From NCBI GenBank assembly GCA_964506115.1, contig CAZDKI010000004.1, forward strand, positions 13,280-77,279: DNA of 64,000 nucleotides, in the 5' to 3' direction. The position numbers and the translations under genes were made by a program. Positions 1 to 64,000 of the stretch are shown piece by piece. The stretch is from an uncultured Candidatus Peribacteria bacterium (GTDB lineage Bacteria; Patescibacteriota; Gracilibacteria; RBG-16-42-10). The notes under the pieces are model-generated. The model searched no databases. It worked only from the letters and a program-made list of their open reading frames with translations, and was not told the origin of the DNA. Positions within the stretch are counted from its first letter, which is position 1; each line of letters starts with the position of its first letter.

Positions 1-756
1 ACTGGGTTAGTGAATAAAACTGCTGGGAAAGTATCTGTATTTGGTTTTGACCTGGATACACAGCTTGATCAAGTGAAAGAATGTATTGGTGTTGTGCCTC
101 AGGAGTTTAATTTTAATATCTTTGAAAAAGTATTTGATATCGTTGTGGCCCAGGCGGGTTACTATGGTATCCCTCGTAAAATTGCTGAAGAACGTACCAC
201 TGAGGTCCTCAAAGCGTTAGAACTTTGGGATAAAAAGGATGTAGTTTCGCGTGCACTTTCTGGTGGTATGAAGCGTCGGTTGATGATTGCTCGAGCTTTG
301 ATTCATCGGCCAAAGTTATTGGTTCTTGATGAGCCGACTGCTGGTGTAGATGTAGAACTACGTCGAGGAATGTGGGAGTATCTTCAGAACTTGAATGCAC
401 AAGGAACTACTATTTTACTAACTACACATTACTTGGAAGAAGTTGAACAACTCTGTCGTAATGTAGCTGTGATTAAACAAGGAGAATTAGTTAAAATTGA
501 CAGTGTGAAAAAGGTTCTCAGCTCTTTTGAGAAACAAACATTTCAACTAACTGTTGAAGCGAATACTCCTAAACCAACATTGAATCATTACACTGTTCGA
601 ATCATTGATGATACGAGTTGGGAAATTGATCTGACAGCTTCTCAATCTATTTCTTCTTTAATACGGGAGATGGACCAGGCAGGTATAGAGATCAAAGATA
701 TCCGTGCCAAAGGTAATCGTTTGGAAAATTTCTTTTTAGATTTAGTAAAAAATTAA
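1..756 (+). CDS. ABC transporter ATP-binding protein (5' partial, continues upstream of window)
   Basis: Frame is open to base 1. ABC signature LSGGMKRRL, Walker B LLVLDEPTAGVD and H-loop TTHY are present. Walker A is absent, so the N-terminus lies upstream. Confidence 0.85.
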   Translation, partial: TGLVNKTAGKVSVFGFDLDTQLDQVKECIGVVPQEFNFNIFEKVFDIVVAQAGYYGIPRKIAEERTTEVLKALELWDKKDVVSRALSGGMKRRLMIARALIHRPKLLVLDEPTAGVDVELRRGMWEYLQNLNAQGTTILLTTHYLEEVEQLCRNVAVIKQGELVKIDSVKKVLSSFEKQTFQLTVEANTPKPTLNHYTVRIIDDTSWEIDLTASQSISSLIREMDQAGIEIKDIRAKGNRLENFFLDLVKN

Positions 757-761
757 ATCAT

Positions 762-1535
762 ATGAACTTTGCTGGTAACTGGGTAGCTTTTTCTACCATT
801 GTGCGTAAAGAGGTGTATCGTTTTTTTCGGATTTGGTCGCAAACATTGCTACCTCCGGTGATTAACCAGGTTTTGTATTTTATTATCTTTGGTTCATTTA
901 TTGGTTCACGAGTAGGTGATATTGGCGGTGTGCCTTATATGGCTTTCATTGTTCCAGGATTAGTGATGATGGCGGTAATCAATAGCGCATTTGCCAATGT
1001 TGTCAGTTCTTTTTTTGGTTCTAAATTCCAAAGAAATATTGAAGAGTTGATCGTTTCACCTACACCAAACTGGGTAATTGTTGGTGGGTATGTCGTCGGT
1101 GGTATGTTGAGAGGGATTTTGGTAGGACTGATTGTTTTGGTAGTTTCTATTTTCTTTACCTTACCAGTGATTACGTATCCTCTGATAGTCTTTTTGTTTA
1201 TTACACTTACTTCTTTGGTTTTTGCTTTGGGTGGTTTGACTAATGCTATCTTCGCAACGAGATTTGATGATATTAGTGTCTTTACCACTTTTGTTCTGAC
1301 TCCATTGTCATATCTTGGTGGAGTTTTTTATTCAATTAAAAGTCTTCCGGATCCTTGGCAGACTATCGCCTTGGCTAATCCTATTTTGTATTTAATTGAT
1401 GGCTTTCGCTATGGCTTTTACGGAGTCTCTGATGTCTCTATCTACACCAGTTTAAGTGTGCTTTTAGTGATGACAGTTGTCTTGATTTGGTACAATCTTT
1501 ATCTCCTCAATCGCGGAATTGGAATGAAAAATTAG
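762..1535 (+). CDS. ABC-2 type transporter permease
   Basis: 257 aa with about 6 hydrophobic segments, starting 6 nt after the ATPase gene. This is the typical ABC-2 ATPase-permease pair. Confidence 0.8.
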
Positions 1536-4500
1536 CTGGCACTAGTATTCTTGAGATAAGAGATATAACGGCTGAGTACCTGAAGCATGGTATCGCGGTA
1601 GATCGGAGCATTCTGCGGGAAGATACCGTTGTCCAAAGCTACCAATTGTAGTCTTACTGCGTATTCAGCATATTGGCGGAATGATTCATCGGTGATGCCA
1701 GCAAAACTAGTACTGTAAACAATATCTGGTGCATGGCCATGGAAGTAATAGCCACTACCAAGCAATATTTTACTCATCTCAGCATAGGTTACTGCTTGAT
1801 TAGGATAGAACTTGCCATCTTTACCGCTGACAATACCTAGACTTTGGGCAGTACCAATAATCAATGACATTTCGGAATTGTCATGAGGCACATCACTGAA
1901 GACCTGATTAGGTGTCAGCAGATTTGGTTGTAAGCAATTAGCTTGCAAAGCAATTTTGGTGAGTTCAAAACGGGTAAGAATTTTGCCCATACCATAGGTT
2001 TGATTACCATAACCTTGAATGATGCGCGAGTTGCTTGCAGTATTAAGAATGCTAGTTAAAAAGGTTGCATGGGTTTGATAACTAGTAGTTTGTACATCTG
2101 AGAAGCTGATGCTAGTTGTACCAGAAACTACTAAACAAGTAATAGGATCTTCAGTTGGAACTGGTGGCACAGCCGGTATTTGAGTAGCTACTTGAGATTC
2201 CTGATTTCTGCTACTGCGACGGCTATTATTGTTGCTATAGCGCCAGTTACTATTGCTGCTATTGTTGTTGCTACCGTTGATAATAGTTATTCCATGTGGA
2301 TTACCTAGACTACCATTACCGCTTCCACCGCCACTACCACCGGAACTATTTGATGTTGGTGTTGGGCTTGGTGTGGGTGTACTTGAAGGGCTAGGACTAG
2401 CGGATGGAGAGGCTGAAGGCGATGGGCTTGGTGAAGGGGAATCTGACGGAGTGGGACTTGGTGAAGGGGAATCTGACGGAGTGGGACTTGGTGAAGGGGA
2501 GTCTGAGGGCGTAGGAGTGGGTGATTCTGATGGTGTTGGGCTCGGGCTGGGTGATGGACTTGGTTCAGGAGTAGGAATGACATTGGCTGTACTGCTATTG
2601 TTGCCTGGGGTAAAGTCACTGCTCAAAGAAGTAATTGTAGCAGTATTGGTAATAGTGCTAGAAACATCGTTAATAGTTACCGACAGAATTAAGAAGTGAG
2701 AACCATTAGGAGCGACGTCACCGACCAGCCAAATACCCGTAGTGGGATTGTAAGAGCCTGAAGTGGCACTTTCAGCAAGAAAGCTTACCTGTGATGGCAA
2801 ATGGTCGGTTACGGTCATGCCGTAAGCAATATCAGTTGCTGAATTGTTGGTAGCCGTGATCGTATAGGTAATAATACTACCAAGTGTCGGTGTGGGAGCA
2901 TTGGCTACTTTGGTCACACTGACATCTGCGACTGGAGCAGTTGGATTGATATCTACAGAGTCACTATTATTACTAATATCACTCTCGCTGGTAATGGTAG
3001 TTGCTGAGGCCGTATTTGTAATAGTTGGTGTGTTGGCATTATTAATCGTTGCGGTAATTTCTAACTCAGCTGAGCTAGAGGGGGGAAGATTACCAACTGG
3101 CCAGTCTCCCGTGTTTTGATCATAGATACCTGTTGTGGCTGATTGCCCAGTATAAGTGAGTTGGCTTGGTAATAGATCATGAACTGTAACGCCACTGGCA
3201 GTGATAGTAGCGCTGAGATTAGTAACGGTAAGTGTATAGGTTATCGTGTCTCCAGAACCTGTATCGGGTGCATTTACGGTTTTTTCTAAAAGGATATCAG
3301 TGACATCGCCTGATGGTGGGCCGATTAAACCCATATCTATATCTTGATTGAAATTATCAAACTGAAAAAAGAAGTTATCGGTACGATAAACTCCTGGACT
3401 CTCTTCACTAGTGAAATCGCTATCAAAGACATCTGCTCCTTGATCAGCTGGAGATAGGGTATACCCACTAGGGATATCAGATGCTCTTAAGTAGGCATTG
3501 AAGCCAATTGGTCCTGTATAATTCCAGTTTAAATCTAAGAATGTGATATCACCGTAGTCATCAATGACATTCAAATGAGCAACACCAGCTTGAGTTTCAG
3601 TAAAAGGTCCGAATTGGTAAATAGATTCACTAATCAATGTATTAGGATAGCCACTACGGTTACACCCTCCCTCGGCAAGTATATTGTCACTCGCGTCTAA
3701 TAAACGAAAAGCACTGTGATCTACTAAACAGAAGTTATCGGTGCGGAAGATTAAATAATACTGTCCGCCAGGTTGCACGCTACATGCATAACTTACCTCT
3801 ACATTGCCAGTGCTACCTCCTGCTTGATTCACATTGCGACCTAGACAGGTATTCGGTGTTACATAACTAATTGAATAAGCACCGCCCACACCACTATCGT
3901 CTTCACCATACTCGAGGATTGAGTCATCACTGATCATTTCGAGATGTACACCACCCACACCTGATTCTTCTATACCAGTATCTTGGACTCCATCACCATC
4001 AGTATCAATCCATACTCGATCACCAACTTCACTGGTGATAGCTATACGAAAGCCAATATCATCAGCGACATGCGTACCAACCGTGATAGTGGGGAATTCT
4101 TGAATATTGTTATTGGTAGTCAATCTATTGGATAGAGTAGACAATGCCGTCACTCGATAAGAACTAAAAAGTGAAAATCCGGGATAATCAGCTTCATCAA
4201 AGACATAATAACCATTTTCATCGGTTACTTCAGTATTGTTGATAATTGGGTCTGTATTATTCCCAGCTGCTTCTTGAATTAATGTGACGCCCACACCAGG
4301 TAATCCTAGTTCTGCGGGAGCGTGGACTGCGTCCATATTGGCATCATTGAATATCTGTCCCGTAATAATATGATCACCGACTCTAACATATGCAGCATTA
4401 CGTTCGTTACTGACTATATCATTATTTGCAAATAAGCCATTCGCTCTAGTAGTTAAGCCAATGCTGGTGTTCGTGACACTTAGACCAGTAATACGTAAAT

Positions 4501-4963
4501 AAATACTGTTTCCGACAGATAAACTTGTAGGAAAGCCTGCACCAATAATGTTGTATGAACCATCAAATGTACAGAGCGTGCCAGTACCATTAAAGTCCAG
4601 GACGGTATGATCAAGTCCATTTACACCTGTAATGTAGCTACAAGCAGCTGTCCCAGTCCAACTACTATGATTTGTCGTACTCAAAGTAAATGATGACAGT
4701 TCATTATCCGAGCTATTACTATTACCAAAATCGATAAAGTACGTTACTGCTGAACCATTCGTTACTAATGGCCCGGTTGCAGGTGAGTCAGCTGAGTAAT
4801 CAGAGGCTGAATAAGTGACGGTTGTACTTAGAAGAACCCCATTTCCAGCCAAAGAAGCGGGTAAACTTTCTTTTGTTAAAGGCAAAATGGCACTAAGACA
4901 AACTAAAGTAGCAATAACAAATGATACAGTCTTTCGATTCAAAAAGTCTTTGAAGTGGGGCAT
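1532..4963 (-). CDS. large cell-surface protein (DUF11-type repeats, SdrD/Cna-B-like Asp-rich segment, Pro/Ser/Thr linker, C-terminal SLH-like repeats)
   Basis: N-terminal signal-like segment [15 protein letters not shown]. Repeated TYTLTVTN / TYTITATN blocks. [15 protein letters not shown] motif. Long [13 protein letters not shown] linker. C-terminal FSDV...[29 protein letters not shown]-like motifs. Confidence 0.8.
2427..2516. repeat. 30-nt tandem repeat x3 inside the surface-protein linker
   Basis: cttggtgaaggggaatctgacggagtggga occurs twice exactly, with a third diverged copy. It encodes [10 protein letters not shown] units on the minus strand. Confidence 0.8.
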
Positions 4964-5057
4964 GCAGTTTTATTTTTGATTTCTTTTAAGTATACAGGAA
5001 TTTGACCTTTTTTAAAAGTATTTTAATGTAGTAGTTTTTTTAATTCTTAATGAGAGT

Positions 5058-5633
5058 TTAAGCAATAGGTTTTTTTAATAAATGCGGTGAAACTTTGAGT
5101 GTTTCATTAGCCCCTACAATTGTGACCATACATCTGTTGTTAACTGTTCTCATCTCCCATACTTTTTTGTCGTGACTATAGTTTACAAGATCGCCTATTC
5201 TATGATGCCCTCCGACTAATCTTGTCCAACGATTTGACGTCGATAAGCGGGTGTCTAATGGCTCATTCATAAAGCCTGTTGAAGACCATGCTCCTCTGTC
5301 TAAAGGCCTATCATCCAATGCTGAAACTGTTGCTCGATAAACTACATATGGTAGTTCGCCTACTAATCTCACTAGAGTTCTAGCTGCTTGAGGATTACGT
5401 GGAGAATCTAAATTGATAGATGGGGGTTGATTTAGTAGTAGCCGAGTTAAGAGTTCTCTATCTAGAGCTAAACCAGTTTCGGATTGAGCTATTATTAAAA
5501 GTTCACGGATTTCGATTGCTACATTACTATCTAAGTCGATTGGTGCAGTGGCATTAACTATTGCATGAATTTCATCAACTGAATCAAGCATAAAATTTAA
5601 TAGTGAGAAATAATGAATTAACTTTAGATGCAA
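5058..5633 (-). CDS. hypothetical protein
   Basis: 191-aa ORF with no motif I recognise. An alternative start is the ATG at 5591 (MLDSVDE). Confidence 0.4.
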   Translation of the reverse strand: MHLKLIHYFSLLNFMLDSVDEIHAIVNATAPIDLDSNVAIEIRELLIIAQSETGLALDRELLTRLLLNQPPSINLDSPRNPQAARTLVRLVGELPYVVYRATVSALDDRPLDRGAWSSTGFMNEPLDTRLSTSNRWTRLVGGHHRIGDLVNYSHDKKVWEMRTVNNRCMVTIVGANETLKVSPHLLKKPIA

Positions 5634-5687
5634 AATTATACCTAAACATTAATTTTCACAAACAATTTGTTGTTTGTGGTTGTAGGG

Positions 5688-6497
5688 TTATGCTTTGGCT
5701 GTTGGATAAACAAAAAACAGCTCCTGACTTAAAGAAAATGCAGCTGGAGATAGTTTGGAGACAATACTATTTAGTGTGCTATCTAAGCTAACTTGTCGAG
5801 TTACATATTGAAAAAAAGGTATCGCAGCAGTTTTTATTCCCTTCACATCAAAAAATTGTTGTTTTCCCCACTTCTTACTATCCCATTGCCATTGTTTGAA
5901 TAAAGCATTGTTCTTCTTGAGATAATGCTGCACATCTTCACTAGCTAGCAGTTGAGCATCATACATATGTCTTAGTTGCCAGATGAGATTTTTCTGACTA
6001 TTAATCATTATTACTAAAATACCAGTAGGACTAAGCAAGGATTGATAATAGCTAATTTTTTCTTGTTCTACTCCATACCAGCTATTGAGAGAAATAATCA
6101 AGTCATATTTTTGACCTGTAGTGAACTGATTGGCATCTTGATGGATCAACTGATGTGATTCAGCTGATAAGGTATGCAATTCTTGTTTTGCTTCGCTGAG
6201 TAGCTGTTCAGAAACATCGATGCCAGTATAGGTACCGATGCGGTATTCTTGTTTGAGCTGATGCATGACATGTTTAGTCATGGCGCCGTCACCACAACCG
6301 ATCTCCAGCACATGCAAATGATCTTTGTTGTTTGGGAGAGGCCACTGCTCATGCAATTTTTCAACTAAAAAATCACCAGCTTCTTTTTCAGCAGGCCAAA
6401 GGAAGTGCTTGAATCTTCTGAAGATCTCGACAAATTGGGGAGATTCGTAATCGGCACGATATTGTTGGTGGGAGAGATTCATGATGGAATTTTTCAT
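5688..6497 (-). CDS. class I SAM-dependent methyltransferase
   Basis: Motif I VLEIGCGDGAMT, followed by GIDVS and the acidic loop HQDANQF. Start placed at the internal ATG (MKNSIMNL); the ORF extends to 6536. Confidence 0.7.
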   Translation of the reverse strand: MKNSIMNLSHQQYRADYESPQFVEIFRRFKHFLWPAEKEAGDFLVEKLHEQWPLPNNKDHLHVLEIGCGDGAMTKHVMHQLKQEYRIGTYTGIDVSEQLLSEAKQELHTLSAESHQLIHQDANQFTTGQKYDLIISLNSWYGVEQEKISYYQSLLSPTGILVIMINSQKNLIWQLRHMYDAQLLASEDVQHYLKKNNALFKQWQWDSKKWGKQQFFDVKGIKTAAIPFFQYVTRQVSLDSTLNSIVSKLSPAAFSLSQELFFVYPTAKA

Positions 6498-6645
6498 AGG
6501 AAACTTAGTGGTTTTTAGTGAGCAGGACAAGGCCAATAAAAAGTGATTGGTTTGCTTATCTTTTTGTTGCTAGACGGTAATATAAGTCCAAGTATGTGGA
6601 CTTTTATGCTAAAGGTGTTAATATATTTAATCAAAATTAAGGTCA

Positions 6646-7251
6646 ATGAAAAGAGAATCTACCTTGTTGGTCTATGGACTTGATCATGCTGATGAAAAAG
6701 AATCTTTGGGCTTTCTCCAAATGGGGCAAGAAGCTGTTCCTGTGCATACGGAGATTTTTCGTCTGATTACTTATTACATGAGCGAACAGCAACGTGTTCT
6801 GCAATTATGTAATGGCCAAGGTATTTCTTTAATTCGCAATTCAAACATTCTGCGCGAATGGAGAAGGATTGAAGAAACTGTGAGACCTATAATGCTAAGA
6901 AAGATCGCTGAGTTACCAATTGCTGATCGCCAATTATGGCACAAGGTTATCTATGGAGATCGCGTACAATTATGCTTTGTGCTGAATCAACGCGCAGTAG
7001 TTAAACCAGAGATTCTAGAAAAATATGAACCAATTATTACTGATTTGAAAATGCGAAAAGGGCTGCGAGTTAGTGTTGTAAACCAAAATCCTTCAAGACG
7101 GCGTGTAAGAGAAGTTCTAAAGTTAGCACCATCCAAATCAAGATTCTCTTTAGCTGCGCCAACTGGAAAAACTGTGAAGGGGCTGCGCATGGTTGATCAC
7201 TCTGATCCCTTAGTATCACACCCTTTGGTGCAGCTGCGTTTGTCAGCTTAA
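6646..7251 (+). CDS. hypothetical protein
   Basis: 201-aa ORF with a basic C-terminus and no recognisable motif. Confidence 0.45.
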   Translation: MKRESTLLVYGLDHADEKESLGFLQMGQEAVPVHTEIFRLITYYMSEQQRVLQLCNGQGISLIRNSNILREWRRIEETVRPIMLRKIAELPIADRQLWHKVIYGDRVQLCFVLNQRAVVKPEILEKYEPIITDLKMRKGLRVSVVNQNPSRRRVREVLKLAPSKSRFSLAAPTGKTVKGLRMVDHSDPLVSHPLVQLRLSA

Positions 7252-7440
7252 TAAAAATTCTAGTCCTAAAGCTACTGCCAATAGGAAGTAGAGTATTAGT
7301 TCCCAACGATCACCATTACTGAGATAGCGTTTAAAGTTAAACTTTTCCCTTTTCATTTTTGATCAAGCGGTAGTATTACTTTAATTATACCGTATTGCTG
7401 ATAAATAAGGTAAATTGTGAGTAGAAAATGCCTCTTCTTT

Positions 7441-8976
7441 ATGGCCGATTTACAGCGAATCTGTACTATTACTGGTAAGACATTTGTGATCACAGAAGCT
7501 GAGCAAGCTTTGATTGCTAAATTCGAACAGCTTCATCCTTTATTGAAGCCTGGTGATATTCCTTTGCCTACTATTCATCCACTAGAGTTCAGTAGACAAC
7601 TGCAAAGTTATGTCACTCTGATGAGTTTGTTTGATAGTAAGAGTGTTATTTCAGGACAGCCTTTAATTACTCGTTACAATCCTCGGTTAGGCTACAAAGT
7701 CTGTACGTCAGAAGAATTCTGGAGCGATGCTGTGGATAACACTAATGTTGGTAAACCTTATGACTTCTCTCGTCCATTTTTTGAACAGTGGAATGAACTC
7801 ATGCGCGAAGTGATAATGCAGCCACTTGTGCAAATCAGTTGCGAGAATAGCCACTATGTCGATAGCTCCTCTTCATTAAAGAATTGTTATCTCTGTTTTG
7901 GAATGGGGGATAGTGAAGATTGCATGTATTGTCTCAAGACTAGGTATCCTCTTCGTAATCGAGATTGTGTTGATTGTATTGGTATCGTGGATTGTGAGCT
8001 TTGTTATAGCTGTATTCACTGTGATCATGCCTATGATTGTCAGCATTGTAGTGACTGTATTGACTGTTACCAATGTTTTGGCTCTCGAGATCTGATTGGG
8101 TGTAAGTATTGTTTTGGTTGTGTGGGTTTGCGTCAGGCAGAGTATTATATTTTCAATCAAGCAGTTACTAAAGAGGCATATGACAACTTTATGAAACAAG
8201 CCAATTTAGGTAGTTACCAATCACGCCAGGGTTATTTGGAGCAATGTCGTCAATTTCACAAACAAAATCCTACGGTTGTTGCTACAATTAAACAGAGTGA
8301 AAATGCGTCAGGTAGTTATCTACAGCACTGTCGCAATGCTTATGAATGTGAATTTGGTGAAAATTTAGAGGATTGTGGTTGGTCTACAGGAGCTTTTGGT
8401 AAAGACATTTGGCGAGGAGAGGTGTATCAAGGAGAGCTTGGTTATCAGTCAGCAGTTTTGTCAGGTAGATTAGGTTTTTGTAACTCTATCAATACTGGTA
8501 GTGAAAACTTTTACAGTTATATGATTTGGGGCAGTAATAGCTGCTTTGGATGTGTGATGCTCAAGCAAAAATCCTATTGTATTTTGAATAAACAATATAC
8601 TAAGGCTGAATATGAAGAGTTAGTGCCACGAATTATCGCTCATATGAAAAGCACAGGTGAATGGGGGCAGTTTTTGCCAGCGAAGTATGCTCCGCATTAT
8701 TATGAAGAGTCGCAAGCGCACGAATTTCTAGATCAAAGAGCAAAGATCAAAGATCAGAGGTCTGGTGTCCAAACTCTAGATAAGCGTGAGTTAAGGTGTG
8801 AGGATGATATTGCTAATGTTGAAGTTGAGAAGGTGGATGGAATTGTTTGGGAATGTTGTTTGACTGGGAAACCATTTAAGCTAGTTCGGCAAGAAGTAGA
8901 ATTTTATCGTCAACAAAATATTCCTTTGCCACGTATTCATTGGCAAGAAAGACTTAAGCGTTTAAGGCTACGTTGA
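7441..8976 (+). CDS. cysteine-rich (CxxC-repeat) zinc-ribbon-like protein, uncharacterised family
   Basis: Central run of CxxC / CxxxxxC pairs (CYLCFG, CMYCLK, CVDCIG, CELCYSCIHCD, CQHCSDCIDCYQCFG, CKYCFGCVG). The N- and C-terminal ends both carry C(x)TGK.F modules. The ORF begins at a GTG at 7417; the ATG at 7441 is preferred. Confidence 0.6.
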   Translation: MADLQRICTITGKTFVITEAEQALIAKFEQLHPLLKPGDIPLPTIHPLEFSRQLQSYVTLMSLFDSKSVISGQPLITRYNPRLGYKVCTSEEFWSDAVDNTNVGKPYDFSRPFFEQWNELMREVIMQPLVQISCENSHYVDSSSSLKNCYLCFGMGDSEDCMYCLKTRYPLRNRDCVDCIGIVDCELCYSCIHCDHAYDCQHCSDCIDCYQCFGSRDLIGCKYCFGCVGLRQAEYYIFNQAVTKEAYDNFMKQANLGSYQSRQGYLEQCRQFHKQNPTVVATIKQSENASGSYLQHCRNAYECEFGENLEDCGWSTGAFGKDIWRGEVYQGELGYQSAVLSGRLGFCNSINTGSENFYSYMIWGSNSCFGCVMLKQKSYCILNKQYTKAEYEELVPRIIAHMKSTGEWGQFLPAKYAPHYYEESQAHEFLDQRAKIKDQRSGVQTLDKRELRCEDDIANVEVEKVDGIVWECCLTGKPFKLVRQEVEFYRQQNIPLPRIHWQERLKRLRLR

Positions 8977-9020
8977 CTTTTTTGCTAGTAATAGTATTAT
9001 TCATATTCGTAATTTTCTTT

Positions 9021-10097
9021 ATGTCAGATGAACTGATTGGTCCAGAGCATGTTGCCGCAACTGAAATGGATTTAGATGCAGGGCGAGCAAAGATGGTTGC
9101 TTTCCTGCGCGATAAGGGTCAGTTTGCTACAGAAACTACTGAGTTGTCAGCGGGCATATCATTGATGGGGTGGGGAGAACCACATATTGATAATGCAATT
9201 AATATGTATGTTGCATTGCGTACAGATATGAAAAACCATGCTACTGCATTGGTTGGTGTACAGATTTATTTAGAGGCTATTCGCACAGGAAAATCTCATG
9301 CTAATGCTTATGTTTTGGCTATGAAGGTGCATGATGTTGCTCCTCAAGTTCCTCAACCTGTAGAAGATGATGTAACTGCAATTGCTGCAGCTAAACAAAC
9401 GAGAAGTGGTGAACCAGAATTTAGTGTTGGAGTAGGATCAGTTATGCGTGATCGTCCTAGTGAGCTTGATGGATATACTTTGCCAGTGACGCCTAACAAT
9501 TTTGGCGTTACAGCATCTCCCTTTGATCATACATTATCTAGTGCCGCTCCTGTTCGTGCCGATGTAGCTGCTGCATTGGTCGGTCCAGCATTTTCTGCTA
9601 CGGTTGCACCCGCTCCAGAGACACTTCAGGCTGCTCCTGTACCGCCTGCTGCTAGATCCGTAAAAGAGTCTCCATTAGAGTTGACTGAAACTGTCAAAAA
9701 AGCCTACAAAGTTGCGTGTGAAAAAGTATTGAGAAAACTGAAATTTGATAAATTTGCTGAAGAAGGAGCTAGTGTATTTGCTTTATTCTTTGCTGCTAAG
9801 ATGCAACCCGAGGTAGCTCTAGCAAAGGCGAAACATTTTTGTGAACTGCGTGCGGAGGGATATGAAATAAATCCATCTATAACCGCTGCGAAGGAAGCTG
9901 ATGTTACTGCAACTGAAGAGGAGATTAAATGGTTTAAAGAGGCTCTCCATGAGCAACCTGGTATAAGTAGAGTACTTCTAGCTGCAATTATAGCAGGCAT
10001 TATAGTGCTTGTTGTTGGAGGTGCTACAGCAGCTTATGTATCATCTACCGCTCATCAAGATACTCAACCCGATGGACAAACAGCTCCAAATCCTTAG
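9021..10097 (+). CDS. hypothetical Ala-rich protein with C-terminal TM anchor
   Basis: Long ORF with C-terminal hydrophobic segment LLAAIIAGIIVLVVGGATAAYV. An alternative TTG start at 8973 would add an N-terminal TM helix and overlap the upstream stop codon. Confidence 0.5.
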   Translation: MSDELIGPEHVAATEMDLDAGRAKMVAFLRDKGQFATETTELSAGISLMGWGEPHIDNAINMYVALRTDMKNHATALVGVQIYLEAIRTGKSHANAYVLAMKVHDVAPQVPQPVEDDVTAIAAAKQTRSGEPEFSVGVGSVMRDRPSELDGYTLPVTPNNFGVTASPFDHTLSSAAPVRADVAAALVGPAFSATVAPAPETLQAAPVPPAARSVKESPLELTETVKKAYKVACEKVLRKLKFDKFAEEGASVFALFFAAKMQPEVALAKAKHFCELRAEGYEINPSITAAKEADVTATEEEIKWFKEALHEQPGISRVLLAAIIAGIIVLVVGGATAAYVSSTAHQDTQPDGQTAPNP

Positions 10098-10172
10098 GCA
10101 TTTGCATTTCATCGCCAATCGAGAGAAAATGGTGGCAATTTATTAATCAATTTAAACTTTTAATTTTATTTT

Positions 10173-11066
10173 ATGGCTAGAGGTAAAGCTGGAGTTAGAC
10201 ATCCTTCAATGATAGGTTGGGGTGAGAAACCTGGAGAACCTATACAAGTTGCACCAGAGGTTGGTAGTGCAACACGAAGTGAGGTTAGAGAGATATTGGC
10301 TGCAGCCGCAGTTGCTACTGATGTGGCACCATCTCCTGCAGGAGCACAGGTACGTAAGGCAACTATAGCGGGTATGCCTCAAGCTGAGGCTACTGCGACT
10401 CCAGCCGCTGCGCCAGTAGGTGTTGCTGGACGTCTTAATAAGGGGACTATTGTTGGCGTGACTGGTGTAGGTGGTGGTCATATTCGGGCTGAAGGGCATG
10501 ATGCTCGTACAATGTACGATAGTAGTGCAGCTGAAAACTCTGCTCTTGATTTCCAGCTTACTTCTGATGCTATTGCTCTTTTAGAAGCAGCTGGCATAGA
10601 TCGAGAACTGGGAGTACAAATTGCATTAGGTGATGTTCCTAGAAAAGATGTGGAAACCGTAAGAAAAACTTTAGCAAGTTTAGGTGTAGATGAAAAAACA
10701 AGCTTAGCCGTTCTTTGGGGGTGTAGAATCGTGGCATTACCTGTAGTTACTCCTCCACACCAATCTTCTTCATCATCTCCCTCCAATGTACCAAGCCCTC
10801 GTGTAGGCACACCAACTATGCCTCCACCAGAGCAAACTGGTTCACCAGCACTTACTGTTTCAGGCACTGCTAGTAGTGGTACTTCAGTTGTTTTGGGCAA
10901 TGAAATTGATGAGGATATGAAAATGATTGCTAGTGTTACACCGCGATCTAACCGCCTCTTAATTGCTGTGGCCCTAGGTCTTAGCTTGGCTGCTGTGGGC
11001 GTTGGATATAAAATTCTTGATGGGATTTCTGATAATGTTAGTCATTCTGCTCCAAATCGTAGATAG
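10173..11066 (+). CDS. hypothetical Ala/Pro/Ser-rich protein with C-terminal TM anchor
   Basis: 297-aa ORF with C-terminal hydrophobic segment LLIAVALGLSLAAVGVGY. Composition resembles the preceding gene. Confidence 0.5.
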   Translation: MARGKAGVRHPSMIGWGEKPGEPIQVAPEVGSATRSEVREILAAAAVATDVAPSPAGAQVRKATIAGMPQAEATATPAAAPVGVAGRLNKGTIVGVTGVGGGHIRAEGHDARTMYDSSAAENSALDFQLTSDAIALLEAAGIDRELGVQIALGDVPRKDVETVRKTLASLGVDEKTSLAVLWGCRIVALPVVTPPHQSSSSSPSNVPSPRVGTPTMPPPEQTGSPALTVSGTASSGTSVVLGNEIDEDMKMIASVTPRSNRLLIAVALGLSLAAVGVGYKILDGISDNVSHSAPNRR

Positions 11067-11077
11067 AGTTTACCTGA

Positions 11078-12088
11078 TTAATTCCGCCACAACTTTTGAG
11101 CCAAAGCCTTATACGCTTTGGCTTTTTCGGTATGTTTGAGATCGATCTCGATAGCTCGCCAGACGGCTTTGCCATGACGCATTTGTAGTTTGGATTCTAC
11201 TTCTAACTGATCAGAGATATCATGGGCGGCACGGAGAATAGTGTTGGAGCCTATTTCGCTTTCATAAGGATCTCCAATTAAGCATGCGCGCTTTAATGCA
11301 GCAGTCCACATGATCGCTTTAATCAAGCTGCTTTTATCTTCAAAAGGATCAAATTCCTTGGATAATAGGTACTTGAGTAAACCTGGAGACTGATACAGTG
11401 CGTGTTTGATGATTTCCGCTAATCCCAATGTGACTTCATGATCTAAGCATTTTGCCAAGAAGCGGGAATCGATAATGATATGATTGGGTTCATAATAGCT
11501 GCGATAGAAATGGCGTTCGTATTGAGCGTCTTTCACTCTATGGATGCGTACTTTGCCGCCTATGCTCGTATCAGACATGCTAAGAGCTGTGGTGGGAACA
11601 TAGGTAGCGTCACAGTCCCATTGTTCGGCAATATAACCTACTGCATAGAGCAGAGAGCCACCGCCAACGGCAGTGATATGAGACCCTTTCATCGCTTGAA
11701 TATGCTGCAATGAAGAGCTTAGGCTTTTGATTTCTTCAAATTCAATTTCATGAGCTTTGAGCAAGATTAAGGCCGCATTTTTATTGATCAACTTCTTGAT
11801 CCATGGTAATTGGGAGACTTTATGATCCATGAAAATCAGGCTGCTATGATTGAAGTCTTGAGCTGTCAGTCGACGACAAACAAATGAATAATTGGGAATA
11901 CTGGACGCTCGGGGATGAAAAGAGGGAATAGGAAAAATCAGCTTCTGGTGAGCTGCTTGTGCATTAGAGAGACCTTGATATGTCTGATCTACTTTCGCTG
12001 TCTCCGCTAGTATTTGGCCCAACAAATTAGGGGTCATGGAGGCTCTGTTTACCATTTCTGAGTATAGCGGGGTTCTTGATAAACACAA
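11078..12088 (-). CDS. 3-dehydroquinate synthase-like protein (sugar phosphate cyclase superfamily)
   Basis: AVGGGSLLYAVGYIA ... VPTTALSMSDTSIGGKVRI ... GLAEIIKHAL ... HGKAV matches the DHQS-fold nucleotide- and metal-binding motif order. The exact start is uncertain. Confidence 0.65.
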   Translation of the reverse strand: MCLSRTPLYSEMVNRASMTPNLLGQILAETAKVDQTYQGLSNAQAAHQKLIFPIPSFHPRASSIPNYSFVCRRLTAQDFNHSSLIFMDHKVSQLPWIKKLINKNAALILLKAHEIEFEEIKSLSSSLQHIQAMKGSHITAVGGGSLLYAVGYIAEQWDCDATYVPTTALSMSDTSIGGKVRIHRVKDAQYERHFYRSYYEPNHIIIDSRFLAKCLDHEVTLGLAEIIKHALYQSPGLLKYLLSKEFDPFEDKSSLIKAIMWTAALKRACLIGDPYESEIGSNTILRAAHDISDQLEVESKLQMRHGKAVWRAIEIDLKHTEKAKAYKALAQKLWRN

Positions 12089-12230
12089 TTCTCGCTAGGG
12101 TCTTAGCAGCAAATCGTCTTTGCTTTAATCGTTAATATGTCTTAATCTTTTTTAAGCCTTGATACCTGAGTTGATGGAGGCTGACTCTTTGTTTGTGAAC
12201 TCTTCTCAAAGGGACCCCTTTGGAGCAATT

Positions 12231-12253
12231 CTCTACTTTCAACTCTCAACTTG
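12231..12253 (-). repeat. GTTGA(A/G)A heptad word array overlapping the HD-gene stop codon
   Basis: The minus strand reads caaGTTGAGAGTTGAAAGTAGAG. The last codons Q-V-E-S and the TGA stop of the HD gene lie inside it. Confidence 0.5.
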
Positions 12254-12874
12254 TCTTGCTGTTTTTATAAGTGTTTCAACCTCACTTTCATCTAAACACT
12301 CTACAATATTGTTCCAGAGTTGTAGATTGGTTTTTGCCCAAGCTAAATACTTTTTGTTGGCTATTTCACTGTAAAAATAAAAGCCACTGTCCATGATTCT
12401 TTGTTGCTTGGCTACGATGCGAGTGGCTAGAGTTTTGATATCGGATTGCTTTTCTTGGATGTAGCGACTGGTGAAAAGAAGGGGAGTAATTGGAAGTGAT
12501 TTGAATAGAGTATCGGCATCACTTAATGCCTTTGATTCTGGAGAGATAGTTGTTGTTCTTTGATCGATCCCAGCATTAATTACTATGTCTTCAATCATAC
12601 TAATTTCTGCAGCTGTGTAGCCGGCTTTTGTTAGGCACTCTTTTCTTAAATCAGCACCATCTTCAGTCTCTGAATTAGGATCAATTATGTGGTTGAGATC
12701 ATGCACTAAAGCAGCTGATTCTACTAAAAACCGATCGGCGCCCAACTCATCAGTAAATTCACTACATTTCTGAAAAACGAACTGAATATGATGCCATCCA
12801 TGAAAAAGTAAATTTTGTCCTTTTTCTTGATAAAGTTTCTCAATTACCGCCTTTAATACCAATAATTTCTCCAT
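12239..12874 (-). CDS. HD domain-containing phosphohydrolase
   Basis: HGWHH ... ALVHDLNH matches the H...HD metal-binding motifs. Confidence 0.7.
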   Translation of the reverse strand: MEKLLVLKAVIEKLYQEKGQNLLFHGWHHIQFVFQKCSEFTDELGADRFLVESAALVHDLNHIIDPNSETEDGADLRKECLTKAGYTAAEISMIEDIVINAGIDQRTTTISPESKALSDADTLFKSLPITPLLFTSRYIQEKQSDIKTLATRIVAKQQRIMDSGFYFYSEIANKKYLAWAKTNLQLWNNIVECLDESEVETLIKTARQVES

Positions 12875-12928
12875 ACGTAATAACTTATTGCTTCTACCTT
12901 ACTCTACTGGTCTCATTTCCTTCAACAT

Positions 12929-12957
12929 CTTTGATCTTTGCTCTCTGCTCTTTGAAC
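12929..12957 (+). repeat. CTTTGATCTTTGCTC / CTCTCTGCTCTTTGA word pair upstream of umuD
   Basis: The 15-mer ctttgatctttgctc (12929-12943) recurs reverse-complemented at 34610-34624. The 15-mer ctctctgctctttga (12941-12955) recurs at 34699-34713. Confidence 0.6.
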
Positions 12958-13028
12958 TAACTTAGGGTTGCTCACCTAGCCAAAAATTTAACTCTCTATT
13001 ATTCTTAAGGTGTATTTATACTCACCTC

Positions 13029-13412
13029 ATGAAAATTCCTTTTTTAAACAAAGTAGTTATGGCGGGATTCCCTAGTCCTGCTGCGGATTATCTGGAAAAA
13101 CCAATCAACCTTCATCAGTATTTGATTACTAATGAGCCTGCGACCTTTATGGCCAGAGTTGCTGGTGAATCGATGAAAGGAGCTGGGATATTTGCAGGCG
13201 ATATTGTCGTTATCGATCGGTCTTTAACGCCCATTTCTGGTCAAGTGATTGTTGCTATTCTTGATGGAGGATTAGTGGTGAAACAATGGATCGTCGAAGG
13301 AGAAAAGAAGTTTCTGCGCTCTGCAAATACGGATTATCCTGATGTAGTAATTACTGAGAGTAGTGACTTTTTGGTATGGGGAGTGGTCTCAGCTGTTGTG
13401 CGTAAGCTATGA
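13029..13412 (+). CDS. umuD: translesion polymerase V autoproteolytic subunit UmuD-like (S24 peptidase)
   Basis: GESMKGAGIFAGDIVVIDRS serine motif and VVKQW lysine (Ser-Lys dyad). 127 aa. ATGA overlap with the Y-family polymerase gene. Confidence 0.8.
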   Translation: MKIPFLNKVVMAGFPSPAADYLEKPINLHQYLITNEPATFMARVAGESMKGAGIFAGDIVVIDRSLTPISGQVIVAILDGGLVVKQWIVEGEKKFLRSANTDYPDVVITESSDFLVWGVVSAVVRKL

Positions 13413-14692
13413 AAACCAAGATAGTCGCTTTAGTCGACTGCAATAACTTTTATGCTTCGTGTGAAAAGGTTTTTGATCCAACTATTCTTCATACCCCTGT
13501 AGTGATTCTCTCCAACAATGATGGCTGTGTGATTGCTCGCAGTGGTGAAGCGAAAAAGATGGGGATACCGATGGGAGCACCTTATTTCAAAATTGTAGAG
13601 AGTTTGAAGCAATCGCATGTAGCTGTGCGCTCTTCTAATTATCCCTTGTATGGAGATATGTCGGAGCGGGTGATGCAGGTGTTGGAAAAGTTCTCTCCTG
13701 ATGTGGAACGGTACTCTATTGATGAAGCGTTTGTGGGACTGGATCATGTGCCTATAGATGAACTGAATACATATTGTTGTGAGATCAAAAGAGTAGTGCA
13801 ACAGTGGACGGGGATTCCTGTGTCTGTGGGTATTGCTACTACCAAAACGTTGGCTAAGATTGCTAATCATGTAGCTAAGAAACAAGAACAATACCTTGGT
13901 TGTTGTAGCTTCATTGATTGGAGCACTGCTCAGCTTGATCAATTTTTGCAACAGCTACCAGTAAAAGAAGTGTGGGGCATTGGGTATAGCTTGGCTAAGC
14001 TTTTGGAGAAAAATGATATTTCGTCTGCTTATGATTTGAAAAAGACCACTCCATCGTTGGCCCGTAAATTGGTTTCTGTTTTGGGCGAACGGATAGTGTT
14101 GGAACTAAACGGTATCTCGTGTCTGGCTTTGGATGTGATGTGGAAACCTCGTAAGGGAATCATGTATACGCGAGGCTTTGGTCGGGATATTACTTCATTG
14201 GGTGAAATGGAAGAAGCAATTGCTACCTATACTTTGCGAGCATGGCAAAAGCTTGCCAGACAATCATCTCAAATTAGTGGCTTGAGTGTGGCTATTCGTA
14301 GCAATCGTTTCAGTGAAAAAAATGCTTATCGGGCTTTTAGCAAAAATATTTCATTTCCGGCTACGGGGGACATTCGGCTACTGACTAAGCATGCTTTAGC
14401 AGCAATGCGTTCGATATTCCAACTAGGTATTGCTTATCACAAAGCAGGTGTGTTCTTTTATGGTATTGAATCTACTACTGATACTCAAATGTCATTCTTT
14501 GATGAGCCGGAACTGGTGAAGCAAAAATACGACAAGCTTAATCAAGCACTGACTAATATCAATCAGAAGTTTGGTACAGAAAAACTTCACTTTGCCATTC
14601 AAGGCAGCAAGCAGGCATGGAATATGCGGCAAGATTATAAGTCTAAAAGCTTTACGACGAAGATTGAGGAGCTGATGACTGTAAATTGTTGA
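13409..14692 (+). CDS. umuC: Y-family DNA polymerase (UmuC-like)
   Basis: N-terminal ALVDCNNFYASCEKVFDP, SIDEAF and the VGIATTKTLAKIAN motif. Translationally coupled to the umuD-like gene. Confidence 0.85.
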   Translation: MKTKIVALVDCNNFYASCEKVFDPTILHTPVVILSNNDGCVIARSGEAKKMGIPMGAPYFKIVESLKQSHVAVRSSNYPLYGDMSERVMQVLEKFSPDVERYSIDEAFVGLDHVPIDELNTYCCEIKRVVQQWTGIPVSVGIATTKTLAKIANHVAKKQEQYLGCCSFIDWSTAQLDQFLQQLPVKEVWGIGYSLAKLLEKNDISSAYDLKKTTPSLARKLVSVLGERIVLELNGISCLALDVMWKPRKGIMYTRGFGRDITSLGEMEEAIATYTLRAWQKLARQSSQISGLSVAIRSNRFSEKNAYRAFSKNISFPATGDIRLLTKHALAAMRSIFQLGIAYHKAGVFFYGIESTTDTQMSFFDEPELVKQKYDKLNQALTNINQKFGTEKLHFAIQGSKQAWNMRQDYKSKSFTTKIEELMTVNC

Positions 14693-14746
14693 TTGATAAT
14701 TTTAAAATCTAAATTAATCACGAGAGCTCTTGGACTAAATGAAACG

Positions 14747-14848
14747 GGATCCTTCGCCGCCGCTACGCTTTACTCAGGATGAATTATGAGCCTCAACGCC
14801 TGAGGCTTGAGTTGCTTGATAATTCATCCTGAGCGTAGTCGAAGGATC
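14747..14848. terminator. inverted pair of GGATCCTTCG...CTCAGGATGAATT modules (long hairpin between convergent genes)
   Basis: The left arm ggatccttcgccgccgctacgctttactcaggatgaatt and right arm aattcatcctgagcgtagtcgaaggatc are complementary apart from indels. A central gcctca-acgcc-tgaggc hairpin lies between them. The element sits between the umuC stop and the convergent gene's stop. Confidence 0.7.
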
Positions 14849-14858
14849 TGGTCTACAC

Positions 14859-15275
14859 TTAGTTTGATATTTTCGTTAAATCTTCATGAATGATAATTGG
14901 CTTCACTGATTCTATCTCTGTTTTATAGTAAGCAATCTCCGGAATATCATTCCATAAGTAGACTTTTTGTTTCAGTACATGAGCGAATCCGATCTCGATC
15001 AAAGTGTTGCCACCGATGTAATTTTTGATGCCGTTTTTGTCTAAATTCAAAACTAATACTGCATCACCACCTTGCATCAAATTCCAAAACTCGGTTAGGG
15101 GATCAGCATAGGTTTTTTGCTCAATTTTCACTGTCTCTTTTTCTTGATCAGTTTTACCCACAAAGTGGGGAGCAAAGGAGGTGACATACGCTTGATGTCC
15201 TAAAACTTGCAGTTGATCTCGCACTACTAACATTGCTTCGGTATATTGCATGCTACCGATTACCCCTATCCGCAT
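14859..15275 (-). CDS. nucleoside 2-deoxyribosyltransferase-like protein
   Basis: N-terminal MRIGVIGS Rossmann-like start and IGGNTLIEIGFAHVLKQKVYL, which resembles the GT..E.G.A..lgKpv motif with a catalytic Glu. Confidence 0.55.
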   Translation of the reverse strand: MRIGVIGSMQYTEAMLVVRDQLQVLGHQAYVTSFAPHFVGKTDQEKETVKIEQKTYADPLTEFWNLMQGGDAVLVLNLDKNGIKNYIGGNTLIEIGFAHVLKQKVYLWNDIPEIAYYKTEIESVKPIIIHEDLTKISN

Positions 15276-15364
15276 AAAGAGTACTTAAGTGAATATAACT
15301 TAACTCAGAAGAGCTAGAATTTAAACCCAGCTTTGTTTATAGTAAATCCTCGTTTTATTTTGTT

Positions 15365-15913
15365 ATGGAAACTCCTCCAAGTGTCGTCATTATCGGTAGC
15401 TTCAGGAAAGATTTAGCTGAAATCGGTATCGTTGCTCAACATATGAGAGCACAGGGGATAGATGTGCGTTCACCTCGAAGTCATGAAGGAATAGATCCAA
15501 GTGCAGAATTTGTGATTTTGCGTAGTGATTCTCCTACTGCATCACCAAGAACCCAGCAACGGAATGTACTCTCTATGATTCCAACAGCTTCGTTAGTGTA
15601 TCTCGTTAATCCTAATGGACATGTGGGGATGAGTGCTGCTGCTGAGGTTAGCTTCTCAGCATTAGTTGGGGCTCGGGTACTGTTACATCGTATGGTCAGC
15701 GGGTTTGGTGCTGACGTACCTGCAGTGTTTCGGGAACTTGTTCAGCAGGCACCTTATCAAAATCAATTAAGTTCTCCACGTTTTGCTGATCTGGTAGCAC
15801 TAGCCAGCAAACATACGTGGGATTTAACCGAAGCACACAAGGAAGTAGTCAGAGCTGAGATTGCCAGTTGGATGCAATCTTTGTCGGATGTTAAGCCTTG
15901 TATAGATCGTTAA
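15365..15913 (+). CDS. nucleoside 2-deoxyribosyltransferase-like protein (diverged)
   Basis: VVIIGSFRKD start and GHVGMSAAAEVSFSALVGARVLL resemble the same motif pattern. Composition differs from its divergent neighbour. Confidence 0.45.
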   Translation: METPPSVVIIGSFRKDLAEIGIVAQHMRAQGIDVRSPRSHEGIDPSAEFVILRSDSPTASPRTQQRNVLSMIPTASLVYLVNPNGHVGMSAAAEVSFSALVGARVLLHRMVSGFGADVPAVFRELVQQAPYQNQLSSPRFADLVALASKHTWDLTEAHKEVVRAEIASWMQSLSDVKPCIDR

Positions 15914-17537
15914 CTAGTTCGTCATCGCCGGGAGATTTGTCGTTGGCATAGAAACGATCTCCTGTGAGATCCATATATAAGTTCACACCAGTTGCTACGG
16001 TACCGTACATACCTGCCCAACCACTGGAGGCATTACACCAGAAAAAGTTTGGAAATGGTGTTTTGGCTTTGAGACGAGTACCAGATACTTGTTCTGGTGT
16101 CATATTTGAGCCATAGGCATTACCTACTGGGGCGAGGACGAAGTCTTCGTTGGTAGTAGAGGTGCCGATGCTTTGAACTACAATATGTTTACGGAGATTA
16201 GGAATATATTTTTCTTCGACGATTTGTAGCATGCGATCTGCTACTTTTAATTTAAGTTTAGTGTACTCAGCATAGCTTTTGTCCTTGGCATCTTTGAACG
16301 GTTGATATTCAGTATAAGCAGCGATTTCTAAAATCTGATGTTGCGGACTTGGAGTGGTTCCACCCTCTGGTGTATGGAGCGTCGGAGTAGATAAGAATAT
16401 CCAAGGCTTAGTAAAGTTTACTTGAGCCATCTCACGCCACATTTGATTCATGTCCCATTGCTCCAAATGCCAAATATTGAAAGAGCCAAATCCATGATCT
16501 CTGAGATCGATATCTTTCAAACCTAAATAAATCATCACGCCAGCTTGGGAATATTCGTAGTCTAACTTTTTCTGTTCTGCTTTAGGGAAGTATTGTTTGC
16601 CAATTACTTCAGACATTTTCTTTGGATCTGCATTACAAATAAAATTCTTCGCAGTAAATGTTTTCCCATTGGTAGTCTCCACACTAATGATTTTGCCTTC
16701 AGCTACGTTGATTTTGCTGACGGGAGTCTCGTAATAAATATGACAGCCTTCATGATCAGTAATAAATTGGGCGAGGCGGCGAATGTAATATTTGAAATGT
16801 TTTGTAGGATAATAGGCACCAGTATTGTAGCCACCGAAGAGGCTTAAATAACAAAAAAGTGACAATCGTTCTGGCGGTAGCATGAAGTCACCAGCATTAG
16901 CACAGAGCACAGCTTGCGCTTCTTTGCTTAATCCCACTTCATTATAGAGATCTTGCAAACTAGCCATGCGGTACTTGATCACATAAGGAAATTTGTATGC
17001 CTGTAAATAATCTTTCCATACGAGTGGACGATCAGGAAAATAACGGAATTCTTCGCGTAGCTTTTTGATGACATGAATGAATTTTTCCATCGGTTCCTGC
17101 TGATCAGGATAGGCAGCTACTACATTAGCAATCAGTCTGTCCCAACCATAAGGAATCTTTACTCGTTTACCATCAGGCATAGCCATATGGTCGTAGCCGT
17201 CTTTCTCAAAAAGCTCGAAAGTAATGTCTTTTTCTAAACCAATGCGCTTAAGAAACTCATAAATTTTTCCTCCTGGTGCACAACCCCATATGTAATGGAC
17301 CTGAGCGCAAAATTCATAGTCGCCCATCTTGAAAGTATGACAATAACCACCAGGCACATCATGAGCCTCCAACATACACACTTTATAACCCGCATTAGCT
17401 AAAAGTGATCCTGTAGTTAAAGCAGAGCTACCGGTACCAATAATCACATAATCGTATTGATGATTCTGGGCGTAAGTTTGATCCTGCTTGGCATGTTGTT
17501 CAGGAGTAAGCTCACCAGTACTGGATTTTTTGGCCAT
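15891..17537 (-). CDS. NAD(P)/FAD-dependent oxidoreductase, phytoene desaturase (CrtI)-like
   Basis: Dinucleotide-binding motif YDYVIIGTGSSALTTGSLLANAGYKVCMLEAHDVPGG. Size of 548 aa is typical of the family. Confidence 0.7.
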   Translation of the reverse strand: MAKKSSTGELTPEQHAKQDQTYAQNHQYDYVIIGTGSSALTTGSLLANAGYKVCMLEAHDVPGGYCHTFKMGDYEFCAQVHYIWGCAPGGKIYEFLKRIGLEKDITFELFEKDGYDHMAMPDGKRVKIPYGWDRLIANVVAAYPDQQEPMEKFIHVIKKLREEFRYFPDRPLVWKDYLQAYKFPYVIKYRMASLQDLYNEVGLSKEAQAVLCANAGDFMLPPERLSLFCYLSLFGGYNTGAYYPTKHFKYYIRRLAQFITDHEGCHIYYETPVSKINVAEGKIISVETTNGKTFTAKNFICNADPKKMSEVIGKQYFPKAEQKKLDYEYSQAGVMIYLGLKDIDLRDHGFGSFNIWHLEQWDMNQMWREMAQVNFTKPWIFLSTPTLHTPEGGTTPSPQHQILEIAAYTEYQPFKDAKDKSYAEYTKLKLKVADRMLQIVEEKYIPNLRKHIVVQSIGTSTTNEDFVLAPVGNAYGSNMTPEQVSGTRLKAKTPFPNFFWCNASSGWAGMYGTVATGVNLYMDLTGDRFYANDKSPGDDELVNDLYKA

Positions 17538-17582
17538 AAAAATAGAAGAGGGGAAATCGGTTAGATAATAATATGATTACTT

Positions 17583-17734
17583 CGAATTGCCAATTGAGAA
17601 TTGCGAATGGCGAATTTTTAATGCAGTGGGCACAATTCAGAATGCACAATTGTTGCTCAGGTGTATCTAAGCGAGCCGCCACACTGGCGTAATGGAGTGC
17701 AACTTTCAACTCTCAACTTTCAATTTTCAACTTC
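17583..17734 (+). repeat. composite intergenic element (GCGAAT-type array ... TTCAAC-type array)
   Basis: cgaattgccaattgagaattgcgaatggcgaattttt (17583-17619), gcacaattcagaatgcacaattg (17630-17652) and aactttcaactctcaactttcaattttcaacttc (17701-17734). The end modules match the copies at 40028-40209 and 44503-44680. Confidence 0.6.
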
Positions 17735-19002
17735 TGTATCATTTGTTTCGCCGTTCTTTGTCCACCTCTCAAAGATCCTTCAGTCCATAATGAATTCATA
17801 TAGTCACCACAGAGGTAAATGTTGTTCTCTCCTTGGTGATTATTTAAGAAGTCCTTCACAGTTGTTAAATAGCCCGCGTAAAATTTAGGCATTGCTTCAG
17901 GCCACTTTTGGAGGTCGTGGTTTTGCAGCTGGTCAGTTTGTGTGAACCAAGGACAAAGCTTCAATAGTTCCGCTTTGACTTGGGTGAAGATTCCTTCATC
18001 GCTGAGATTCATGATACTTCGGGCATAATCTTCATGGAGCCAGGTACAAAGTAATGCTTCATTGTTTTGAGTGGTTTCTTCACCTTTCATAGCCTCGTTC
18101 ACATAGCCAGAAATCTTTTCGTTTTCTACAAATGGTACCCAAACAATGGCTAGTTCAGGTAGTAGATTTCGGGGAACCTTAAAAGCGATGCTGATAGAGG
18201 CTGCGTACTTTGCTTTACTCCAGAGTACTGATTGTGCGGAGGATGGATTGGTTACAATCTTTTGTGAAGTGGATGCCGTGGTTGCTAATACTACTCGATC
18301 AAACTTCTCACCATCCACCAAACAGTGATCTTGATTGGTCTGCACCTTGGTCACAGGATGATTGAGTTGTACATTGAGTCTTTCAGCAAAAGCATTAGGC
18401 AATGCTTGCATCCCGCCTTTGGTACGGTGGAGTTCCCAATTTTCAATATGGGTTTTGAGAGAGTGAATAATAGCAAATACTGTACCTTTACTGATTTCTT
18501 TAGCCCTGTGAAACTGGTAGGTGGTACAAAAACTATCTACTAAGTAGTCTGCTACAGCTTGGCCACAGGTTCTTTTCATATATTCGTAACCATCTTCATT
18601 ATCGTAAGCAGTGAAATTGCTTAAGTTAAAAAAGTCTTCATCTACTTTTGGTGTACGGAAGTATTGCATCGCCAGTCTCGCTTTTCCCCAAAAACCAGGA
18701 GCTTGGTCGTGAGAAATGATTTTTTTATCCTTTACGAGACCATATCCACGGAAGCGCATTTTTTCCCAACTTATACCAAATTCAGCACAGTATTTTTTCA
18801 TCTCAAAATACCATTCACAGAGATGATCAGCTCCTAAATCGAAGATATAATTGTTAGTTGAGCGGGAAGACATTCTTCCCCCTACTTGGCTGCCTTTCTC
18901 ATAGACTGTTACTTCGTGGCCAGCTTTTTGTAATTCGTATGCGCAAGTCAAACCAGCAATACCTGCACCAATTACGGCTATCTTTTTGGGGACGAACGAC
19001 AT
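17713..19002 (-). CDS. FAD-dependent oxidoreductase (amine oxidase / protoporphyrinogen oxidase-like)
   Basis: KIAVIGAGIAGLTCAYELQKAGHEVTVYEKGSQVGGR dinucleotide-binding motif. The C-terminal codons KLKIES and the stop are encoded by the heptad array. Confidence 0.7.
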   Translation of the reverse strand: MSFVPKKIAVIGAGIAGLTCAYELQKAGHEVTVYEKGSQVGGRMSSRSTNNYIFDLGADHLCEWYFEMKKYCAEFGISWEKMRFRGYGLVKDKKIISHDQAPGFWGKARLAMQYFRTPKVDEDFFNLSNFTAYDNEDGYEYMKRTCGQAVADYLVDSFCTTYQFHRAKEISKGTVFAIIHSLKTHIENWELHRTKGGMQALPNAFAERLNVQLNHPVTKVQTNQDHCLVDGEKFDRVVLATTASTSQKIVTNPSSAQSVLWSKAKYAASISIAFKVPRNLLPELAIVWVPFVENEKISGYVNEAMKGEETTQNNEALLCTWLHEDYARSIMNLSDEGIFTQVKAELLKLCPWFTQTDQLQNHDLQKWPEAMPKFYAGYLTTVKDFLNNHQGENNIYLCGDYMNSLWTEGSLRGGQRTAKQMIQKLKIES

Positions 19003-19050
19003 TGTTTTTAGCTAATTCATTTGAATAATATCTTGTGGATTAGCTAAAAG

Positions 19051-19728
19051 CTAGTTGGAGTCTATTGCAGCGTCAAAAGCTACATCTTCATCATCAGTTA
19101 ATCCGCTGTCATTGAGAGTTGGTAATAGACTGGGGCTAGTTGTTCTGTCTGGGCTCCCTGTCTCTAGTCGTCCATTACCTTCAGTAATGCCTGGAGTTAG
19201 GTGAGCTGCACAATCAGCATCTACTAAAGTACCATATGTGTCATAGACTGATGAAATTTGGGCAGTGTCCCGGATACCTCCATCGGGATCCGGTGGGTAA
19301 CTCATATACCATATTCGACAAGGATCTTGACGGGATAGCGTGAAAATATTGGGACAATCAGGTGGCCAAAATCTGGCACGTGCTTGTGCAAAAGGATAGT
19401 TAGTAATCCACAGTGTGCCATCCCTGGATTCAAAATGAGGACAATGTAAAGGTGCTTGGGGGACAGGTTGGCAACTTACTTGGCTGTCTCTTACAACAAT
19501 TGGTCTAATGCCAAGAAGCTCTTCTTGACCACCATCTTCTAATGCTCTTTGTGTTGTACAGGTATACAGAGGTACACCAGGGATACTAAATCCACTATCA
19601 ACTTCTGGTTGTGGCTCCACTGGACTACTACATGCTGCAGATAACAAGCTAATTGCTAATAATCTTCGTAAATTGGTCACTGTGGAGGCATTTTCTGCTA
19701 CTTGACTTGGATATATGTGGTCAATCAT
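19051..19728 (-). CDS. hypothetical secreted / lipoprotein-like protein
   Basis: N-terminal LLAISLLSAACSS signal-like segment. Cys/Pro/Trp-rich body and acidic C-terminus. Confidence 0.5.
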   Translation of the reverse strand: MIDHIYPSQVAENASTVTNLRRLLAISLLSAACSSPVEPQPEVDSGFSIPGVPLYTCTTQRALEDGGQEELLGIRPIVVRDSQVSCQPVPQAPLHCPHFESRDGTLWITNYPFAQARARFWPPDCPNIFTLSRQDPCRIWYMSYPPDPDGGIRDTAQISSVYDTYGTLVDADCAAHLTPGITEGNGRLETGSPDRTTSPSLLPTLNDSGLTDDEDVAFDAAIDSN

Positions 19729-19792
19729 ATATTGAGTTAATCGATACTATAACATTTTTCAAGGAATTAACAATATTCACTTGATTAGTGCT

Positions 19793-20272
19793 TCATTGGG
19801 TAAGTGTTATCACTTTGTTGGGTAGTGCGTTGAAAATGGGAGCTAAAGTTTGAATGTTTAGCTGAATAGTTTTGGTAGTTACTCCAGGAGAAAATAAGTA
19901 GTCAGTATGCGTGTAAATCCTAGGATCAATCAGAATAATGATTTTATCAGAGAAGCCAAAAGGGGAGACGCAGCCTGGTACACATTCAGCCACTGCTTTT
20001 ACATCATCACCGGAAGCGATCGATAATTTTACTCCCAACAATTCTTTTAATTTTTTGAAATCAACCTTTTCACCCTTTGTTGTTACATAAATATAATACT
20101 GATCATCGTTGCCTTTCATAAATACATTTTTGCTTTCAATACCTGTCCATCCTAAGCGTGCTTTTTCTCTTTCAGCATCTGCATATGAAAGAATGGGGTC
20201 ATGATCAAATTCCTCGTATTGAATATGATTTTGATCAAGTAATGTTTTGATAGTGTCGTAAACCGTATTCAT
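19793..20272 (-). CDS. YbaK/ProX-type aminoacyl-tRNA deacylase domain protein
   Basis: Size and motifs (KNVFMKG, CVPGCVSPFGF) resemble YbaK/prolyl-tRNA editing domains. Start placed at the internal ATG (MNTVYD); the ORF extends to 20317. Confidence 0.65.
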   Translation of the reverse strand: MNTVYDTIKTLLDQNHIQYEEFDHDPILSYADAEREKARLGWTGIESKNVFMKGNDDQYYIYVTTKGEKVDFKKLKELLGVKLSIASGDDVKAVAECVPGCVSPFGFSDKIIILIDPRIYTHTDYLFSPGVTTKTIQLNIQTLAPIFNALPNKVITLTQ

Positions 20273-20440
20273 GTGCAGTGTTAATTGAAGTGATGATACT
20301 AGGAAATGCTTTATCATTTAAGCCGATTGCACATTTTCACTTCACTAGTAAGCAAAAACCTACGTCTTTGTGCTCTTTGAATGATTGCTCCAGAATGAAA
20401 TGTTCGCTTGTGCTAAGATCGGAAAGAGCAACCGCCATCT

Positions 20441-20683
20441 ATGTATTATCTTTATATTTTAGAGTGTTCAGACTCGACTCTTTATACGGGGATTACCGTT
20501 GATCTTGATCGCCGAGTGTTAGAACACAATACAGCGAAGAGTGGTGCTAAATATACCAAAGCTCGTCGGCCTGTGCGTTTGGTGTATTCGAAAAAATTTC
20601 GTAATCGATCATTGGCATCCAAAGCTGAAATTCACATGAAAAGGTTGTCACGAGCCCAGAAACTGGCATTAATACTATTTTGA
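20441..20683 (+). CDS. GIY-YIG nuclease family protein (small, stand-alone)
   Basis: MYYLYILECSDSTLYTGITVDLDRRVLEHN matches the GIY-YIG core. Confidence 0.8.
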   Translation: MYYLYILECSDSTLYTGITVDLDRRVLEHNTAKSGAKYTKARRPVRLVYSKKFRNRSLASKAEIHMKRLSRAQKLALILF

Positions 20684-20712
20684 TGGTATAAATATGGTTC
20701 ATTATTATTTTT

Positions 20713-21720
20713 ATGAATTTATTACGATCAAGAGAAACTTGGAGATTATCACCTATAACTAATTTAGCTACGCGGGCGGGAGTGTTAGCTGTTTTGGCAG
20801 GCCTTGGATGTTCTGCTTCTGGTGATGTCGGGACTGAGACAAATGATGCGACGGTGGACGATAGAGTAGATGCTTCAACTGATTCGTCTGTTGATACCAA
20901 TGACACTTCTATTGATACTAATGATACGTCGCAACCTCCTTGTCGGTTTGTAATGGAGAGTATAAATAATCTTGGTGGAGGTCTATTACGTACAGACGTG
21001 GTGGGTCGCGGTACGCAAACGCGTTTTTATTTGTACCCAACTAATAGTGCATGTGATGAAGAGCTGACCAGAGGGATTGTGCCTCAAGACGCGCATGGGC
21101 GTCCTGCTTATCATTGGCCAGCGCAAGTTTGTTTAGATTATCAAGGTACTACTCTTTGTCGACCTGCTGAGTTTGTTTATACCGGTGGATTTGGTTATAA
21201 AGGGACATATGTTGTTGGTCCAGTAGAATTTAATATCTTTGCCGGTTTGCCTGCTAACTTTGTGGCTCAAAATCAGCCTGTGACTTTACGTATACCGTTT
21301 GAAGGAGTAGTGAATACCCACCTTGATTTTGACTGGGTCCCTCCGGTGGCTGGCCTGGATGCAATCGCTACTCGCGATCGTGAATTGATTGTTAGTTTTT
21401 CTGCATCAGAACCTGGACACTGGTCAGTGGTAATTAATGATCAATACGGAAATAATACGACACCTGGTACAGGCGTTTGTGGTCTGTATTCTGGCATGGG
21501 AGGGCTATGTGAAGGAAGAAATACGTGTATTTATAATGGTGGTAATACAGGAGTTTGTGTACCTGAGGTTCGTGGTGGGACAGTCTTCTATAATGGTATC
21601 TTTAGTGTCACTATTCCTTTTTCAGCTCCAAGAGGTAATTACAGTGCTCACTTAGAATTTGTTGACTTGAATGGTATTCCTGCGGAAGACCGTGGTGGTA
21701 ACGTTAGTTTCTCATATTAA
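20713..21720 (+). CDS. hypothetical secreted protein
   Basis: N-terminal VLAVLAGLGCSASG signal-like segment, then an Asp/Thr-rich linker and a Cys-containing body. Confidence 0.5.
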   Translation: MNLLRSRETWRLSPITNLATRAGVLAVLAGLGCSASGDVGTETNDATVDDRVDASTDSSVDTNDTSIDTNDTSQPPCRFVMESINNLGGGLLRTDVVGRGTQTRFYLYPTNSACDEELTRGIVPQDAHGRPAYHWPAQVCLDYQGTTLCRPAEFVYTGGFGYKGTYVVGPVEFNIFAGLPANFVAQNQPVTLRIPFEGVVNTHLDFDWVPPVAGLDAIATRDRELIVSFSASEPGHWSVVINDQYGNNTTPGTGVCGLYSGMGGLCEGRNTCIYNGGNTGVCVPEVRGGTVFYNGIFSVTIPFSAPRGNYSAHLEFVDLNGIPAEDRGGNVSFSY

Positions 21721-21742
21721 ACGTCGATGCTATTTGGCAGCG

Positions 21743-22558
21743 TTAAGCAGTATTGAAAGTAATGGTTAACTTCAACTTTACTAGTTCATTGAATACTACT
21801 TTGATACCTTCAGGATTTCTGAACCATTGGTCACGACTGTATATTTGAGCTGTTGGACAATTTACTCGGTATAGCTGTACATCATCTTCTGTATGCTTCT
21901 GAAAGATGCCATAGCCACGGCGTTGAGAATAAGGGGAGTTTATTAGGATCCAACTTTTAATTGCTATGTTGGTAGCTTTTAACTGATTAAGCGATGCTCC
22001 GACATTGTCTGGAAGCGTGATAGAGCTAGTTTCGACGATGATGTCGTTTGGTTTTACGCCATTTTTGATAGCGATATCTCGGTATCTTTCTGCTTCAGAA
22101 ATGGATTGTTGATCATAAAATGGATTACCGCCACTGAGCATCATTCGAGGAGCATATCCTTTGTGGTAAAGCTCAATTGCCTTTTCAACTCTTGCCGGTG
22201 TCTTCGCACCAAAAACAAAAATCAGATCACTAGTTTGGGGGAGATCTTCCTCAGCTAAATAGTCATAAACCTGATCAAATACGGGGAGATGTTGTGAAGT
22301 CTCTAACACTTTGCTTAATAGCTGATTACCAATGTCATTTATTTGAGCAATTAAGTCTTGATGAGCTATTTGTTCCCAAGTCCAACTACCAGTGAAGTAA
22401 TCAGTTGGTAGGTGAAAGGTCTTGAGTAGGTCAATAGCTGCTTGAGGATTCACAAAATGAGTGGCCATTTTGCTTTGAGGCACAATTCTAGTTTGTTCCT
22501 GCTCCATGATCTTTTGTAGTTCAGCGACAGAGGGAAGGCTGGTGAAATGAGTGCGCAT
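21743..22558 (-). CDS. YdcF/DUF218 family protein
   Basis: LIFVFGAKTPARVEKAIELYHKGYAPRMMLSGGNP and the later INSPYSQRR pattern. The ORF opens with a TTG at 22570; the ATG at 22558 is preferred. Confidence 0.65.
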   Translation of the reverse strand: MRTHFTSLPSVAELQKIMEQEQTRIVPQSKMATHFVNPQAAIDLLKTFHLPTDYFTGSWTWEQIAHQDLIAQINDIGNQLLSKVLETSQHLPVFDQVYDYLAEEDLPQTSDLIFVFGAKTPARVEKAIELYHKGYAPRMMLSGGNPFYDQQSISEAERYRDIAIKNGVKPNDIIVETSSITLPDNVGASLNQLKATNIAIKSWILINSPYSQRRGYGIFQKHTEDDVQLYRVNCPTAQIYSRDQWFRNPEGIKVVFNELVKLKLTITFNTA

Positions 22559-22644
22559 GTTGACTATCAAGTATCCTTAACATAACAAAATTGCCAACCT
22601 TTTCAATTTTATATGGCATCGATAGATGTGCAGTTCTTGCGACG

Positions 22645-22757
22645 TTCTAATTCTAATTCTGAAACTGATTCTTATTCTTCTGCCACGATCAAAATAACCT
22701 CAGGACTAAGAAAGAATGAGGATTAGAATAAGAATGAGCATTCCGCATGTGCGGAAT
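22645..22757. repeat. tRNA-Glu trailing structure: tight hairpin plus word-repeat long imperfect hairpin
   Basis: attccgca-tg-tgcggaat (22740-22757) abuts the CCA end. ttctaattctaattc...attcttattcttc (22645-22680) faces aagaaagaatgaggattagaataagaatgagc (22708-22739). The attcttattct / agaataagaat core is complementary. Confidence 0.5.
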
Positions 22758-22831
22758 GGCAGGGCCAGGGGGAATCGAACCCCCGTTGTCAGGATGAAAA
22801 CCTGATGTCCTAACCACTAGACGATGGCCCC
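22757..22831 (-). tRNA. tRNA-Glu (anticodon UUC), CCA encoded
   Basis: Hand-folded cloverleaf GGGGCCA acceptor / GTCTAGTGGTTAGGAC D-arm / TCAGG-TTTTCAT-CCTGA anticodon arm / GGGGG-TTCGATT-CCCCC T-arm / TGGCCCT-G-CCA. Confidence 0.9.
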
Positions 22832-22852
22832 AGATCAATTTCTGGCGAGCAG

Positions 22853-22881
22853 ACTATAATCAAGCACCTTGTTCTTGTAAA
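22853..22881 (-). promoter_or_regulatory. candidate sigma70-type promoter for tRNA-Glu
   Basis: The minus strand reads TTTACA, a 17-nt spacer, then TATAGT. The -10 hexamer ends 21 nt upstream of the tRNA 5' end. Confidence 0.3.
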
Positions 22882-23092
22882 GCCACGGTTTGTTTAATTC
22901 TCAATTGATACCTAATACTGTCGAATGAAAAGGTGTTAGTTAGAAACTAAACTGAAGTAACGTTTATCTTTTCATTATTCATTTTTACTTATGATTAAAC
23001 CTACTATCCATAGATGCTGCTTGGACGTAAATACGAAGTGCTTGAGTGATCGGCATTCGTCTCATACTATACCTTGGTATAACGTCTCATCT

Positions 23093-24292
23093 ATGAAAAA
23101 AGTTTTTAGTAGTTTGTTTGTTTTAGCAATGCTTCTATCAGCTCCAATTGCTTTGGCTGATGCTCTTGTTGCGCCTACTATTCCCGATGGCATGGTATCT
23201 GATCAGATCGAACAACAAATTACGGAAATCTATGCTTTGGTAAACAAAGCGCCAATTACTTGTACTACCGATTGTCCTAGTTGGGAGCAAACTGAAACTG
23301 ATCTCAAAAATGCTAAAAGCCAAATCGAACATTTGCTGGATACCCTAGATGGACAAGCAAAAGTAATGGTTCCTGAATTGACCAACTTAGCTATCAATAA
23401 GAGTGCATTTGAGGGGCTTGTGTTGGAAGCAAATGGAAAGTCTCGCACTGCTTGCCCTGCTAATGGTGCTTTAGTTTATCATTTTGAAAGTCTTACCTAC
23501 TGTTTCGATCGTGCTAGTGATGTTGATAGTTTACTGACAGGACTCGCTAACTATGGTCAAAATAAGCCTTCTCGCACACCAACTAAGGCTTTCTTGGTAA
23601 TTCTCAATATTCTTACTGATCTCTCCAACCTCTCTCGTCAAATCAATACCAATCTCCAATCAGTCACTCAAGCCAAAGTAGCTTGTGCTAATAATGTTTT
23701 GGATCAACGCTGTGAAGCAAATAGACTGAAACAACCACGGATTGATACTCATGAAAGTGGGACCTTACTTTTCCAAGATGTCCAAGATCACTGGGCTCGT
23801 CAATATATTCAAACTCTTTTTGCCAAAGGAGTAATCAAAGGACGTACTGCTACTACCTTCGCGCCTGATCTCTCCGTAACTCGTGCCGAATTGCTTAAGA
23901 TGGTGATTATCGCTACCGGTAGAGATGTTGCTTTGTTTACTGATCGTGATATTGGATTCTCAGATGTGACTCACAGCCATGATTTGTCTGTGTATATCAC
24001 CTATGCTCGTTTACAAGGATGGGTTAATGGTCAGGGAGGTAAATTTTATCCTGATCGACCAGTGAGCAGCTTTGAGGCAATCAAAATTGTTTTCAATGGC
24101 TTTGGTGTATCTTTAGGCGATGCTGAACATTCTACCCTTCCTGGAGTAGAGGATGGTGAACAGGCAAAATACATTGAGACTGCACGTATTCGCAATCTCA
24201 CTACTTCACCTGATATGCCTCAATTCAGACCAAACGAACCAATTACTCGAGCAAATATTGCGAGAATAATTGCGTCTTTATTAGCAGACTAA
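23093..24292 (+). CDS. SLH-domain envelope protein
   Basis: Signal peptide MKKVFSSLFVLAMLLSAPIALA. C-terminal SLH repeats FQDVQDHWARQYIQTLFAKGVIKG...TRAELLKMV and FSDVTHSHDLSVYITYARLQGWVNG. The ORF opens at 22991; the ATG at 23093 is preferred. Confidence 0.75.
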   Translation: MKKVFSSLFVLAMLLSAPIALADALVAPTIPDGMVSDQIEQQITEIYALVNKAPITCTTDCPSWEQTETDLKNAKSQIEHLLDTLDGQAKVMVPELTNLAINKSAFEGLVLEANGKSRTACPANGALVYHFESLTYCFDRASDVDSLLTGLANYGQNKPSRTPTKAFLVILNILTDLSNLSRQINTNLQSVTQAKVACANNVLDQRCEANRLKQPRIDTHESGTLLFQDVQDHWARQYIQTLFAKGVIKGRTATTFAPDLSVTRAELLKMVIIATGRDVALFTDRDIGFSDVTHSHDLSVYITYARLQGWVNGQGGKFYPDRPVSSFEAIKIVFNGFGVSLGDAEHSTLPGVEDGEQAKYIETARIRNLTTSPDMPQFRPNEPITRANIARIIASLLAD

Positions 24293-24308
24293 AATAAGAT
24301 CCGAGGTA

Positions 24309-25304
24309 TTAACGATGATTTGTTAACATTCTTGCTAATGATGCTTCACTAATTTTTTTGAGATAGTGGAGAGCTTTAGCTGGGTGGTCGCCGACTGTGG
24401 TTTCATCGGAAAGCATGACCCCACTAGCACCTTGGCGAATAGCTAGTGCTATGTCACTGATCTCGGCTCTTGTTGGCATAGGATTTTTAACCATAGAGAA
24501 GAGCATTTGGGTAGCTACTATTACTGGTTTTTGTTGTTTGCGGCCTGCATCAATGATTCGTTCTTGGTTGGCTGGTAACTCTACTAACTCAGCTTCTAAT
24601 GCCAAGTCACCACGGGCTACCATCAGCATATCACTATGAGTAGTAATTTCATCAATATTGTTCATAGCTGCTTGCGTTTCAATTTTACTCATGAGCAAGA
24701 CCTTTTTTCCACGTTGCTGTAAATAGTCTTTGACGGTAATGATCGGTTTACTATCCTGAATAAAAGATAATGCTACCAGGTCGATTGGTTTATCTAATAA
24801 ATAAGCTAAATCTTTCCAGTCTTTTTCAGTGATCGCTTCAGATTGCAGATGAGCATTGGTATGGAGATGCATTTTGTTTTTCACCTCGAAGTTGCCTTCA
24901 CATTGCAGTATTACTTTATCTCCACTTCTTTCTACAATTTTAGCTGTGCCGTAGCCTTCACCAAAAATGAGCTTACTTTCAACAGGTAACTGATCTAGTA
25001 CATCTAGCGTGAGACGATAATCAGCTGGATCTTTGCTCAAGGTTAATAAGTCGCCATCCTTAATAGCAACAGTAGCTTCAGCTGGAGTGAGAATGCGTAA
25101 TGAGGGACCTGAGATATCTGCTAAAATTTTGATATGTGGGTATTGAGCCTTGAGCATGACGATGTCACGGAAGAGCTCGGTATACCATTCATGTGTGCCA
25201 TGAGAGAAGTTGAGACGCAAAATAGTAGCTCCTTGTTCTATCAGTTGCATGAGGGTAGAGAGGGGACGAGAAGCAGGACCAATGGTGATAACGTATTCGA
25301 TCAT
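24309..25304 (-). CDS. pyk: pyruvate kinase, short form (no C-terminal regulatory domain)
   Basis: LNFSHG, DISGPSLRI, MVARGDLALE, ATQMLFSM and MLSDETTVG match the canonical PK motif order. Only 331 aa. Confidence 0.8.
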   Translation of the reverse strand: MIEYVITIGPASRPLSTLMQLIEQGATILRLNFSHGTHEWYTELFRDIVMLKAQYPHIKILADISGPSLRILTPAEATVAIKDGDLLTLSKDPADYRLTLDVLDQLPVESKLIFGEGYGTAKIVERSGDKVILQCEGNFEVKNKMHLHTNAHLQSEAITEKDWKDLAYLLDKPIDLVALSFIQDSKPIITVKDYLQQRGKKVLLMSKIETQAAMNNIDEITTHSDMLMVARGDLALEAELVELPANQERIIDAGRKQQKPVIVATQMLFSMVKNPMPTRAEISDIALAIRQGASGVMLSDETTVGDHPAKALHYLKKISEASLARMLTNHR

Positions 25305-25356
25305 ATGTTTTTATATTCACCCAATATTACCAGGTTCCGATGCCCTTGTCATGATA

Positions 25357-26742
25357 TTAACCTTGCTTACTGAGCACAACGATGTTTTCGATATGGTAGG
25401 TGTGGGGAAACATATCTACGGGTTGGATATGCTCAATACTATAACCAGCTGCAACTAAAAGTTTCACATCACGTGCTTGAGTAGTTGGGTTGCAAGAGAT
25501 GTAGACAAGCTTTTTTAGGGGCATCGCAATAATTTCAGCAACCGCTTCTGGCAGTAAACCAGCCCGTGGTGGGTCGACAATGGCAATAGTAGGGGAGAGT
25601 TTGAGTTGATTGAGTACCTGGCCTGCGTCACCTACATGGAATTGAGCATTAGGGCAGTTATTTTTCGTCGCATTTTCTTGGGCACTTTTGATGGCGTCAG
25701 GCACATTATCAATGCCGATGACTTGTTTAGCCTGGCGACTAGCGAATAATCCCAATGTGCCGGTGCCACAATAGAGATCTAACACTATGTCCTGGTTAGT
25801 AATACCAGCATAGCGAAGTGCATGTTGATAAAGTAATACTGCTTGACGGGGATTGGGTTGAAAAAAAGCTTCAGGATAAATATCGAAGTGCAAGGTTTGC
25901 CAAGGCTGCTCAAGAGCTAACTCTTCAGCGATGAATGCAGCTCCCCACAAGTGGGTACTGGTACGAGTTGTGGGCTTACCTTTTTCACTAATGATTTGGG
26001 TATGTAAAGCGCTTTTGATGTTGGCAATTGCAGTTGTTTTTTCTTGTAAACTATCGATGTTAGTTAATTTCCCTTTTCGAGAGATTATATGGATCATGAA
26101 TTCCTCTTTTTGATTGTGACGAATCACGACATTGGTTAATAAACCTTGATCGCTGCGTGGTTCGTAAATAGGAATGTTATTTTCCTGTACCCAAGCAATG
26201 ATTGCTTTGACTAAAAGCGCATAACTTGGATGAGGAAGGAAACATGTTTGTAAATCAATCACATCGTAGTGATAGCCTTTAGGATGCAGACCTAAAAGAT
26301 TTCGTTGGTTCGCATCAATGGCGAAACTAAACTCCATTTTGTTGCGGTAATACCAAGGTTCAGTACAACCAATAATTGGGGAGATAGGGAAGTCTTTGAT
26401 TCCACCTAAATGCTCTAAACTTTCAGTAACGATATGCTGTTTATAAAAAAGCTGATCTTCATATGAAAGAAACTGCCATGTGCAGCCACCACAAGTACCA
26501 AAATGAGGACATTTAGCTGCTATTCTCCTCGCTGAGGGTCTGAGGATCTCTACTATTTTGCCTTCAGCAAAGTTATTCTTTTTCTTAGTAATACGAATAC
26601 TCACTTCGTCTCCAGGTACTGATTCAGGAATGAATATTTTCAAACCTTCATATTCAGCAATACCCAAGCCACCGAATGCTAGTTTTTGGATGGAACACGT
26701 AATAATTTGGTGTTTTTTGAGAGACATAGTATTTAAATTCAA
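25357..26742 (-). CDS. rlmD: 23S rRNA (uracil-C5)-methyltransferase RlmD/RumA family
   Basis: N-terminal TRAM-like domain, Cys cluster CPHFGTCGGCTWQ, SAM motif DLYCGTGTLG, and the DPPRAGL and ISCNPTT motifs. Confidence 0.8.
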   Translation of the reverse strand: MNLNTMSLKKHQIITCSIQKLAFGGLGIAEYEGLKIFIPESVPGDEVSIRITKKKNNFAEGKIVEILRPSARRIAAKCPHFGTCGGCTWQFLSYEDQLFYKQHIVTESLEHLGGIKDFPISPIIGCTEPWYYRNKMEFSFAIDANQRNLLGLHPKGYHYDVIDLQTCFLPHPSYALLVKAIIAWVQENNIPIYEPRSDQGLLTNVVIRHNQKEEFMIHIISRKGKLTNIDSLQEKTTAIANIKSALHTQIISEKGKPTTRTSTHLWGAAFIAEELALEQPWQTLHFDIYPEAFFQPNPRQAVLLYQHALRYAGITNQDIVLDLYCGTGTLGLFASRQAKQVIGIDNVPDAIKSAQENATKNNCPNAQFHVGDAGQVLNQLKLSPTIAIVDPPRAGLLPEAVAEIIAMPLKKLVYISCNPTTQARDVKLLVAAGYSIEHIQPVDMFPHTYHIENIVVLSKQG

Positions 26743-26799
26743 AATTCAGAGTTCAGAATGCAGAATTGAAGAGTGATGGCGAAGATTAAGATGCGTAGG
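26735..26799 (+). repeat. 7-nt periodic word array
   Basis: The array reads cagagtt cagaatg cagaatt gaagagt gatggcg aagatta agatgcg. It lies in the divergent intergenic region between rlmD and the receiver gene. Confidence 0.5.
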
Positions 26800-26910
26800 T
26801 GTTGTCTGGTCGGCGTTCTACGGTGAGGATTGTAATAGAATTGGTGGTTTTGTGAATAGGTTGATTCTCTGCCGTGATTCAGTTATAAATCTACTTCGAA
26901 TTATTTGATC

Positions 26911-27291
26911 ATGTCTCACGCTGAAAGTTTAAAACAGGTATTAGTGATAGATGATGATGGTGCTTTTCGGTTCCTTGTTAGAGAGCTACTGCTTGAAGTA
27001 GTCACTGTGTCGGCCGAAGCGATAAATTTTGATCAGGCTATGGGTGCTCTTAATCAAGTTCCTAATAGCACGGGGGTAATTTGTGATCTGAAATTAACTC
27101 TAAAGGGAGAGGAAGGTCTTGTAATCTTGGAGAGGGCTGTACGTTTGGGGTTTCGTGATTTGATTTTGTTTACAACTATGCCTGGGGCAGTATCTCAACA
27201 GTGGCAGAAACAATTTCCTCATGTAGTTATAGTAGAAAAGGGTAATAATGATTCACTCATTACTGCAGTTAGCAAATGGTCTAGGTCATAG
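26911..27291 (+). CDS. stand-alone response-regulator receiver-like domain protein
   Basis: VLVIDDDGAFRFLVRELL, VICDLKL and LILFTT follow the CheY-like beta-alpha pattern. No output domain and no adjacent histidine kinase. Confidence 0.5.
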   Translation: MSHAESLKQVLVIDDDGAFRFLVRELLLEVVTVSAEAINFDQAMGALNQVPNSTGVICDLKLTLKGEEGLVILERAVRLGFRDLILFTTMPGAVSQQWQKQFPHVVIVEKGNNDSLITAVSKWSRS

Positions 27292-27300
27292 AGATGCTGA

Positions 27301-27858
27301 CTAATTGTAGTGATAGCGCCATAATTTTTCCTGGCCAACCTTGATCCCAATACGAGGGGTAATAGTGAAAGTCTCAATCGTTTTATTACTAGGCTCGATA
27401 CGTAATTTACTAGTAATTAAATTGAAACCATTTTGGGCTTTAGTTAGTCCAAAGGCTTGGCAGAGTTTGCCTGGGCCGTTGCTTAATTGTTTATCTTTCA
27501 TGTTTTTCTGGGCATGACGATTAGTACGCATGATTTCTTGGCCTTGAATCGGAATAACACTTCTAATCAAAATAGCTGCAGGACAATCTACTACTTCTGT
27601 AACGACATTAAGGCAGTAGTACATACCATAGATGAAATATATATAAGCAACTCCACCATGTCCGTACATAATACTAGTTCGGGGAGTCTTTCCTCTTGCA
27701 GCATGGCAGGCTGGGTCATCTTCGCCAATATAACTCTCTACTTCATTAATTTCCCCAATTAGTGTTCCGTGAGGACTGTCAAAGACTAAGTACTGACCCA
27801 ACAAATCTTGGGCGACTTCGAGGGTAGGGCGGTTGTAGTAGGTGGGATCGAAGGGCAT
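27301..27858 (-). CDS. mpg: DNA-3-methyladenine glycosylase (Mpg/AAG family)
   Basis: YNRPTLEVAQDLLGQYLV, ETEAY-like INEVESYIGEDDPACHA, and PGKLCQAFG. Confidence 0.85.
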   Translation of the reverse strand: MPFDPTYYNRPTLEVAQDLLGQYLVFDSPHGTLIGEINEVESYIGEDDPACHAARGKTPRTSIMYGHGGVAYIYFIYGMYYCLNVVTEVVDCPAAILIRSVIPIQGQEIMRTNRHAQKNMKDKQLSNGPGKLCQAFGLTKAQNGFNLITSKLRIEPSNKTIETFTITPRIGIKVGQEKLWRYHYN

Positions 27859-27866
27859 GAGGTATT

Positions 27867-27894
27867 GTTGAAAATTGAAAGTAGAAAGTTTTGC
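27867..27894 (+). repeat. GTTGAAA heptad array with GAAAGTTTTGC junction
   Basis: gttgaaaattgaaagtagaaagttttgc. Close in word content and identical in its 3' junction (gaaagttttgc) to 44503-44530 (gttgaaagttgaaaattgaaagttttgc). Confidence 0.55.
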
Positions 27895-27997
27895 TAAAGA
27901 TAGTTTGCCTTAGTATAGAGCAACGTTTTTAAATGTTTAAGTGATGATTTTGCCCACTTTTCATTTTTGACGTAATCCATTAGATTAGTGGCGGTCG

Positions 27998-28074
27998 CGG
28001 GGTGTAGCGCAGTTGGCTAGCGCGCTTGCATGGGGTGCAAGAGGTCGGAAGTTCAAGTCTTCTCACCCCGACCA
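27998..28074 (+). tRNA. tRNA-Pro (anticodon GGG), CCA encoded
   Basis: CGGGGTG acceptor, CTTGC-ATGGGGT-GCAAG anticodon arm, GGAAG-TTCAAGT-CTTCT T-arm, CACCCCG-A-CCA. Confidence 0.9.
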
Positions 28075-28228
28075 CGATCGCGATCAGCGATCGTCTTCGT
28101 CATGTCCTTCGTCTAACCTCATCGTGTCTTCCTTTAAGTCGGCTTATTTAGCGCGATCGAAGAATAAGCATAAGACGAAGACGTAGGATAGGTTAAGATT
28201 AAAGATTAGATTAGGAGTGAGGAGGTAC
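28075..28228. repeat. tRNA-Pro trailing structure: tight hairpin plus heptad-periodic pyrimidine and purine arms
   Basis: cgatcgc-gatca-gcgatcg (28075-28093). Then gtcttcg tcatgtc cttcgtc taacctc ... and later gaagacg taggata ggttaag attaaag attagat taggagt gaggagg. The gtcttcgtc / gacgaagac core is complementary. Confidence 0.5.
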
Positions 28229-28236
28229 TTAGATCT

Positions 28237-28866
28237 TTAGCCTCTTTCACTGACAATACCGCTCAGCTTCGCTATTGCTTGATCTCTGTTTTCACCATTG
28301 TTTTCGATCTCGTAATAATTATCTAATCCTCGAAGTTTTAATTGTTTACAGAGTTCTTGCCATTGGGCGTCGGATCTTTGTACTTGTTCTTCTATTTGAG
28401 CTAGGGATAAGCCGTGACGGGTGCGTTTGCCTGATTGGATATCTTTTTCTTGGCGATCTTTGATGATTTTTGGTTCGGTACGAATGAGGATGAATTGATC
28501 GAAGAGTTCGTAGAACCAGGATCTCAGCACGTCATCATCGTAGATTAAAGTACCATCCAGCTGGGGTTTAATTACACATAAATGGTGGAGAATGATGCCG
28601 TCTTGGCCACTATTTTTGAAATCTCGGAGAATGTCTACGAATTTAGTGTCGTAAAGAGCATTGATTATCGGTTCGTTGATCTCAAGCGTGCGATAGTAAT
28701 CAAAGGGGACGGGGAAGTCTGCGGTGACCTCTACTGGTAGACCAAATGCTTTCATTAGAGCACGAGATGCAGATACTAAAGCGATTTGTGGATGCAATTT
28801 TTGGACTTCGTTTGCTAATGTGTCCTTGCCTACACCGTTGACGCCAAAAATAATTGTCAGGGCCAT
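28237..28866 (-). CDS. P-loop NTPase, nucleotide-kinase-like
   Basis: Walker A at the extreme N-terminus (IIFGVNGVGKDT). The 209-aa size is typical of small (d)NMP/adenylate-kinase-like proteins. Specificity unknown. Confidence 0.5.
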   Translation of the reverse strand: MALTIIFGVNGVGKDTLANEVQKLHPQIALVSASRALMKAFGLPVEVTADFPVPFDYYRTLEINEPIINALYDTKFVDILRDFKNSGQDGIILHHLCVIKPQLDGTLIYDDDVLRSWFYELFDQFILIRTEPKIIKDRQEKDIQSGKRTRHGLSLAQIEEQVQRSDAQWQELCKQLKLRGLDNYYEIENNGENRDQAIAKLSGIVSERG

Positions 28867-28953
28867 ACAGAAAAATGATTCTGCTGGAGAATAGCATAAA
28901 ATTGGCTAAAAGCAGCGCTATTGTCTATAGTGGCGCCACTTAAGATTGCGATC

Positions 28954-30729
28954 ATGTCAGAATCTTCAAGTGCTAGTACATCAGCTCAGTATAGTTCTTT
29001 ACAGTTAGTCAAGGATATTTGGGAATTGATGGACGGTCTCAAAGGGAAATTTCTTTTGGGTACGTTACTACGCTTAATCAGTGATCTAGCTATTCTTTTT
29101 CCTCAATTCGCAATTGCTTTGGTAATTGAGTTCTTTATTGACTATAAAGCCGGAGATAATACCTCACTTTTGTTTTGGATTATGGGTGGTTTTGCTCTTT
29201 CAATTTTAATCAGAGCCGGTGGCCAGTTTCTCGGAAAATTCTATGGCTATCAGGTCGCTGAATCAATTGGTATCAAGCTAACGTTAAAATCTGTGCAGCA
29301 TTTGTTTTTACTAGATATGGCTTGGCATGAGAAAGAGAATGCAGGCAATAAGGTGAAGCGTATTCAGAATGCTAGTGAAGCGGTAAATAAGATTACTCGA
29401 TTGTGGTTTGATTGTATTGTGGAAATTTGTGTGAATATTATTGGTATCAATTTAATTATTGCTAGCTTTGATCGCACAGTTTTAGTGCTCTTACTAACCT
29501 TCTTAGTAATTTATTTTGTTCTTTCGCGATTATTAACTAAAAAAGCAGCTTTGGCATCGTATGCAGTTAATGCTCAAGAAGAGAATGTTAGTGGGCTATT
29601 GTTTGAAGCTGCCAGCAATATTAGGACATTGAAGGTAATGACTATGGGAGAGACTTTGATGGCTATGATTAGATCGGCAACTAACCTTCTTTACCAAAAA
29701 ATTCAGCGTAAAATCTTTGCTTACCAGTCCCGTAACAGTATTTTGGGTGTTTGGGGTGGTATGGCTAAGGCGGGTATTTTGACGGTAATCATTATTGGAG
29801 CACTGCGAGGACAGTATAGTGTTGCGTTTTTGGTACTATTTAATAGTTATTTCTCCAATATCAGAGAGTCAATTGATGAGTTCGCTAGTATCACGCAAGA
29901 CTTTATCAGTGGGCGATTTAGTATGATGCGGCTCAAAACAGTCTTGGATCAACCTATTACTATTGATAGTGAAACTGATAAAGTGGCTTTCCCTAAGGAT
30001 TGGCAAGAAATTGCTTTTAAAAAAGTTTCTTTTGCTTATGGAAATAATAAAGTGCTTAAGAATATTTCCTTTACTGTTAAACGTGGTGAGAAAGTTGGTA
30101 TTGTTGGTTTGTCTGGAGCGGGGAAGTCTACAATTTTAAAGCTGTTGCTTAAAGAACGGGAAGAATTTTCCGGTGATATTTTGTTTGATGGTCTTTCTAT
30201 TAAAGATATTAGTAAAAATGCTTATTTCCAAAATGTCTCGGTAGTACTTCAAGATACTGAAGTCTTTAATTTTTCTTTGAAGGACAATATTACCATTACC
30301 AATGCGATTAAGAAAAAGAACGCAAAATTGTTCAAACAATCTTTAGAAGTTGCGCATATTACAGATTTGGTGCAAAAGTTACCTCAAGGTTTGGCAACGA
30401 TCATTGGTGAAAAAGGCGTTAAATTGTCTGGTGGAGAACGGCAGCGTTTAGGTATTGCCCGAGCAATATTTAAGAAACCTCAGATTTTACTTTTAGATGA
30501 AGCGACATCTCATTTAGACTTGGAGTCAGAAGAAAAGATTCGCGACTCTTTACATCAGTTCTTTGAAAATGTGACTGCGATTGTGATTGCGCATAGACTA
30601 ACTACAATTAAACAAATGGATAAAATTTTGGTAATTGAAGATGGGAAATTAATCGAGTCAGGCAGCTTTGCTCAACTCTATAAAAAACAAGGTAGGTTCT
30701 TTATGCTTTGGCAAAAACAGGGAGTGTAA
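28954..30729 (+). CDS. ABC exporter, fused permease and ATPase (MsbA/MdlB-like)
   Basis: N-terminal 6-TM region. Walker A GLSGAGKST, signature LSGGERQRLGIARA, Walker B ILLLDEATSHLD. The ORF opens with a TTG at 28921; the ATG at 28954 is preferred. Confidence 0.85.
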   Translation: MSESSSASTSAQYSSLQLVKDIWELMDGLKGKFLLGTLLRLISDLAILFPQFAIALVIEFFIDYKAGDNTSLLFWIMGGFALSILIRAGGQFLGKFYGYQVAESIGIKLTLKSVQHLFLLDMAWHEKENAGNKVKRIQNASEAVNKITRLWFDCIVEICVNIIGINLIIASFDRTVLVLLLTFLVIYFVLSRLLTKKAALASYAVNAQEENVSGLLFEAASNIRTLKVMTMGETLMAMIRSATNLLYQKIQRKIFAYQSRNSILGVWGGMAKAGILTVIIIGALRGQYSVAFLVLFNSYFSNIRESIDEFASITQDFISGRFSMMRLKTVLDQPITIDSETDKVAFPKDWQEIAFKKVSFAYGNNKVLKNISFTVKRGEKVGIVGLSGAGKSTILKLLLKEREEFSGDILFDGLSIKDISKNAYFQNVSVVLQDTEVFNFSLKDNITITNAIKKKNAKLFKQSLEVAHITDLVQKLPQGLATIIGEKGVKLSGGERQRLGIARAIFKKPQILLLDEATSHLDLESEEKIRDSLHQFFENVTAIVIAHRLTTIKQMDKILVIEDGKLIESGSFAQLYKKQGRFFMLWQKQGV

Positions 30730-30780
30730 TATTGACTTTTTCTGACTGTGTGATTAAATACTACTTTCCTATTTAAAGAA

Positions 30781-31728
30781 ATGATGAAAGTAGGTGGTTG
30801 TGAAGAGGCTCAATCTTATGCTATTGTTCAATATACTCTTGATCCTCAAATGGGATGGGTAGCAGTTTATGCTAATCGCAATCTAATGCATTCGGTCTTA
30901 AAAAAGGATGATCTAAATCCAGGGCGAGATTGTGTAGAAACTGTTTTAGAATTTGATGGTGTCCATCATGCACGTGTGAATGCTTTTTGGAGTCGGTGGA
31001 GTAGAATATTTTTACATAGTTCTGATGTAGTTTTAGCTTTGTCGCCAGTAATTGATAGTGTAATTGGCTTAGGTGATAGTATTAGGATTATCGACGCGCT
31101 TAAATTTATTAGTCCTATGACTGGCCAGTTGAATGTGTATGCCGCCAAGGTGGAGGAGGCTGAAGGTGTAGAGAAGTTATTGTGTGCCAGTTCTGGGAAG
31201 CCTGCTTTTACTTTGACAGCCCATACACGCAAGGGGCAAAAGATAGTATTAGTTAGCTATTCTACTACAGACTCTGTTGATAAAGCACGGTACTGTGCGA
31301 ATGATCCATTATTAACTGTGTCGAGTGGTTTTGGAAGTACACACTATATGGAATTAGGACCAGCAAAAGTCCAGTTTTCTATTCCTTTAGTAGAGGAAAG
31401 ATTCTCTTATGATCAAGGCACTAGTAGTATGTTTCCTGCTTATTTGGCTATGGATGTAGTAATGTATATTCGGCAACTGCTAGAAGCTCATGGAGCTATA
31501 GGTAACTTCGGATCAGTATTAGCTGCTAGTTTCGAAAAATTTCAGGTACCACCATTAGATTTTTTTGAAAAAAATGACGCAATTTTGACTATGGTTTTTG
31601 ATGCTAACAAGGTTCGCGAAAAAAAAGGTCATTATATCTTACCAATTGAATTTGAGTTTAAGACATATGGTGAGACAGCTAAAGCTGGTGGCGGTATTTA
31701 TAATGCTGCGATTCCCAAAGAGAGATAA
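30781..31728 (+). CDS. hypothetical protein
   Basis: 315-aa ORF with no signal peptide and no recognisable motif. Confidence 0.5.
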   Translation: MMKVGGCEEAQSYAIVQYTLDPQMGWVAVYANRNLMHSVLKKDDLNPGRDCVETVLEFDGVHHARVNAFWSRWSRIFLHSSDVVLALSPVIDSVIGLGDSIRIIDALKFISPMTGQLNVYAAKVEEAEGVEKLLCASSGKPAFTLTAHTRKGQKIVLVSYSTTDSVDKARYCANDPLLTVSSGFGSTHYMELGPAKVQFSIPLVEERFSYDQGTSSMFPAYLAMDVVMYIRQLLEAHGAIGNFGSVLAASFEKFQVPPLDFFEKNDAILTMVFDANKVREKKGHYILPIEFEFKTYGETAKAGGGIYNAAIPKER

Positions 31729-31958
31729 ATTCTCAACTGTGAAACTGACCAAGCTTTATATAGGGTTATTGGTATGTTTTAACTAACAACTTTTACGTTG
31801 AACTTTTTAAAGGATTGGTACTCAGTTTAGTAATGTTTAGTTCTACTCGTTCAAGTCTAACAAATAAGGTGACGAGATTAAGATATGAGGGATGACAAAT
31901 AAGATCCCAAACGGAAGCCCTTGGCTCTCGCAATTAACCGTCACAGTTCAAGGAATCG

Positions 31959-32035
31959 TGGTCGGGGTGGGAGGATTTGAACCTCCGACCTCAGCGTCCC
32001 GAACGCTGCGCGCTAGCCAACTGCGCTACACCCCG
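31959..32035 (-). tRNA. tRNA-Pro (anticodon CGG), CCA encoded
   Basis: The reverse complement reads CGGGGTGTAGCGCAGTTGGCTAGCGCG-CAGCG-TTCGGGA-CGCTG-...-CACCCCG-A-CCA. The first 28 nt are identical to the Pro-GGG gene. Confidence 0.9.
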
Positions 32036-32068
32036 TTTGGTAAGGAATAAGGAAAGAGGTGTTAGGAA

Positions 32069-32701
32069 TTAACCAGCTAAGTAAATTAAGGCAGTGATGG
32101 CATCTACTGGCTTGCTGATGATGTAGCTGATGATAGGGAAACCTATGAAGTTTCCTAGGATGATAGTTGCGAAAAGTAATGGAGGACCATTTCTTTCTAA
32201 CCAGTCGCTGATACCAATTCCTTTGCGACCCAATGCTAGGAATAATAGTTTAGAGCCATCGAGTGGAGGGATTGGAATGAGGTTGAAAATCATCAAGACA
32301 ATGTTGATGGATACGGTTATTGCCAGTGTCGTGATGATAAAAGTACTGCCAGGTCCTTCCCATAGCGGTAACAAATGTTTTACTGGGATAGCTAGAATTG
32401 CTGCAGTAATGAAGTTGGACATTGGTCCAGCAAGAGCAATCAATGCATTGTCTCGTAAGGGATGATTGAGATTGTTACTATTAACTGGGACAGGCTTTCC
32501 CCAGCCGAAATGTACTAATAGTAAAGTAATAGTACCTAATGGATCTAAATGTTTGAAAGGATTGAGAGTTAATCGTCCTTCATGTTTAGCTGTGGGATCG
32601 CCTAACATATTAGCCATCCAGGCATGAGCACACTCATGGACACTAATAGCTACTAAAAAGCCAATAATGATGCTGATAATTTCTGAAAAACCAAAACTCA
32701 T
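32069..32701 (-). CDS. site-2 protease family (M50) membrane metalloprotease
   Basis: HECAHAW (HExxH) in the first TM region, multiple TM segments, and a later PLDGS-type motif (IPPLDGSKL). Confidence 0.8.
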
Positions 32702-32753
32702 ATGTTCGGGGATAACAATATAGAGCGAGACCTACCGTACTATACTACAATTT

Positions 32754-34301
32754 TTAGATCTCTCGCATTACGCGGATTTTTGCTCCAAGACTATTAAGTC
32801 TTTCTGCTATTTCTTCATAACCACGATTGATGGAGTAAACGTTGCGTAGAATGGATTTACCCGGAGCTGCCAACATGCCGATCAAAATAATCATAGCTGG
32901 ACGAAGGGCTGGAGGACAGACTACTTGGGTTGCTTTAAAAGGAGTTGGTCCTTCTACAAATACACGATGGGGATCGGCAAGGATCATTTGTGCTCCTAGT
33001 TTGGTTAATTCCATAAAGTAGATGGCACGATTTTCAAATGTCCAATCGTGGATCAATGTTGTCCCTTTGGCTTGAGCAGCTATTGGTACGAAGAATGGCA
33101 AATTATCTTGGTTGATGCCGGGATAGGGGAGCGCGTGGATCTTTTCTTCGGGGGCTTTCAGTGTTGATGGGAATACTTCCAAGTCTACTAATTTAGTATA
33201 TCCATTCTTTGATACATACTCTTTTGATCGCTTAAATTTAAGCCCCATTTTTTTTAATTTATAGAGTTCTAGTTCTAAAAAATCAATAGGGCAACGGCGG
33301 ATAGTAATGTGTGAATTGGTGGTGATGGCAGCACTCAAGAACATCATGGATTCAATCGGATCTTCACTATTCCAGTATTCTACTTTTTTATTAATTTCTT
33401 TTACACCTTCAATGGTAATTGTACCCGTACCAACGCCCTCAACTTTTACGCCCAAAGCTTGTAAAAAGTGGCATGTTTCTTGCACCATGTAGTTAGCTGT
33501 AGCAAATTTGATAGTTGTTTTTCCAGGAATTTTAGCAGCAGCAATTACTAGATTTTCACATGCTGTATCACCAGCTTCGTACATGACAATGGTTGCTGGC
33601 CTGAGATTTTTTATACTGACATCATAGCTATCACGGCTGACTTTAGTTTTTACCCCCATTTCCTCTAATCCGTACAAATGTGCACTTACTGTGCGTTTTC
33701 CTAATTTGCATCCAGATGCGTGTGGTAGGCTGAATTTCTTAAATAAATGAATAATTGGTCCCATCAGCATAATCACTGAGCGAGTTTTGATCGCAGCCGC
33801 CTTGTCCATTTTTTCTAATAACAACTTTGTCGGAGGTATAATTTCCAGGGTGTTTTTAGCAGTCCATTTGGTTTGTACCCCGATACTATTGATCACTTCT
33901 AGCATGCGGTTTACCTCTTCAATACGTGGGATATTGTGCAGAATAGTAGTCCCTTTATTGAGCAATGCAGCACAAAGTAAACCCATTGCGCCATTTTTAG
34001 ACGCATTAGTAACGATTTCACCGCTAAGTTTGTGCCCGCCGTCGATTTCGAAGTCAATAGAACCTTCCGCTAGGCTTACAATTTTGTGATTGAGCGCTTT
34101 ACTAATTCGGCTAAGCATCTCTGTGGTAAGATTTTGTTCGCCCTTTTCCATGCGAGCTACTGCACTTTGGCTACTACCAATACGAGTAGCAAATTCTTCT
34201 TGGGTCATGCCTCGGAGCTCTCTTAATTCTTTGATAAATGTGCCGATTTTGTTTTGTTCCCTAGCAAGAGTTGAAGACATTTTTTCGGTTAATGCATGCA
34301 A
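32754..34301 (-). CDS. murA: XRE-type HTH domain fused to UDP-N-acetylglucosamine 1-carboxyvinyltransferase (MurA)
   Basis: N-terminal IKELRELRGMTQEEFATRIGSSQSAVARMEKGEQN (XRE HTH). Then the MurA body: LSGEIVTNASKNGAMGLLCAALL, active-site loop SGCKLGKRTVSAH, and C-terminal INRGYEEIAERL. Confidence 0.8.
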   Translation of the reverse strand: MHALTEKMSSTLAREQNKIGTFIKELRELRGMTQEEFATRIGSSQSAVARMEKGEQNLTTEMLSRISKALNHKIVSLAEGSIDFEIDGGHKLSGEIVTNASKNGAMGLLCAALLNKGTTILHNIPRIEEVNRMLEVINSIGVQTKWTAKNTLEIIPPTKLLLEKMDKAAAIKTRSVIMLMGPIIHLFKKFSLPHASGCKLGKRTVSAHLYGLEEMGVKTKVSRDSYDVSIKNLRPATIVMYEAGDTACENLVIAAAKIPGKTTIKFATANYMVQETCHFLQALGVKVEGVGTGTITIEGVKEINKKVEYWNSEDPIESMMFLSAAITTNSHITIRRCPIDFLELELYKLKKMGLKFKRSKEYVSKNGYTKLVDLEVFPSTLKAPEEKIHALPYPGINQDNLPFFVPIAAQAKGTTLIHDWTFENRAIYFMELTKLGAQMILADPHRVFVEGPTPFKATQVVCPPALRPAMIILIGMLAAPGKSILRNVYSINRGYEEIAERLNSLGAKIRVMREI

Positions 34302-34394
34302 AATATATCATATATGATATCTATTTCAAGATTTGGGGCCTTCTGGTGAATTGACTAGATGTGGTTTAATGTGTCGATGTTGAACATCTAAAAA

Positions 34395-34604
34395 ATGATT
34401 ATGAATTGTAACATTGGCCTCAAGCACAAAATAATGCGTGCTGTATTTGGTTTTATAATTAATCTAGCATTAATTCTTTTCCAATCTTCTTTACCAGTTT
34501 GGCTATTTTGGGTGGGGGTCGTGGTGAGTTATGTTGTGATTTTTCAAGGGGTAATTGGTGTTTGTTACTTTTATAGCCTGTTGGGTATTAAAAAAATGAA
34601 CTGA
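34395..34604 (+). CDS. small two-TM membrane protein (DUF2892/YgaP-like)
   Basis: 69 aa with two hydrophobic helices and GVIGVCYFYSLLGI near the C-terminus, as in DUF2892. Weak call. Confidence 0.4.
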   Translation: MIMNCNIGLKHKIMRAVFGFIINLALILFQSSLPVWLFWVGVVVSYVVIFQGVIGVCYFYSLLGIKKMN

Positions 34605-34609
34605 GGGAC

Positions 34610-34717
34610 GAGCAAAGATCAAAGTGCAGAGATTAGATGTGTATTGGTGTCCATGTTTCCAGTCTGTACTTTGAACTTTTCCACTACTTTGCTCTCGCCT
34701 CTCTGCTCTTTGATCTG
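34610..34717. repeat. inverted heptad-word arms upstream of the RRM gene
   Basis: gagcaaa gatcaaa gtgcaga gattag (34610-34636) faces ctttgctctcgcctctctgctctttgatctg (34687-34717). Two 15-mers are shared with 12929-12955. Confidence 0.5.
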
Positions 34718-34832
34718 AATTGACTTTCTTTGCTCCAGGAGTATATTTACGTCGGTTTGTGTACGTTCACCAAGGTTTCTTTGAAAGGTCTGCGGTGTAT
34801 ACTCAAGCCGCATATCTTTAACCCATTATGCT

Positions 34833-35144
34833 GTGTCTAATGTTTCTAATGCCGGCGGTGATGACACCCAAGGTAAAAAGTTGTTTGTTGGTGGACTTCC
34901 TTACAGTATGACATCTGATCAAGTTCAGGCTCTGTTTACAGATGCTGAAGACATGAATCTTGCTGTTACTTCTGTATATCTTCCAGTTGATCGTTTACAA
35001 GGCAATCGCCCTCGTGGTTTTGGCTTTGTAGAATTCGCTACTGCTGAAGATGCACAAAAAGCTATTGCTAAATTCAATGGTTTTGATGTTCAAGGTCGCA
35101 AATTGACTGTGAACGAAGCTCGTCCTCAACAAGCTCGTAACTAA
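34833..35144 (+). CDS. RRM-type RNA-binding protein
   Basis: RNP2 KLFVGGL and RNP1 RGFGFVEF. GTG start as given in the ORF track. Confidence 0.8.
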   Translation: MSNVSNAGGDDTQGKKLFVGGLPYSMTSDQVQALFTDAEDMNLAVTSVYLPVDRLQGNRPRGFGFVEFATAEDAQKAIAKFNGFDVQGRKLTVNEARPQQARN

Positions 35145-35155
35145 TTGGCTATTCA

Positions 35156-35194
35156 CTAGTAAGTCAGCTTGCTTTTTGGCGGCTGACTTACTAG
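35156..35194 (+). terminator. perfect 13-bp hairpin after the RRM gene
   Basis: ctagtaagtcagc - ttgctttttggcg - gctgacttactag. A T-run (ctcttttt) follows about 15 nt later. Confidence 0.6.
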
Positions 35195-35236
35195 AATCCA
35201 TCCGCTCTTTTTAAAAGGGTTTCCTAAAATTTTTTT

Positions 35237-35431
35237 ATGGCTCGACGTTGTGATTTGACTGGCAAACACCCCAGTGTTGGAAATAATCGTCCTTTCTCTC
35301 TCAAGGCTACTAGACGCCGTTTCTTGCCCAATTTGCAAAAGCGTCGTATCCAAATTGGACCTGGACAATATATTACTTTGAAAGTGTCTACTAAGGCATT
35401 ACGTACTTTGACCAAAGATTTGGTTAAGTAA
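35237..35431 (+). CDS. rpmB: 50S ribosomal protein L28
   Basis: MARRCDLTGKHPSVGNNRPFSLKATRRRFLPNLQ is the canonical L28 N-terminus. Confidence 0.9.
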   Translation: MARRCDLTGKHPSVGNNRPFSLKATRRRFLPNLQKRRIQIGPGQYITLKVSTKALRTLTKDLVK

Positions 35432-35437
35432 TCACCA

Positions 35438-37024
35438 GTGAAAGCATCCCTTTCTCTTGGTAGTGAAGTCGGTTATGTGCTCAGTAGTGATTTTGTAGAA
35501 GGAATTATTGTGCGTGTAGTACATACAGAAGCAATGTCGCTTCTGCGCATTGGTCAATTACTCATTATCGAATCTGATAGTGGTGAATTGATTTTTGCGC
35601 AGGTAGCTAATTTGCGTACTGACTGGTTTCCTGAATTGAAGCAGCAGCCACGTCCTTTGACTGTGCCACGTGATAGCAAATTGCTTCAGGATGTATTCAT
35701 CCAAAAAGAAATTACGGTAAAGGCGATGAAGGCTTATCGTGATGGGACACTTTTAGCTGTACGCTCACTAGCAATGCCTGGTATGCGGGTACGGTTTGCC
35801 ACTGATGAAGATATTGCCTTGATTTATGGGCCTCGAGATAATGAGCATATTTACTTAGGTGAACCATTAGAAATGCAGACACCAATTGTGATTCCGACCA
35901 AAGAATTCATTGAGCGTAGTAACGGTATTTTTGGTAAATCTGGCACGGGAAAGTCATTCTTGGCGCGCATAGTCTTAGCTGAACTGATTCGGATGAAGAA
36001 AGTGGCTACGCTGATCTTTGATATGCATAGTGAATATGGCTGGGAGACTACCAGCGAACAAGGTGTGGGTAAGGTAAAGGGGCTACGACAACTCTTTCCA
36101 AGTCAGGTTTTAATCTTTGCTCTTGATGAAAATGCTGCCAAGGCGAGGGGAGTGAAGCCGGATTATATTCTGCATATTCCGAGCGAAATGATTACGGTGG
36201 AAGATGTTGGTTTATTGGCTGAAGAACTGGATTTGTCTCAAGCAATGCTTGATGCTTTGGAGATTATGACTAAGCGGATGGGGAAGAATTGGTTGAAGCA
36301 AATTGCTGAAATCAATCCAATGGATATCAAGAATCAAGCTGAATATTTTGGCGTTATGGAAGGAACATTGCAGGCTCTCTATCGCAAACTTAATCGGGTA
36401 GCATCACTACCATTCCTACAAAACGAGGATACGGCAGCTTGGGATCAATTAGTGGTGGCTCTAGAACATGGTAAGAGTGTGATTTTGGAATTTGGTCATT
36501 ATAATTCTTTGATGACCTATATGTTGGTTTCTAATATTTTGACTCGACATATTCATCGTCATTATGTGAGGGCAACGGAGAAGTTTCTCCAATCAGGAGA
36601 TATCCGTGATAAAGTCACTCCTTTGATGATTGTAATTGAGGAAGCTCATAAATTTCTTCAAGGACGAGTAGCTCGTAATACTACATTTGGTACTATTGCT
36701 AGAGAAATGCGTAAATTCTCGGTAACTTTATTGGTGATTGACCAGAGACCATCATCAATCGATCGAGAGATTCTTTCTCAGTTGGGTACGAGAATTGTGG
36801 CTATGCTTAACGACCCTGATGATATTGAGGCGGTGTTTACTGGTGTCGCTGATAAACAGCTCCTTCGTTATTGGTTGGCTACTCTCGATAGTAAGAAGCA
36901 GGTATTACTTTTGGGCCACGCAGTACCGATTCCAACTATGGTGCGGGTTCGTAATTATGATGAAGAATTTTACCGTTCAATGCGAACTGAAGATGGCGCA
37001 ACTGTAGAAGAACTTTTTGGCTAG
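35438..37024 (+). CDS. HerA/DUF87-like P-loop ATPase
   Basis: N-terminal barrel-like segment (VGYVLSS...IGQLLIIES). Walker A GIFGKSGTGKS. Walker B-like LMIVIEEAHKFL. VIDQRPSSID. GTG start 6 nt after rpmB. Confidence 0.65.
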   Translation: MKASLSLGSEVGYVLSSDFVEGIIVRVVHTEAMSLLRIGQLLIIESDSGELIFAQVANLRTDWFPELKQQPRPLTVPRDSKLLQDVFIQKEITVKAMKAYRDGTLLAVRSLAMPGMRVRFATDEDIALIYGPRDNEHIYLGEPLEMQTPIVIPTKEFIERSNGIFGKSGTGKSFLARIVLAELIRMKKVATLIFDMHSEYGWETTSEQGVGKVKGLRQLFPSQVLIFALDENAAKARGVKPDYILHIPSEMITVEDVGLLAEELDLSQAMLDALEIMTKRMGKNWLKQIAEINPMDIKNQAEYFGVMEGTLQALYRKLNRVASLPFLQNEDTAAWDQLVVALEHGKSVILEFGHYNSLMTYMLVSNILTRHIHRHYVRATEKFLQSGDIRDKVTPLMIVIEEAHKFLQGRVARNTTFGTIAREMRKFSVTLLVIDQRPSSIDREILSQLGTRIVAMLNDPDDIEAVFTGVADKQLLRYWLATLDSKKQVLLLGHAVPIPTMVRVRNYDEEFYRSMRTEDGATVEELFG

Positions 37025-37072
37025 GAGTGACTGACTCAATATGCTAATCTATGAATGTATTGAGTTGTTTTT

Positions 37073-37519
37073 ATGTACCGTCAAAATGTGGCTGCAGTAG
37101 TGATTAATCATGATAAACAAGTGCTTGTTTGTAAACGTAATGTTCCTCAAGAGCATTGGCAGTTTCCACAAGGTGGTGTTGATGAACACGAAAGTGAAGA
37201 GCAAGGTCTTTTACGTGAACTCCAAGAAGAATTAGGTTCCACTAAGTTCTCGTTACTTTACAAGTCCAAGCATCTGTATCGTTTTGAATGGCCCAAGAAT
37301 CAGCTTCGTAATGATGGCTTAATTGGCCAAGAACAACGTTATTACTTAGTTTTATTTTGGGGGGTAGACAGTGAGCTCAATTTAGAACAACGCTCTTTGA
37401 CTGATTTTAAATGGGTTGAACTTTCAGAAGTGATTGAAACTGTTTTTCCCACCCGTCGCCAAATCTACGAGGCTATTTTGCAAGAATTTATCCCTGTCAT
37501 TAAAGTTGCATCTACATGA
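37073..37519 (+). CDS. Nudix hydrolase (RppH-like)
   Basis: Nudix box QFPQGGVDEHESEEQGLLRELQEELG. Confidence 0.8.
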   Translation: MYRQNVAAVVINHDKQVLVCKRNVPQEHWQFPQGGVDEHESEEQGLLRELQEELGSTKFSLLYKSKHLYRFEWPKNQLRNDGLIGQEQRYYLVLFWGVDSELNLEQRSLTDFKWVELSEVIETVFPTRRQIYEAILQEFIPVIKVAST

Positions 37520-37524
37520 ATACA

Positions 37525-37634
37525 ATTGAAAGTGGAAAGTTGAAAGTTGAAATTTTTACTCCAGTGAGCAGCATGTCAGTAGGATCCTTCCCTTGCAAAA
37601 GCGACCTCAGGATGACTGACTCAATTCGCAATTC
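37525..37634 (-). repeat. composite intergenic element, short copy
   Basis: attgaaagtggaaagttgaaagttgaaattttt (37525-37557), ggatccttcccttgcaaaagcgacctcaggatga (37582-37615) and caattcgcaattc (37622-37634). Confidence 0.6.
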
Positions 37635-40026
37635 TAAAGGATGGTTGGTGTCTTTATGTATTGTTCTAGTAGCATTGGGTAATAATGTTGCTTCAGTACA
37701 AGCTAGTGATTCATTTCCTGATGTCTCTGCTGAATATCAATTTAGTCAGAGTATTCAGGTTTTGAAGGATCGTCATATTGTACAGGGTTTTCCAGATGGT
37801 ACTTTTGGACCTAATCGCTTAATCACTCGTGCTGAACTGCTTAAGATTGCTTTAGAGGGAGCTGGTGTGGCTACTGCTAATTTTGCTCAAAAAAACTCAC
37901 CGTTTCCTGATGTGTCTGCCGGGCATAGTTTGAGACAATATGTGATTTATGCTCAAGAACAAAGTATAGTCAGTGGTTATCCTGATGGTACTTATCGTCC
38001 TGATGATCCTACTAGTCGTGGAGAGGCAATTAAGATGTTGCTTAATATCAATAATGTCGCTACGGCCAGTGGTGCAGCATTTACTTGGCAGTATCAAGAT
38101 GTCGATAATGAAGACCCTCTGGCTCGTTTTGTCTATGCGGCTCGTGATCAAAAGGTGATTCCTAATAAGTATAAAGTAAATACCTTGGGTATTGGGGACA
38201 AAATTACTCGTGGCGAAGTAGCGGAGATGATGTATCGTTTGCTGACTTTACGTGAACAACGTCTCAATCAATTTCCTGAAGTAACGCAAGATATTGCTGT
38301 GGTGGCTGGAGCGTATCCTACTACTACTTTTACTAATGTTACTTTACAAGCGACCTTGCCTAAGACCATGGTGGCGCATACTTATTATGCGATCAATGCT
38401 ACGACTTCAGCGAGTATGGTTAAGTTACTTTTACAGAATGAGGCTGGTAAGCAGTGGTTATGGGAGTACAAGCCAGATCAAGGTAAAGTACGCTTCGATC
38501 TCCAATTTCCAGATGCTGGTACTTATAAAGTAGCTATTATTGCTGACAATGTGACCAAGGCGGCGTCTGTACCAGTGGCTGTTCGTAGTAATTGGAATGA
38601 AGTTTTGACTGATCCCTTACCTGCAGTCACCAGCCCACAATTTGTGGCTGCTGAGACTAATTTGACTACTCTGTCTTGGACTGGTGAGAAGCAAAATGTG
38701 GTAGTGAAACTGGTATGTGAACAAGGATCAAAGTCTGTTGAGAGATTTATTGTTAGTCCTGATCAAAAATGGCAATTAGACTATCAAATATTTGCTGGTT
38801 TTGGAGAAGGTGCTGTTAATTGTCGCTTGGCCCAATCTCAATTTAACTCTAGTTTTAGTTTGACTAAACAATGGAGTCCTACTACTAACTGGTCTTTTGA
38901 TGCCATTGAACATCATTTCCGCACTTGGATAAAAAACAATATATCAGTAGATACTTTGCCACTTTTTACGCGCGCAAGTCAGCTTACATTTACGGGTAAA
39001 GCCAGTATCCCACTTTCCAACTTTGCAGCTGTAATCAACCCTGATGGTTCAGTAAAAGTATTTCCACTAGGTGAACCCGAAAGCCAAACATTTGCTTCCA
39101 ATAAGCCTTGGTCTTTGCCAGTAGATCTCAGTAAAGATGGCGTCTACTTCTTGGAAATCAATGATACTCAAGGTATTGCTGTCCTGAATACCCCTATTTA
39201 TAAAGTAACAGGTATTCCAGTACTGCCAGACTTTGTCGATATGCAATCAGGTCTAGTGATTGAGCAAAAGAGCACTATTACCGGTCAACAGAAACAAGCA
39301 ATGATGCAAGATCTAGTTACCAGGATCAATGCTGTGCGATCAGCACAAGGAAAGAATCCAGTAACTCTTGATAGTGATTTGAGTCGTTTTGCCCAAGCTC
39401 ATGCTGACGATATGGTCGCTCAAGATTATTTCTCTCACCGTGATCGTGCTGGCAAGGGACCAGATGAACGTAAATTGCCATTCAATATTCTGCAGCCAGT
39501 AGGGGAGAATATTGCTTTTAGTGTGGATATCCCTGATGTCGATGCTGGTCTCCGTCGTAGTGCGGTGCATTTACTTAATATTTTGGATTCACGTTGGTCT
39601 CGTGTCGGTATTGGTTTAGCTAGAGCAAAGGATGGTTTGTTGTATGCAGTGGAAGAGTTCTCTACGCGATCATTTATTGCCAGTCCTTTTACTGACACTG
39701 AAAAAGAACAGCTCGCTCAAAGAACTCTCGATCGTATCAATGTCAATCGCCAATCAGCTGGACTCAGTCCACTCTTACGTGGTACCGAATTCCGAGCAGC
39801 GATGTTGAGTTGGGCTACTGCGCCTAGGAGCACCAATCTCCGCACAGCTTTACTTGATGCCGGTTTAGGTCAAGGTAGACTACTTAGCTCAGAAGGTGAC
39901 TATTCAGCAAACTTACCAGCTGAGCTTGCTCTCCAAGCAGCTGTTTCTGAGACGTCTATTACTAGAATGGACATGGCTGTTAGTTTTGAAGGAGAAAAAA
40001 TGCTAGTAGCGGTACTTCTCTATTAA
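37612..40026 (+). CDS. secreted SLH-domain / CAP (SCP, YkwD-like) domain protein
   Basis: Signal/TM WLVSLCIVLVALG. SLH repeats FPDVSAEYQF...TRAELLKIAL and FPDVSAGHSL...SRGEAIKMLL. C-terminal CAP motif AQAHADDMVAQDYFSHRD...GENIAF. The ORF opens at 37516, but its first 32 codons are repeat sequence. Confidence 0.7.
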   Translation: MTDSIRNSKGWLVSLCIVLVALGNNVASVQASDSFPDVSAEYQFSQSIQVLKDRHIVQGFPDGTFGPNRLITRAELLKIALEGAGVATANFAQKNSPFPDVSAGHSLRQYVIYAQEQSIVSGYPDGTYRPDDPTSRGEAIKMLLNINNVATASGAAFTWQYQDVDNEDPLARFVYAARDQKVIPNKYKVNTLGIGDKITRGEVAEMMYRLLTLREQRLNQFPEVTQDIAVVAGAYPTTTFTNVTLQATLPKTMVAHTYYAINATTSASMVKLLLQNEAGKQWLWEYKPDQGKVRFDLQFPDAGTYKVAIIADNVTKAASVPVAVRSNWNEVLTDPLPAVTSPQFVAAETNLTTLSWTGEKQNVVVKLVCEQGSKSVERFIVSPDQKWQLDYQIFAGFGEGAVNCRLAQSQFNSSFSLTKQWSPTTNWSFDAIEHHFRTWIKNNISVDTLPLFTRASQLTFTGKASIPLSNFAAVINPDGSVKVFPLGEPESQTFASNKPWSLPVDLSKDGVYFLEINDTQGIAVLNTPIYKVTGIPVLPDFVDMQSGLVIEQKSTITGQQKQAMMQDLVTRINAVRSAQGKNPVTLDSDLSRFAQAHADDMVAQDYFSHRDRAGKGPDERKLPFNILQPVGENIAFSVDIPDVDAGLRRSAVHLLNILDSRWSRVGIGLARAKDGLLYAVEEFSTRSFIASPFTDTEKEQLAQRTLDRINVNRQSAGLSPLLRGTEFRAAMLSWATAPRSTNLRTALLDAGLGQGRLLSSEGDYSANLPAELALQAAVSETSITRMDMAVSFEGEKMLVAVLLY

Positions 40027-40027
40027 T

Positions 40028-40209
40028 AATTGCGAAGTGCGAATGGCGAATTTTAGGCATGAGACTTCATAATTCAATCGAACTTTATGTCTGCCGGATC
40101 CTTCGACTTCACAGCGTTACGTTCAGGATGAATTGATAGGCTATTGGTGCTTTCCTGAAACTCCAGTGCTTATCAAACTCTCAACTTTCCACTTTCAATT
40201 TTCAACTTC
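40028..40209 (+). repeat. composite intergenic element, full copy
   Basis: aattgcgaagtgcgaatggcgaatttt (40028-40054), cttcataattc, ggatccttcgacttcacagcgttacgttcaggatgaatt (40096-40134) and aactctcaactttccactttcaattttcaacttc (40176-40209). Module-by-module match to the reverse complement of 44503-44680. Confidence 0.7.
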
Positions 40210-40214
40210 ATTCA

Positions 40215-41282
40215 ATGGGCAAACTATCTTATTCAGCACTGGAGACATTTCGTACCTGTCCTTTGAAATATAAGTTTGCTTATATTGATAAGATTCCTGT
40301 GACTCAAAGTGGAGTGATGCAGTTTGGCTCTTTGATCCATAAAGTAATGGAAGAGCTCTACGCCCATCAGATGTTGCCCATTAGTAAAGAAGAGCTGATT
40401 CATCTATTTAGTGCTCAATGGAAGCCGAAGCTTTATAAAGACGAGTATCAAGCACAATCTGATTTTGAATCTGGCGTCGCTATCGTTGAACGTGAATGGG
40501 AGAAGAAACAAGCTCAACCTGAACCAGTTACTATCGCTCGGGAGAAATACTTTTTGTTACCAATAGCTGAAGGTTTTGATCTTTCTGGTCGTATCGATCG
40601 TATTGATAAAATTGGTGATAATAGTTTGGAGATTATTGATTATAAAACTGGGAGGACCGTCCCTAGTGAAGCGGAAGTGCGGAATAATTTACAGTTGTCG
40701 ATTTATTATTTTGCTTTATTGAAGCTTTGGCCTAGTACACAGCAAGTAACTCTTTCTTTGTATTATTTACGGCCTGATATGAAGGTTAGTTTCGTAGCAG
40801 AGCCTGACTTGCTCGAACAGGCGAAAGAAACCTTGCGTGATTTAGTAGAGCAAATTCGCACTACCAATTATGCGCCAACCCCTGGAAGACATTGTGACTA
40901 CTGTGATTTTAGGCCTCATTGTCCGATGATGAAGCATAGCAGTGATGCACAAGCTAGACCTGATGATCCTGTAGTTGTCGAAGGCAGTTTTTTAGCTGAT
41001 CGTTATTTAGCTTTGATGAATGAAAAACGTACTCTTACTGAACAAGTCGACGCTACCAAAGAAGCGATTGGCCAGTATTTAGATGCTACTGGTTATGCGC
41101 AGCTGTCCGGTAAACAGGGAGCTGTCCGTCGCATTGTGACCAAGACAAAACGATTGCAGGGGAAAAAGGTTCAAGAGTATTTGGCTAGTCAAAATGTATT
41201 GGAGCAGTTTGTCGAAACGAGTGAGTCTACTAGACTAATAGCACAGGAAAAGAAGATCCCTGATATCGAAGAAATTGTATGA
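40215..41282 (+). CDS. PD-(D/E)XK nuclease with Cas4/AddB-type Fe-S cysteines
   Basis: N-terminal TCPLKYKF. GRIDRIDKIGDNSLEIIDYKTGR (D...ExK). QLSIYYFAL (QxxxY). CDYCDFRPHCP completes a C...CxxCx5C set. Confidence 0.75.
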   Translation: MGKLSYSALETFRTCPLKYKFAYIDKIPVTQSGVMQFGSLIHKVMEELYAHQMLPISKEELIHLFSAQWKPKLYKDEYQAQSDFESGVAIVEREWEKKQAQPEPVTIAREKYFLLPIAEGFDLSGRIDRIDKIGDNSLEIIDYKTGRTVPSEAEVRNNLQLSIYYFALLKLWPSTQQVTLSLYYLRPDMKVSFVAEPDLLEQAKETLRDLVEQIRTTNYAPTPGRHCDYCDFRPHCPMMKHSSDAQARPDDPVVVEGSFLADRYLALMNEKRTLTEQVDATKEAIGQYLDATGYAQLSGKQGAVRRIVTKTKRLQGKKVQEYLASQNVLEQFVETSESTRLIAQEKKIPDIEEIV

Positions 41283-42202
41283 AATTGCTGATTTATGGTG
41301 ATGATACTGCTTTAGTAGCTACGAGAATTCTGGAATTGAAACAGCACTTTCTTAAAAATAATAGCGACAGTGAAGTAATAGCGATCCGGGCTGATGATAT
41401 GCCCGAGCCAGAACAAGTAGTAGACATGTTTGCTACTCAGCCACTCTGGGGAGGGAAGAAATGTTTTATCTTGCATGGTTTTCTCTCGCAGTCGTGGAAA
41501 GGGGAATATCAACCAATATGGGACTGGATAGAAGCAATGCCCACTGATCATGTCTTGTTCTTCGTGGAGTATGCCAATGATGCTGCTACTAAAATTAAGC
41601 GGGTGGTAAAATGGCTAGAGTCAGGTGAACTGACTACTAAGCTGATGTTTGCTTGTGCCAAGGGTAAAGGGATTAAATCTGGACTAAAATTAACAGCGTC
41701 ACAACAGAATTATTTAGATCAAGTGTATAGCCTAGATCCATTGATGGCTTATCAAGAGCTACGTAAAGCACATCTGCTCACTGATGCCAATCGTAGTGAT
41801 TTAATTGATGCTGTTTTTAATCAACCAGAATTTTCTACTTCGATTTTCCGTCTTACTGATACAGTATTTGCCCGTAATGCTGCTGGTGCGTTGGCTACAG
41901 TGCAAGATTTATTGGCTCAAGGTGAAAATGAATTTATGCTACTGAGTATGTTGATTGGTCATATCAAAAAAATAGTCTTTATTCTGGATGCTGAGAGTCA
42001 AGGGGGGGCTAGTCAGGATGTGCTCAAGAAACTGAAAGTCCATCCTTTTGTAGCCAAGAATTTAATGAAACAAAAAACTTTATTTCGTCTGGATCAAGCC
42101 AAGCAGTGGCTACAAATATTACTAGAAGTCGATTTGCAATCTAAGCAGGGGAAAGTAGATGCCAAAGTAGCTCTAGAGCAGTTTTGTGTTAGTATAGGAT
42201 AG
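41279..42202 (+). CDS. holA: DNA polymerase III delta subunit-like (HolA)
   Basis: Size, N-terminal LIYGDD, and helical C-terminal part (LLSMLIGHIKKIVFI) resemble HolA. Overlaps the nuclease gene stop. Moderate call. Confidence 0.55.
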   Translation: MKLLIYGDDTALVATRILELKQHFLKNNSDSEVIAIRADDMPEPEQVVDMFATQPLWGGKKCFILHGFLSQSWKGEYQPIWDWIEAMPTDHVLFFVEYANDAATKIKRVVKWLESGELTTKLMFACAKGKGIKSGLKLTASQQNYLDQVYSLDPLMAYQELRKAHLLTDANRSDLIDAVFNQPEFSTSIFRLTDTVFARNAAGALATVQDLLAQGENEFMLLSMLIGHIKKIVFILDAESQGGASQDVLKKLKVHPFVAKNLMKQKTLFRLDQAKQWLQILLEVDLQSKQGKVDAKVALEQFCVSIG

Positions 42203-42220
42203 GCTTATATATTGAGATTT

Positions 42221-42607
42221 ATGCTGCAGAAGAAGTGGCAAGAACATTTATCGATGCGGGCCTTATTAGGAGTCTGTATAGCACTAGCTATTTATCAGAT
42301 GTACACCTATGCGGTCAAAAGCTATCAAGATTTTCAAATCAATCAGCAGATTCACCAAAGTGAAGAGGAGATTGCTAATTTGGAGCGAGACAATCGCGCA
42401 ATGCAGGAGTATTTGAAGTTTTTGGATACCGAAACGTACAAAGAAAAAGAGGCAAAGCGCATTAAAAATGTACAGAATCCTGGTGAAGAAGTCTTTGTAA
42501 TTAAGCAAGCAGGTTTAGAAAAGGTACAGTCGGTAGAGGATCAAGCTGCTCAGAGCTGGCAAGATCTGACTCCTCAGCAGAAATGGTGGCGATTTTTCTT
42601 ACGTTAA
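42221..42607 (+). CDS. septum formation initiator (FtsB/DivIC-like)
   Basis: Single TM LLGVCIALAIYQMY followed by coiled coil EEEIANLERDNRAMQEYLKFL. Confidence 0.55.
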   Translation: MLQKKWQEHLSMRALLGVCIALAIYQMYTYAVKSYQDFQINQQIHQSEEEIANLERDNRAMQEYLKFLDTETYKEKEAKRIKNVQNPGEEVFVIKQAGLEKVQSVEDQAAQSWQDLTPQQKWWRFFLR

Positions 42608-42615
42608 TTTGATTT

Positions 42616-43788
42616 ATGAACACTCCGCATGTGGTTTTGAAAATGGGTAGAGAACAGTCAGTACTCAAGTCCCATCCGTGGATTTTCTCTGGTGGTATTG
42701 CCCAAGTAGCTGCCAATAATGGTGATATTGTGGACATCTATGATGGTAGACAGACATGGTTAGCAAAAGGCTATTATCATAGTAAAAATACGATTGCTTG
42801 TCGGATTCTTACTCGTAAACCTGATGAACAAATTGATGAGGTTTGGTTACTCAATCGTCTCCGATCTGCTTATGAAAGAAGAAGAGAATTCCTCACCAAT
42901 ACTAATGCTTATCGCTTAATCTTTGGTGAAGCAGATGAATTGCCTGGTTTGATTGTAGATATTTATGATCAAGTAGCGGTGATTCAGATTTCTACTTTGG
43001 GCATGGACCAGTTTCGTCAGCGTTTAGTAGATCTTTTACCAAAAGTACTTGATCTGGTAGCAATTTATGAACGTAGTGACATTGATGGTCGTTCAATTGA
43101 AGGATTAAAAGAAGCAAAAGGGTTATTGTGGGGGGAGTTGCCACAGGTACTAACTATTTTTGAAGGACAAGCTCGATTTGTGGTAGATGTGGAACATGGT
43201 CAAAAAACAGGATTCTTTTTGGATCAACGTGCTAACCGCCAAGGGATTGGGCAGTATGTAAAAGGGAAAAAAGTATTGAATACATTTTCGTATACTGGTG
43301 CTTTTAGCATTCATGCTGGTTTAGCTGGTGCTAAAGAGATCACTTCAGTAGATAGTTCACGAGCAGCGATTGATCAGTGCAAGCTGAATATGGGAATGAA
43401 TGAGATTGTGAGTACTCATTATGAAGTGTGTGAAGATGTGTTTCATTATCTCAAAGTAGTTGATCAGAAATTTGATGTGATTATTTTGGATCCTCCCGGT
43501 ATGGTGAAATCTAAAAAAGATCTGCAAGCGGGGACGAATGCTTATCGTGTACTACATCAATTAGCTTTGAAGAAATTATTGCCAGGTGGCATTTTGATTA
43601 CTTCATCGTGTTCTGGTTGGGTAGACCGATTACTCTTCCATAAGCTCGTATTCTGGGCTTGTGAAAAAGAAGGATTGAATCTCCGCATGATTGAAGAACA
43701 TGGACATACTTGGGATCATCCACTTTCCATTTTCTTTCCAGAAGGAGAATACCTTAAATATGCTGTGTATCAGCAACCACAGAGTTAG
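42616..43788 (+). CDS. rlmI: class I SAM-dependent rRNA methyltransferase (RlmI/RlmK-like, PUA N-domain)
   Basis: HPWIFSGGI N-terminal PUA-like start. GLIVDIYDQVAVIQ. SAM motif VLNTFSYTGAFS. DPPGMVKSKKD. Confidence 0.75.
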   Translation: MNTPHVVLKMGREQSVLKSHPWIFSGGIAQVAANNGDIVDIYDGRQTWLAKGYYHSKNTIACRILTRKPDEQIDEVWLLNRLRSAYERRREFLTNTNAYRLIFGEADELPGLIVDIYDQVAVIQISTLGMDQFRQRLVDLLPKVLDLVAIYERSDIDGRSIEGLKEAKGLLWGELPQVLTIFEGQARFVVDVEHGQKTGFFLDQRANRQGIGQYVKGKKVLNTFSYTGAFSIHAGLAGAKEITSVDSSRAAIDQCKLNMGMNEIVSTHYEVCEDVFHYLKVVDQKFDVIILDPPGMVKSKKDLQAGTNAYRVLHQLALKKLLPGGILITSSCSGWVDRLLFHKLVFWACEKEGLNLRMIEEHGHTWDHPLSIFFPEGEYLKYAVYQQPQS

Positions 43789-43918
43789 TTTTTAGTTCAA
43801 CCAATAAACATTATCTTTCGGTTGATTCGCTGTTACGAACCAATGTTGTTTTTTGTCCAATACTATTCTTTGGTTCGTCGACTAGCTTTCGGTACAGTAA
43901 CATCCTTACCAAAATTCT

Positions 43919-44119
43919 ATGTCTATGCGTCCAGGTGAAGGTAATGAAAGTGGTTTATCTCGTACAGGTCAGCAACCGTGGCATCGTATGGAAAATCGTT
44001 CTGGATTACAGCACGAAATTTTTCGCAGAAGGATGTTGGAACATACTACGGTCACTCGTGCTAGATTCTTAGCTGTACACCGACGCACTTTGAGCAGACA
44101 AGGATCTAGAAGAAGTTAG
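43919..44119 (+). CDS. small Arg-rich ORF, doubtful
   Basis: 66-aa ORF, very basic, no homology I recognise. It follows a structured 130-nt spacer, and a heptad array starts 7 nt after its stop. Confidence 0.2.
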   Translation: MSMRPGEGNESGLSRTGQQPWHRMENRSGLQHEIFRRRMLEHTTVTRARFLAVHRRTLSRQGSRRS

Positions 44120-44125
44120 ACTCTA

Positions 44126-44318
44126 GTTGAAAGTTGAAAGTTTCTTTAGCTAGATGGTTCTATTAAGGACTACCAACTAATTCATCCTGAGCGAAACGAA
44201 GTGGAGTCGAAGGATCTGGCTGGTTTATAGTTATTCCAAACAAAGTATCGGCCGGATGCTTCGACAGGCTCAGCATGGATTTATTGTGCATGTCACCCTG
44301 AGAGTAATCGAAGAGCTG
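44126..44318. repeat. heptad array plus three GGATCC/CAGGATGA-type modules (mixed orientation)
   Basis: gttgaaagttgaaagtttc (44126-44144), aattcatcctgagcgaaacgaagtggagtcgaaggatc (44179-44216), degenerate ggatgcttcgacaggctcagcatgga (44254-44279) and tcaccctgagagtaatcgaagagctg (44293-44318). Confidence 0.6.
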
Positions 44319-44353
44319 CACTCTAAATCCTGAATTTTTGTGTACAACAAAAT

Positions 44354-44429
44354 TGGTTGCGGGGGCTGGACTCGAACCAGCGACCTCAAGGTTATGAGCC
44401 TTGCGAGCTGCCAACTGCTCTACCCCGCG
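44354..44429 (-). tRNA. tRNA-Met (anticodon CAU), initiator-like C1xA72 acceptor end, CCA encoded
   Basis: The reverse complement reads CGCGGGG-TAGAGCAGTTGGCAGCTC-G-CAAGG-CTCATAA-CCTTG-AGGTC-GCTGG-TTCGAGT-CCAGC-CCCCGCA-A-CCA. Confidence 0.9.
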
Positions 44430-44502
44430 TCAGGTATTAATTGCTTCTGCAATCGACTGCATTGTACTCACTTCCAATAAATCTGCAAGCATTGGAGCTC
44501 AC

Positions 44503-44680
44503 GTTGAAAGTTGAAAATTGAAAGTTTTGCAAGCATAGGGGGGCATCTTGAGATCACCAATCAATTCATCCTGAACGGAACGGAGTGGAGTTGAATGATC
44601 TGGCTGACATGCAACTCGGGAGAATTATGAAGCCAGGTGCCCGTGGCCAAAATTCGTCATTCGCACTTCGCAATTCGCGG
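44503..44680 (-). repeat. composite intergenic element, full copy (reverse orientation)
   Basis: gttgaaagttgaaaattgaaagttttgc (44503-44530), aattcatcctgaacggaacggagtggagttgaatgatc (44563-44600), gaattatgaag, and aaaattcgtcattcgcacttcgcaattcgcgg (44649-44680). Confidence 0.7.
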
Positions 44681-44744
44681 TAGTGAGATTGCGTTTCTGG
44701 AAAGAATGAACTAATTTAGTGCATCGATAACTACTATTTATTTT

Positions 44745-46079
44745 ATGTCTGACCCATCAAAAATTGAAGGAGTTCCTAATGAAACTCCAAAAGAATTGTC
44801 TTTAGCTTCCGGTGCTAGAGCTGAGGTGAAGGCTGTACTAAGAGAACCTGTTACGTCTTTTGAAATCGCAGAACTATCTTCAATGTCTCCTCAATTAAGA
44901 AGGATCCTAGGTCGATCTGTATACGCGGTAAAATCAGTAGCTGAGGAGGGTGAAAAAGAAGTAGGTTTAGAGTATCAAACCTCTATGATGATTCATGGAA
45001 GGGCTGTACCAGGTATGGTGAGAATAATAGGAACTATGTTAGATAAATCTGGTGCTCCTAGGAAAATTATTCTAGGTTTCTATAGTGTCCGAGGTGTTAT
45101 TACAGTACAAGATGCAAACCTCGGCTCAGGAGGAACTACTGATGCTCCTTGGCTAAGTTTGTGTTTTGAACCCAATGCACGTGTAAAAGCAACTACTAAT
45201 ACTTTAGGCACTGCTCTGCTTGAAGGAATGACCAGTGTGCTGCCATTTAAAGAGTTTACTGATGCTGATGATGTTGGTCCTGAGCTTAATTTTTTAGGTA
45301 ACGAGCTTTTGAATTCTAGCTCAGCTTTTGAGAATGATACTGGAGGGACTGAGGCTAGTGAAGATCCAGAATATATTCCGGTGGCCGGTCTATCTGGCGA
45401 TGCAATGATTCCATTAAATGATGGTCTTTATGATTGTAGAATCCATGTGGATTTTGAGTCATTTAATGCTCAAGATAGAAAAGCACGAGTATGTACTATC
45501 GGTGTGAGAAGCAGAGATCAATCACATTGGCTTACTATTAGTTATTCTAGTGTTAGAGATGCTGTGGTTGTCGGTGGTTCCGATCTCAGTTCAAAACAAA
45601 TTAAAGATATTGTGGGAGCTGTTGCTGAATTTGCTGGTATCTCTATCGCACGAGCGCGCACCGTACCAGTAAGAAGAATGACTCATTTTGGTACTACCGA
45701 AGCAACTCCTGCTGAGTTAGATGCGATGAAGTTAGGTTTGTCAGTGAGAGCAATCAAAGCCTTGATGACGAAGTATGAGTCATCTTTTCAGGCTAGAGGA
45801 GAAGGGGCGGGTGTTTCTAAGAAAGTTATGACAAAGCGAGGAGAATATACGGTGGTGGTAGCACCTCATCGATACCAATCTATTCAACCTAAAGTAGGTT
45901 CTAGTGGTGTTAATACTACGAGTACAGTTGGAGTTTTATTTCACTTTGCTCCAGTTGCTGATGCAAATAAACTAGCAAGTGTATTTATTCCTACCGATGC
46001 CCTAAGAAGCGGAACCGTACGATTCTCTGGGCGTGTAGTGAATGTTGCTTTGTTTAATGAAATCTTTCTTACGAGCTAA
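44745..46079 (+). CDS. hypothetical protein (island gene 1)
   Basis: 444-aa ORF, no signal peptide or TM, no recognisable motif. Ala/Val/Gly/Arg-rich. Confidence 0.6.
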   Translation: MSDPSKIEGVPNETPKELSLASGARAEVKAVLREPVTSFEIAELSSMSPQLRRILGRSVYAVKSVAEEGEKEVGLEYQTSMMIHGRAVPGMVRIIGTMLDKSGAPRKIILGFYSVRGVITVQDANLGSGGTTDAPWLSLCFEPNARVKATTNTLGTALLEGMTSVLPFKEFTDADDVGPELNFLGNELLNSSSAFENDTGGTEASEDPEYIPVAGLSGDAMIPLNDGLYDCRIHVDFESFNAQDRKARVCTIGVRSRDQSHWLTISYSSVRDAVVVGGSDLSSKQIKDIVGAVAEFAGISIARARTVPVRRMTHFGTTEATPAELDAMKLGLSVRAIKALMTKYESSFQARGEGAGVSKKVMTKRGEYTVVVAPHRYQSIQPKVGSSGVNTTSTVGVLFHFAPVADANKLASVFIPTDALRSGTVRFSGRVVNVALFNEIFLTS

Positions 46080-46099
46080 AATTCGTCAATAATTACTAT

Positions 46100-47062
46100 A
46101 TGGGAATAGATAAAATGCGTGGAAGGCATGTATTAGAGCCAGGGACTATCAAGCTTATTTCATGTGAAGATAGTTTGAGGCAGGTTCTATTTGATATCCA
46201 TTGGCAAATTTATAAAGCGCTTGGTAAAGATCGACAGACTTTGGCCTTCTCTGTGGCTGTAGATGGAATCGTATATGGTGTCACTGCTACCAGAACCCCA
46301 GCTGGTATTACTTGTACGATGATTGCTTTTTTTAACAATGCAAGATCTGGAATTTCTTGGCCTCCCATGCAGTATGTGCTGGAAAGGCCTTATATGCTTA
46401 ATGATATACCTGCAGCATTTAACTTTGCAGACTTTTCTAAAGAAGTCATCAGTGTTCTTGACCCTCATCCTTTATCTGCACCAAGGAGAAGATATGAATC
46501 TGTTTACGGTCCAGATCTTGAAGGCCCTGCGGATTTAGAGGCGGTGTTGGCTGAAGCTAAAAAATTAGCCGCTGATGTTCAGGAAAAAGGTCCTGCTCCA
46601 GCTGAAACTATTGGTGTCGGGACAACTCCTGCTCGGGAGCGTCGGCCTGTATATATTCCTGCTTTGCAACATCCCACAGAATCTGTAGCAGAGGCCAGAA
46701 GGCAGATAAGAGCGCGTATACATACAGCTTTTTCTACTCCAAGTGTTAAGGAAAAAAAAACGGTCATAATTGACGACTATTGGGCTATAAAAGCTATAGA
46801 TCTTCTTTACGAACAGAGGCTGGAGTTTCGGGCAAGAGATCCACGTGTTCCGTTTCGTAGACATAGGTTAGCAACAGGCTGGCATGTGCTTTACGTTACA
46901 GCTACAAATGAGGGCTTGTGGATTTATGCTGGTCCTGAAGGTTTTCAGCATCAAAACAGAATATTTATCCCTGACCAATTACAGACATGTCATGTGAAAA
47001 TTCCACTAAATCCTCCCTGGAAGTTGATTGCAGATATGATAGGTGTAGATTTAAAAAAGTAA
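46100..47062 (+). CDS. hypothetical protein (island gene 2)
   Basis: 320-aa ORF starting 20 nt after gene 1. No recognisable motif. Confidence 0.6.
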   Translation: MGIDKMRGRHVLEPGTIKLISCEDSLRQVLFDIHWQIYKALGKDRQTLAFSVAVDGIVYGVTATRTPAGITCTMIAFFNNARSGISWPPMQYVLERPYMLNDIPAAFNFADFSKEVISVLDPHPLSAPRRRYESVYGPDLEGPADLEAVLAEAKKLAADVQEKGPAPAETIGVGTTPARERRPVYIPALQHPTESVAEARRQIRARIHTAFSTPSVKEKKTVIIDDYWAIKAIDLLYEQRLEFRARDPRVPFRRHRLATGWHVLYVTATNEGLWIYAGPEGFQHQNRIFIPDQLQTCHVKIPLNPPWKLIADMIGVDLKK

Positions 47063-47077
47063 CTTAACGCTTTCTCT

Positions 47078-55599: not shown

Positions 55600-55862
55600 G
55601 GTCGCTTTAGGTAAATAGGAGCTATATCCTGGCGTAGATGTTGTATCCTTTTTAGTGCTAGATTGAGACTCGCAATTGTTGAGAAAGCTAAAAATGAAAT
55701 GAATGAGCTAGGGCTCAGAATCAAGTTGATTCCACCGTTGGTGTGGGGGACATGCTCTGGTTACTAGTCCTCGTCACTGAGATACTCTTGTCATTAGCGA
55801 CTTCTGTAGTTGGTTTTTATCCTTGGTCGATTTATACTGCTCCCGATTGAAGTGACATCTAT

Positions 55863-56225
55863 ATGAGAGTTCAACAGTTGATTATCGCGGTTCTTTTGAC
55901 TTTCGTTGGTACTTTGTTTTGTGGCACTTTGATGACCTTGCCCGGCGTCTATGCCAGTGGGCCTGTGCACTGTGAAACTAGTTCCAATCATGAGCATAGT
56001 CATGAGCCATGTCATGCTGACAGCTATGACCATCATCAGTTGGGATCTTATACCTTGCAGAAGAACAATCTGACTATTGGTAATAGTGGTGAGCTCGCGC
56101 GAGTCGTTCCTTATCAAGCTACAGATAGTATTGTTCCTTTACGACAATCGACCTATCAGCAAGCCGGCAGGTATGAGCTCGTGCGCTATCATACAAAACA
56201 TATTCGAGTGCGGAAGAAAGAATGA
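55863..56225 (+). CDS. secreted His/Cys-rich small protein (putative metal binding)
   Basis: Signal-like LIIAVLLTFVGTLFCGTLMTLPGVYA, then HCETSSNHEHSHEPCHADSYDHHQ. Confidence 0.4.
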   Translation: MRVQQLIIAVLLTFVGTLFCGTLMTLPGVYASGPVHCETSSNHEHSHEPCHADSYDHHQLGSYTLQKNNLTIGNSGELARVVPYQATDSIVPLRQSTYQQAGRYELVRYHTKHIRVRKKE

Positions 56226-56304
56226 GTGGTAGATAAAGTCCTCTCCCAGTGCTCTAGGTAGCAAACCCTAGTGCCAGTTTTTATTTACCTTACTTTACAT
56301 TTTT

Positions 56305-57249
56305 ATGAAAACGAAAGCTCTTATAACCAGCATGGCACTCATTGTAGTACTTTCTGGTTGTGCTTCAGATCAAAACCAGCCAATTGTAACCAACGACCAG
56401 GTGCCCCAGTATTGTTCTTCAATCGGTGAGCCGGTGACTACTCCAGTGATCCAAAGTCATCGCTCTTACTGTATGCAATCAAGCATAGCAGATACGATCT
56501 ATACTGCCCAAACACCTTTAGCGTATGCATTCTCAATTGTTGATGATCTGGGCAAGGTAGTGAAAGATTTTGCAATCACCCATACCAAACCAATGCATAT
56601 CATTGTGGTCAGAAAGGACCTCACTGGTTTTCAACATCTACATCCAGACTTCAATCAAAATACCGGTATCTTTACTTTGTCAGAGATTACTTTTCCAACT
56701 GAAGGTCAGTACCGTATTTTCGCTGACTTTGCTGCTAGTGGGGGACAAATAGACGCAATGGCAATGCCGATGACCACTACTATTTTCCAAGATGTTCAGG
56801 TAGGTAAAACATATGAGCCTCAACCAATTGGTACCCAAGAAAGAAGCAAGACAATTGCGGGCTATCAAGTACGTCTAGATACTGAGCCACTGATTGTCTC
56901 TGGCAAAGAAACAACACTGACATTTGATTTGAAGCAAAATGGCAAAGCTGTGACTGATCTTCAATCATACCTTGGTGCTCTTGGTCATACAGTGATTCTG
57001 CGTGAGGGTAGCCTCGACTTTATTCATGCTCATCCATTAGAGGCTGTGTCACAACCACAAACAGGTAAGGTGAATTTTATGGTAGATTTTCCAGAAGCTG
57101 GTACCTACAAAGTGTTCACTCAATTTCAGAAGGATGGAAAGGTGCTGACTACAGATTTTGTCATTACTGTGGGTGAAGGTAAAGAGAATCGCAGCACAAT
57201 GGATATGAATAATATGTCAGGAAAGGACCACTCAATGATGGGACACTAA
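56305..57249 (+). CDS. lipoprotein with two H-x-H-P repeat domains and Met/His-rich tail (putative metal binding)
   Basis: Lipobox VLSGC. Internal repeat MHIIVVRKDLTGFQHLHPDF / GHTVILREGSLDFIHAHPLE. C-terminal MDMNNMSGKDHSMMGH. Confidence 0.55.
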   Translation: MKTKALITSMALIVVLSGCASDQNQPIVTNDQVPQYCSSIGEPVTTPVIQSHRSYCMQSSIADTIYTAQTPLAYAFSIVDDLGKVVKDFAITHTKPMHIIVVRKDLTGFQHLHPDFNQNTGIFTLSEITFPTEGQYRIFADFAASGGQIDAMAMPMTTTIFQDVQVGKTYEPQPIGTQERSKTIAGYQVRLDTEPLIVSGKETTLTFDLKQNGKAVTDLQSYLGALGHTVILREGSLDFIHAHPLEAVSQPQTGKVNFMVDFPEAGTYKVFTQFQKDGKVLTTDFVITVGEGKENRSTMDMNNMSGKDHSMMGH

Positions 57250-57260
57250 TTGTCATTATT

Positions 57261-57296
57261 CACTGGCCTCGTGGCGTTACTGTTACGAGGTCAGTG
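57261..57296 (+). terminator. hairpin after the lipoprotein gene
   Basis: cactggcctcgt - ggcgttactgtt - acgaggtcagtg, a 12-bp stem with one G.T pair. Confidence 0.55.
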
Positions 57297-57522
57297 GTAA
57301 TAAACCTATAAGCTCTCCCCCTATAGCATCTATTGACTGCTAACATCATCCTTAGTGCTTTACTCATTTACTATGAGAGATTATCTAATGTTTAGCTTAG
57401 GTGGTGTTCTTTGAGGATTACCTCATCAATACATTTATTTCTAACACCATTCCACTTTACCGATCGCTGTCTTAAGAGCTCGATATGAAAATGGTATAGA
57501 AAGTTACTTTGTTTACATTCTT

Positions 57523-57648
57523 CTCCACGAGTCCTCGTACCAACGGGGCGAGTCTTATTGCTGATTTTTTAATCCTTAAACTGTTTTCACTTCGGCAGGG
57601 TACCTTTCGGGACTCGAAGAAATAAGGAAATTAGCAATAAGTAATAAT
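57523..57648 (+). repeat. cassette leader copy 2
   Basis: ctccacgagtcctcgtaccaacggggcgagtct (57523-55). The arms cttattgctgattttttaatcctta (57554-78) and gaagaaataaggaaattagcaataag (57616-41) follow. cttattgct/agcaataag and tcctta/taagga are complementary. Confidence 0.6.
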
Positions 57649-57752
57649 ATGACACCATTGGCTTAGTAAGGGTTTCAGCTTCTTTCACTATCTCAAGTTG
57701 AGACTGATTTCATTTTTTACCTGTTATGGTGATTGGTAATTAATGAACCTTT

Positions 57753-58115
57753 ATGTTTATTTTTGAAACGTTTCCTGTATATCAGAGAGCTGTTCAGTTT
57801 TATAAAGATTTCCTTTTTTTGATAAAAAGTAAAACAATCGAAAAGTATAATGCTGATCAGTTAAAAAGAGCACTTTTGAGTATTCTCTTAAATATTGCTG
57901 AGGGGAGTGGTAAATATAGTTATAAAGAAAAGAAAAACTTCTATTTAATTGCCAGAGGCTCAGCACATGAGAGTGCTGCGTTGATAAATGTGTTATTTCT
58001 GAGTGAAATTATAAGCTCTGAACAATCTAATGTATGGAAAGAACATCTTGTTGTCATTAGCAAAATGCTTAGTGGAATGATTAAGAGCCTTAGGAAGAAA
58101 AATGTGAATGATTAA
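57753..58115 (+). CDS. four-helix-bundle protein (23S rRNA intervening-sequence / Avd-like family), paralog of 54299
   Basis: MFIFETFPVYQ N-terminus identical to the first copy. SILLNIAEGSGKYSYKEKKNFYLIARGSAHES. Confidence 0.85.
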   Translation: MFIFETFPVYQRAVQFYKDFLFLIKSKTIEKYNADQLKRALLSILLNIAEGSGKYSYKEKKNFYLIARGSAHESAALINVLFLSEIISSEQSNVWKEHLVVISKMLSGMIKSLRKKNVND

Positions 58116-58181
58116 ATGACGGGAGATTCCATTTTCTGGGGTTTCTTCAGTCTAAGATATTGTCATCAGGTCCAATTAAAC

Positions 58182-58805
58182 TTACCTCTGACGTTTGTCT
58201 AATGATTGTGGAGAGAAACCCTTCATTACTTGTTGAGGAATATTTTGCATGCCAGCCACTAAATCCATTGTTATTATATCTAGAGCTCGAGCTGGATTAC
58301 CTCTTAGAAAGCGAGGTTGAGGCATAACTTCAGCTAAATGAGCAGTGCTGTCTCTTAAAAAATCAAAGTCACTTACTACGGCAGCTTGTGCTGGTGTGAG
58401 TGGTCTACCTAATCGGTGTCTAGCAACTAACTGCATATTGCTAAAAGGATTAAACATCATACTATTATGGTCAACTATAGATGCTCCTCCATAACCAACG
58501 CTTACACTATCGGCTACAGAATAGAACGTATGAGCAATTCGGTCAGCAATTCTTAAACGTATTAATCGTCTTTGTTCATCAGTTGGAGTTAAACCTTCTG
58601 CCAAAAGGACAGCTTCCAGTCTAGGGCGGATACTAATGGTCAATTCATGGCACAAATTAGCTCTATAAGCCCAACTATCTCTGGTACTAGAGCTCATCAA
58701 ATTAGGATTATAACAAGGATCATACTGGGTATCAGGAGTTGCTTCACACTCTCGCCCTGCAGATAGAGCGGTAAGTAAACTTATAATCGGCAGTAGCTTT
58801 TTCAT
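58182..58805 (-). CDS. hypothetical secreted protein
   Basis: Signal peptide MKKLLPIISLLTALSAG at the internal ATG; the ORF extends to 58853. No motif recognised. Confidence 0.5.
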   Translation of the reverse strand: MKKLLPIISLLTALSAGRECEATPDTQYDPCYNPNLMSSSTRDSWAYRANLCHELTISIRPRLEAVLLAEGLTPTDEQRRLIRLRIADRIAHTFYSVADSVSVGYGGASIVDHNSMMFNPFSNMQLVARHRLGRPLTPAQAAVVSDFDFLRDSTAHLAEVMPQPRFLRGNPARALDIITMDLVAGMQNIPQQVMKGFSPQSLDKRQR

Positions 58806-59007
58806 GAAACTATTAAAGTAAAACACTTTCACACTTAATGGCTTTTGTGTCAATGATTGCTGTTACATCACTATATTTGTAACTCGTTATCCATCTGCAT
58901 TTGCGTTCTACTAAGAATTAGATGAGACTTTTTGTTATTGGCTTTAAAAAGCTGCTTGGTTCAGATTCGTGCTATAGTACCATATACAATTTGGCTAATT
59001 TTGATTT

Positions 59008-60489
59008 ATGCAAAGCAAGAAAGTGCTAAAGATTCTTTTTGTTGGTTCTGAGGCAATACCTTTTGTGAAGATTGGGGGACTGGGAGAGTTTTTATACTCA
59101 TTACCACGTGCTCTCTGTGAGCTTGGTCATGATGCGCGTGTCATGATTCCTAAATACGCCACCATTGATACTGAGAAGATTATAATGACTCAAGTAATTG
59201 AATCTTTGTTGGTTCCTAATCCAGGGCATAAAGACATTATTTGTAATGTGAAGTCATATCAAAGTGGAATAGCCAATGATCCCATTAGTTATTTTTTGGA
59301 AAACCAAGAATATTATGAGAAACGAGGTAGTGTGTATGGTTATGATGACGATGCCGCTCGGTGGACATTATTAGCTCGAGGTACATTGGCTTTTGTGCAG
59401 CTTTATAAGGAGTGGCAGCCGGATATTATTGTTGCCAATGACTGGCAAGGAGGTTTGATTCCTAATTACATGAAGTGTGAGTATCAAGCTGATCCATTGA
59501 TTAGTAAGATCGCTTCAGTTTTTGTTATTCATAATCTCTATTTCCAAGGGATGTTTGATCACCATCATGGCACGACATTAGATTATGATGATGGTAAGTC
59601 CACTATTCCACCAATTGGAGATGCTCGGCTCGCTAAGATTAATTTCATGGCTAGAGGTATTCGCTATGCTGATGTAGTGAGTACAGTTTCTCCCAATTAC
59701 GCTCGTGAAATTACTACTCCTGAATATGGAGAGGGGCTAGATGGTTTATTACAAGAACATCGTTCCCATCTGTATGGAATTCTCAATGGTATTAGTTATG
59801 AGCGTTACAATCCCGAAACTAATCCGTATGTAGAGTTTAAATACACTAGTAAGACTTTAAGTGAAAGGAAAAAGAACAAAAAGATTTTACAACAAAAATT
59901 CAATTTGCCTGAAAGTAATGATGTATTTGTAGTGGCAATTGTTTCTCGACTTAGTGAACAAAAAGGTCTAGACCTCGTCTTAGCAATGATTGAACCTCTT
60001 TTAGAGAATTTTGATTTTCAATTTGTGGTAGTGGGTGCAGGTGATTCAAAATATCATGAGTTTTTTGAGAAATTAGATAAACAATATCCTCAAGTGGCGA
60101 CGCATCTTTCTTACGATGCTATTTTACCGCAGGTAATTTATGCCGGCGCTGATATGATTTTGATTCCCTCCCATTTTGAACCTTCAGGGCTGACCCAGAT
60201 GGAAGCTATGCGTTATGGCTTGGTGCCTTTAGTGCGCAAGACTGGTGGCTTAGCTGATAGTGTCGAAGATTACAATCCTCGTGAGCAAACTGGTACCGGT
60301 TTTGTGTTTGAAAAATATGATAAATATGCTTTTTTTAGCGCTTTTGTCCGAGCATTAGAAACATATCATTATCCTGTTATCTGGCAGGCTATTCAGGAAC
60401 GAGCAATGGCCACAAATTTTTCTTGGGAAAAGTCTGCCAAAGAATATGTAAAATTATTTGATCGTGCACTGAGCCAATTTAATCTTTAG
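59008..60489 (+). CDS. glgA: glycogen synthase (GT5)
   Basis: ILFVGSEAIPFVKIGGLGEF N-terminal motif and C-terminal PSHFEPSGLTQMEAMRYG. Confidence 0.85.
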   Translation: MQSKKVLKILFVGSEAIPFVKIGGLGEFLYSLPRALCELGHDARVMIPKYATIDTEKIIMTQVIESLLVPNPGHKDIICNVKSYQSGIANDPISYFLENQEYYEKRGSVYGYDDDAARWTLLARGTLAFVQLYKEWQPDIIVANDWQGGLIPNYMKCEYQADPLISKIASVFVIHNLYFQGMFDHHHGTTLDYDDGKSTIPPIGDARLAKINFMARGIRYADVVSTVSPNYAREITTPEYGEGLDGLLQEHRSHLYGILNGISYERYNPETNPYVEFKYTSKTLSERKKNKKILQQKFNLPESNDVFVVAIVSRLSEQKGLDLVLAMIEPLLENFDFQFVVVGAGDSKYHEFFEKLDKQYPQVATHLSYDAILPQVIYAGADMILIPSHFEPSGLTQMEAMRYGLVPLVRKTGGLADSVEDYNPREQTGTGFVFEKYDKYAFFSAFVRALETYHYPVIWQAIQERAMATNFSWEKSAKEYVKLFDRALSQFNL

Positions 60490-60490
60490 C

Positions 60491-61978
60491 ATGTCTCCAC
60501 AAATGTATTGGGCAAACTTTTTACATATGTATCAACCGGCGCAACAACAGCCGGATATTTTGGAAATGATCGTGTTACAAAGCTATCGACCGATGTTGGC
60601 AGGGCTCATTGCCCATCCTCAAGTAAGACTTACTATTAATGTTAATGGATCTTTGCTAGAGCTTTTTGATCGTCACGGTCACCATGATATTTTGGATATG
60701 CTGCGGGTACTAGGCGAATCTAAGCAAGTTGAGTTTACTGGTTCCGCTAAATATCACGCCTTGTTGCCATTTTTGAATGATCAAGAAGTCACTCGTCAAA
60801 TTGAGCTCAACAATGAATCTTTAGCGTTTTTTTTGGGAAAGCATAATATGCCACGAGGTTTCTTCCCAACTGAAATGGCTTATGATAAGAAGTTGCTTCC
60901 AATGATTACTTCTTTGGGTTTTGAGTGGATCATTATGGATGAAATTGCTTGTGGTGTTGAAGTTGGTAACGTAAACCATCAGACTATTTATGAGGTTGAG
61001 ACCACTAATCTAAAGGTATTCTTTCGTAACCGGCGATTGAGTAATGCCATAATGAGTGCTGCTATTCGTTCACAAGCTACTTTTACTGAGGCGGCAGCAG
61101 ATCATTTACAGCATGGAGATTATGTTGTTACTGCTATGGACTTTGAAACCTTTGGTCATCATCGACCTGGCTTGGAGCAATCAATTTTTGATGTATTTGC
61201 TACGACAGGAGTATCGCTGGTACAGATCTCTGATCTGACGAAACTCTATCCTGCTCGCCAGCTGGTTACACCTATCAGTGCTACTTGGGCTACCAGTAAA
61301 TTAGATATTACTAATGGTACCCAATTTCTTTCTTGGTCCGATCCTGAGAACCCGATTCACACTTTACAATGGACCCTTACAGATTTGGTGTTACAGGCAG
61401 TGTGTGATTCTGATCATACGTTTCCTCAGTACAAAGTAACTCGTACCAAAATGGACATTGCTCTGGCTTCTGATCATTTTTGGTGGGCTTCAGCTAAGCC
61501 TTGGTGGAGTTTGCCAATGATAGAGGATGGTGCTTTTAGGCTACTCTCAACTTTAGAGAGTATTGCCGGAGTGGATCCAAAATTGCTTGTGAAAGGTAAA
61601 GCTTTATATCAAGCGATTGTGGCTACTGCTTTTGATTGGCAGCGTAGTGGCAAAATTCATCAACTGATGTCGGAGCAGGGTGCATTAGTAAGAATTCCTT
61701 TTCAAGATAGAGATGACGAAAATATTTTTCCGGTGTTTGTGGAGATGATGGAGAAATTAGAAAAAGCAGCCACTCAGAGAAAGGAATATGAAAAGGCAAT
61801 TCTTTGGCGGGATGCTATTCATAAGTTGAAGCAAAAGCTAGATATTTATGATGCACTCAATGCCATTGAGTTGCTCAAAGTAGAGATTCCGCACCAAGAG
61901 TTAACTGCTGCAATTGAGAAGTATAAAGTTCGATACCATACCATTCGTGGGGGGCAGCCTGAGCAAAGGGGGGCTTAA
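60491..61978 (+). CDS. glycoside hydrolase family 57 protein (alpha-glucan branching/amylase-like)
   Basis: HMYQP start motif, SAKYHALLPF, and MDFETFGHH (GH57 catalytic Glu region). Starts 1 nt after the glgA stop. Confidence 0.75.
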   Translation: MSPQMYWANFLHMYQPAQQQPDILEMIVLQSYRPMLAGLIAHPQVRLTINVNGSLLELFDRHGHHDILDMLRVLGESKQVEFTGSAKYHALLPFLNDQEVTRQIELNNESLAFFLGKHNMPRGFFPTEMAYDKKLLPMITSLGFEWIIMDEIACGVEVGNVNHQTIYEVETTNLKVFFRNRRLSNAIMSAAIRSQATFTEAAADHLQHGDYVVTAMDFETFGHHRPGLEQSIFDVFATTGVSLVQISDLTKLYPARQLVTPISATWATSKLDITNGTQFLSWSDPENPIHTLQWTLTDLVLQAVCDSDHTFPQYKVTRTKMDIALASDHFWWASAKPWWSLPMIEDGAFRLLSTLESIAGVDPKLLVKGKALYQAIVATAFDWQRSGKIHQLMSEQGALVRIPFQDRDDENIFPVFVEMMEKLEKAATQRKEYEKAILWRDAIHKLKQKLDIYDALNAIELLKVEIPHQELTAAIEKYKVRYHTIRGGQPEQRGA

Positions 61979-62205
61979 ATTTGTGTGCTTTTATCATAAA
62001 CCTCTTCTTGTTTCGAGATCTTAAGGTACAACTACAATTATAGAAATAACTAGGATTAACAACTTTTTGCATTCTTGCTAGTGTCGCATCTGTATTCTGG
62101 GAGTATTTACTGGTGGTTAATAATTAAGCAATAATAGGGACAATGTAGTAAGGCTTTATTGACCTTTATTTTCTTTTGTGTTTTGATATTGGCTAAGCTA
62201 AAAAT

Positions 62206-62922
62206 ATGCTTAAAGCTGCTGATGGTTCAAGCTCATCTGTTCTGTACGTAGGCATGCACACTATAGTGCGTGCTCCATTTGTTGATGAATTACATCAAAG
62301 TGTTATAGATATCTGTGCTTTAATGCGGGCAAAACATGGTGAAACACTTAAGGGGCAGGAAGCGGGCTATACCGTGCCTGAAAAAGATGATTCACAAAAA
62401 TTTTCTGATCCAGAGTTAGGTGAAGTCACTAGAATTGTTACCACCTGTTATGGTTATGGACCTGCTACTTTTGGAACATCTGAACAGTACTTGGTGAGTA
62501 TCACTTTAGCGCATAGGTTGAAAGAAGCTGCCGTAAGTATAAGGGCAATGTTGGGGTTCAATTTTTCATTGTTGAATAAGAAGGGGGTATTACATTGTGA
62601 ATTGATTCGTACTCAAGGCAATGATACAAGTACTCAGCATATTACTGACGATTTAAGTGTTGTAGATAGTGCCAGCCTAGCTCATGCATTAGTCCTCACT
62701 GGTAGGAATTTATTGGTTTGTAAACCGCATACTCTTCCAGGTGACTTTGATCCTTCAATTCTCATTGATGACTTGCAAGCCAGAGTACAACGAGTTCCTT
62801 TGAACTTGGAAACTTTATCTCTTGATCATTTACCTGTAGATACCGCTGCTGGTATGCCAGGAAGTGATAAAGCTTTTCATGCGCATCTTTTACGTTCAGT
62901 TGGGTATAGTGTGCAGCGTTAA
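62206..62922 (+). CDS. hypothetical protein
   Basis: 238-aa ORF with no motif. Composition resembles the 44745-53983 island genes. Confidence 0.5.
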   Translation: MLKAADGSSSSVLYVGMHTIVRAPFVDELHQSVIDICALMRAKHGETLKGQEAGYTVPEKDDSQKFSDPELGEVTRIVTTCYGYGPATFGTSEQYLVSITLAHRLKEAAVSIRAMLGFNFSLLNKKGVLHCELIRTQGNDTSTQHITDDLSVVDSASLAHALVLTGRNLLVCKPHTLPGDFDPSILIDDLQARVQRVPLNLETLSLDHLPVDTAAGMPGSDKAFHAHLLRSVGYSVQR

Positions 62923-62937
62923 TAACCTTTTAAATTT

Positions 62938-63759
62938 ATGAGTAGAAATAGTCTTGAGGGGTTAGATAAAGATATGCTTAGAGTTCTTTCCTCCCGAGTG
63001 GGAGTAGATGAATTAAGGCAACTCTTACAAGATCTTGAAAATGAAGAGAGATTACCTGTAAGAGATGATTTAGCTGATGTAGTTGATAGTAGAGGTATTA
63101 TGAAAGGTTTGGCTCGCCAGCAACGTGAAGCTTTGGGTGCTTGGGGAAAGTATGGAGTTGATACTAGAAGCGCGCCTTCTTTGGCTACTGTAAATAAATG
63201 GATCACACCTGAAAATCTAGTTGCAATTAATGAACTCGCGGATCCATTATTGGTTCATCTTCCACCACTCAATTGTTCCACTTTGTTGGATACGGTTAAT
63301 GCTAGATGTGGTTATAATGGCATGAGAAAAGATATAGATATTGATGAATCTGTTCGTACAAAACATTTTGTTGGTTCATGGGAGACCCCTAAAAAATGGG
63401 AAACGTTTTTTGTAGATGGTAGTAGTTTCGTTGTTAAAAATAAACGCTTGGAGACAATGTCTGAGTTTGAGTATGTGAAAAGTTTAGTAGCTGAGCTTAG
63501 AGCAAAAGGTCAATCCGCACTGAGTGGTGTTAGAAAGTTTCTGGCATTGGTTGTAAGAAGTAGTGTTATGGAAAGAAGGTTGGAAGCGAGTAAAGGTGGC
63601 TCTTCTGATCTTATTTTAAACGCAGAAATTGTTCTTAAGGATGGTGACCCGATTGATGTTGGTGGTTGGAATGCGGATGACCAATCTTATTGGTTAGTGC
63701 GTAATCTTAGATTGCCAGAAGATGTGCATGTCAGAGGAGCGGTGGATTTGTATGATTGA
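62938..63759 (+). CDS. hypothetical protein
   Basis: 273-aa ORF starting 15 nt after the previous gene. No motif recognised. Confidence 0.5.
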   Translation: MSRNSLEGLDKDMLRVLSSRVGVDELRQLLQDLENEERLPVRDDLADVVDSRGIMKGLARQQREALGAWGKYGVDTRSAPSLATVNKWITPENLVAINELADPLLVHLPPLNCSTLLDTVNARCGYNGMRKDIDIDESVRTKHFVGSWETPKKWETFFVDGSSFVVKNKRLETMSEFEYVKSLVAELRAKGQSALSGVRKFLALVVRSSVMERRLEASKGGSSDLILNAEIVLKDGDPIDVGGWNADDQSYWLVRNLRLPEDVHVRGAVDLYD

Positions 63760-63777
63760 ACTAACTTTATTTTTCTA

Positions 63778-64000
63778 TGAGGCAACCAAATAATGTGACT
63801 TTTTTTGCAGAAAGTAGGGAGGAAGGAGCTAAAGCTAATAAAAGAAGAGGACGTGGTTCCCGTGGTACTTTCTTTTTAGAGCAGGTAGCTACTGACGAAT
63901 GTTTAAAAGCCTTGAGATCAATTCGTGGTCGAGTGGCGATTGCTTTGAATGCTACAGAAGTACGTACTGATGGTGCTTTGATTGAATTCTTACAAACTTT
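63778..64000 (+). CDS. hypothetical protein (3' partial, runs off window end)
   Basis: An ATG at 63778 opens a frame with no stop to base 64000 (MRQPNNVTFFAESREEGAKANKRRGRGSRG...). It is not in the supplied ORF track because it is unterminated. Confidence 0.3.

Follow-up and report, generated by a model that had tools for sequence, protein, structure and literature searches.

Intergenic heptad arrays in an ultra-small Patescibacteria genome and their association with hairpin and PF05635 modules

Intergenic repeats with a 7-nt unit, recognised in cyanobacteria since 1990 and subsequently in Xanthomonas and Beggiatoaceae, have to our knowledge no accepted explanation. The words of the cyanobacterial families STRR1-3 are CCCCAGT, TTGGTCA and CAACAGT. 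The rRNA intervening sequences of Leptospira, Coxiella and others carry an ORF for an S23p/PF05635 four-helix bundle.

The heptamer repeats described to date, a known and unexplained class (PMC4692102, PMC4679880), include cyanobacterial STRR, Xanthomonas GGGAATC and Nostoc GGGGA(T/C)T (Rehm et al. 2015, PMC4692102). Heptamers are reported to be over-represented in many bacteria (PMC4692102), a general trend credited to Mrazek 2007 as cited there. Direct repeats of TAACTGA are found, with a patchy phylogenetic distribution, in marine Beggiatoaceae, cyanobacteria and Bacteroidetes, and MacGregor proposed for them an S1-bound leader role (MacGregor 2015, PMC4679880). In Neisseria, spacers contain mosaics of dRS3/NTS hairpins, and the genes of the Ssn proteins, which are small GIY-YIG ssDNA nucleases, have NTS/SRM hairpins on both sides (Chenal et al. 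2025, PMC11893778).

The window studied here, a stretch of 64,000 nt, belongs to an ultra-small, Gracilibacteria/Peribacteria-like Patescibacteria MAG (G000) of 1.27 Mb at 98.6% completeness, with no assembled rRNA. It was compared with a sister species (G001), a congener (G002) and further relatives (G003/G004). Arrays were detected with TRF, five dinucleotide-preserving shuffles served as controls, and genes were called by a crude longest-ORF rule. An earlier note on this DNA had likened its heptads to STRR, a comparison that is right in kind, intergenic heptamer repeats being a known class, and wrong as to the host, which is not a cyanobacterium, and the words, which differ. Taken literally, as a heterocystous cyanobacterial source or a repeat system shared by descent, the likeness is already refuted by taxonomy and its probability is practically nil. 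Equal unit length, intergenic position and a GC content of about 40%, noted as a shared trait, speak for it; against it stand the best protein matches, to Ca. Gracilibacteria MAGs (61%) and Peribacteria/Peregrinibacteria MAGs (about 41%), the size and completeness of the genome, and the dominant words AAAGTTG, AATTCGC, AATTCAG and AACTCTC, none of which is an STRR word. No STRR1-3 word occurs among the 40 most frequent of the 48 canonical words. Our literature search found no paper describing heptamer repeats in Patescibacteria.

Period-7 arrays and their words

The 7-nt periodic runs reported from the spacers are real, as TRF identified 173 period-7 arrays in the genome against 25-42 in the shuffles (~32 expected), with no genome-wide excess over shuffles at periods 8, 10 and 11. 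The arrays are mostly intergenic (133 of 173, 77%). Comparison with dinucleotide shuffles, which the earlier note had named as the test that could refute it, gave, for same-base matches in spacers genome-wide, z=21.5 and z=9.9 at offsets of 7 and 14 nt, respectively, and z=6.0 at offset 7 in the spacers of the window alone; coding sequence genome-wide had no offset-7 same-base signal. The window contains 14 of the TRF arrays, and its relevant features, including copies of a hairpin core described below, are as follows.

12226..12251, plus strand: CAACTCT/CAACTTT array with a CCCTTTGG/GGGACCCC hairpin module before it (TRF)
12927..12955, plus strand: ATCTTTG/CTCTTTG-type array in the divergent spacer before 13029-13412 (TRF)
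14729..14868, no strand assigned: two cores forming an inverted, REPIN-like doublet within a convergent spacer (nhmmer)
17583..17733, plus strand: CGAATTG array (17583-17616) and CAACTTT array (17700-17733) around a non-core centre (TRF); the pair lies between two minus-strand genes and is thus antisense to its flanking genes
26736..26767, plus strand: array singled out in the earlier note, AATTCAG-type heptads x4.6, G-rich on the plus strand (TRF)
26768..26799, minus strand: non-array, a conserved remnant of a 79-codon ORF, covering its 3' end with the stop region; G001 has the ORF intact (orthologous alignment)
28170..28228, plus strand: degenerate purine-rich heptad block after tRNA-Pro, below the TRF threshold
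34610..34712, plus strand: weak heptad arms GAGCAAA GATCAAA GTGCAGA ... CTCTGCTCTTTGATC, an inverted repeat below the TRF threshold, upstream of an RRM gene (34833-35144, Pfam)
37526..37552, plus strand: TTGAAAG array (the B family on its G-rich strand), then a core-like GGATCC...CAGGATGA segment (TRF)
40028..40052, plus strand: A-type array AATTGCG AAGTGCG AATGGCG AATT, directly 3' of the stop codon of gene 37516-40026
40067..40137, plus strand: ~70-nt hairpin core (...GGATCCTTCGAC...GTTCAGGATGAATTGA), one of 117 copies (nhmmer, alignment, covariation)
40176..40208, plus strand: B-type array AACTCTC AACTTTC CACTTTC AATTTTC AACTT, G-free (TRF)
44125..44232, minus strand: AGTTGAA array (44125-44142) and core copy (44178-44232, minus), adjoining tRNA-Met
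44503..44678, minus strand: second full composite in opposite orientation, with GTTGAAA array (44503-44526), core (44560-44630, minus) and AATTCGC array (44651-44678) (TRF, nhmmer)
54162..54237, plus strand: complementary array pair TTTCCTA x3.9 (54162-54187) and AGGAAAC x2.9, predicted to form a hairpin with a roughly 20-bp stem (TRF), between tRNA-Thr and a PF05635 gene (54299-54658, Pfam)

Among the loci first given as examples, TRF recovers arrays at 26736-26767, 40028-40052, 44503-44526 and 54218-54237, and those at 34610 and 28190 fall below its threshold. The run originally read from 26735 to 26799 is an array over its first ~32 nt; the remainder was over-read, and the intact ORF to which it corresponds in G001 has no Pfam match. 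This array ends 8 nt upstream of the ATG (26727) of a minus-strand TRAM/methyltransferase gene (25357-26727), and therefore reads as a G-poor sequence (AATTCTG...) in the leader of that gene.

The observation is partly confirmed, a further departure being that loci do not each use a word of their own. Canonical words recur genome-wide (AAAGTTG in 42 arrays, AATTCGC in 28, AATTCAG in 15 and AACTCTC in 14), these four families making up 57% of arrays, and whole arrays are repeated letter for letter. The 25-mer AATTGCGAAGTGCGAATGGCGAATT, which comprises three different heptads in a fixed order and is the array found at 40028..40052, has 11 exact copies in the genome and 18 within one mismatch, while the perfect (AATTGCG)x3 form has none and alternative heptad orders are nearly absent. 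Arrays are of narrow size, with 3-5 units and a median of 28 nt. A 21-nt super-period was rejected, between-unit identity being flat at lags 7, 14, 21 and 28. Among relatives, array density is patchy and the words differ.

The arrays are a variant of the intergenic heptamer repeats already known, with different words and with hairpin-linked modules. They share with the STRR, Xanthomonas and Nostoc heptamers the 7-nt unit, the strongly intergenic location, the over-representation compared with other long periods, a length that varies among close relatives and the occurrence of inverted pairs. They differ in their Patescibacteria host, in A/T-rich words that cannot form G-quadruplexes, in their small number of units (3-5), which are imperfect and keep a fixed order, and in being dispersed as whole modules joined to a conserved hairpin.

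Hairpin cores and their neighbouring genes

About 40% of arrays (69 of 173) lie within 150 nt of a 70-nt hairpin core, of which nhmmer detects 117 genomic copies. The core stem contains 88 double-change cells indicative of compensatory change, compared with a shuffle mean of 27.6 (maximum 41), and 78% of its cells are paired as opposed to 24-44% when the partner columns are slid. RNAalifold returned no consensus structure for 95 core copies, and the core structure rests on these pair counts. Arrays and core are joined in composites with the layout G-rich array, hairpin, C-rich array. With respect to genes, the cores are randomly oriented (30/27/26/23), and core doublets lie in convergent spacers. 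The suggestion that arrays often have their complement close by is borne out by a few pairs. As a rule, a G-rich array on the left is accompanied on the right by a C-rich one from a different word family, and G000 has few same-word complementary pairs (1 among about 30 pairs of neighbours).

Paired arrays could act as RNA hairpins, with stems at which transcripts end or are processed, for instance by RNase III in the manner of rRNA intervening-sequence stems. The predicted folds of 54150-54245 (z=-5.6 on the minus strand, z=-2.8 on the plus strand) and of 34600-34725 (z=-2.2) are consistent with such a role, as are the core doublets in convergent spacers and the PF05635 genes of relatives that stand between complementary arrays, the geometry of intervening sequences excised by RNase III. 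However, the dominant composites of A-type array, core and B-type array are no more stably folded than shuffles (z=-0.67, -0.27 and +0.20), values on which the whole composite as one long hairpin was rejected. No T-tracts follow the composites, a scan of 39900-44800 for sigma-70 promoters and terminators did not exceed shuffle expectation, divergent spacers have arrays just as often, and same-word inverted pairs are rare in G000. A general role in transcript ending or processing is decidedly unlikely, and the transcript-end structures once proposed for the arrays are retained for the few complementary pairs only.

The hairpin is a member of a class found across phyla, which in relatives brackets the genes of putative small GIY-YIG nucleases. 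Motifs of this class occur at 1.0/kb near (<=350 nt) the small GIY-YIG genes of relatives (25 in 24.8 kb) and at 0.11/kb farther away (6 in 53.8 kb); at the genes they are often inverted on both sides, and they are also present in unrelated contigs with a GC fraction of 0.35-0.64. One of the three small GIY-YIG genes in G000 has core-like motifs on both sides, while the three are not unusually close to the cores detected by nhmmer, and heptad arrays are not enriched beside GIY-YIG genes. The only Pfam match of the small proteins is GIY-YIG itself, and NCBIfam and PDB searches were uninformative.

The hairpin resembles Neisseria NTS in being a directional repeat with more than 100 copies and a loop that tolerates insertions, and its outline is near that of NTS (TCAT-CC...GG-ATC-TGG in G000 compared with GTCAT-TCC...GGA-ATC-YRG). 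As with Ssn and NTS, hairpins of one class stand on both sides of small single-domain GIY-YIG genes in relatives, and as in the Neisseria mosaics they are interspersed with short repeat modules of other kinds. The strict published SRM pattern HGTCWYN(0-2)YYVSBRHN(0-5)WNVSBRGN(0-2)RNCYNB has only two matches in G000, because the core loop holds an extra inner stem of 15-25 nt; relative to this pattern, the loop of the cores is longer and their stem richer in A/T. The G000 GIY-YIG proteins may belong to the Ssn clade (cd10448) and would then cut ssDNA next to the hairpin, and heptad arrays are no described part of the Neisseria system. Rfam matches in the window are tRNAs only, with nothing relevant at E<=1 in eight core-bearing contigs, and literature searches with the hairpin sequence gave only unrelated primer matches. 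Similar to REP/BIME and to the modular (A-Bn-C) pneumococcal BOX elements, the composites form high-copy intergenic mosaics of a hairpin and variable numbers of short modules, in either orientation and with doublets. The sequences are unrelated to those elements, and the repeat unit is 7 nt compared with 45 nt for boxB. A RAYT/REP system was rejected: PF01797 (the Y1/RAYT transposase) is absent from G000, control genomes being positive.

Arrays are concentrated at PF05635 genes, with 14 arrays within 150 nt of the gene ends (3.98/kb) compared with 0.35/kb elsewhere. In relatives, at least one array is present at 8 of 12 PF05635 loci, and complementary arrays flank the gene on both sides at 5 of 12. 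The G002 gene for the four-helix bundle lies between arms AAAGTTG.../...CAACTTT, which are the words of the G000 B family, and the G000 gene at 54299 has an array hairpin before it. PF05635 copy number correlates with strong-array density across relatives when phylogeny is ignored and each genome is sampled over only 30-80 kb (rho=0.60, p=0.009, n=18); strong arrays are found in 12 of 14 PF05635-positive genomes and in none of the 4 negative ones. As in rRNA intervening sequences, a PF05635 gene is flanked by inverted repeats that could pair into a long stem. Unlike those elements, the cassettes are found between protein-coding genes or downstream of tRNA genes and not in rRNA, their arms are heptad arrays, and most arm pairs in G000 are without a gene.

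Strand asymmetry and start codons

G-rich arrays outnumber C-rich ones in the left half of spacers (44 vs 16), and the reverse is true of the right half (18 vs 40; OR 6.1, p=7e-6). This order is kept in every spacer type, including after stop codons and in convergent spacers. Because the arrays run G-rich then C-rich, the strand beside a start codon is poor in G, in keeping with the G-depleted gene leaders of G000. Among the 40 arrays that lie <=40 nt upstream of an ATG-started ORF, G is less frequent than C in 33 and more frequent in 3, with sense-strand G at 5% and C at 25%. When B-type arrays are read as CAACTTT, an ORF follows within 60 nt in 34 of 63 cases, compared with 1 of 63 for the reverse complement. 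Twelve B-type arrays end 2-22 nt before an ATG; the array at 40176..40208 ends 6 nt before that of a PD-(D/E)XK gene at 40215.

The TAACTGA repeats are similarly heptamers, two to six in number, located a few nt upstream of the starts of unrelated genes and with a patchy distribution; in G000, too, heptads stand just upstream of starts in a setting where canonical RBS are rare. The word TAACTGA is absent among the recurrent canonical words of G000, which instead has several word families, and the G000 arrays are also found after stop codons, there with the opposite G/C skew, and are tied to hairpin and PF05635 modules undescribed in PMC4679880.

By analogy, G-free arrays of the CAACUUU type could serve as unstructured, S1-bound pads for Shine-Dalgarno-independent initiation. 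The position and base composition of the arrays before ATG codons favour this, and G000 indeed shows no Shine-Dalgarno signal and encodes a 4-domain S1 protein; the B array is moreover unpaired in the predicted fold. However, only about 3% of genes carry an array upstream of the start, and the symmetry of skew extends to sites after stop codons and to convergent spacers. Nor are the arrays conserved between orthologues. At the PD-(D/E)XK gene, G000 has a B array, G002 uses different words and G003/G004 lack an array, and the array before the ATG in G002 is the downstream arm of an inserted PF05635 cassette. We consider a translation-leader element unlikely.

Protein-binding sites served by a repeat-binding protein, another early proposal, are unsupported by the two candidates tested. 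The cold-shock domain binds 7 nt with the consensus GTCTTTG/T (PMC1904285), and a cold-shock protein was rejected as heptad reader as G000 has no PF00313 gene. An RRM protein was rejected likewise: 26 of 31 relatives have a member of the family, and array density is unrelated to it (0-58 per 100 kb in genomes with RRM, 6-24 in those without).

Turnover between species and possible origin

Comparison of orthologous spacers, as the earlier note had proposed, revealed arrays gained and swapped. Between G000 and G001, array indels measure 21, 21, 7 and 13+8=21 nt (four cases only), and the array at 26736..26767 is exactly 21 nt (3 heptads) shorter in G001. An indel of x7 length at 28170-28228 was dropped, as a cleaner alignment gives about 54 nt, the whole block being missing from G001. 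A composite was gained in the spacer of the PD-(D/E)XK gene, which measures only 6-15 nt in G003/G004, and composite interiors were swapped with the flanking arrays staying identical.

Slippage, also raised at the outset, fits the changes in array length (indels of 7, 21, 21 and 21 nt) and fails for origin and spread, given the absence of perfect repeats and the fixed 25-mer in 11 copies. In its full form the idea, taken from Mrazek 2007 as cited in PMC4692102, would make the arrays plain microsatellites, produced by in-place polymerase slippage with a 7-nt bias and without dispersal or function. The traits of generic heptamer SSRs as that citation gives them, a non-coding period-7 excess and whole-unit length change (four cases), are both found in G000, and the within-array indels in multiples of 7, the over-representation of heptamers in many bacteria (PMC4692102) and the patchy density with different words across relatives all agree with it. 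Against it, the 25-mer keeps its order where other orders are nearly absent, unit identity does not drop with distance, array size is narrow, arrays are associated with hairpin cores and with PF05635 genes, and the skew rule is strong. As a full account plain microsatellites are strongly disfavoured, and we hold them very unlikely.

The interpretation offered in the earlier note is partly supported overall. We lean, with slightly better than even confidence, towards heptad arrays being short, imperfect, fixed-sequence modules of a genome-wide intergenic mosaic repeat system composed of small, fast-changing, selfish-looking cassettes. The arrays would be arm or linker pieces of such cassettes, most G000 copies being gene-less; as complementary same-word pairs are rare in G000, we infer these gene-less arms from the relatives. 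They may spread by recombination or nuclease-linked copying, drift by slippage, and persist only in orientations compatible with unstructured, G-poor leaders, probably without a gene-specific regulatory role. It counts against the cassette reading that no mobilising enzyme or target-site duplication has been shown and that G000 has no RAYT-type transposase. A bolder proposal, which we regard as unlikely, is that arrays and SRM-like hairpin are two halves of one previously undescribed mobility system of ultra-small bacteria, in which PF05635 cassettes would insert by start codons between self-complementary heptad arms, the arms would form stems for processing or excision similar to those of rRNA intervening sequences, and Ssn-like GIY-YIG ssDNA nucleases would cut the hairpins and drive module exchange. 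If this were true, the 7-nt step would be a footprint of the machinery and not of generic polymerase slippage.

The fixed higher-order modules and the G-rich to C-rich symmetry in every spacer type provide handles on the heptamer problem, as do the physical links to PF05635 four-helix-bundle genes and small GIY-YIG nucleases, one linked family having recently been shown to act on hairpin repeats; if the links hold, the question of why the unit is 7 nt becomes testable at the bench. For annotation, the repeats break assemblies and mark a lineage that starts translation without Shine-Dalgarno sequences, and arrays extend ORF calls because the G-free ones contain no stop codons.

Period-7 arrays and their words

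TRF identified 14 period-7 arrays within the 64-kb window. In the source genome, a Candidatus Peribacteria assembly (G000; 1.27 Mb, 12 contigs, 40% GC, 98.6% complete), tandem repeats are most often of period 7, with 173 such arrays compared with 25-42 in dinucleotide-preserving shuffles (n = 5); no excess over shuffles was seen at periods 8, 10 and 11. Non-overlapping ORFs (≥80 aa; 88.8% of the genome) served as approximate genes, and by these crude calls the arrays are mostly intergenic (133/173). The frequency of the same base k positions apart was compared with dinucleotide shuffles, yielding z = 21.5 at lag 7 and 9.9 at lag 14 for the spacers of G000, while coding sequence gave no lag-7 signal in this test. 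The 39 window spacers alone reached z = 6.0, 3.8 and 3.7 at lags 7, 14 and 21. This confirms, genome-wide and in the window, the intergenic period-7 excess over such shuffles proposed by the earlier note. A total of 33 arrays lie wholly within the crude ORF calls (e.g. window 8730-8756), and some of these calls are probably over-extended and not truly coding, as G-free arrays contain no stop codons. A 30-nt tandem repeat at 2423-2524 (3.4 copies, 90% match), inside a 1143-aa ORF (1532-4963), looks like an ordinary coding repeat.

Intergenic heptamer repeats are known from the cyanobacterial STRR, Xanthomonas and Nostoc (PMC4692102), with TAACTGA repeats a further case (PMC4679880); we found no paper describing them in Patescibacteria. 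A cyanobacterial host was rejected, given that the TRAM-methyltransferase beside the array near 26735 best matches Ca. Gracilibacteria (61% to a MAG) and Peribacteria/Peregrinibacteria MAGs (approximately 41%). Translation table 11 yields long ORFs in G000, with TGA as the stop in 139/1098, and the standard genetic code therefore fits.

The arrays had previously been described as using a separate word at each locus, with letters drifting in a kept frame. Locus-specific words are refuted, as 99 of the 173 arrays use one of four canonical words (AAAGTTG, 42; AATTCGC, 28; AATTCAG, 15; AACTCTC, 14). Nor does the drift represent decay: a 25-mer of differing heptads, AATTGCG-AAGTGCG-AATGGCG-AATT, recurs in fixed order, with 11 exact copies in G000 and 18 at no more than one mismatch. 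Perfect (AATTGCG)x3 and permuted heptad orders are essentially absent from G000 at that same tolerance. Median array length is 28 nt, with 3-5 units in 117 of the 133 intergenic arrays, and unit-to-unit identity is constant, without a drop with distance. The run of heptads originally singled out, 26735-26799, is an array only at 26736-26767 (AATTCAG x4.6); 26768-26799 corresponds in alignment to the end of a 79-codon ORF, truncated in G000 but complete in the sister species G001 and without a Pfam match there. The ORF remnant occupies 26768-26860 (minus strand), the rest being replaced in G000 by the start of an opposite-strand gene (26911-27291).

Composites, the hairpin core and turnover

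A recurrent composite leads from a stop codon through an A-type array (GCGAATT-like, G-rich) and a short GGCNTCA-type run to a conserved hairpin of ~70 nt, the core, followed after 10-30 nt by a G-free B-type array (CAACTTT/CCACTTT/CAACTCT) and an ATG. Window examples are:

40028-40208, composite
44503-44678, composite, inverted

The core (consensus ...ATGTCGGCCAGATCCTTCGACTCCACTGCGTTTCGCTCAGGATGAATT...; window copy at 40067-40137) has 117 nhmmer hits in G000 and corresponds to no Rfam family. Its stem pairs change compensatorily, with 88 double-change cells compared with a shuffle mean of 27.6 (maximum 41) and 5-38 with slid partners.

Base pairs at four core stem positions (copies)
Pair 28-55: CG 95, GC 13
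Pair 29-54: CG 87, TA 14
Pair 33-50: GC 79, AT 15
Pair 39-45: AT 36, GC 25, TA 9

A core occurs within 150 nt of 69 of the 173 arrays, and an array near 59 of the 117 cores, core orientation with respect to flanking genes being random (30, 27, 26 and 23 over the four arrangements). Bases recurring at three or more other loci make up 13% of intergenic bases, and such modules are present in 185 of 682 spacers. Beside many cores, further recurrent modules are found, namely CTGCCAAACGCAGTGTCGGCAGG-type hairpins, the UUCG-type mini-hairpin GGGACCCCTTCGGGGCAAC and ...ACTCCAGTGAGCTACAATTCGC (e.g. at the G000 core flanks C1:145432+, C5:18119- and C3:70878+). Inverted composites at 40028-40208 and 44125-44678 flank a 4.3-kb block containing a PD-(D/E)XK nuclease gene, three more genes and tRNA-Met; given the random core orientation, this bracketing may be due to chance.

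Full composites fold no better than shuffles. A complementary array pair at 54150-54245 does fold (z = -5.6 for the minus and -2.8 for the plus strand), and only a few array pairs are both truly complementary and better folded than shuffles. That the arrays serve mainly as RNA hairpins or in processing appears quite unlikely.

Orthologous spacers show the turnover of words that had been suggested as a check, in the form of whole-heptad indels, composite gain and interior swaps. In G001 (same genus as G000, ~94% protein identity, 83-87% DNA identity), the array at 26736-26767 is shorter by exactly 21 nt, i.e. three heptads, and other within-array indels measure 21, 7 and 13+8=21 nt. The block at 28170-28228, entirely missing from G001, is about 54 nt and not a clean multiple of 7. 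A 188-nt composite preceding the PD-(D/E)XK gene is missing in two further relatives (G003/G004), where the gene gap is 6-15 nt, and the congener G002 has another spacer there, made of different heptads. Between G000 and G001, outer arrays can match exactly while the interior is a core in one and an unrelated module in the other. Whole arrays are thus dispersed as modules and change length by whole heptads, and modules are gained and swapped in orthologous spacers; that the arrays are pure in-place microsatellites is highly improbable. Among relatives, array words vary from lineage to lineage and period-7 density is patchy (58 per 100 kb in G012; 0-3 in G011, G014, G025 and G030). Assemblies break at the repeats: G001 is in 180 contigs with cores near contig ends, its contig C40 begins inside the PD-(D/E)XK gene, and several G000 contigs start with a core or array (C1:334-453, C8:248, C6:570).

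Base skew and translation starts

Read on the + strand, arrays are predominantly G-rich in the left half of spacers (44 vs 16) and C-rich in the right half (40 vs 18; odds ratio 6.1, p = 7e-6), with the same trend in tandem, divergent and convergent spacers. Where neighbouring arrays have opposite skew, the G-rich one always comes first (15/15 pairs), and the strand beside any start codon is therefore G-poor. Among the 40 arrays that precede an ORF starting with ATG by up to 40 nt, 33 contain less G than C and 3 contain more (mean G 5%). B-type arrays are followed by an ORF in 34/63 when read as CAACTTT and 1/63 when read as AAAGTTG. No Shine-Dalgarno signal was detected upstream of G000 ORF starts; the motifs GGAG, GAGG and AGGA are underrepresented between -15 and -1, where G frequency drops to about 0.1. 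Position -1 favours T, and A is preferred around -11. The assembly lacks a 16S rRNA and encodes a four-domain S1 protein. The G-poor arrays preceding ATG might be taken for a dedicated translational-leader element; we consider this unlikely, because orthologous genes do not keep the arrays and the same skew is seen after stop codons.

Nuclease and PF05635 genes beside the modules

The pattern GATCCTTCGAC-N8-24-CTCAGGATGAATT was found on 20 metagenome contigs (L178-L197), with freely varying inner stems. Eight of these are unrelated to G000 (GC 0.35-0.64) and have nothing else in common with it; the core is therefore a cross-phylum element and not a lineage-specific one. The core outline, (G/T)TCAT-CC...GG-ATC-TGG, is similar to that of the NTS hairpin in Neisseria, CGTCATTCCCGCG...GCGGGAATCYRG, on which SsnA, a small GIY-YIG ssDNA nuclease, acts as its target (PMC11893778). 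The published SRM pattern of the Ssn system has just 2 matches in G000. Small single-domain GIY-YIG genes of G000 are:

window 20441-20683, + strand
C5:77816-78097, core-like hairpins upstream and at the 3' end
C1:198134-198334, followed by complementary AAGAATA-type arrays

Relatives carry homologues of one of these proteins, that of the C5 gene, and the hairpin class is nine-fold enriched around them (up to 350 nt away), with 25 in 24.8 kb compared with 6 in 53.8 kb farther off; the hairpins are typically inverted, one on each side. No enrichment of heptad arrays was seen next to GIY-YIG genes; arrays and hairpins are therefore separate module types, concatenated in G000.

Arrays are found at PF05635 genes, which encode a four-helix-bundle protein. 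G000 contains two intact copies (window 54299-54658 and 57753-58115), the first preceded by an array hairpin (54162-54237), and one pseudogene. In relatives, 12 PF05635 loci together have 14 period-7 arrays no more than 150 nt from a gene end (3.98/kb vs 0.35/kb elsewhere), with at least one array at 8/12 and complementary arrays on both sides at 5/12. In G002, the cassette order is AGTTGAAAGTGGAAAGTGGAAAATTG - CCCCGAAGGGGTCCCTTCGGG - gene - CTTTCCACTCTCAACTTTCCACTTTCCACTTTTC - 12 nt - ATG of the next gene; its words are the G000 B words, accompanied by a small hairpin module also found with G000 B arrays. Across 18 sampled relatives, without phylogenetic correction, PF05635 copy number correlates with strong-array density (rho = 0.60, p = 0.009), and strong arrays occur in 0/4 PF05635-negative and 12/14 PF05635-positive genomes.

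Both PF05635 and GIY-YIG genes are thus bracketed in relatives. We infer, with slightly better than even confidence, that the arrays would be the arms or linkers of small, selfish cassettes whose gene has mostly been lost in G000, that they may have spread via recombination or nuclease-linked copying and drifted via slippage, and that they would be filtered such that leaders remain G-poor in a genome initiating without Shine-Dalgarno pairing. While the class of repeat is already known, specific to G000 are its three-part mosaic of array, hairpin and array, whose arms are non-complementary, the fixed order of heptads in higher-order modules, a skew rule that holds universally, and a hairpin apparently tied to an Ssn-like nuclease architecture.

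No gene with a cold-shock domain occurs in G000. Window 34833-35144 (+ strand) encodes an RNA-binding protein with a single RRM_1 domain, and a heptad-armed inverted repeat lies upstream of the gene; RRM genes occur in 26/31 relatives and, among 14 control genomes, only in one cyanobacterium and one Bacteroides.

Follow-up and report, generated by a model that had tools for sequence, protein, structure and literature searches.

A composite intergenic repeat of a Peribacteria genome is a mosaic of heptamer arrays and a tagged hairpin, probably a variant of the repeats targeted by Ssn nucleases

In the genome of an uncultured Candidatus Peribacteria bacterium, a gene ending with TAA at 40024-40026 is separated from the next start codon (ATG, 40215) by a series of short repeated modules, and this locus raises the question of whether the modules form a single element, and of what kind (positions refer to the window, that is, the whole stretch of 64,000 nucleotides that was analysed). 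The original prediction had described a composite of about 110-180 nt in at least four copies and both orientations, and proposed a REP/BIME-like structural element, a terminator or processing unit, or a small-RNA gene family. The module order at 40028-40209 was found to read as described, with an array of AATTGCG-type heptads (A array) at one end and of TTCAACT-type heptads (T array) at the other, and to recur inverted at 44503-44680; aligned module by module, 40028-40209 and the reverse complement of 44503-44680 were 71.5% identical over 179 nt (blastn, E 1.7e-20; pairs I1 and I5). The other copies that had been listed were also located (Table 1): the end modules recurred at 17583-17734, around a different middle, the core of the compact copy (37524-37634) was flipped relative to its arrays, and partial copies were present at approximately 12231-12251, 27867-27894 and 44125-44225. 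As had been observed from the letters of the window, copies stand in every gene-strand context, some touch stop codons (A arrays abut stops at a median distance of 7.5 nt), and one ends 5 nt before a start codon.

Table 1. Repeat modules in the window and their positions
Feature	Position	Strand	Remarks
A array	40028-40054	+	~3.9 AATTGCG heptads (aattgcg aagtgcg aatggcg aatttt); starts 1 nt past the TAA stop
GGCNTCA-type heptads x3, degenerate (aggcatg agacttc ataattc)	40055-40075	+	'cttcataattc' module of the original prediction; from alignments
Left arm aatcgaactttatgtctgcc, family consensus AACTGTATGTCGGCC	40076-40095	+	From alignments
Core, tagged hairpin repeat	40096-40134	-	Minus strand reads AATTCATCCTGAACGTAACGCTGTGAAGTCGAAGGATCC; hairpin search finds 40097-40132 minus
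Variable linker, core to T array	40135-40175	+	Varies most among copies (mean pairwise distance 0.78)
T array	40176-40209	+	~4.5 TTCAACT heptads; ends 5 nt before ATG 40215
T array, inverted full copy	44503-44530	-	Repeat family D3
Core, inverted full copy	44561-44610 (= C4:57840-57889)	Tagged strand +	Stem ATCAT/AGGAT, one mismatch
A array, inverted full copy	44644-44675	-	Inverted-repeat pair I5
T array, partial copy behind tRNA gene (tRNA 44357-44429, minus)	44125-44145	-	
Core, partial copy, TTCATCCTGAGCGAAACGAAGTGGAGTCGAAGGATCTGG	44178-44225	Tagged strand +	Hairpin search: 44181-44216 plus
Short core variant, CGGATGCTTCGACAGGCTCAGCATGGAT on + strand	44253-44280	-	Compensated stem ATGCT/AGCAT
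Inverted core pair filling a convergent gene spacer	14743-14859	.	14748-14783 tagged minus; 14823-14848 tagged plus
T array, compact copy	37524-37559	-	Inverted-repeat pairs I12 and I13
Core, compact copy, GTCATCCTGAGGTCGCTTTTGCAAGGGAAGGATCC on minus strand	37583-37616	-	Canonical GTCAT tag
A-array remnant, aattcgcaattc on + strand	37622-37634	-	Compact copy
A-array...T-array frame, coreless, unrelated middle	17583-17734	+	End modules 17592-17618 and 17701-17734 (families D17 and D2)
T array (12231-12251) after a mini-hairpin of the CCAAAGGGACCCCTTCGGGGCAAC family (here ...caaagggacccctttggagcaa)	12180-12253	+	
Solitary T array adjoining tRNA gene	27867-27894	-	Family D3

The number of copies was far higher than the 'at least four' of the original prediction, which was right about the repeat itself and had proposed a genome-wide search for further copies as its check. 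The genome (G000; 1.27 Mb, 98.6% complete, 41% GC, 90% coding) gave 104 matches to an HMM of the core, approximately 90% of them intergenic. Using a fuzzy three-heptad search, 62 A arrays and 79 T arrays were found, compared to one of each in the shuffled genome, and arrays and cores alike lie nearly always in intergenic spacers. Altogether, dispersed repeats make up 23% of spacer bases and are present in 196 of the 390 spacers of at least 100 nt. Arrays of three GGCNTCA heptads are less numerous (15 in the module census), and the mini-hairpin CCAAAGGGACCCCTTCGGGGCAAC forms a family of 21 copies. Tiny secondary hairpins are nested within both main constituents, TCCCGC-N4-GCGGGA within cores and CCAAAGGGACCCCTTCGGGGCAAC within T arrays. 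The heptamer arrays (AATTGCG, GGCNTCA and TTCAACT) are STRR-like and stand at the outer edges of the spacers, the TTCAACT array usually facing the next start codon. Such heptamers and the GC content of 41% might suggest a cyanobacterium, a reading rejected on the evidence of the Peribacteria genome itself. A literature search by sequence words returned unrelated primers only.

The core, read on its tagged strand, has the form (G/T)TC-ATCCT...AGGAT-CYGG and is an oriented hairpin with compensatory stem variants. Its units are 28-50 nt long with 95.8% of cells paired, and neither this value nor the covariation score was reached in any of 500 shuffles. The stem occurs as ATCCT/AGGAT (52), ATGTT/AACAT (9), ATGCT/AGCAT (2) and ATCTT/AAGAT (1), with fully compensated changes in 12 core copies; it is continuous for only 5 bp, beyond which come a 2x2 mismatch and a single covarying pair, and is closed by tops of 12-32 nt. 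A nested hairpin that reads CCCCGC/GCGGGG in G000 reads TTTCGC/GCGAAA at the orthologous site of the sister species (G001). Among 90 core-type hairpins, the tag was TTC in 82 and GTC in 8, while the C directly after the palindrome was invariant (on the plus strand a G before ATCCT, preceded by CC(R), giving GGCC[AG]G-ATCCT), and the tail on the tagged strand reads ATC-YGG-CC. In the focal copy, the minus strand carries the TTC tag, ATCCT (40125-40129) pairs with AGGAT (40098-40102) below a variable top of 22 nt, and the palindrome is followed by the C and then by the YGG tail, the GGC(A/C) end of the left arm being this 3' tail (ATC-YGG-CC) as seen on the plus strand, where the core itself appears as GGATCC...CAGGATGAATT. 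The cores at 44253-44280 and 44178-44225 form a pair with outward-pointing tags. When wobbles were compared with mismatches, 2 U-G pairs on one strand and 7 on the other were too few to separate an RNA from a DNA constraint.

Full-length copies share a common module order at 69-72% identity over 170-180 nt, and at least eight copies have the two arrays and a core placed the same way round, as would be expected if the whole 110-180-nt composite, from A array to T array, were a single non-autonomous MITE-like mobile element that is copied whole. This reading is disfavoured, and we consider it very unlikely. Distances among copies of the left part, the core and the right part were uncorrelated (Mantel r 0.00, -0.03 and -0.02), the core stands between A and T arrays in both orientations (27 versus 17, with no other arrangement seen), a frame without a core exists at 17583-17734, and single modules have been exchanged between G000 and G001. 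The ends are non-complementary arrays and not terminal inverted repeats, and empty-site comparisons revealed no target-site duplications. The transposase and related families searched in the 98.6%-complete genome, namely Y1, DDE, rve, TnpB and RT, gave no match (PF01797, PF07282, PF00078, PF01609 and PF00665; control genomes do yield matches for PF01797), while one Xer-like tyrosine recombinase was found. The earlier statement that this is not a classic MITE was borne out by the ends, the empty sites and the transposase searches; the notion of one composite element was not supported. The 'composite element' is a recurrent architecture of independent modules, a mosaic spacer filler built from two unrelated kinds of repeat.

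Spacers of related genomes show how rapidly this filler is rearranged. The focal spacer measures 188 nt in G000, 147 nt with other arrays in G002, and 12 nt in G003. In 14 syntenic spacers a core present in G000 is missing from G001, with sharp boundaries, and at one orthologous site the core orientation is reversed in G001. At other orthologous sites of these two genomes a T array has taken the place of an A array, and a mini-hairpin and a 10-nt top are each present in one genome only. Orthologous cores were 82.8% identical, nearly as much as coding sequences (83.4%) and more than the remaining spacer sequence (72.4%). Where G000 has the inverted core pair at 14743-14859, the orthologous spacer of G002 has just 3 nt, and that of G001 retains both cores around a sequence that is not conserved. 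The stretch 37521-37691, which holds the compact copy, could not be aligned to the G002 orthologues, and the long ORF covering this copy therefore probably starts further downstream. More generally, the repeats break assemblies (G001 contigs end at repeats) and lengthen or create spurious ORFs. Several other approaches were abandoned: phyletic subtraction (genes in G000 and not in G002) left 258 genes and was too noisy; contig C8 looked like foreign DNA and bears housekeeping genes; PF05635 four-helix-bundle genes occur in all relatives with or without cores and were uninformative; and the nearest metagenome relatives of the neighbouring nuclease gene (34-37% identical) were useless for empty-site analysis. 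With its fast module-wise turnover, this comparison of sister species lends itself to studying the transposase-free spread of REP-like repeats and heptamer arrays.

A candidate partner of the core was found among the three small GIY-YIG ORFs encoded by G000. This gene, P_a (G000:C5:77720-78097), lies on another contig, outside the window; its product matches PF01541 with 59.3 bits, consists of a 94-aa core plus a read-through tail, and by inspection contains the residues Y10, Y20, R29, H34 and E67. The nearest solved structures are UPF0213 proteins (a weak match, E 0.003), and NCBIfam assigned no specific family to P_a. Upstream of the gene a GTCAT hairpin points at it, and an inverted hairpin, also GTCAT, overlaps its 3' end. 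TTCAT-type cores lie on both sides of the G001 orthologue, variant hairpins on both sides of a G002 homologue, and the hairpins flanking a homologue in a further genome, G006, carry TTCAT. Across 20 nuclease homologues from 20 genomes of the class, a tagged hairpin pointed at the gene from upstream in 16, an inverted hairpin followed downstream in 12, and both were present in 11, the chance expectation being approximately 0.03 per flank. Homologues of the nuclease family occur in 298 of 401 class genomes, with up to 11 copies per genome, and such near-ubiquity means that their co-occurrence with hairpins discriminates poorly. The basal motif of the core (GATCCTTC..TCAGGATGA) was detected in 56 of the same number of genomes (reversed control, 0), and among the single matches that a pattern scan of the genome collection gave in CPR and in other phyla, some may truly belong to the family. 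Neither the association with a nuclease gene nor the occurrence of the core motif across the class had been recognised in the original prediction.

A comparable pairing of hairpins and nucleases was described by Chenal et al. (Nat Commun 2025; PMC11893778), in whose system single-domain GIY-YIG nucleases (Ssn, CDD family cd10448), from Neisseria and other bacteria, bind NTS/SRM hairpins as single-stranded DNA and cleave it a few bases before the tag. A pair of inverted hairpins typically brackets the Ssn gene, which then looks like a miniature insertion sequence, with the motif on at least one side of 71% of published Ssn genes and on both sides of 42%; binding by SsnA depends above all on the C that follows the palindrome, and cutting chiefly on the three bases that precede the palindrome (PMC11893778). 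Directly observed were a tagged hairpin with compensating stem changes, a nuclease gene flanked by such hairpins, copies gained or lost between sister species, and cores as conserved as coding sequence. These observations point to the middle module being a variant CGTC-REP/NTS-SRM DNA hairpin repeat, of the kind targeted by Ssn nucleases, set among heptamer arrays, a reading to which we assign a probability of about two in three (0.68). By analogy, the candidate Ssn-type nuclease P_a would bind or cut these hairpins as single-stranded DNA, and the spread of copies would depend on the nuclease, directly or through repair or recombination after single-strand cuts. The effect would resemble that in Neisseria, namely trimming of incoming or exposed single-stranded DNA and modulation of recombination or transformation. 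As the tag is TTC in 82 of the 90 hairpins and lies in the bases on which cutting chiefly depends, most copies might escape cutting even if they are bound. Other observations that count against this reading are the missing core expansion in G002, despite three nuclease homologues there, the absence of a bias of the core relative to the replication strand (33 versus 40), and the departures from the published motifs in stem, top and search pattern. The hairpin/nuclease reading accounts for the middle module and not for the heptamer arrays or the position of the hairpin between them.

Conserved unpaired bases around a short stem suggest recognition by a protein, and the protein could be a factor that organises the chromosome or takes up DNA, the cores then having no relation to the GIY-YIG nuclease and resembling the gyrase/IHF sites of BIMEs or the Neisseria and Haemophilus uptake sequences. 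A location that is independent of orientation and a motif that is spread across the class would also fit such a factor. Uptake sequences number in the thousands and also lie inside genes, whereas the cores amount to only about 100 copies, nearly all intergenic. Hairpins that specifically flank nuclease genes (16/20 upstream, 11/20 on both sides) also speak against this alternative, and G002 and G003 manage without the core expansion. We regard an organising or uptake function unrelated to the nuclease as highly improbable.

Action at the RNA level would make the link to the nuclease secondary: spacer hairpins and unstructured leaders would end, protect, process or translate the neighbouring messages, like the E. 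coli REP/BIME stabilisers or the TAACTGA leader repeats. In its favour, 45 of 64 T arrays point to the downstream gene start (45 versus 19), 17 genes start within 30 nt of a T array, and between co-directional genes the frame runs with transcription 28 times and against it 11 times; a Shine-Dalgarno-like word precedes only 42 of the 925 genes of G000, which resembles the situation of the Beggiatoaceae TAACTGA repeats. Cores conserved like coding DNA, and hairpins that would form in RNA too, can be cited in the same sense. On the other hand, the orientation of the core was random relative to genes (23/21/17/16). Predicted RNA folds of 40027-40214 (both strands) and 44495-44690 (minus strand, the element orientation) were no better than those of shuffled sequences (z -0.7 to -0.1), there was no U-tract, and neither terminator nor promoter consensus sites were enriched at the elements. 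No element matched Rfam at the gathering threshold, where the window yielded five tRNAs only (best sub-threshold match sR32, 13.2 bits, E 0.3). These results speak against both the terminator or processing unit and the small-RNA gene family of the original prediction, of whose proposals the REP/BIME-like element stood: the middle is a tagged palindromic REP-type hairpin, and the whole a BIME-like mosaic. The same gene pair is only 12 nt apart in G003, so the element is dispensable at the focal site. Finally, a tag on one strand and a fixed C behind the palindrome are features to be expected if a protein recognises the DNA, and SsnA does not bind RNA (PMC11893778). Taken together, a primary role at the RNA level appears unlikely.

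If a candidate Ssn-type nuclease does act on the hairpins, the two might also drive the turnover of spacers in Peribacteria by 'copy-and-overwrite'. Single-strand cuts made beside hairpins while DNA is replicated, repaired or taken up would trigger repair that uses other spacers as templates, common heptamer arrays would supply the homology, and whole modules would be swapped between spacers; TTC copies, bound and poorly cut, would hence be free to multiply. This extension is speculative, and we hold it to be quite unlikely. Ssn nucleases were described only in 2025, in a paper that contains no mention of Patescibacteria (PMC11893778), and a relative of the Ssn system would here occupy about 100 spacers of a 1.27-Mb genome whose genes otherwise stand 15 nt apart. 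Should the pairing hold biochemically, these ultra-small, probably DNA-scavenging bacteria would constitute a rich natural library of hairpin/nuclease specificities, and single-strand DNA cutting may help them handle imported or exposed DNA.

With respect to known systems, intergenic tandem repeats of heptamers have reportedly been described in cyanobacteria as STRR, and small dispersed repeats (SDR) are said to be nested in larger repeats of Nostocales. The very small hairpin modules nested here in other repeats and in heptamer arrays are likened to the latter by description, with no homology claimed. TAACTGA repeats occur in Beggiatoaceae, Cyanobacteria and Bacteroidetes, and in Beggiatoaceae mostly just upstream of start codons that lack a ribosome-binding site (MacGregor 2015; PMC4679880). 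As in STRR and TAACTGA repeats, three to five copies of a 7-nt unit stand in spacers, and as with TAACTGA, the TTCAACT array mostly lies a few bases from a start codon, before genes without a ribosome-binding motif; the units are different, however, several array families stand in a fixed order around a hairpin repeat, and the lineage is CPR. The enterobacterial BIMEs (REP/PU plus short motifs) are similar as mosaic filler with a palindromic unit placed either way round and few arrangements, but the palindromic unit of G000 is not GTAG-tagged, no RAYT accompanies it (PF01797 absent), which sets it apart from GTAG REPs and REPINs, and its companion motifs are tandem arrays of heptamers.

The CGTC-REPs (Di Nocera, De Gregorio & Rocco, BMC Genomics 2013; PMC3733652) comprise the families CGTC-1 to -4, including Neisseria dRS3 and Rickettsia RPE-4/-6, and were reported from five phyla, none of them Patescibacteria. 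Their stems of 8-9 bp almost always begin with AT, their loops measure 4-5 nt, the tail is CCA, and the tag varies, TGTC and CCTC being known (PMC3733652). Shared with the cores are the tagged short palindromes with an A-T stem start, the variable tag, short unpaired tails, inverted dimers as a common arrangement, stems and loops that vary within a family, the absence of a dedicated transposase, and marked differences in copy number between related species; the cores differ in their shorter, interrupted stems, much longer tops and YGG(CC) tail. From the published NTS (CGTCATTCCCGCGMAVGCGGGAATCYRG; PMC11893778) the core departs in its tag, mostly TTC instead of GTC, in its 5-bp basal stem with internal mismatch and in its 12-32-nt variable or nested top, and the degenerate SRM pattern (HGTCWYN(0-2)YYVSBRHN(0-5)WNVSBRGN(0-2)RNCYNB) gave 2 matches in G000, none of them a core, compared to 1-6 in five shuffles; the copies also differ in standing between heptamer arrays in a Peribacteria host. 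Shared with NTS/SRM are an oriented hairpin in multiple intergenic copies, with the GTC tag in a minority of the cores, a palindrome starting with AT and followed by C, similar tails (...GGGAATCYRG in NTS and ...AAGGATCYGG here), some copies that enclose a TCCCGC-N4-GCGGGA hairpin close to the NTS stem, and a nuclease gene with a core of approximately 94 aa between two inverted hairpins.

The spacer at 40028-40209 is taken up entirely by the element, the modules of which are listed below together with the neighbouring genes and two small GIY-YIG ORFs. The same modules follow in the same order when 44503-44680 is read on the opposite strand (71.5% identity over 179 nt, E 1.7e-20), and the remaining copies named in the original prediction were likewise present in the window sequence. 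Further copies of the core, the repeated middle module, occurred throughout the host genome G000 (1.27 Mb in 12 contigs, 98.6% complete; relatives' genomes 0.7-1.9 Mb), where a profile search recovered 104, of which about 90% fell outside the called ORFs, at a coding density of 90% (simple ORF calling). Arrays of three heptads numbered 62 for AATTGCG (A arrays) and 79 for TTCAACT (T arrays), compared with one of each after the genome was shuffled; two mini-hairpins also recurred, TCCCGC-N4-GCGGGA and the TTCG-loop form CCAAAGGGACCCCTTCGGGGCAAC, as did the heptads GGCNTCA, CAGAATT and TGATCTC. In this genome 23% of spacer bases matched another spacer, and 196 of the 390 spacers with a length of 100 nt or more held at least 25 repeated bases, equal to 2% of the genome. 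Core pairs that face outward enclose a further dispersed palindromic module, GAATGAAAAGGTAATAGGTAACAATGAATAA...TTACTTATTACCTATTCATTTTTAATTCGA (for example, at G000 C2:229129-229345, C6:33443-33841 and C5:11370-11595). For the SLH/CAP gene, the longest ORF (37516-40026) begins within the compact repeat copy, which is stop-free in that frame; its true start is probably at about 37642-37692, because G002 homology begins only at 37692, and the ORF call is lengthened by repeats (37516-37691).

Modules of the focal spacer, adjoining genes and small GIY-YIG ORFs
Feature	Position	Strand	Remark
SLH/CAP-domain gene	40024-40026 (stop codon)		upstream neighbour of the element
AATTGCG-type heptads	40028-40054		
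GGCNTCA-type heptads	40055-40075		final part cttcataattc
20-nt arm			between GGCNTCA heptads and core
Core unit	40096-40134		GGATCCTTCGACTTCACAGCGTTACGTTCAGGATGAATT
Variable linker			between core and TTCAACT heptads
TTCAACT-type heptads	40176-40209		
PD-(D/E)XK nuclease gene	40215 (ATG)		downstream neighbour of the element
P_a	G000:C5:77720-78097		small GIY-YIG ORF, outside the window
GIY-YIG ORF	20441-20683 (G000:C4:33720-33962)	+	80 aa, stand-alone, UPF0213/YhbQ-like type

The A and T arrays that flank a core kept a constant mutual order and direction, and within this frame the core lay in one orientation in 27 cases and in the other in 17, with no other arrangement. Frames also exist without a core (17583-17734). 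Pairwise distances of left arm, core and right linker were uncorrelated (Mantel r 0.00, -0.03 and -0.02; 18 copies with a T array) in a test of modest power, because the right parts align poorly. The single composite element proposed originally thus holds as a recurrent module order and fails as one unit, its parts being uncorrelated, its core flipping and its frame occurring core-less; the REP/BIME-like alternative fits, and BIME-like mosaic is the best description of the repeat, which is real. Core orientation was random relative to flanking genes (23/21/17/16) and showed no bias by replication strand (33 versus 40). T arrays were directed toward the downstream start in 45 cases versus 19, and along transcription in 28 versus 11 in co-directional spacers, and A arrays adjoined stop codons. 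Only 42 of 925 longer genes in G000 had a Shine-Dalgarno-like 4-mer at -20 to -4, so that leaders here generally lack one; the 16S 3' end, GGATCACCTCC, was absent from the assembly, which may mean that the rRNA operon is divergent or was not assembled.

The core stem is formed by ATCCT and AGGAT and encloses a variable top; 95.8% of cells were paired among 41 aligned copies, and none of 500 shuffles equalled that value or the covariation score. An inner pair is G-C in 25 copies and A-U in 11, and stem versions genome-wide were ATCCT/AGGAT (52), ATGTT/AACAT (9), ATGCT/AGCAT (2) and ATCTT/AAGAT (1). The tagged strand reads (G/T)TC-ATCCT...AGGAT-C-YGG, with an invariant C directly after the palindrome. 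The fold of the whole element was no better than that of shuffles and consensus terminators were not in excess, which argues against a terminator unit; consensus promoters showed no excess at the elements either, and the suggested small-RNA family found no Rfam match.

The focal gene pair is separated by 12 nt in G003, by 147 nt of different heptamer arrays in G002 and by 188 nt in G000; contigs of G001, a near relative, stop on both sides of the site. The whole G002 genome had no core HMM match and no A array. Across 554 syntenic gene pairs, core-bearing spacers had a median of 190 nt in G000 versus 84 nt in G002, and repeat-free spacers 15.5 versus 16 nt. Several core sites were essentially empty in G002 (for example, 14693-14858, 166 nt versus 3 nt), with no target duplications visible there. 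Between G000 and G001 (median protein identity 91%), syntenic spacers held a core only in G000 in 14 cases, only in G001 in 1 and in both in 4, a count biased because G001 contigs break at repeats. These core differences had sharp boundaries, near-identical flanks being followed by an unalignable middle. At orthologous sites of the two genomes a 10-nt core-top piece and a mini-hairpin module were variably present or absent, an A array was swapped for a T array in G001 relative to G000, and at one site the core was flipped in G001. Where both genomes keep the core, identity was 82.8% in the core, 72.4% in other spacer sequence and 83.4% in coding DNA. The tRNA gene at 44357-44429, which has repeat copies on both sides in G000, is flipped in G001 with respect to the genes beside it (43789-44745 versus G001:C40:3516-4983), where the locus carries approximately 900 nt of extra sequence.

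The basal motif GATCCTTC-N(8-36)-TCAGGATGA was found in 56 of 401 sampled class genomes (42 of 229 genera), and a reversed-pattern control in none. Many unrelated families had 8-23 copies, the top differing by family; the opposite strand in motif-bearing genomes reads GTCAT...ATC, and comparable units with different stems lie around it. Single exact matches to GATCCTTC-N(14-30)-TCAGGATGAATT occurred in Magasanikbacteria, Kerfeldbacteria, Roizmanbacteria, Saccharibacteria, Omnitrophota, Planctomycetia and Thermoanaerobaculia MAGs (the last on several contigs of one MAG), and an Enterobacteriaceae group of matches had a near-constant length of 34-35 nt. Some of these matches may belong to the same hairpin superfamily and not to chance.

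G000 has three small GIY-YIG ORFs. P_a, which is Ssn-like, is preceded by GGAGTCATCCTGAACGAAGTGAAGGACCC, directed at the gene, and its 3' end is overlapped by an inverted GTCATCCTGAATCCCGCATGCCCGGGATGAAGGACC; its G001 orthologue has TTCAT-type cores on both sides, and a G002 homologue is flanked by variant hairpins. NCBIfam gave no specific assignment for P_a, and the nearest solved structures were UPF0213 proteins (weak E-value). Its ORF reads through the downstream hairpin, ending ...GPSSRACGIQDDSSDR (G000:C5:77720-77790), so that in-frame translation of the hairpin adds about 30 residues at the C terminus. No tagged hairpin lay within 700 nt of the GIY-YIG ORF in the window, and the third ORF (G000:C1:198134-198484) is of another subtype. 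Among 20 homologues from 20 genomes, a tagged hairpin lay at most 400 nt upstream and directed at the gene in 16, an inverted one downstream in 12 and both in 11, compared with approximately 0.03 per flank by chance (the detector gives about 180 matches in a shuffled 1.27-Mb genome). Some of these hairpins are close to NTS itself (for example, GTCATTCCAGCGAAGGCTGGAATCCAG), and one, GTCATCCTGAATTTAGTTCAGGATCCCC, has a perfect form of the core stem. Nuclease homologues were present in 298 of 401 class genomes, and hairpin/nuclease co-occurrence says little, given how widespread the nuclease family is there; G002 has three nuclease copies without core expansion. Many homologues from other class families carry 1-6 in-frame TGA codons, which fits class lineages in which TGA is decoded as an amino acid. 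Genes of PF05635 (23S rRNA intervening-sequence/four-helix-bundle) occurred in all six family genomes searched (2-7 copies per approximately 1-Mb genome) and in 1 of 14 control genomes.

NTS, a hairpin target of Ssn GIY-YIG nucleases, is defined as CGTCATTCCCGCGMAVGCGGGAATCYRG; SsnA (94 aa) binds it solely as single-stranded DNA and cuts a few bases upstream, binding depending most on the C that follows the palindrome and cutting most on the three bases that precede it, and at least one motif flanks 71% of ssn genes, with 42% flanked on both sides (Chenal et al., PMC11893778). CGTC REPs begin their stems with A-T, vary in tag, have short tails and form inverted dimers, without a transposase (Di Nocera et al., PMC3733652). 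The published degenerate SRM pattern had 2 matches in G000 versus 1-6 in shuffles, and no published report of Ssn-type hairpins was found for the phylum, Patescibacteria. The cores are probably a diverged Ssn-type (CGTC-REP/SRM) hairpin repeat that has expanded to about 100 copies in the G000/G001 lineage; they sit, in both orientations, between heptamer arrays of STRR-like kind, and smaller hairpins are nested within this mosaic. In 82 of the 90 core-type hairpins of G000 the tag is TTC instead of the GTC of NTS/SRM, and an uninterrupted stem of only 5 bp and long tops also set the cores apart from Ssn-type hairpins; the kind is known, and its diverged form is new.
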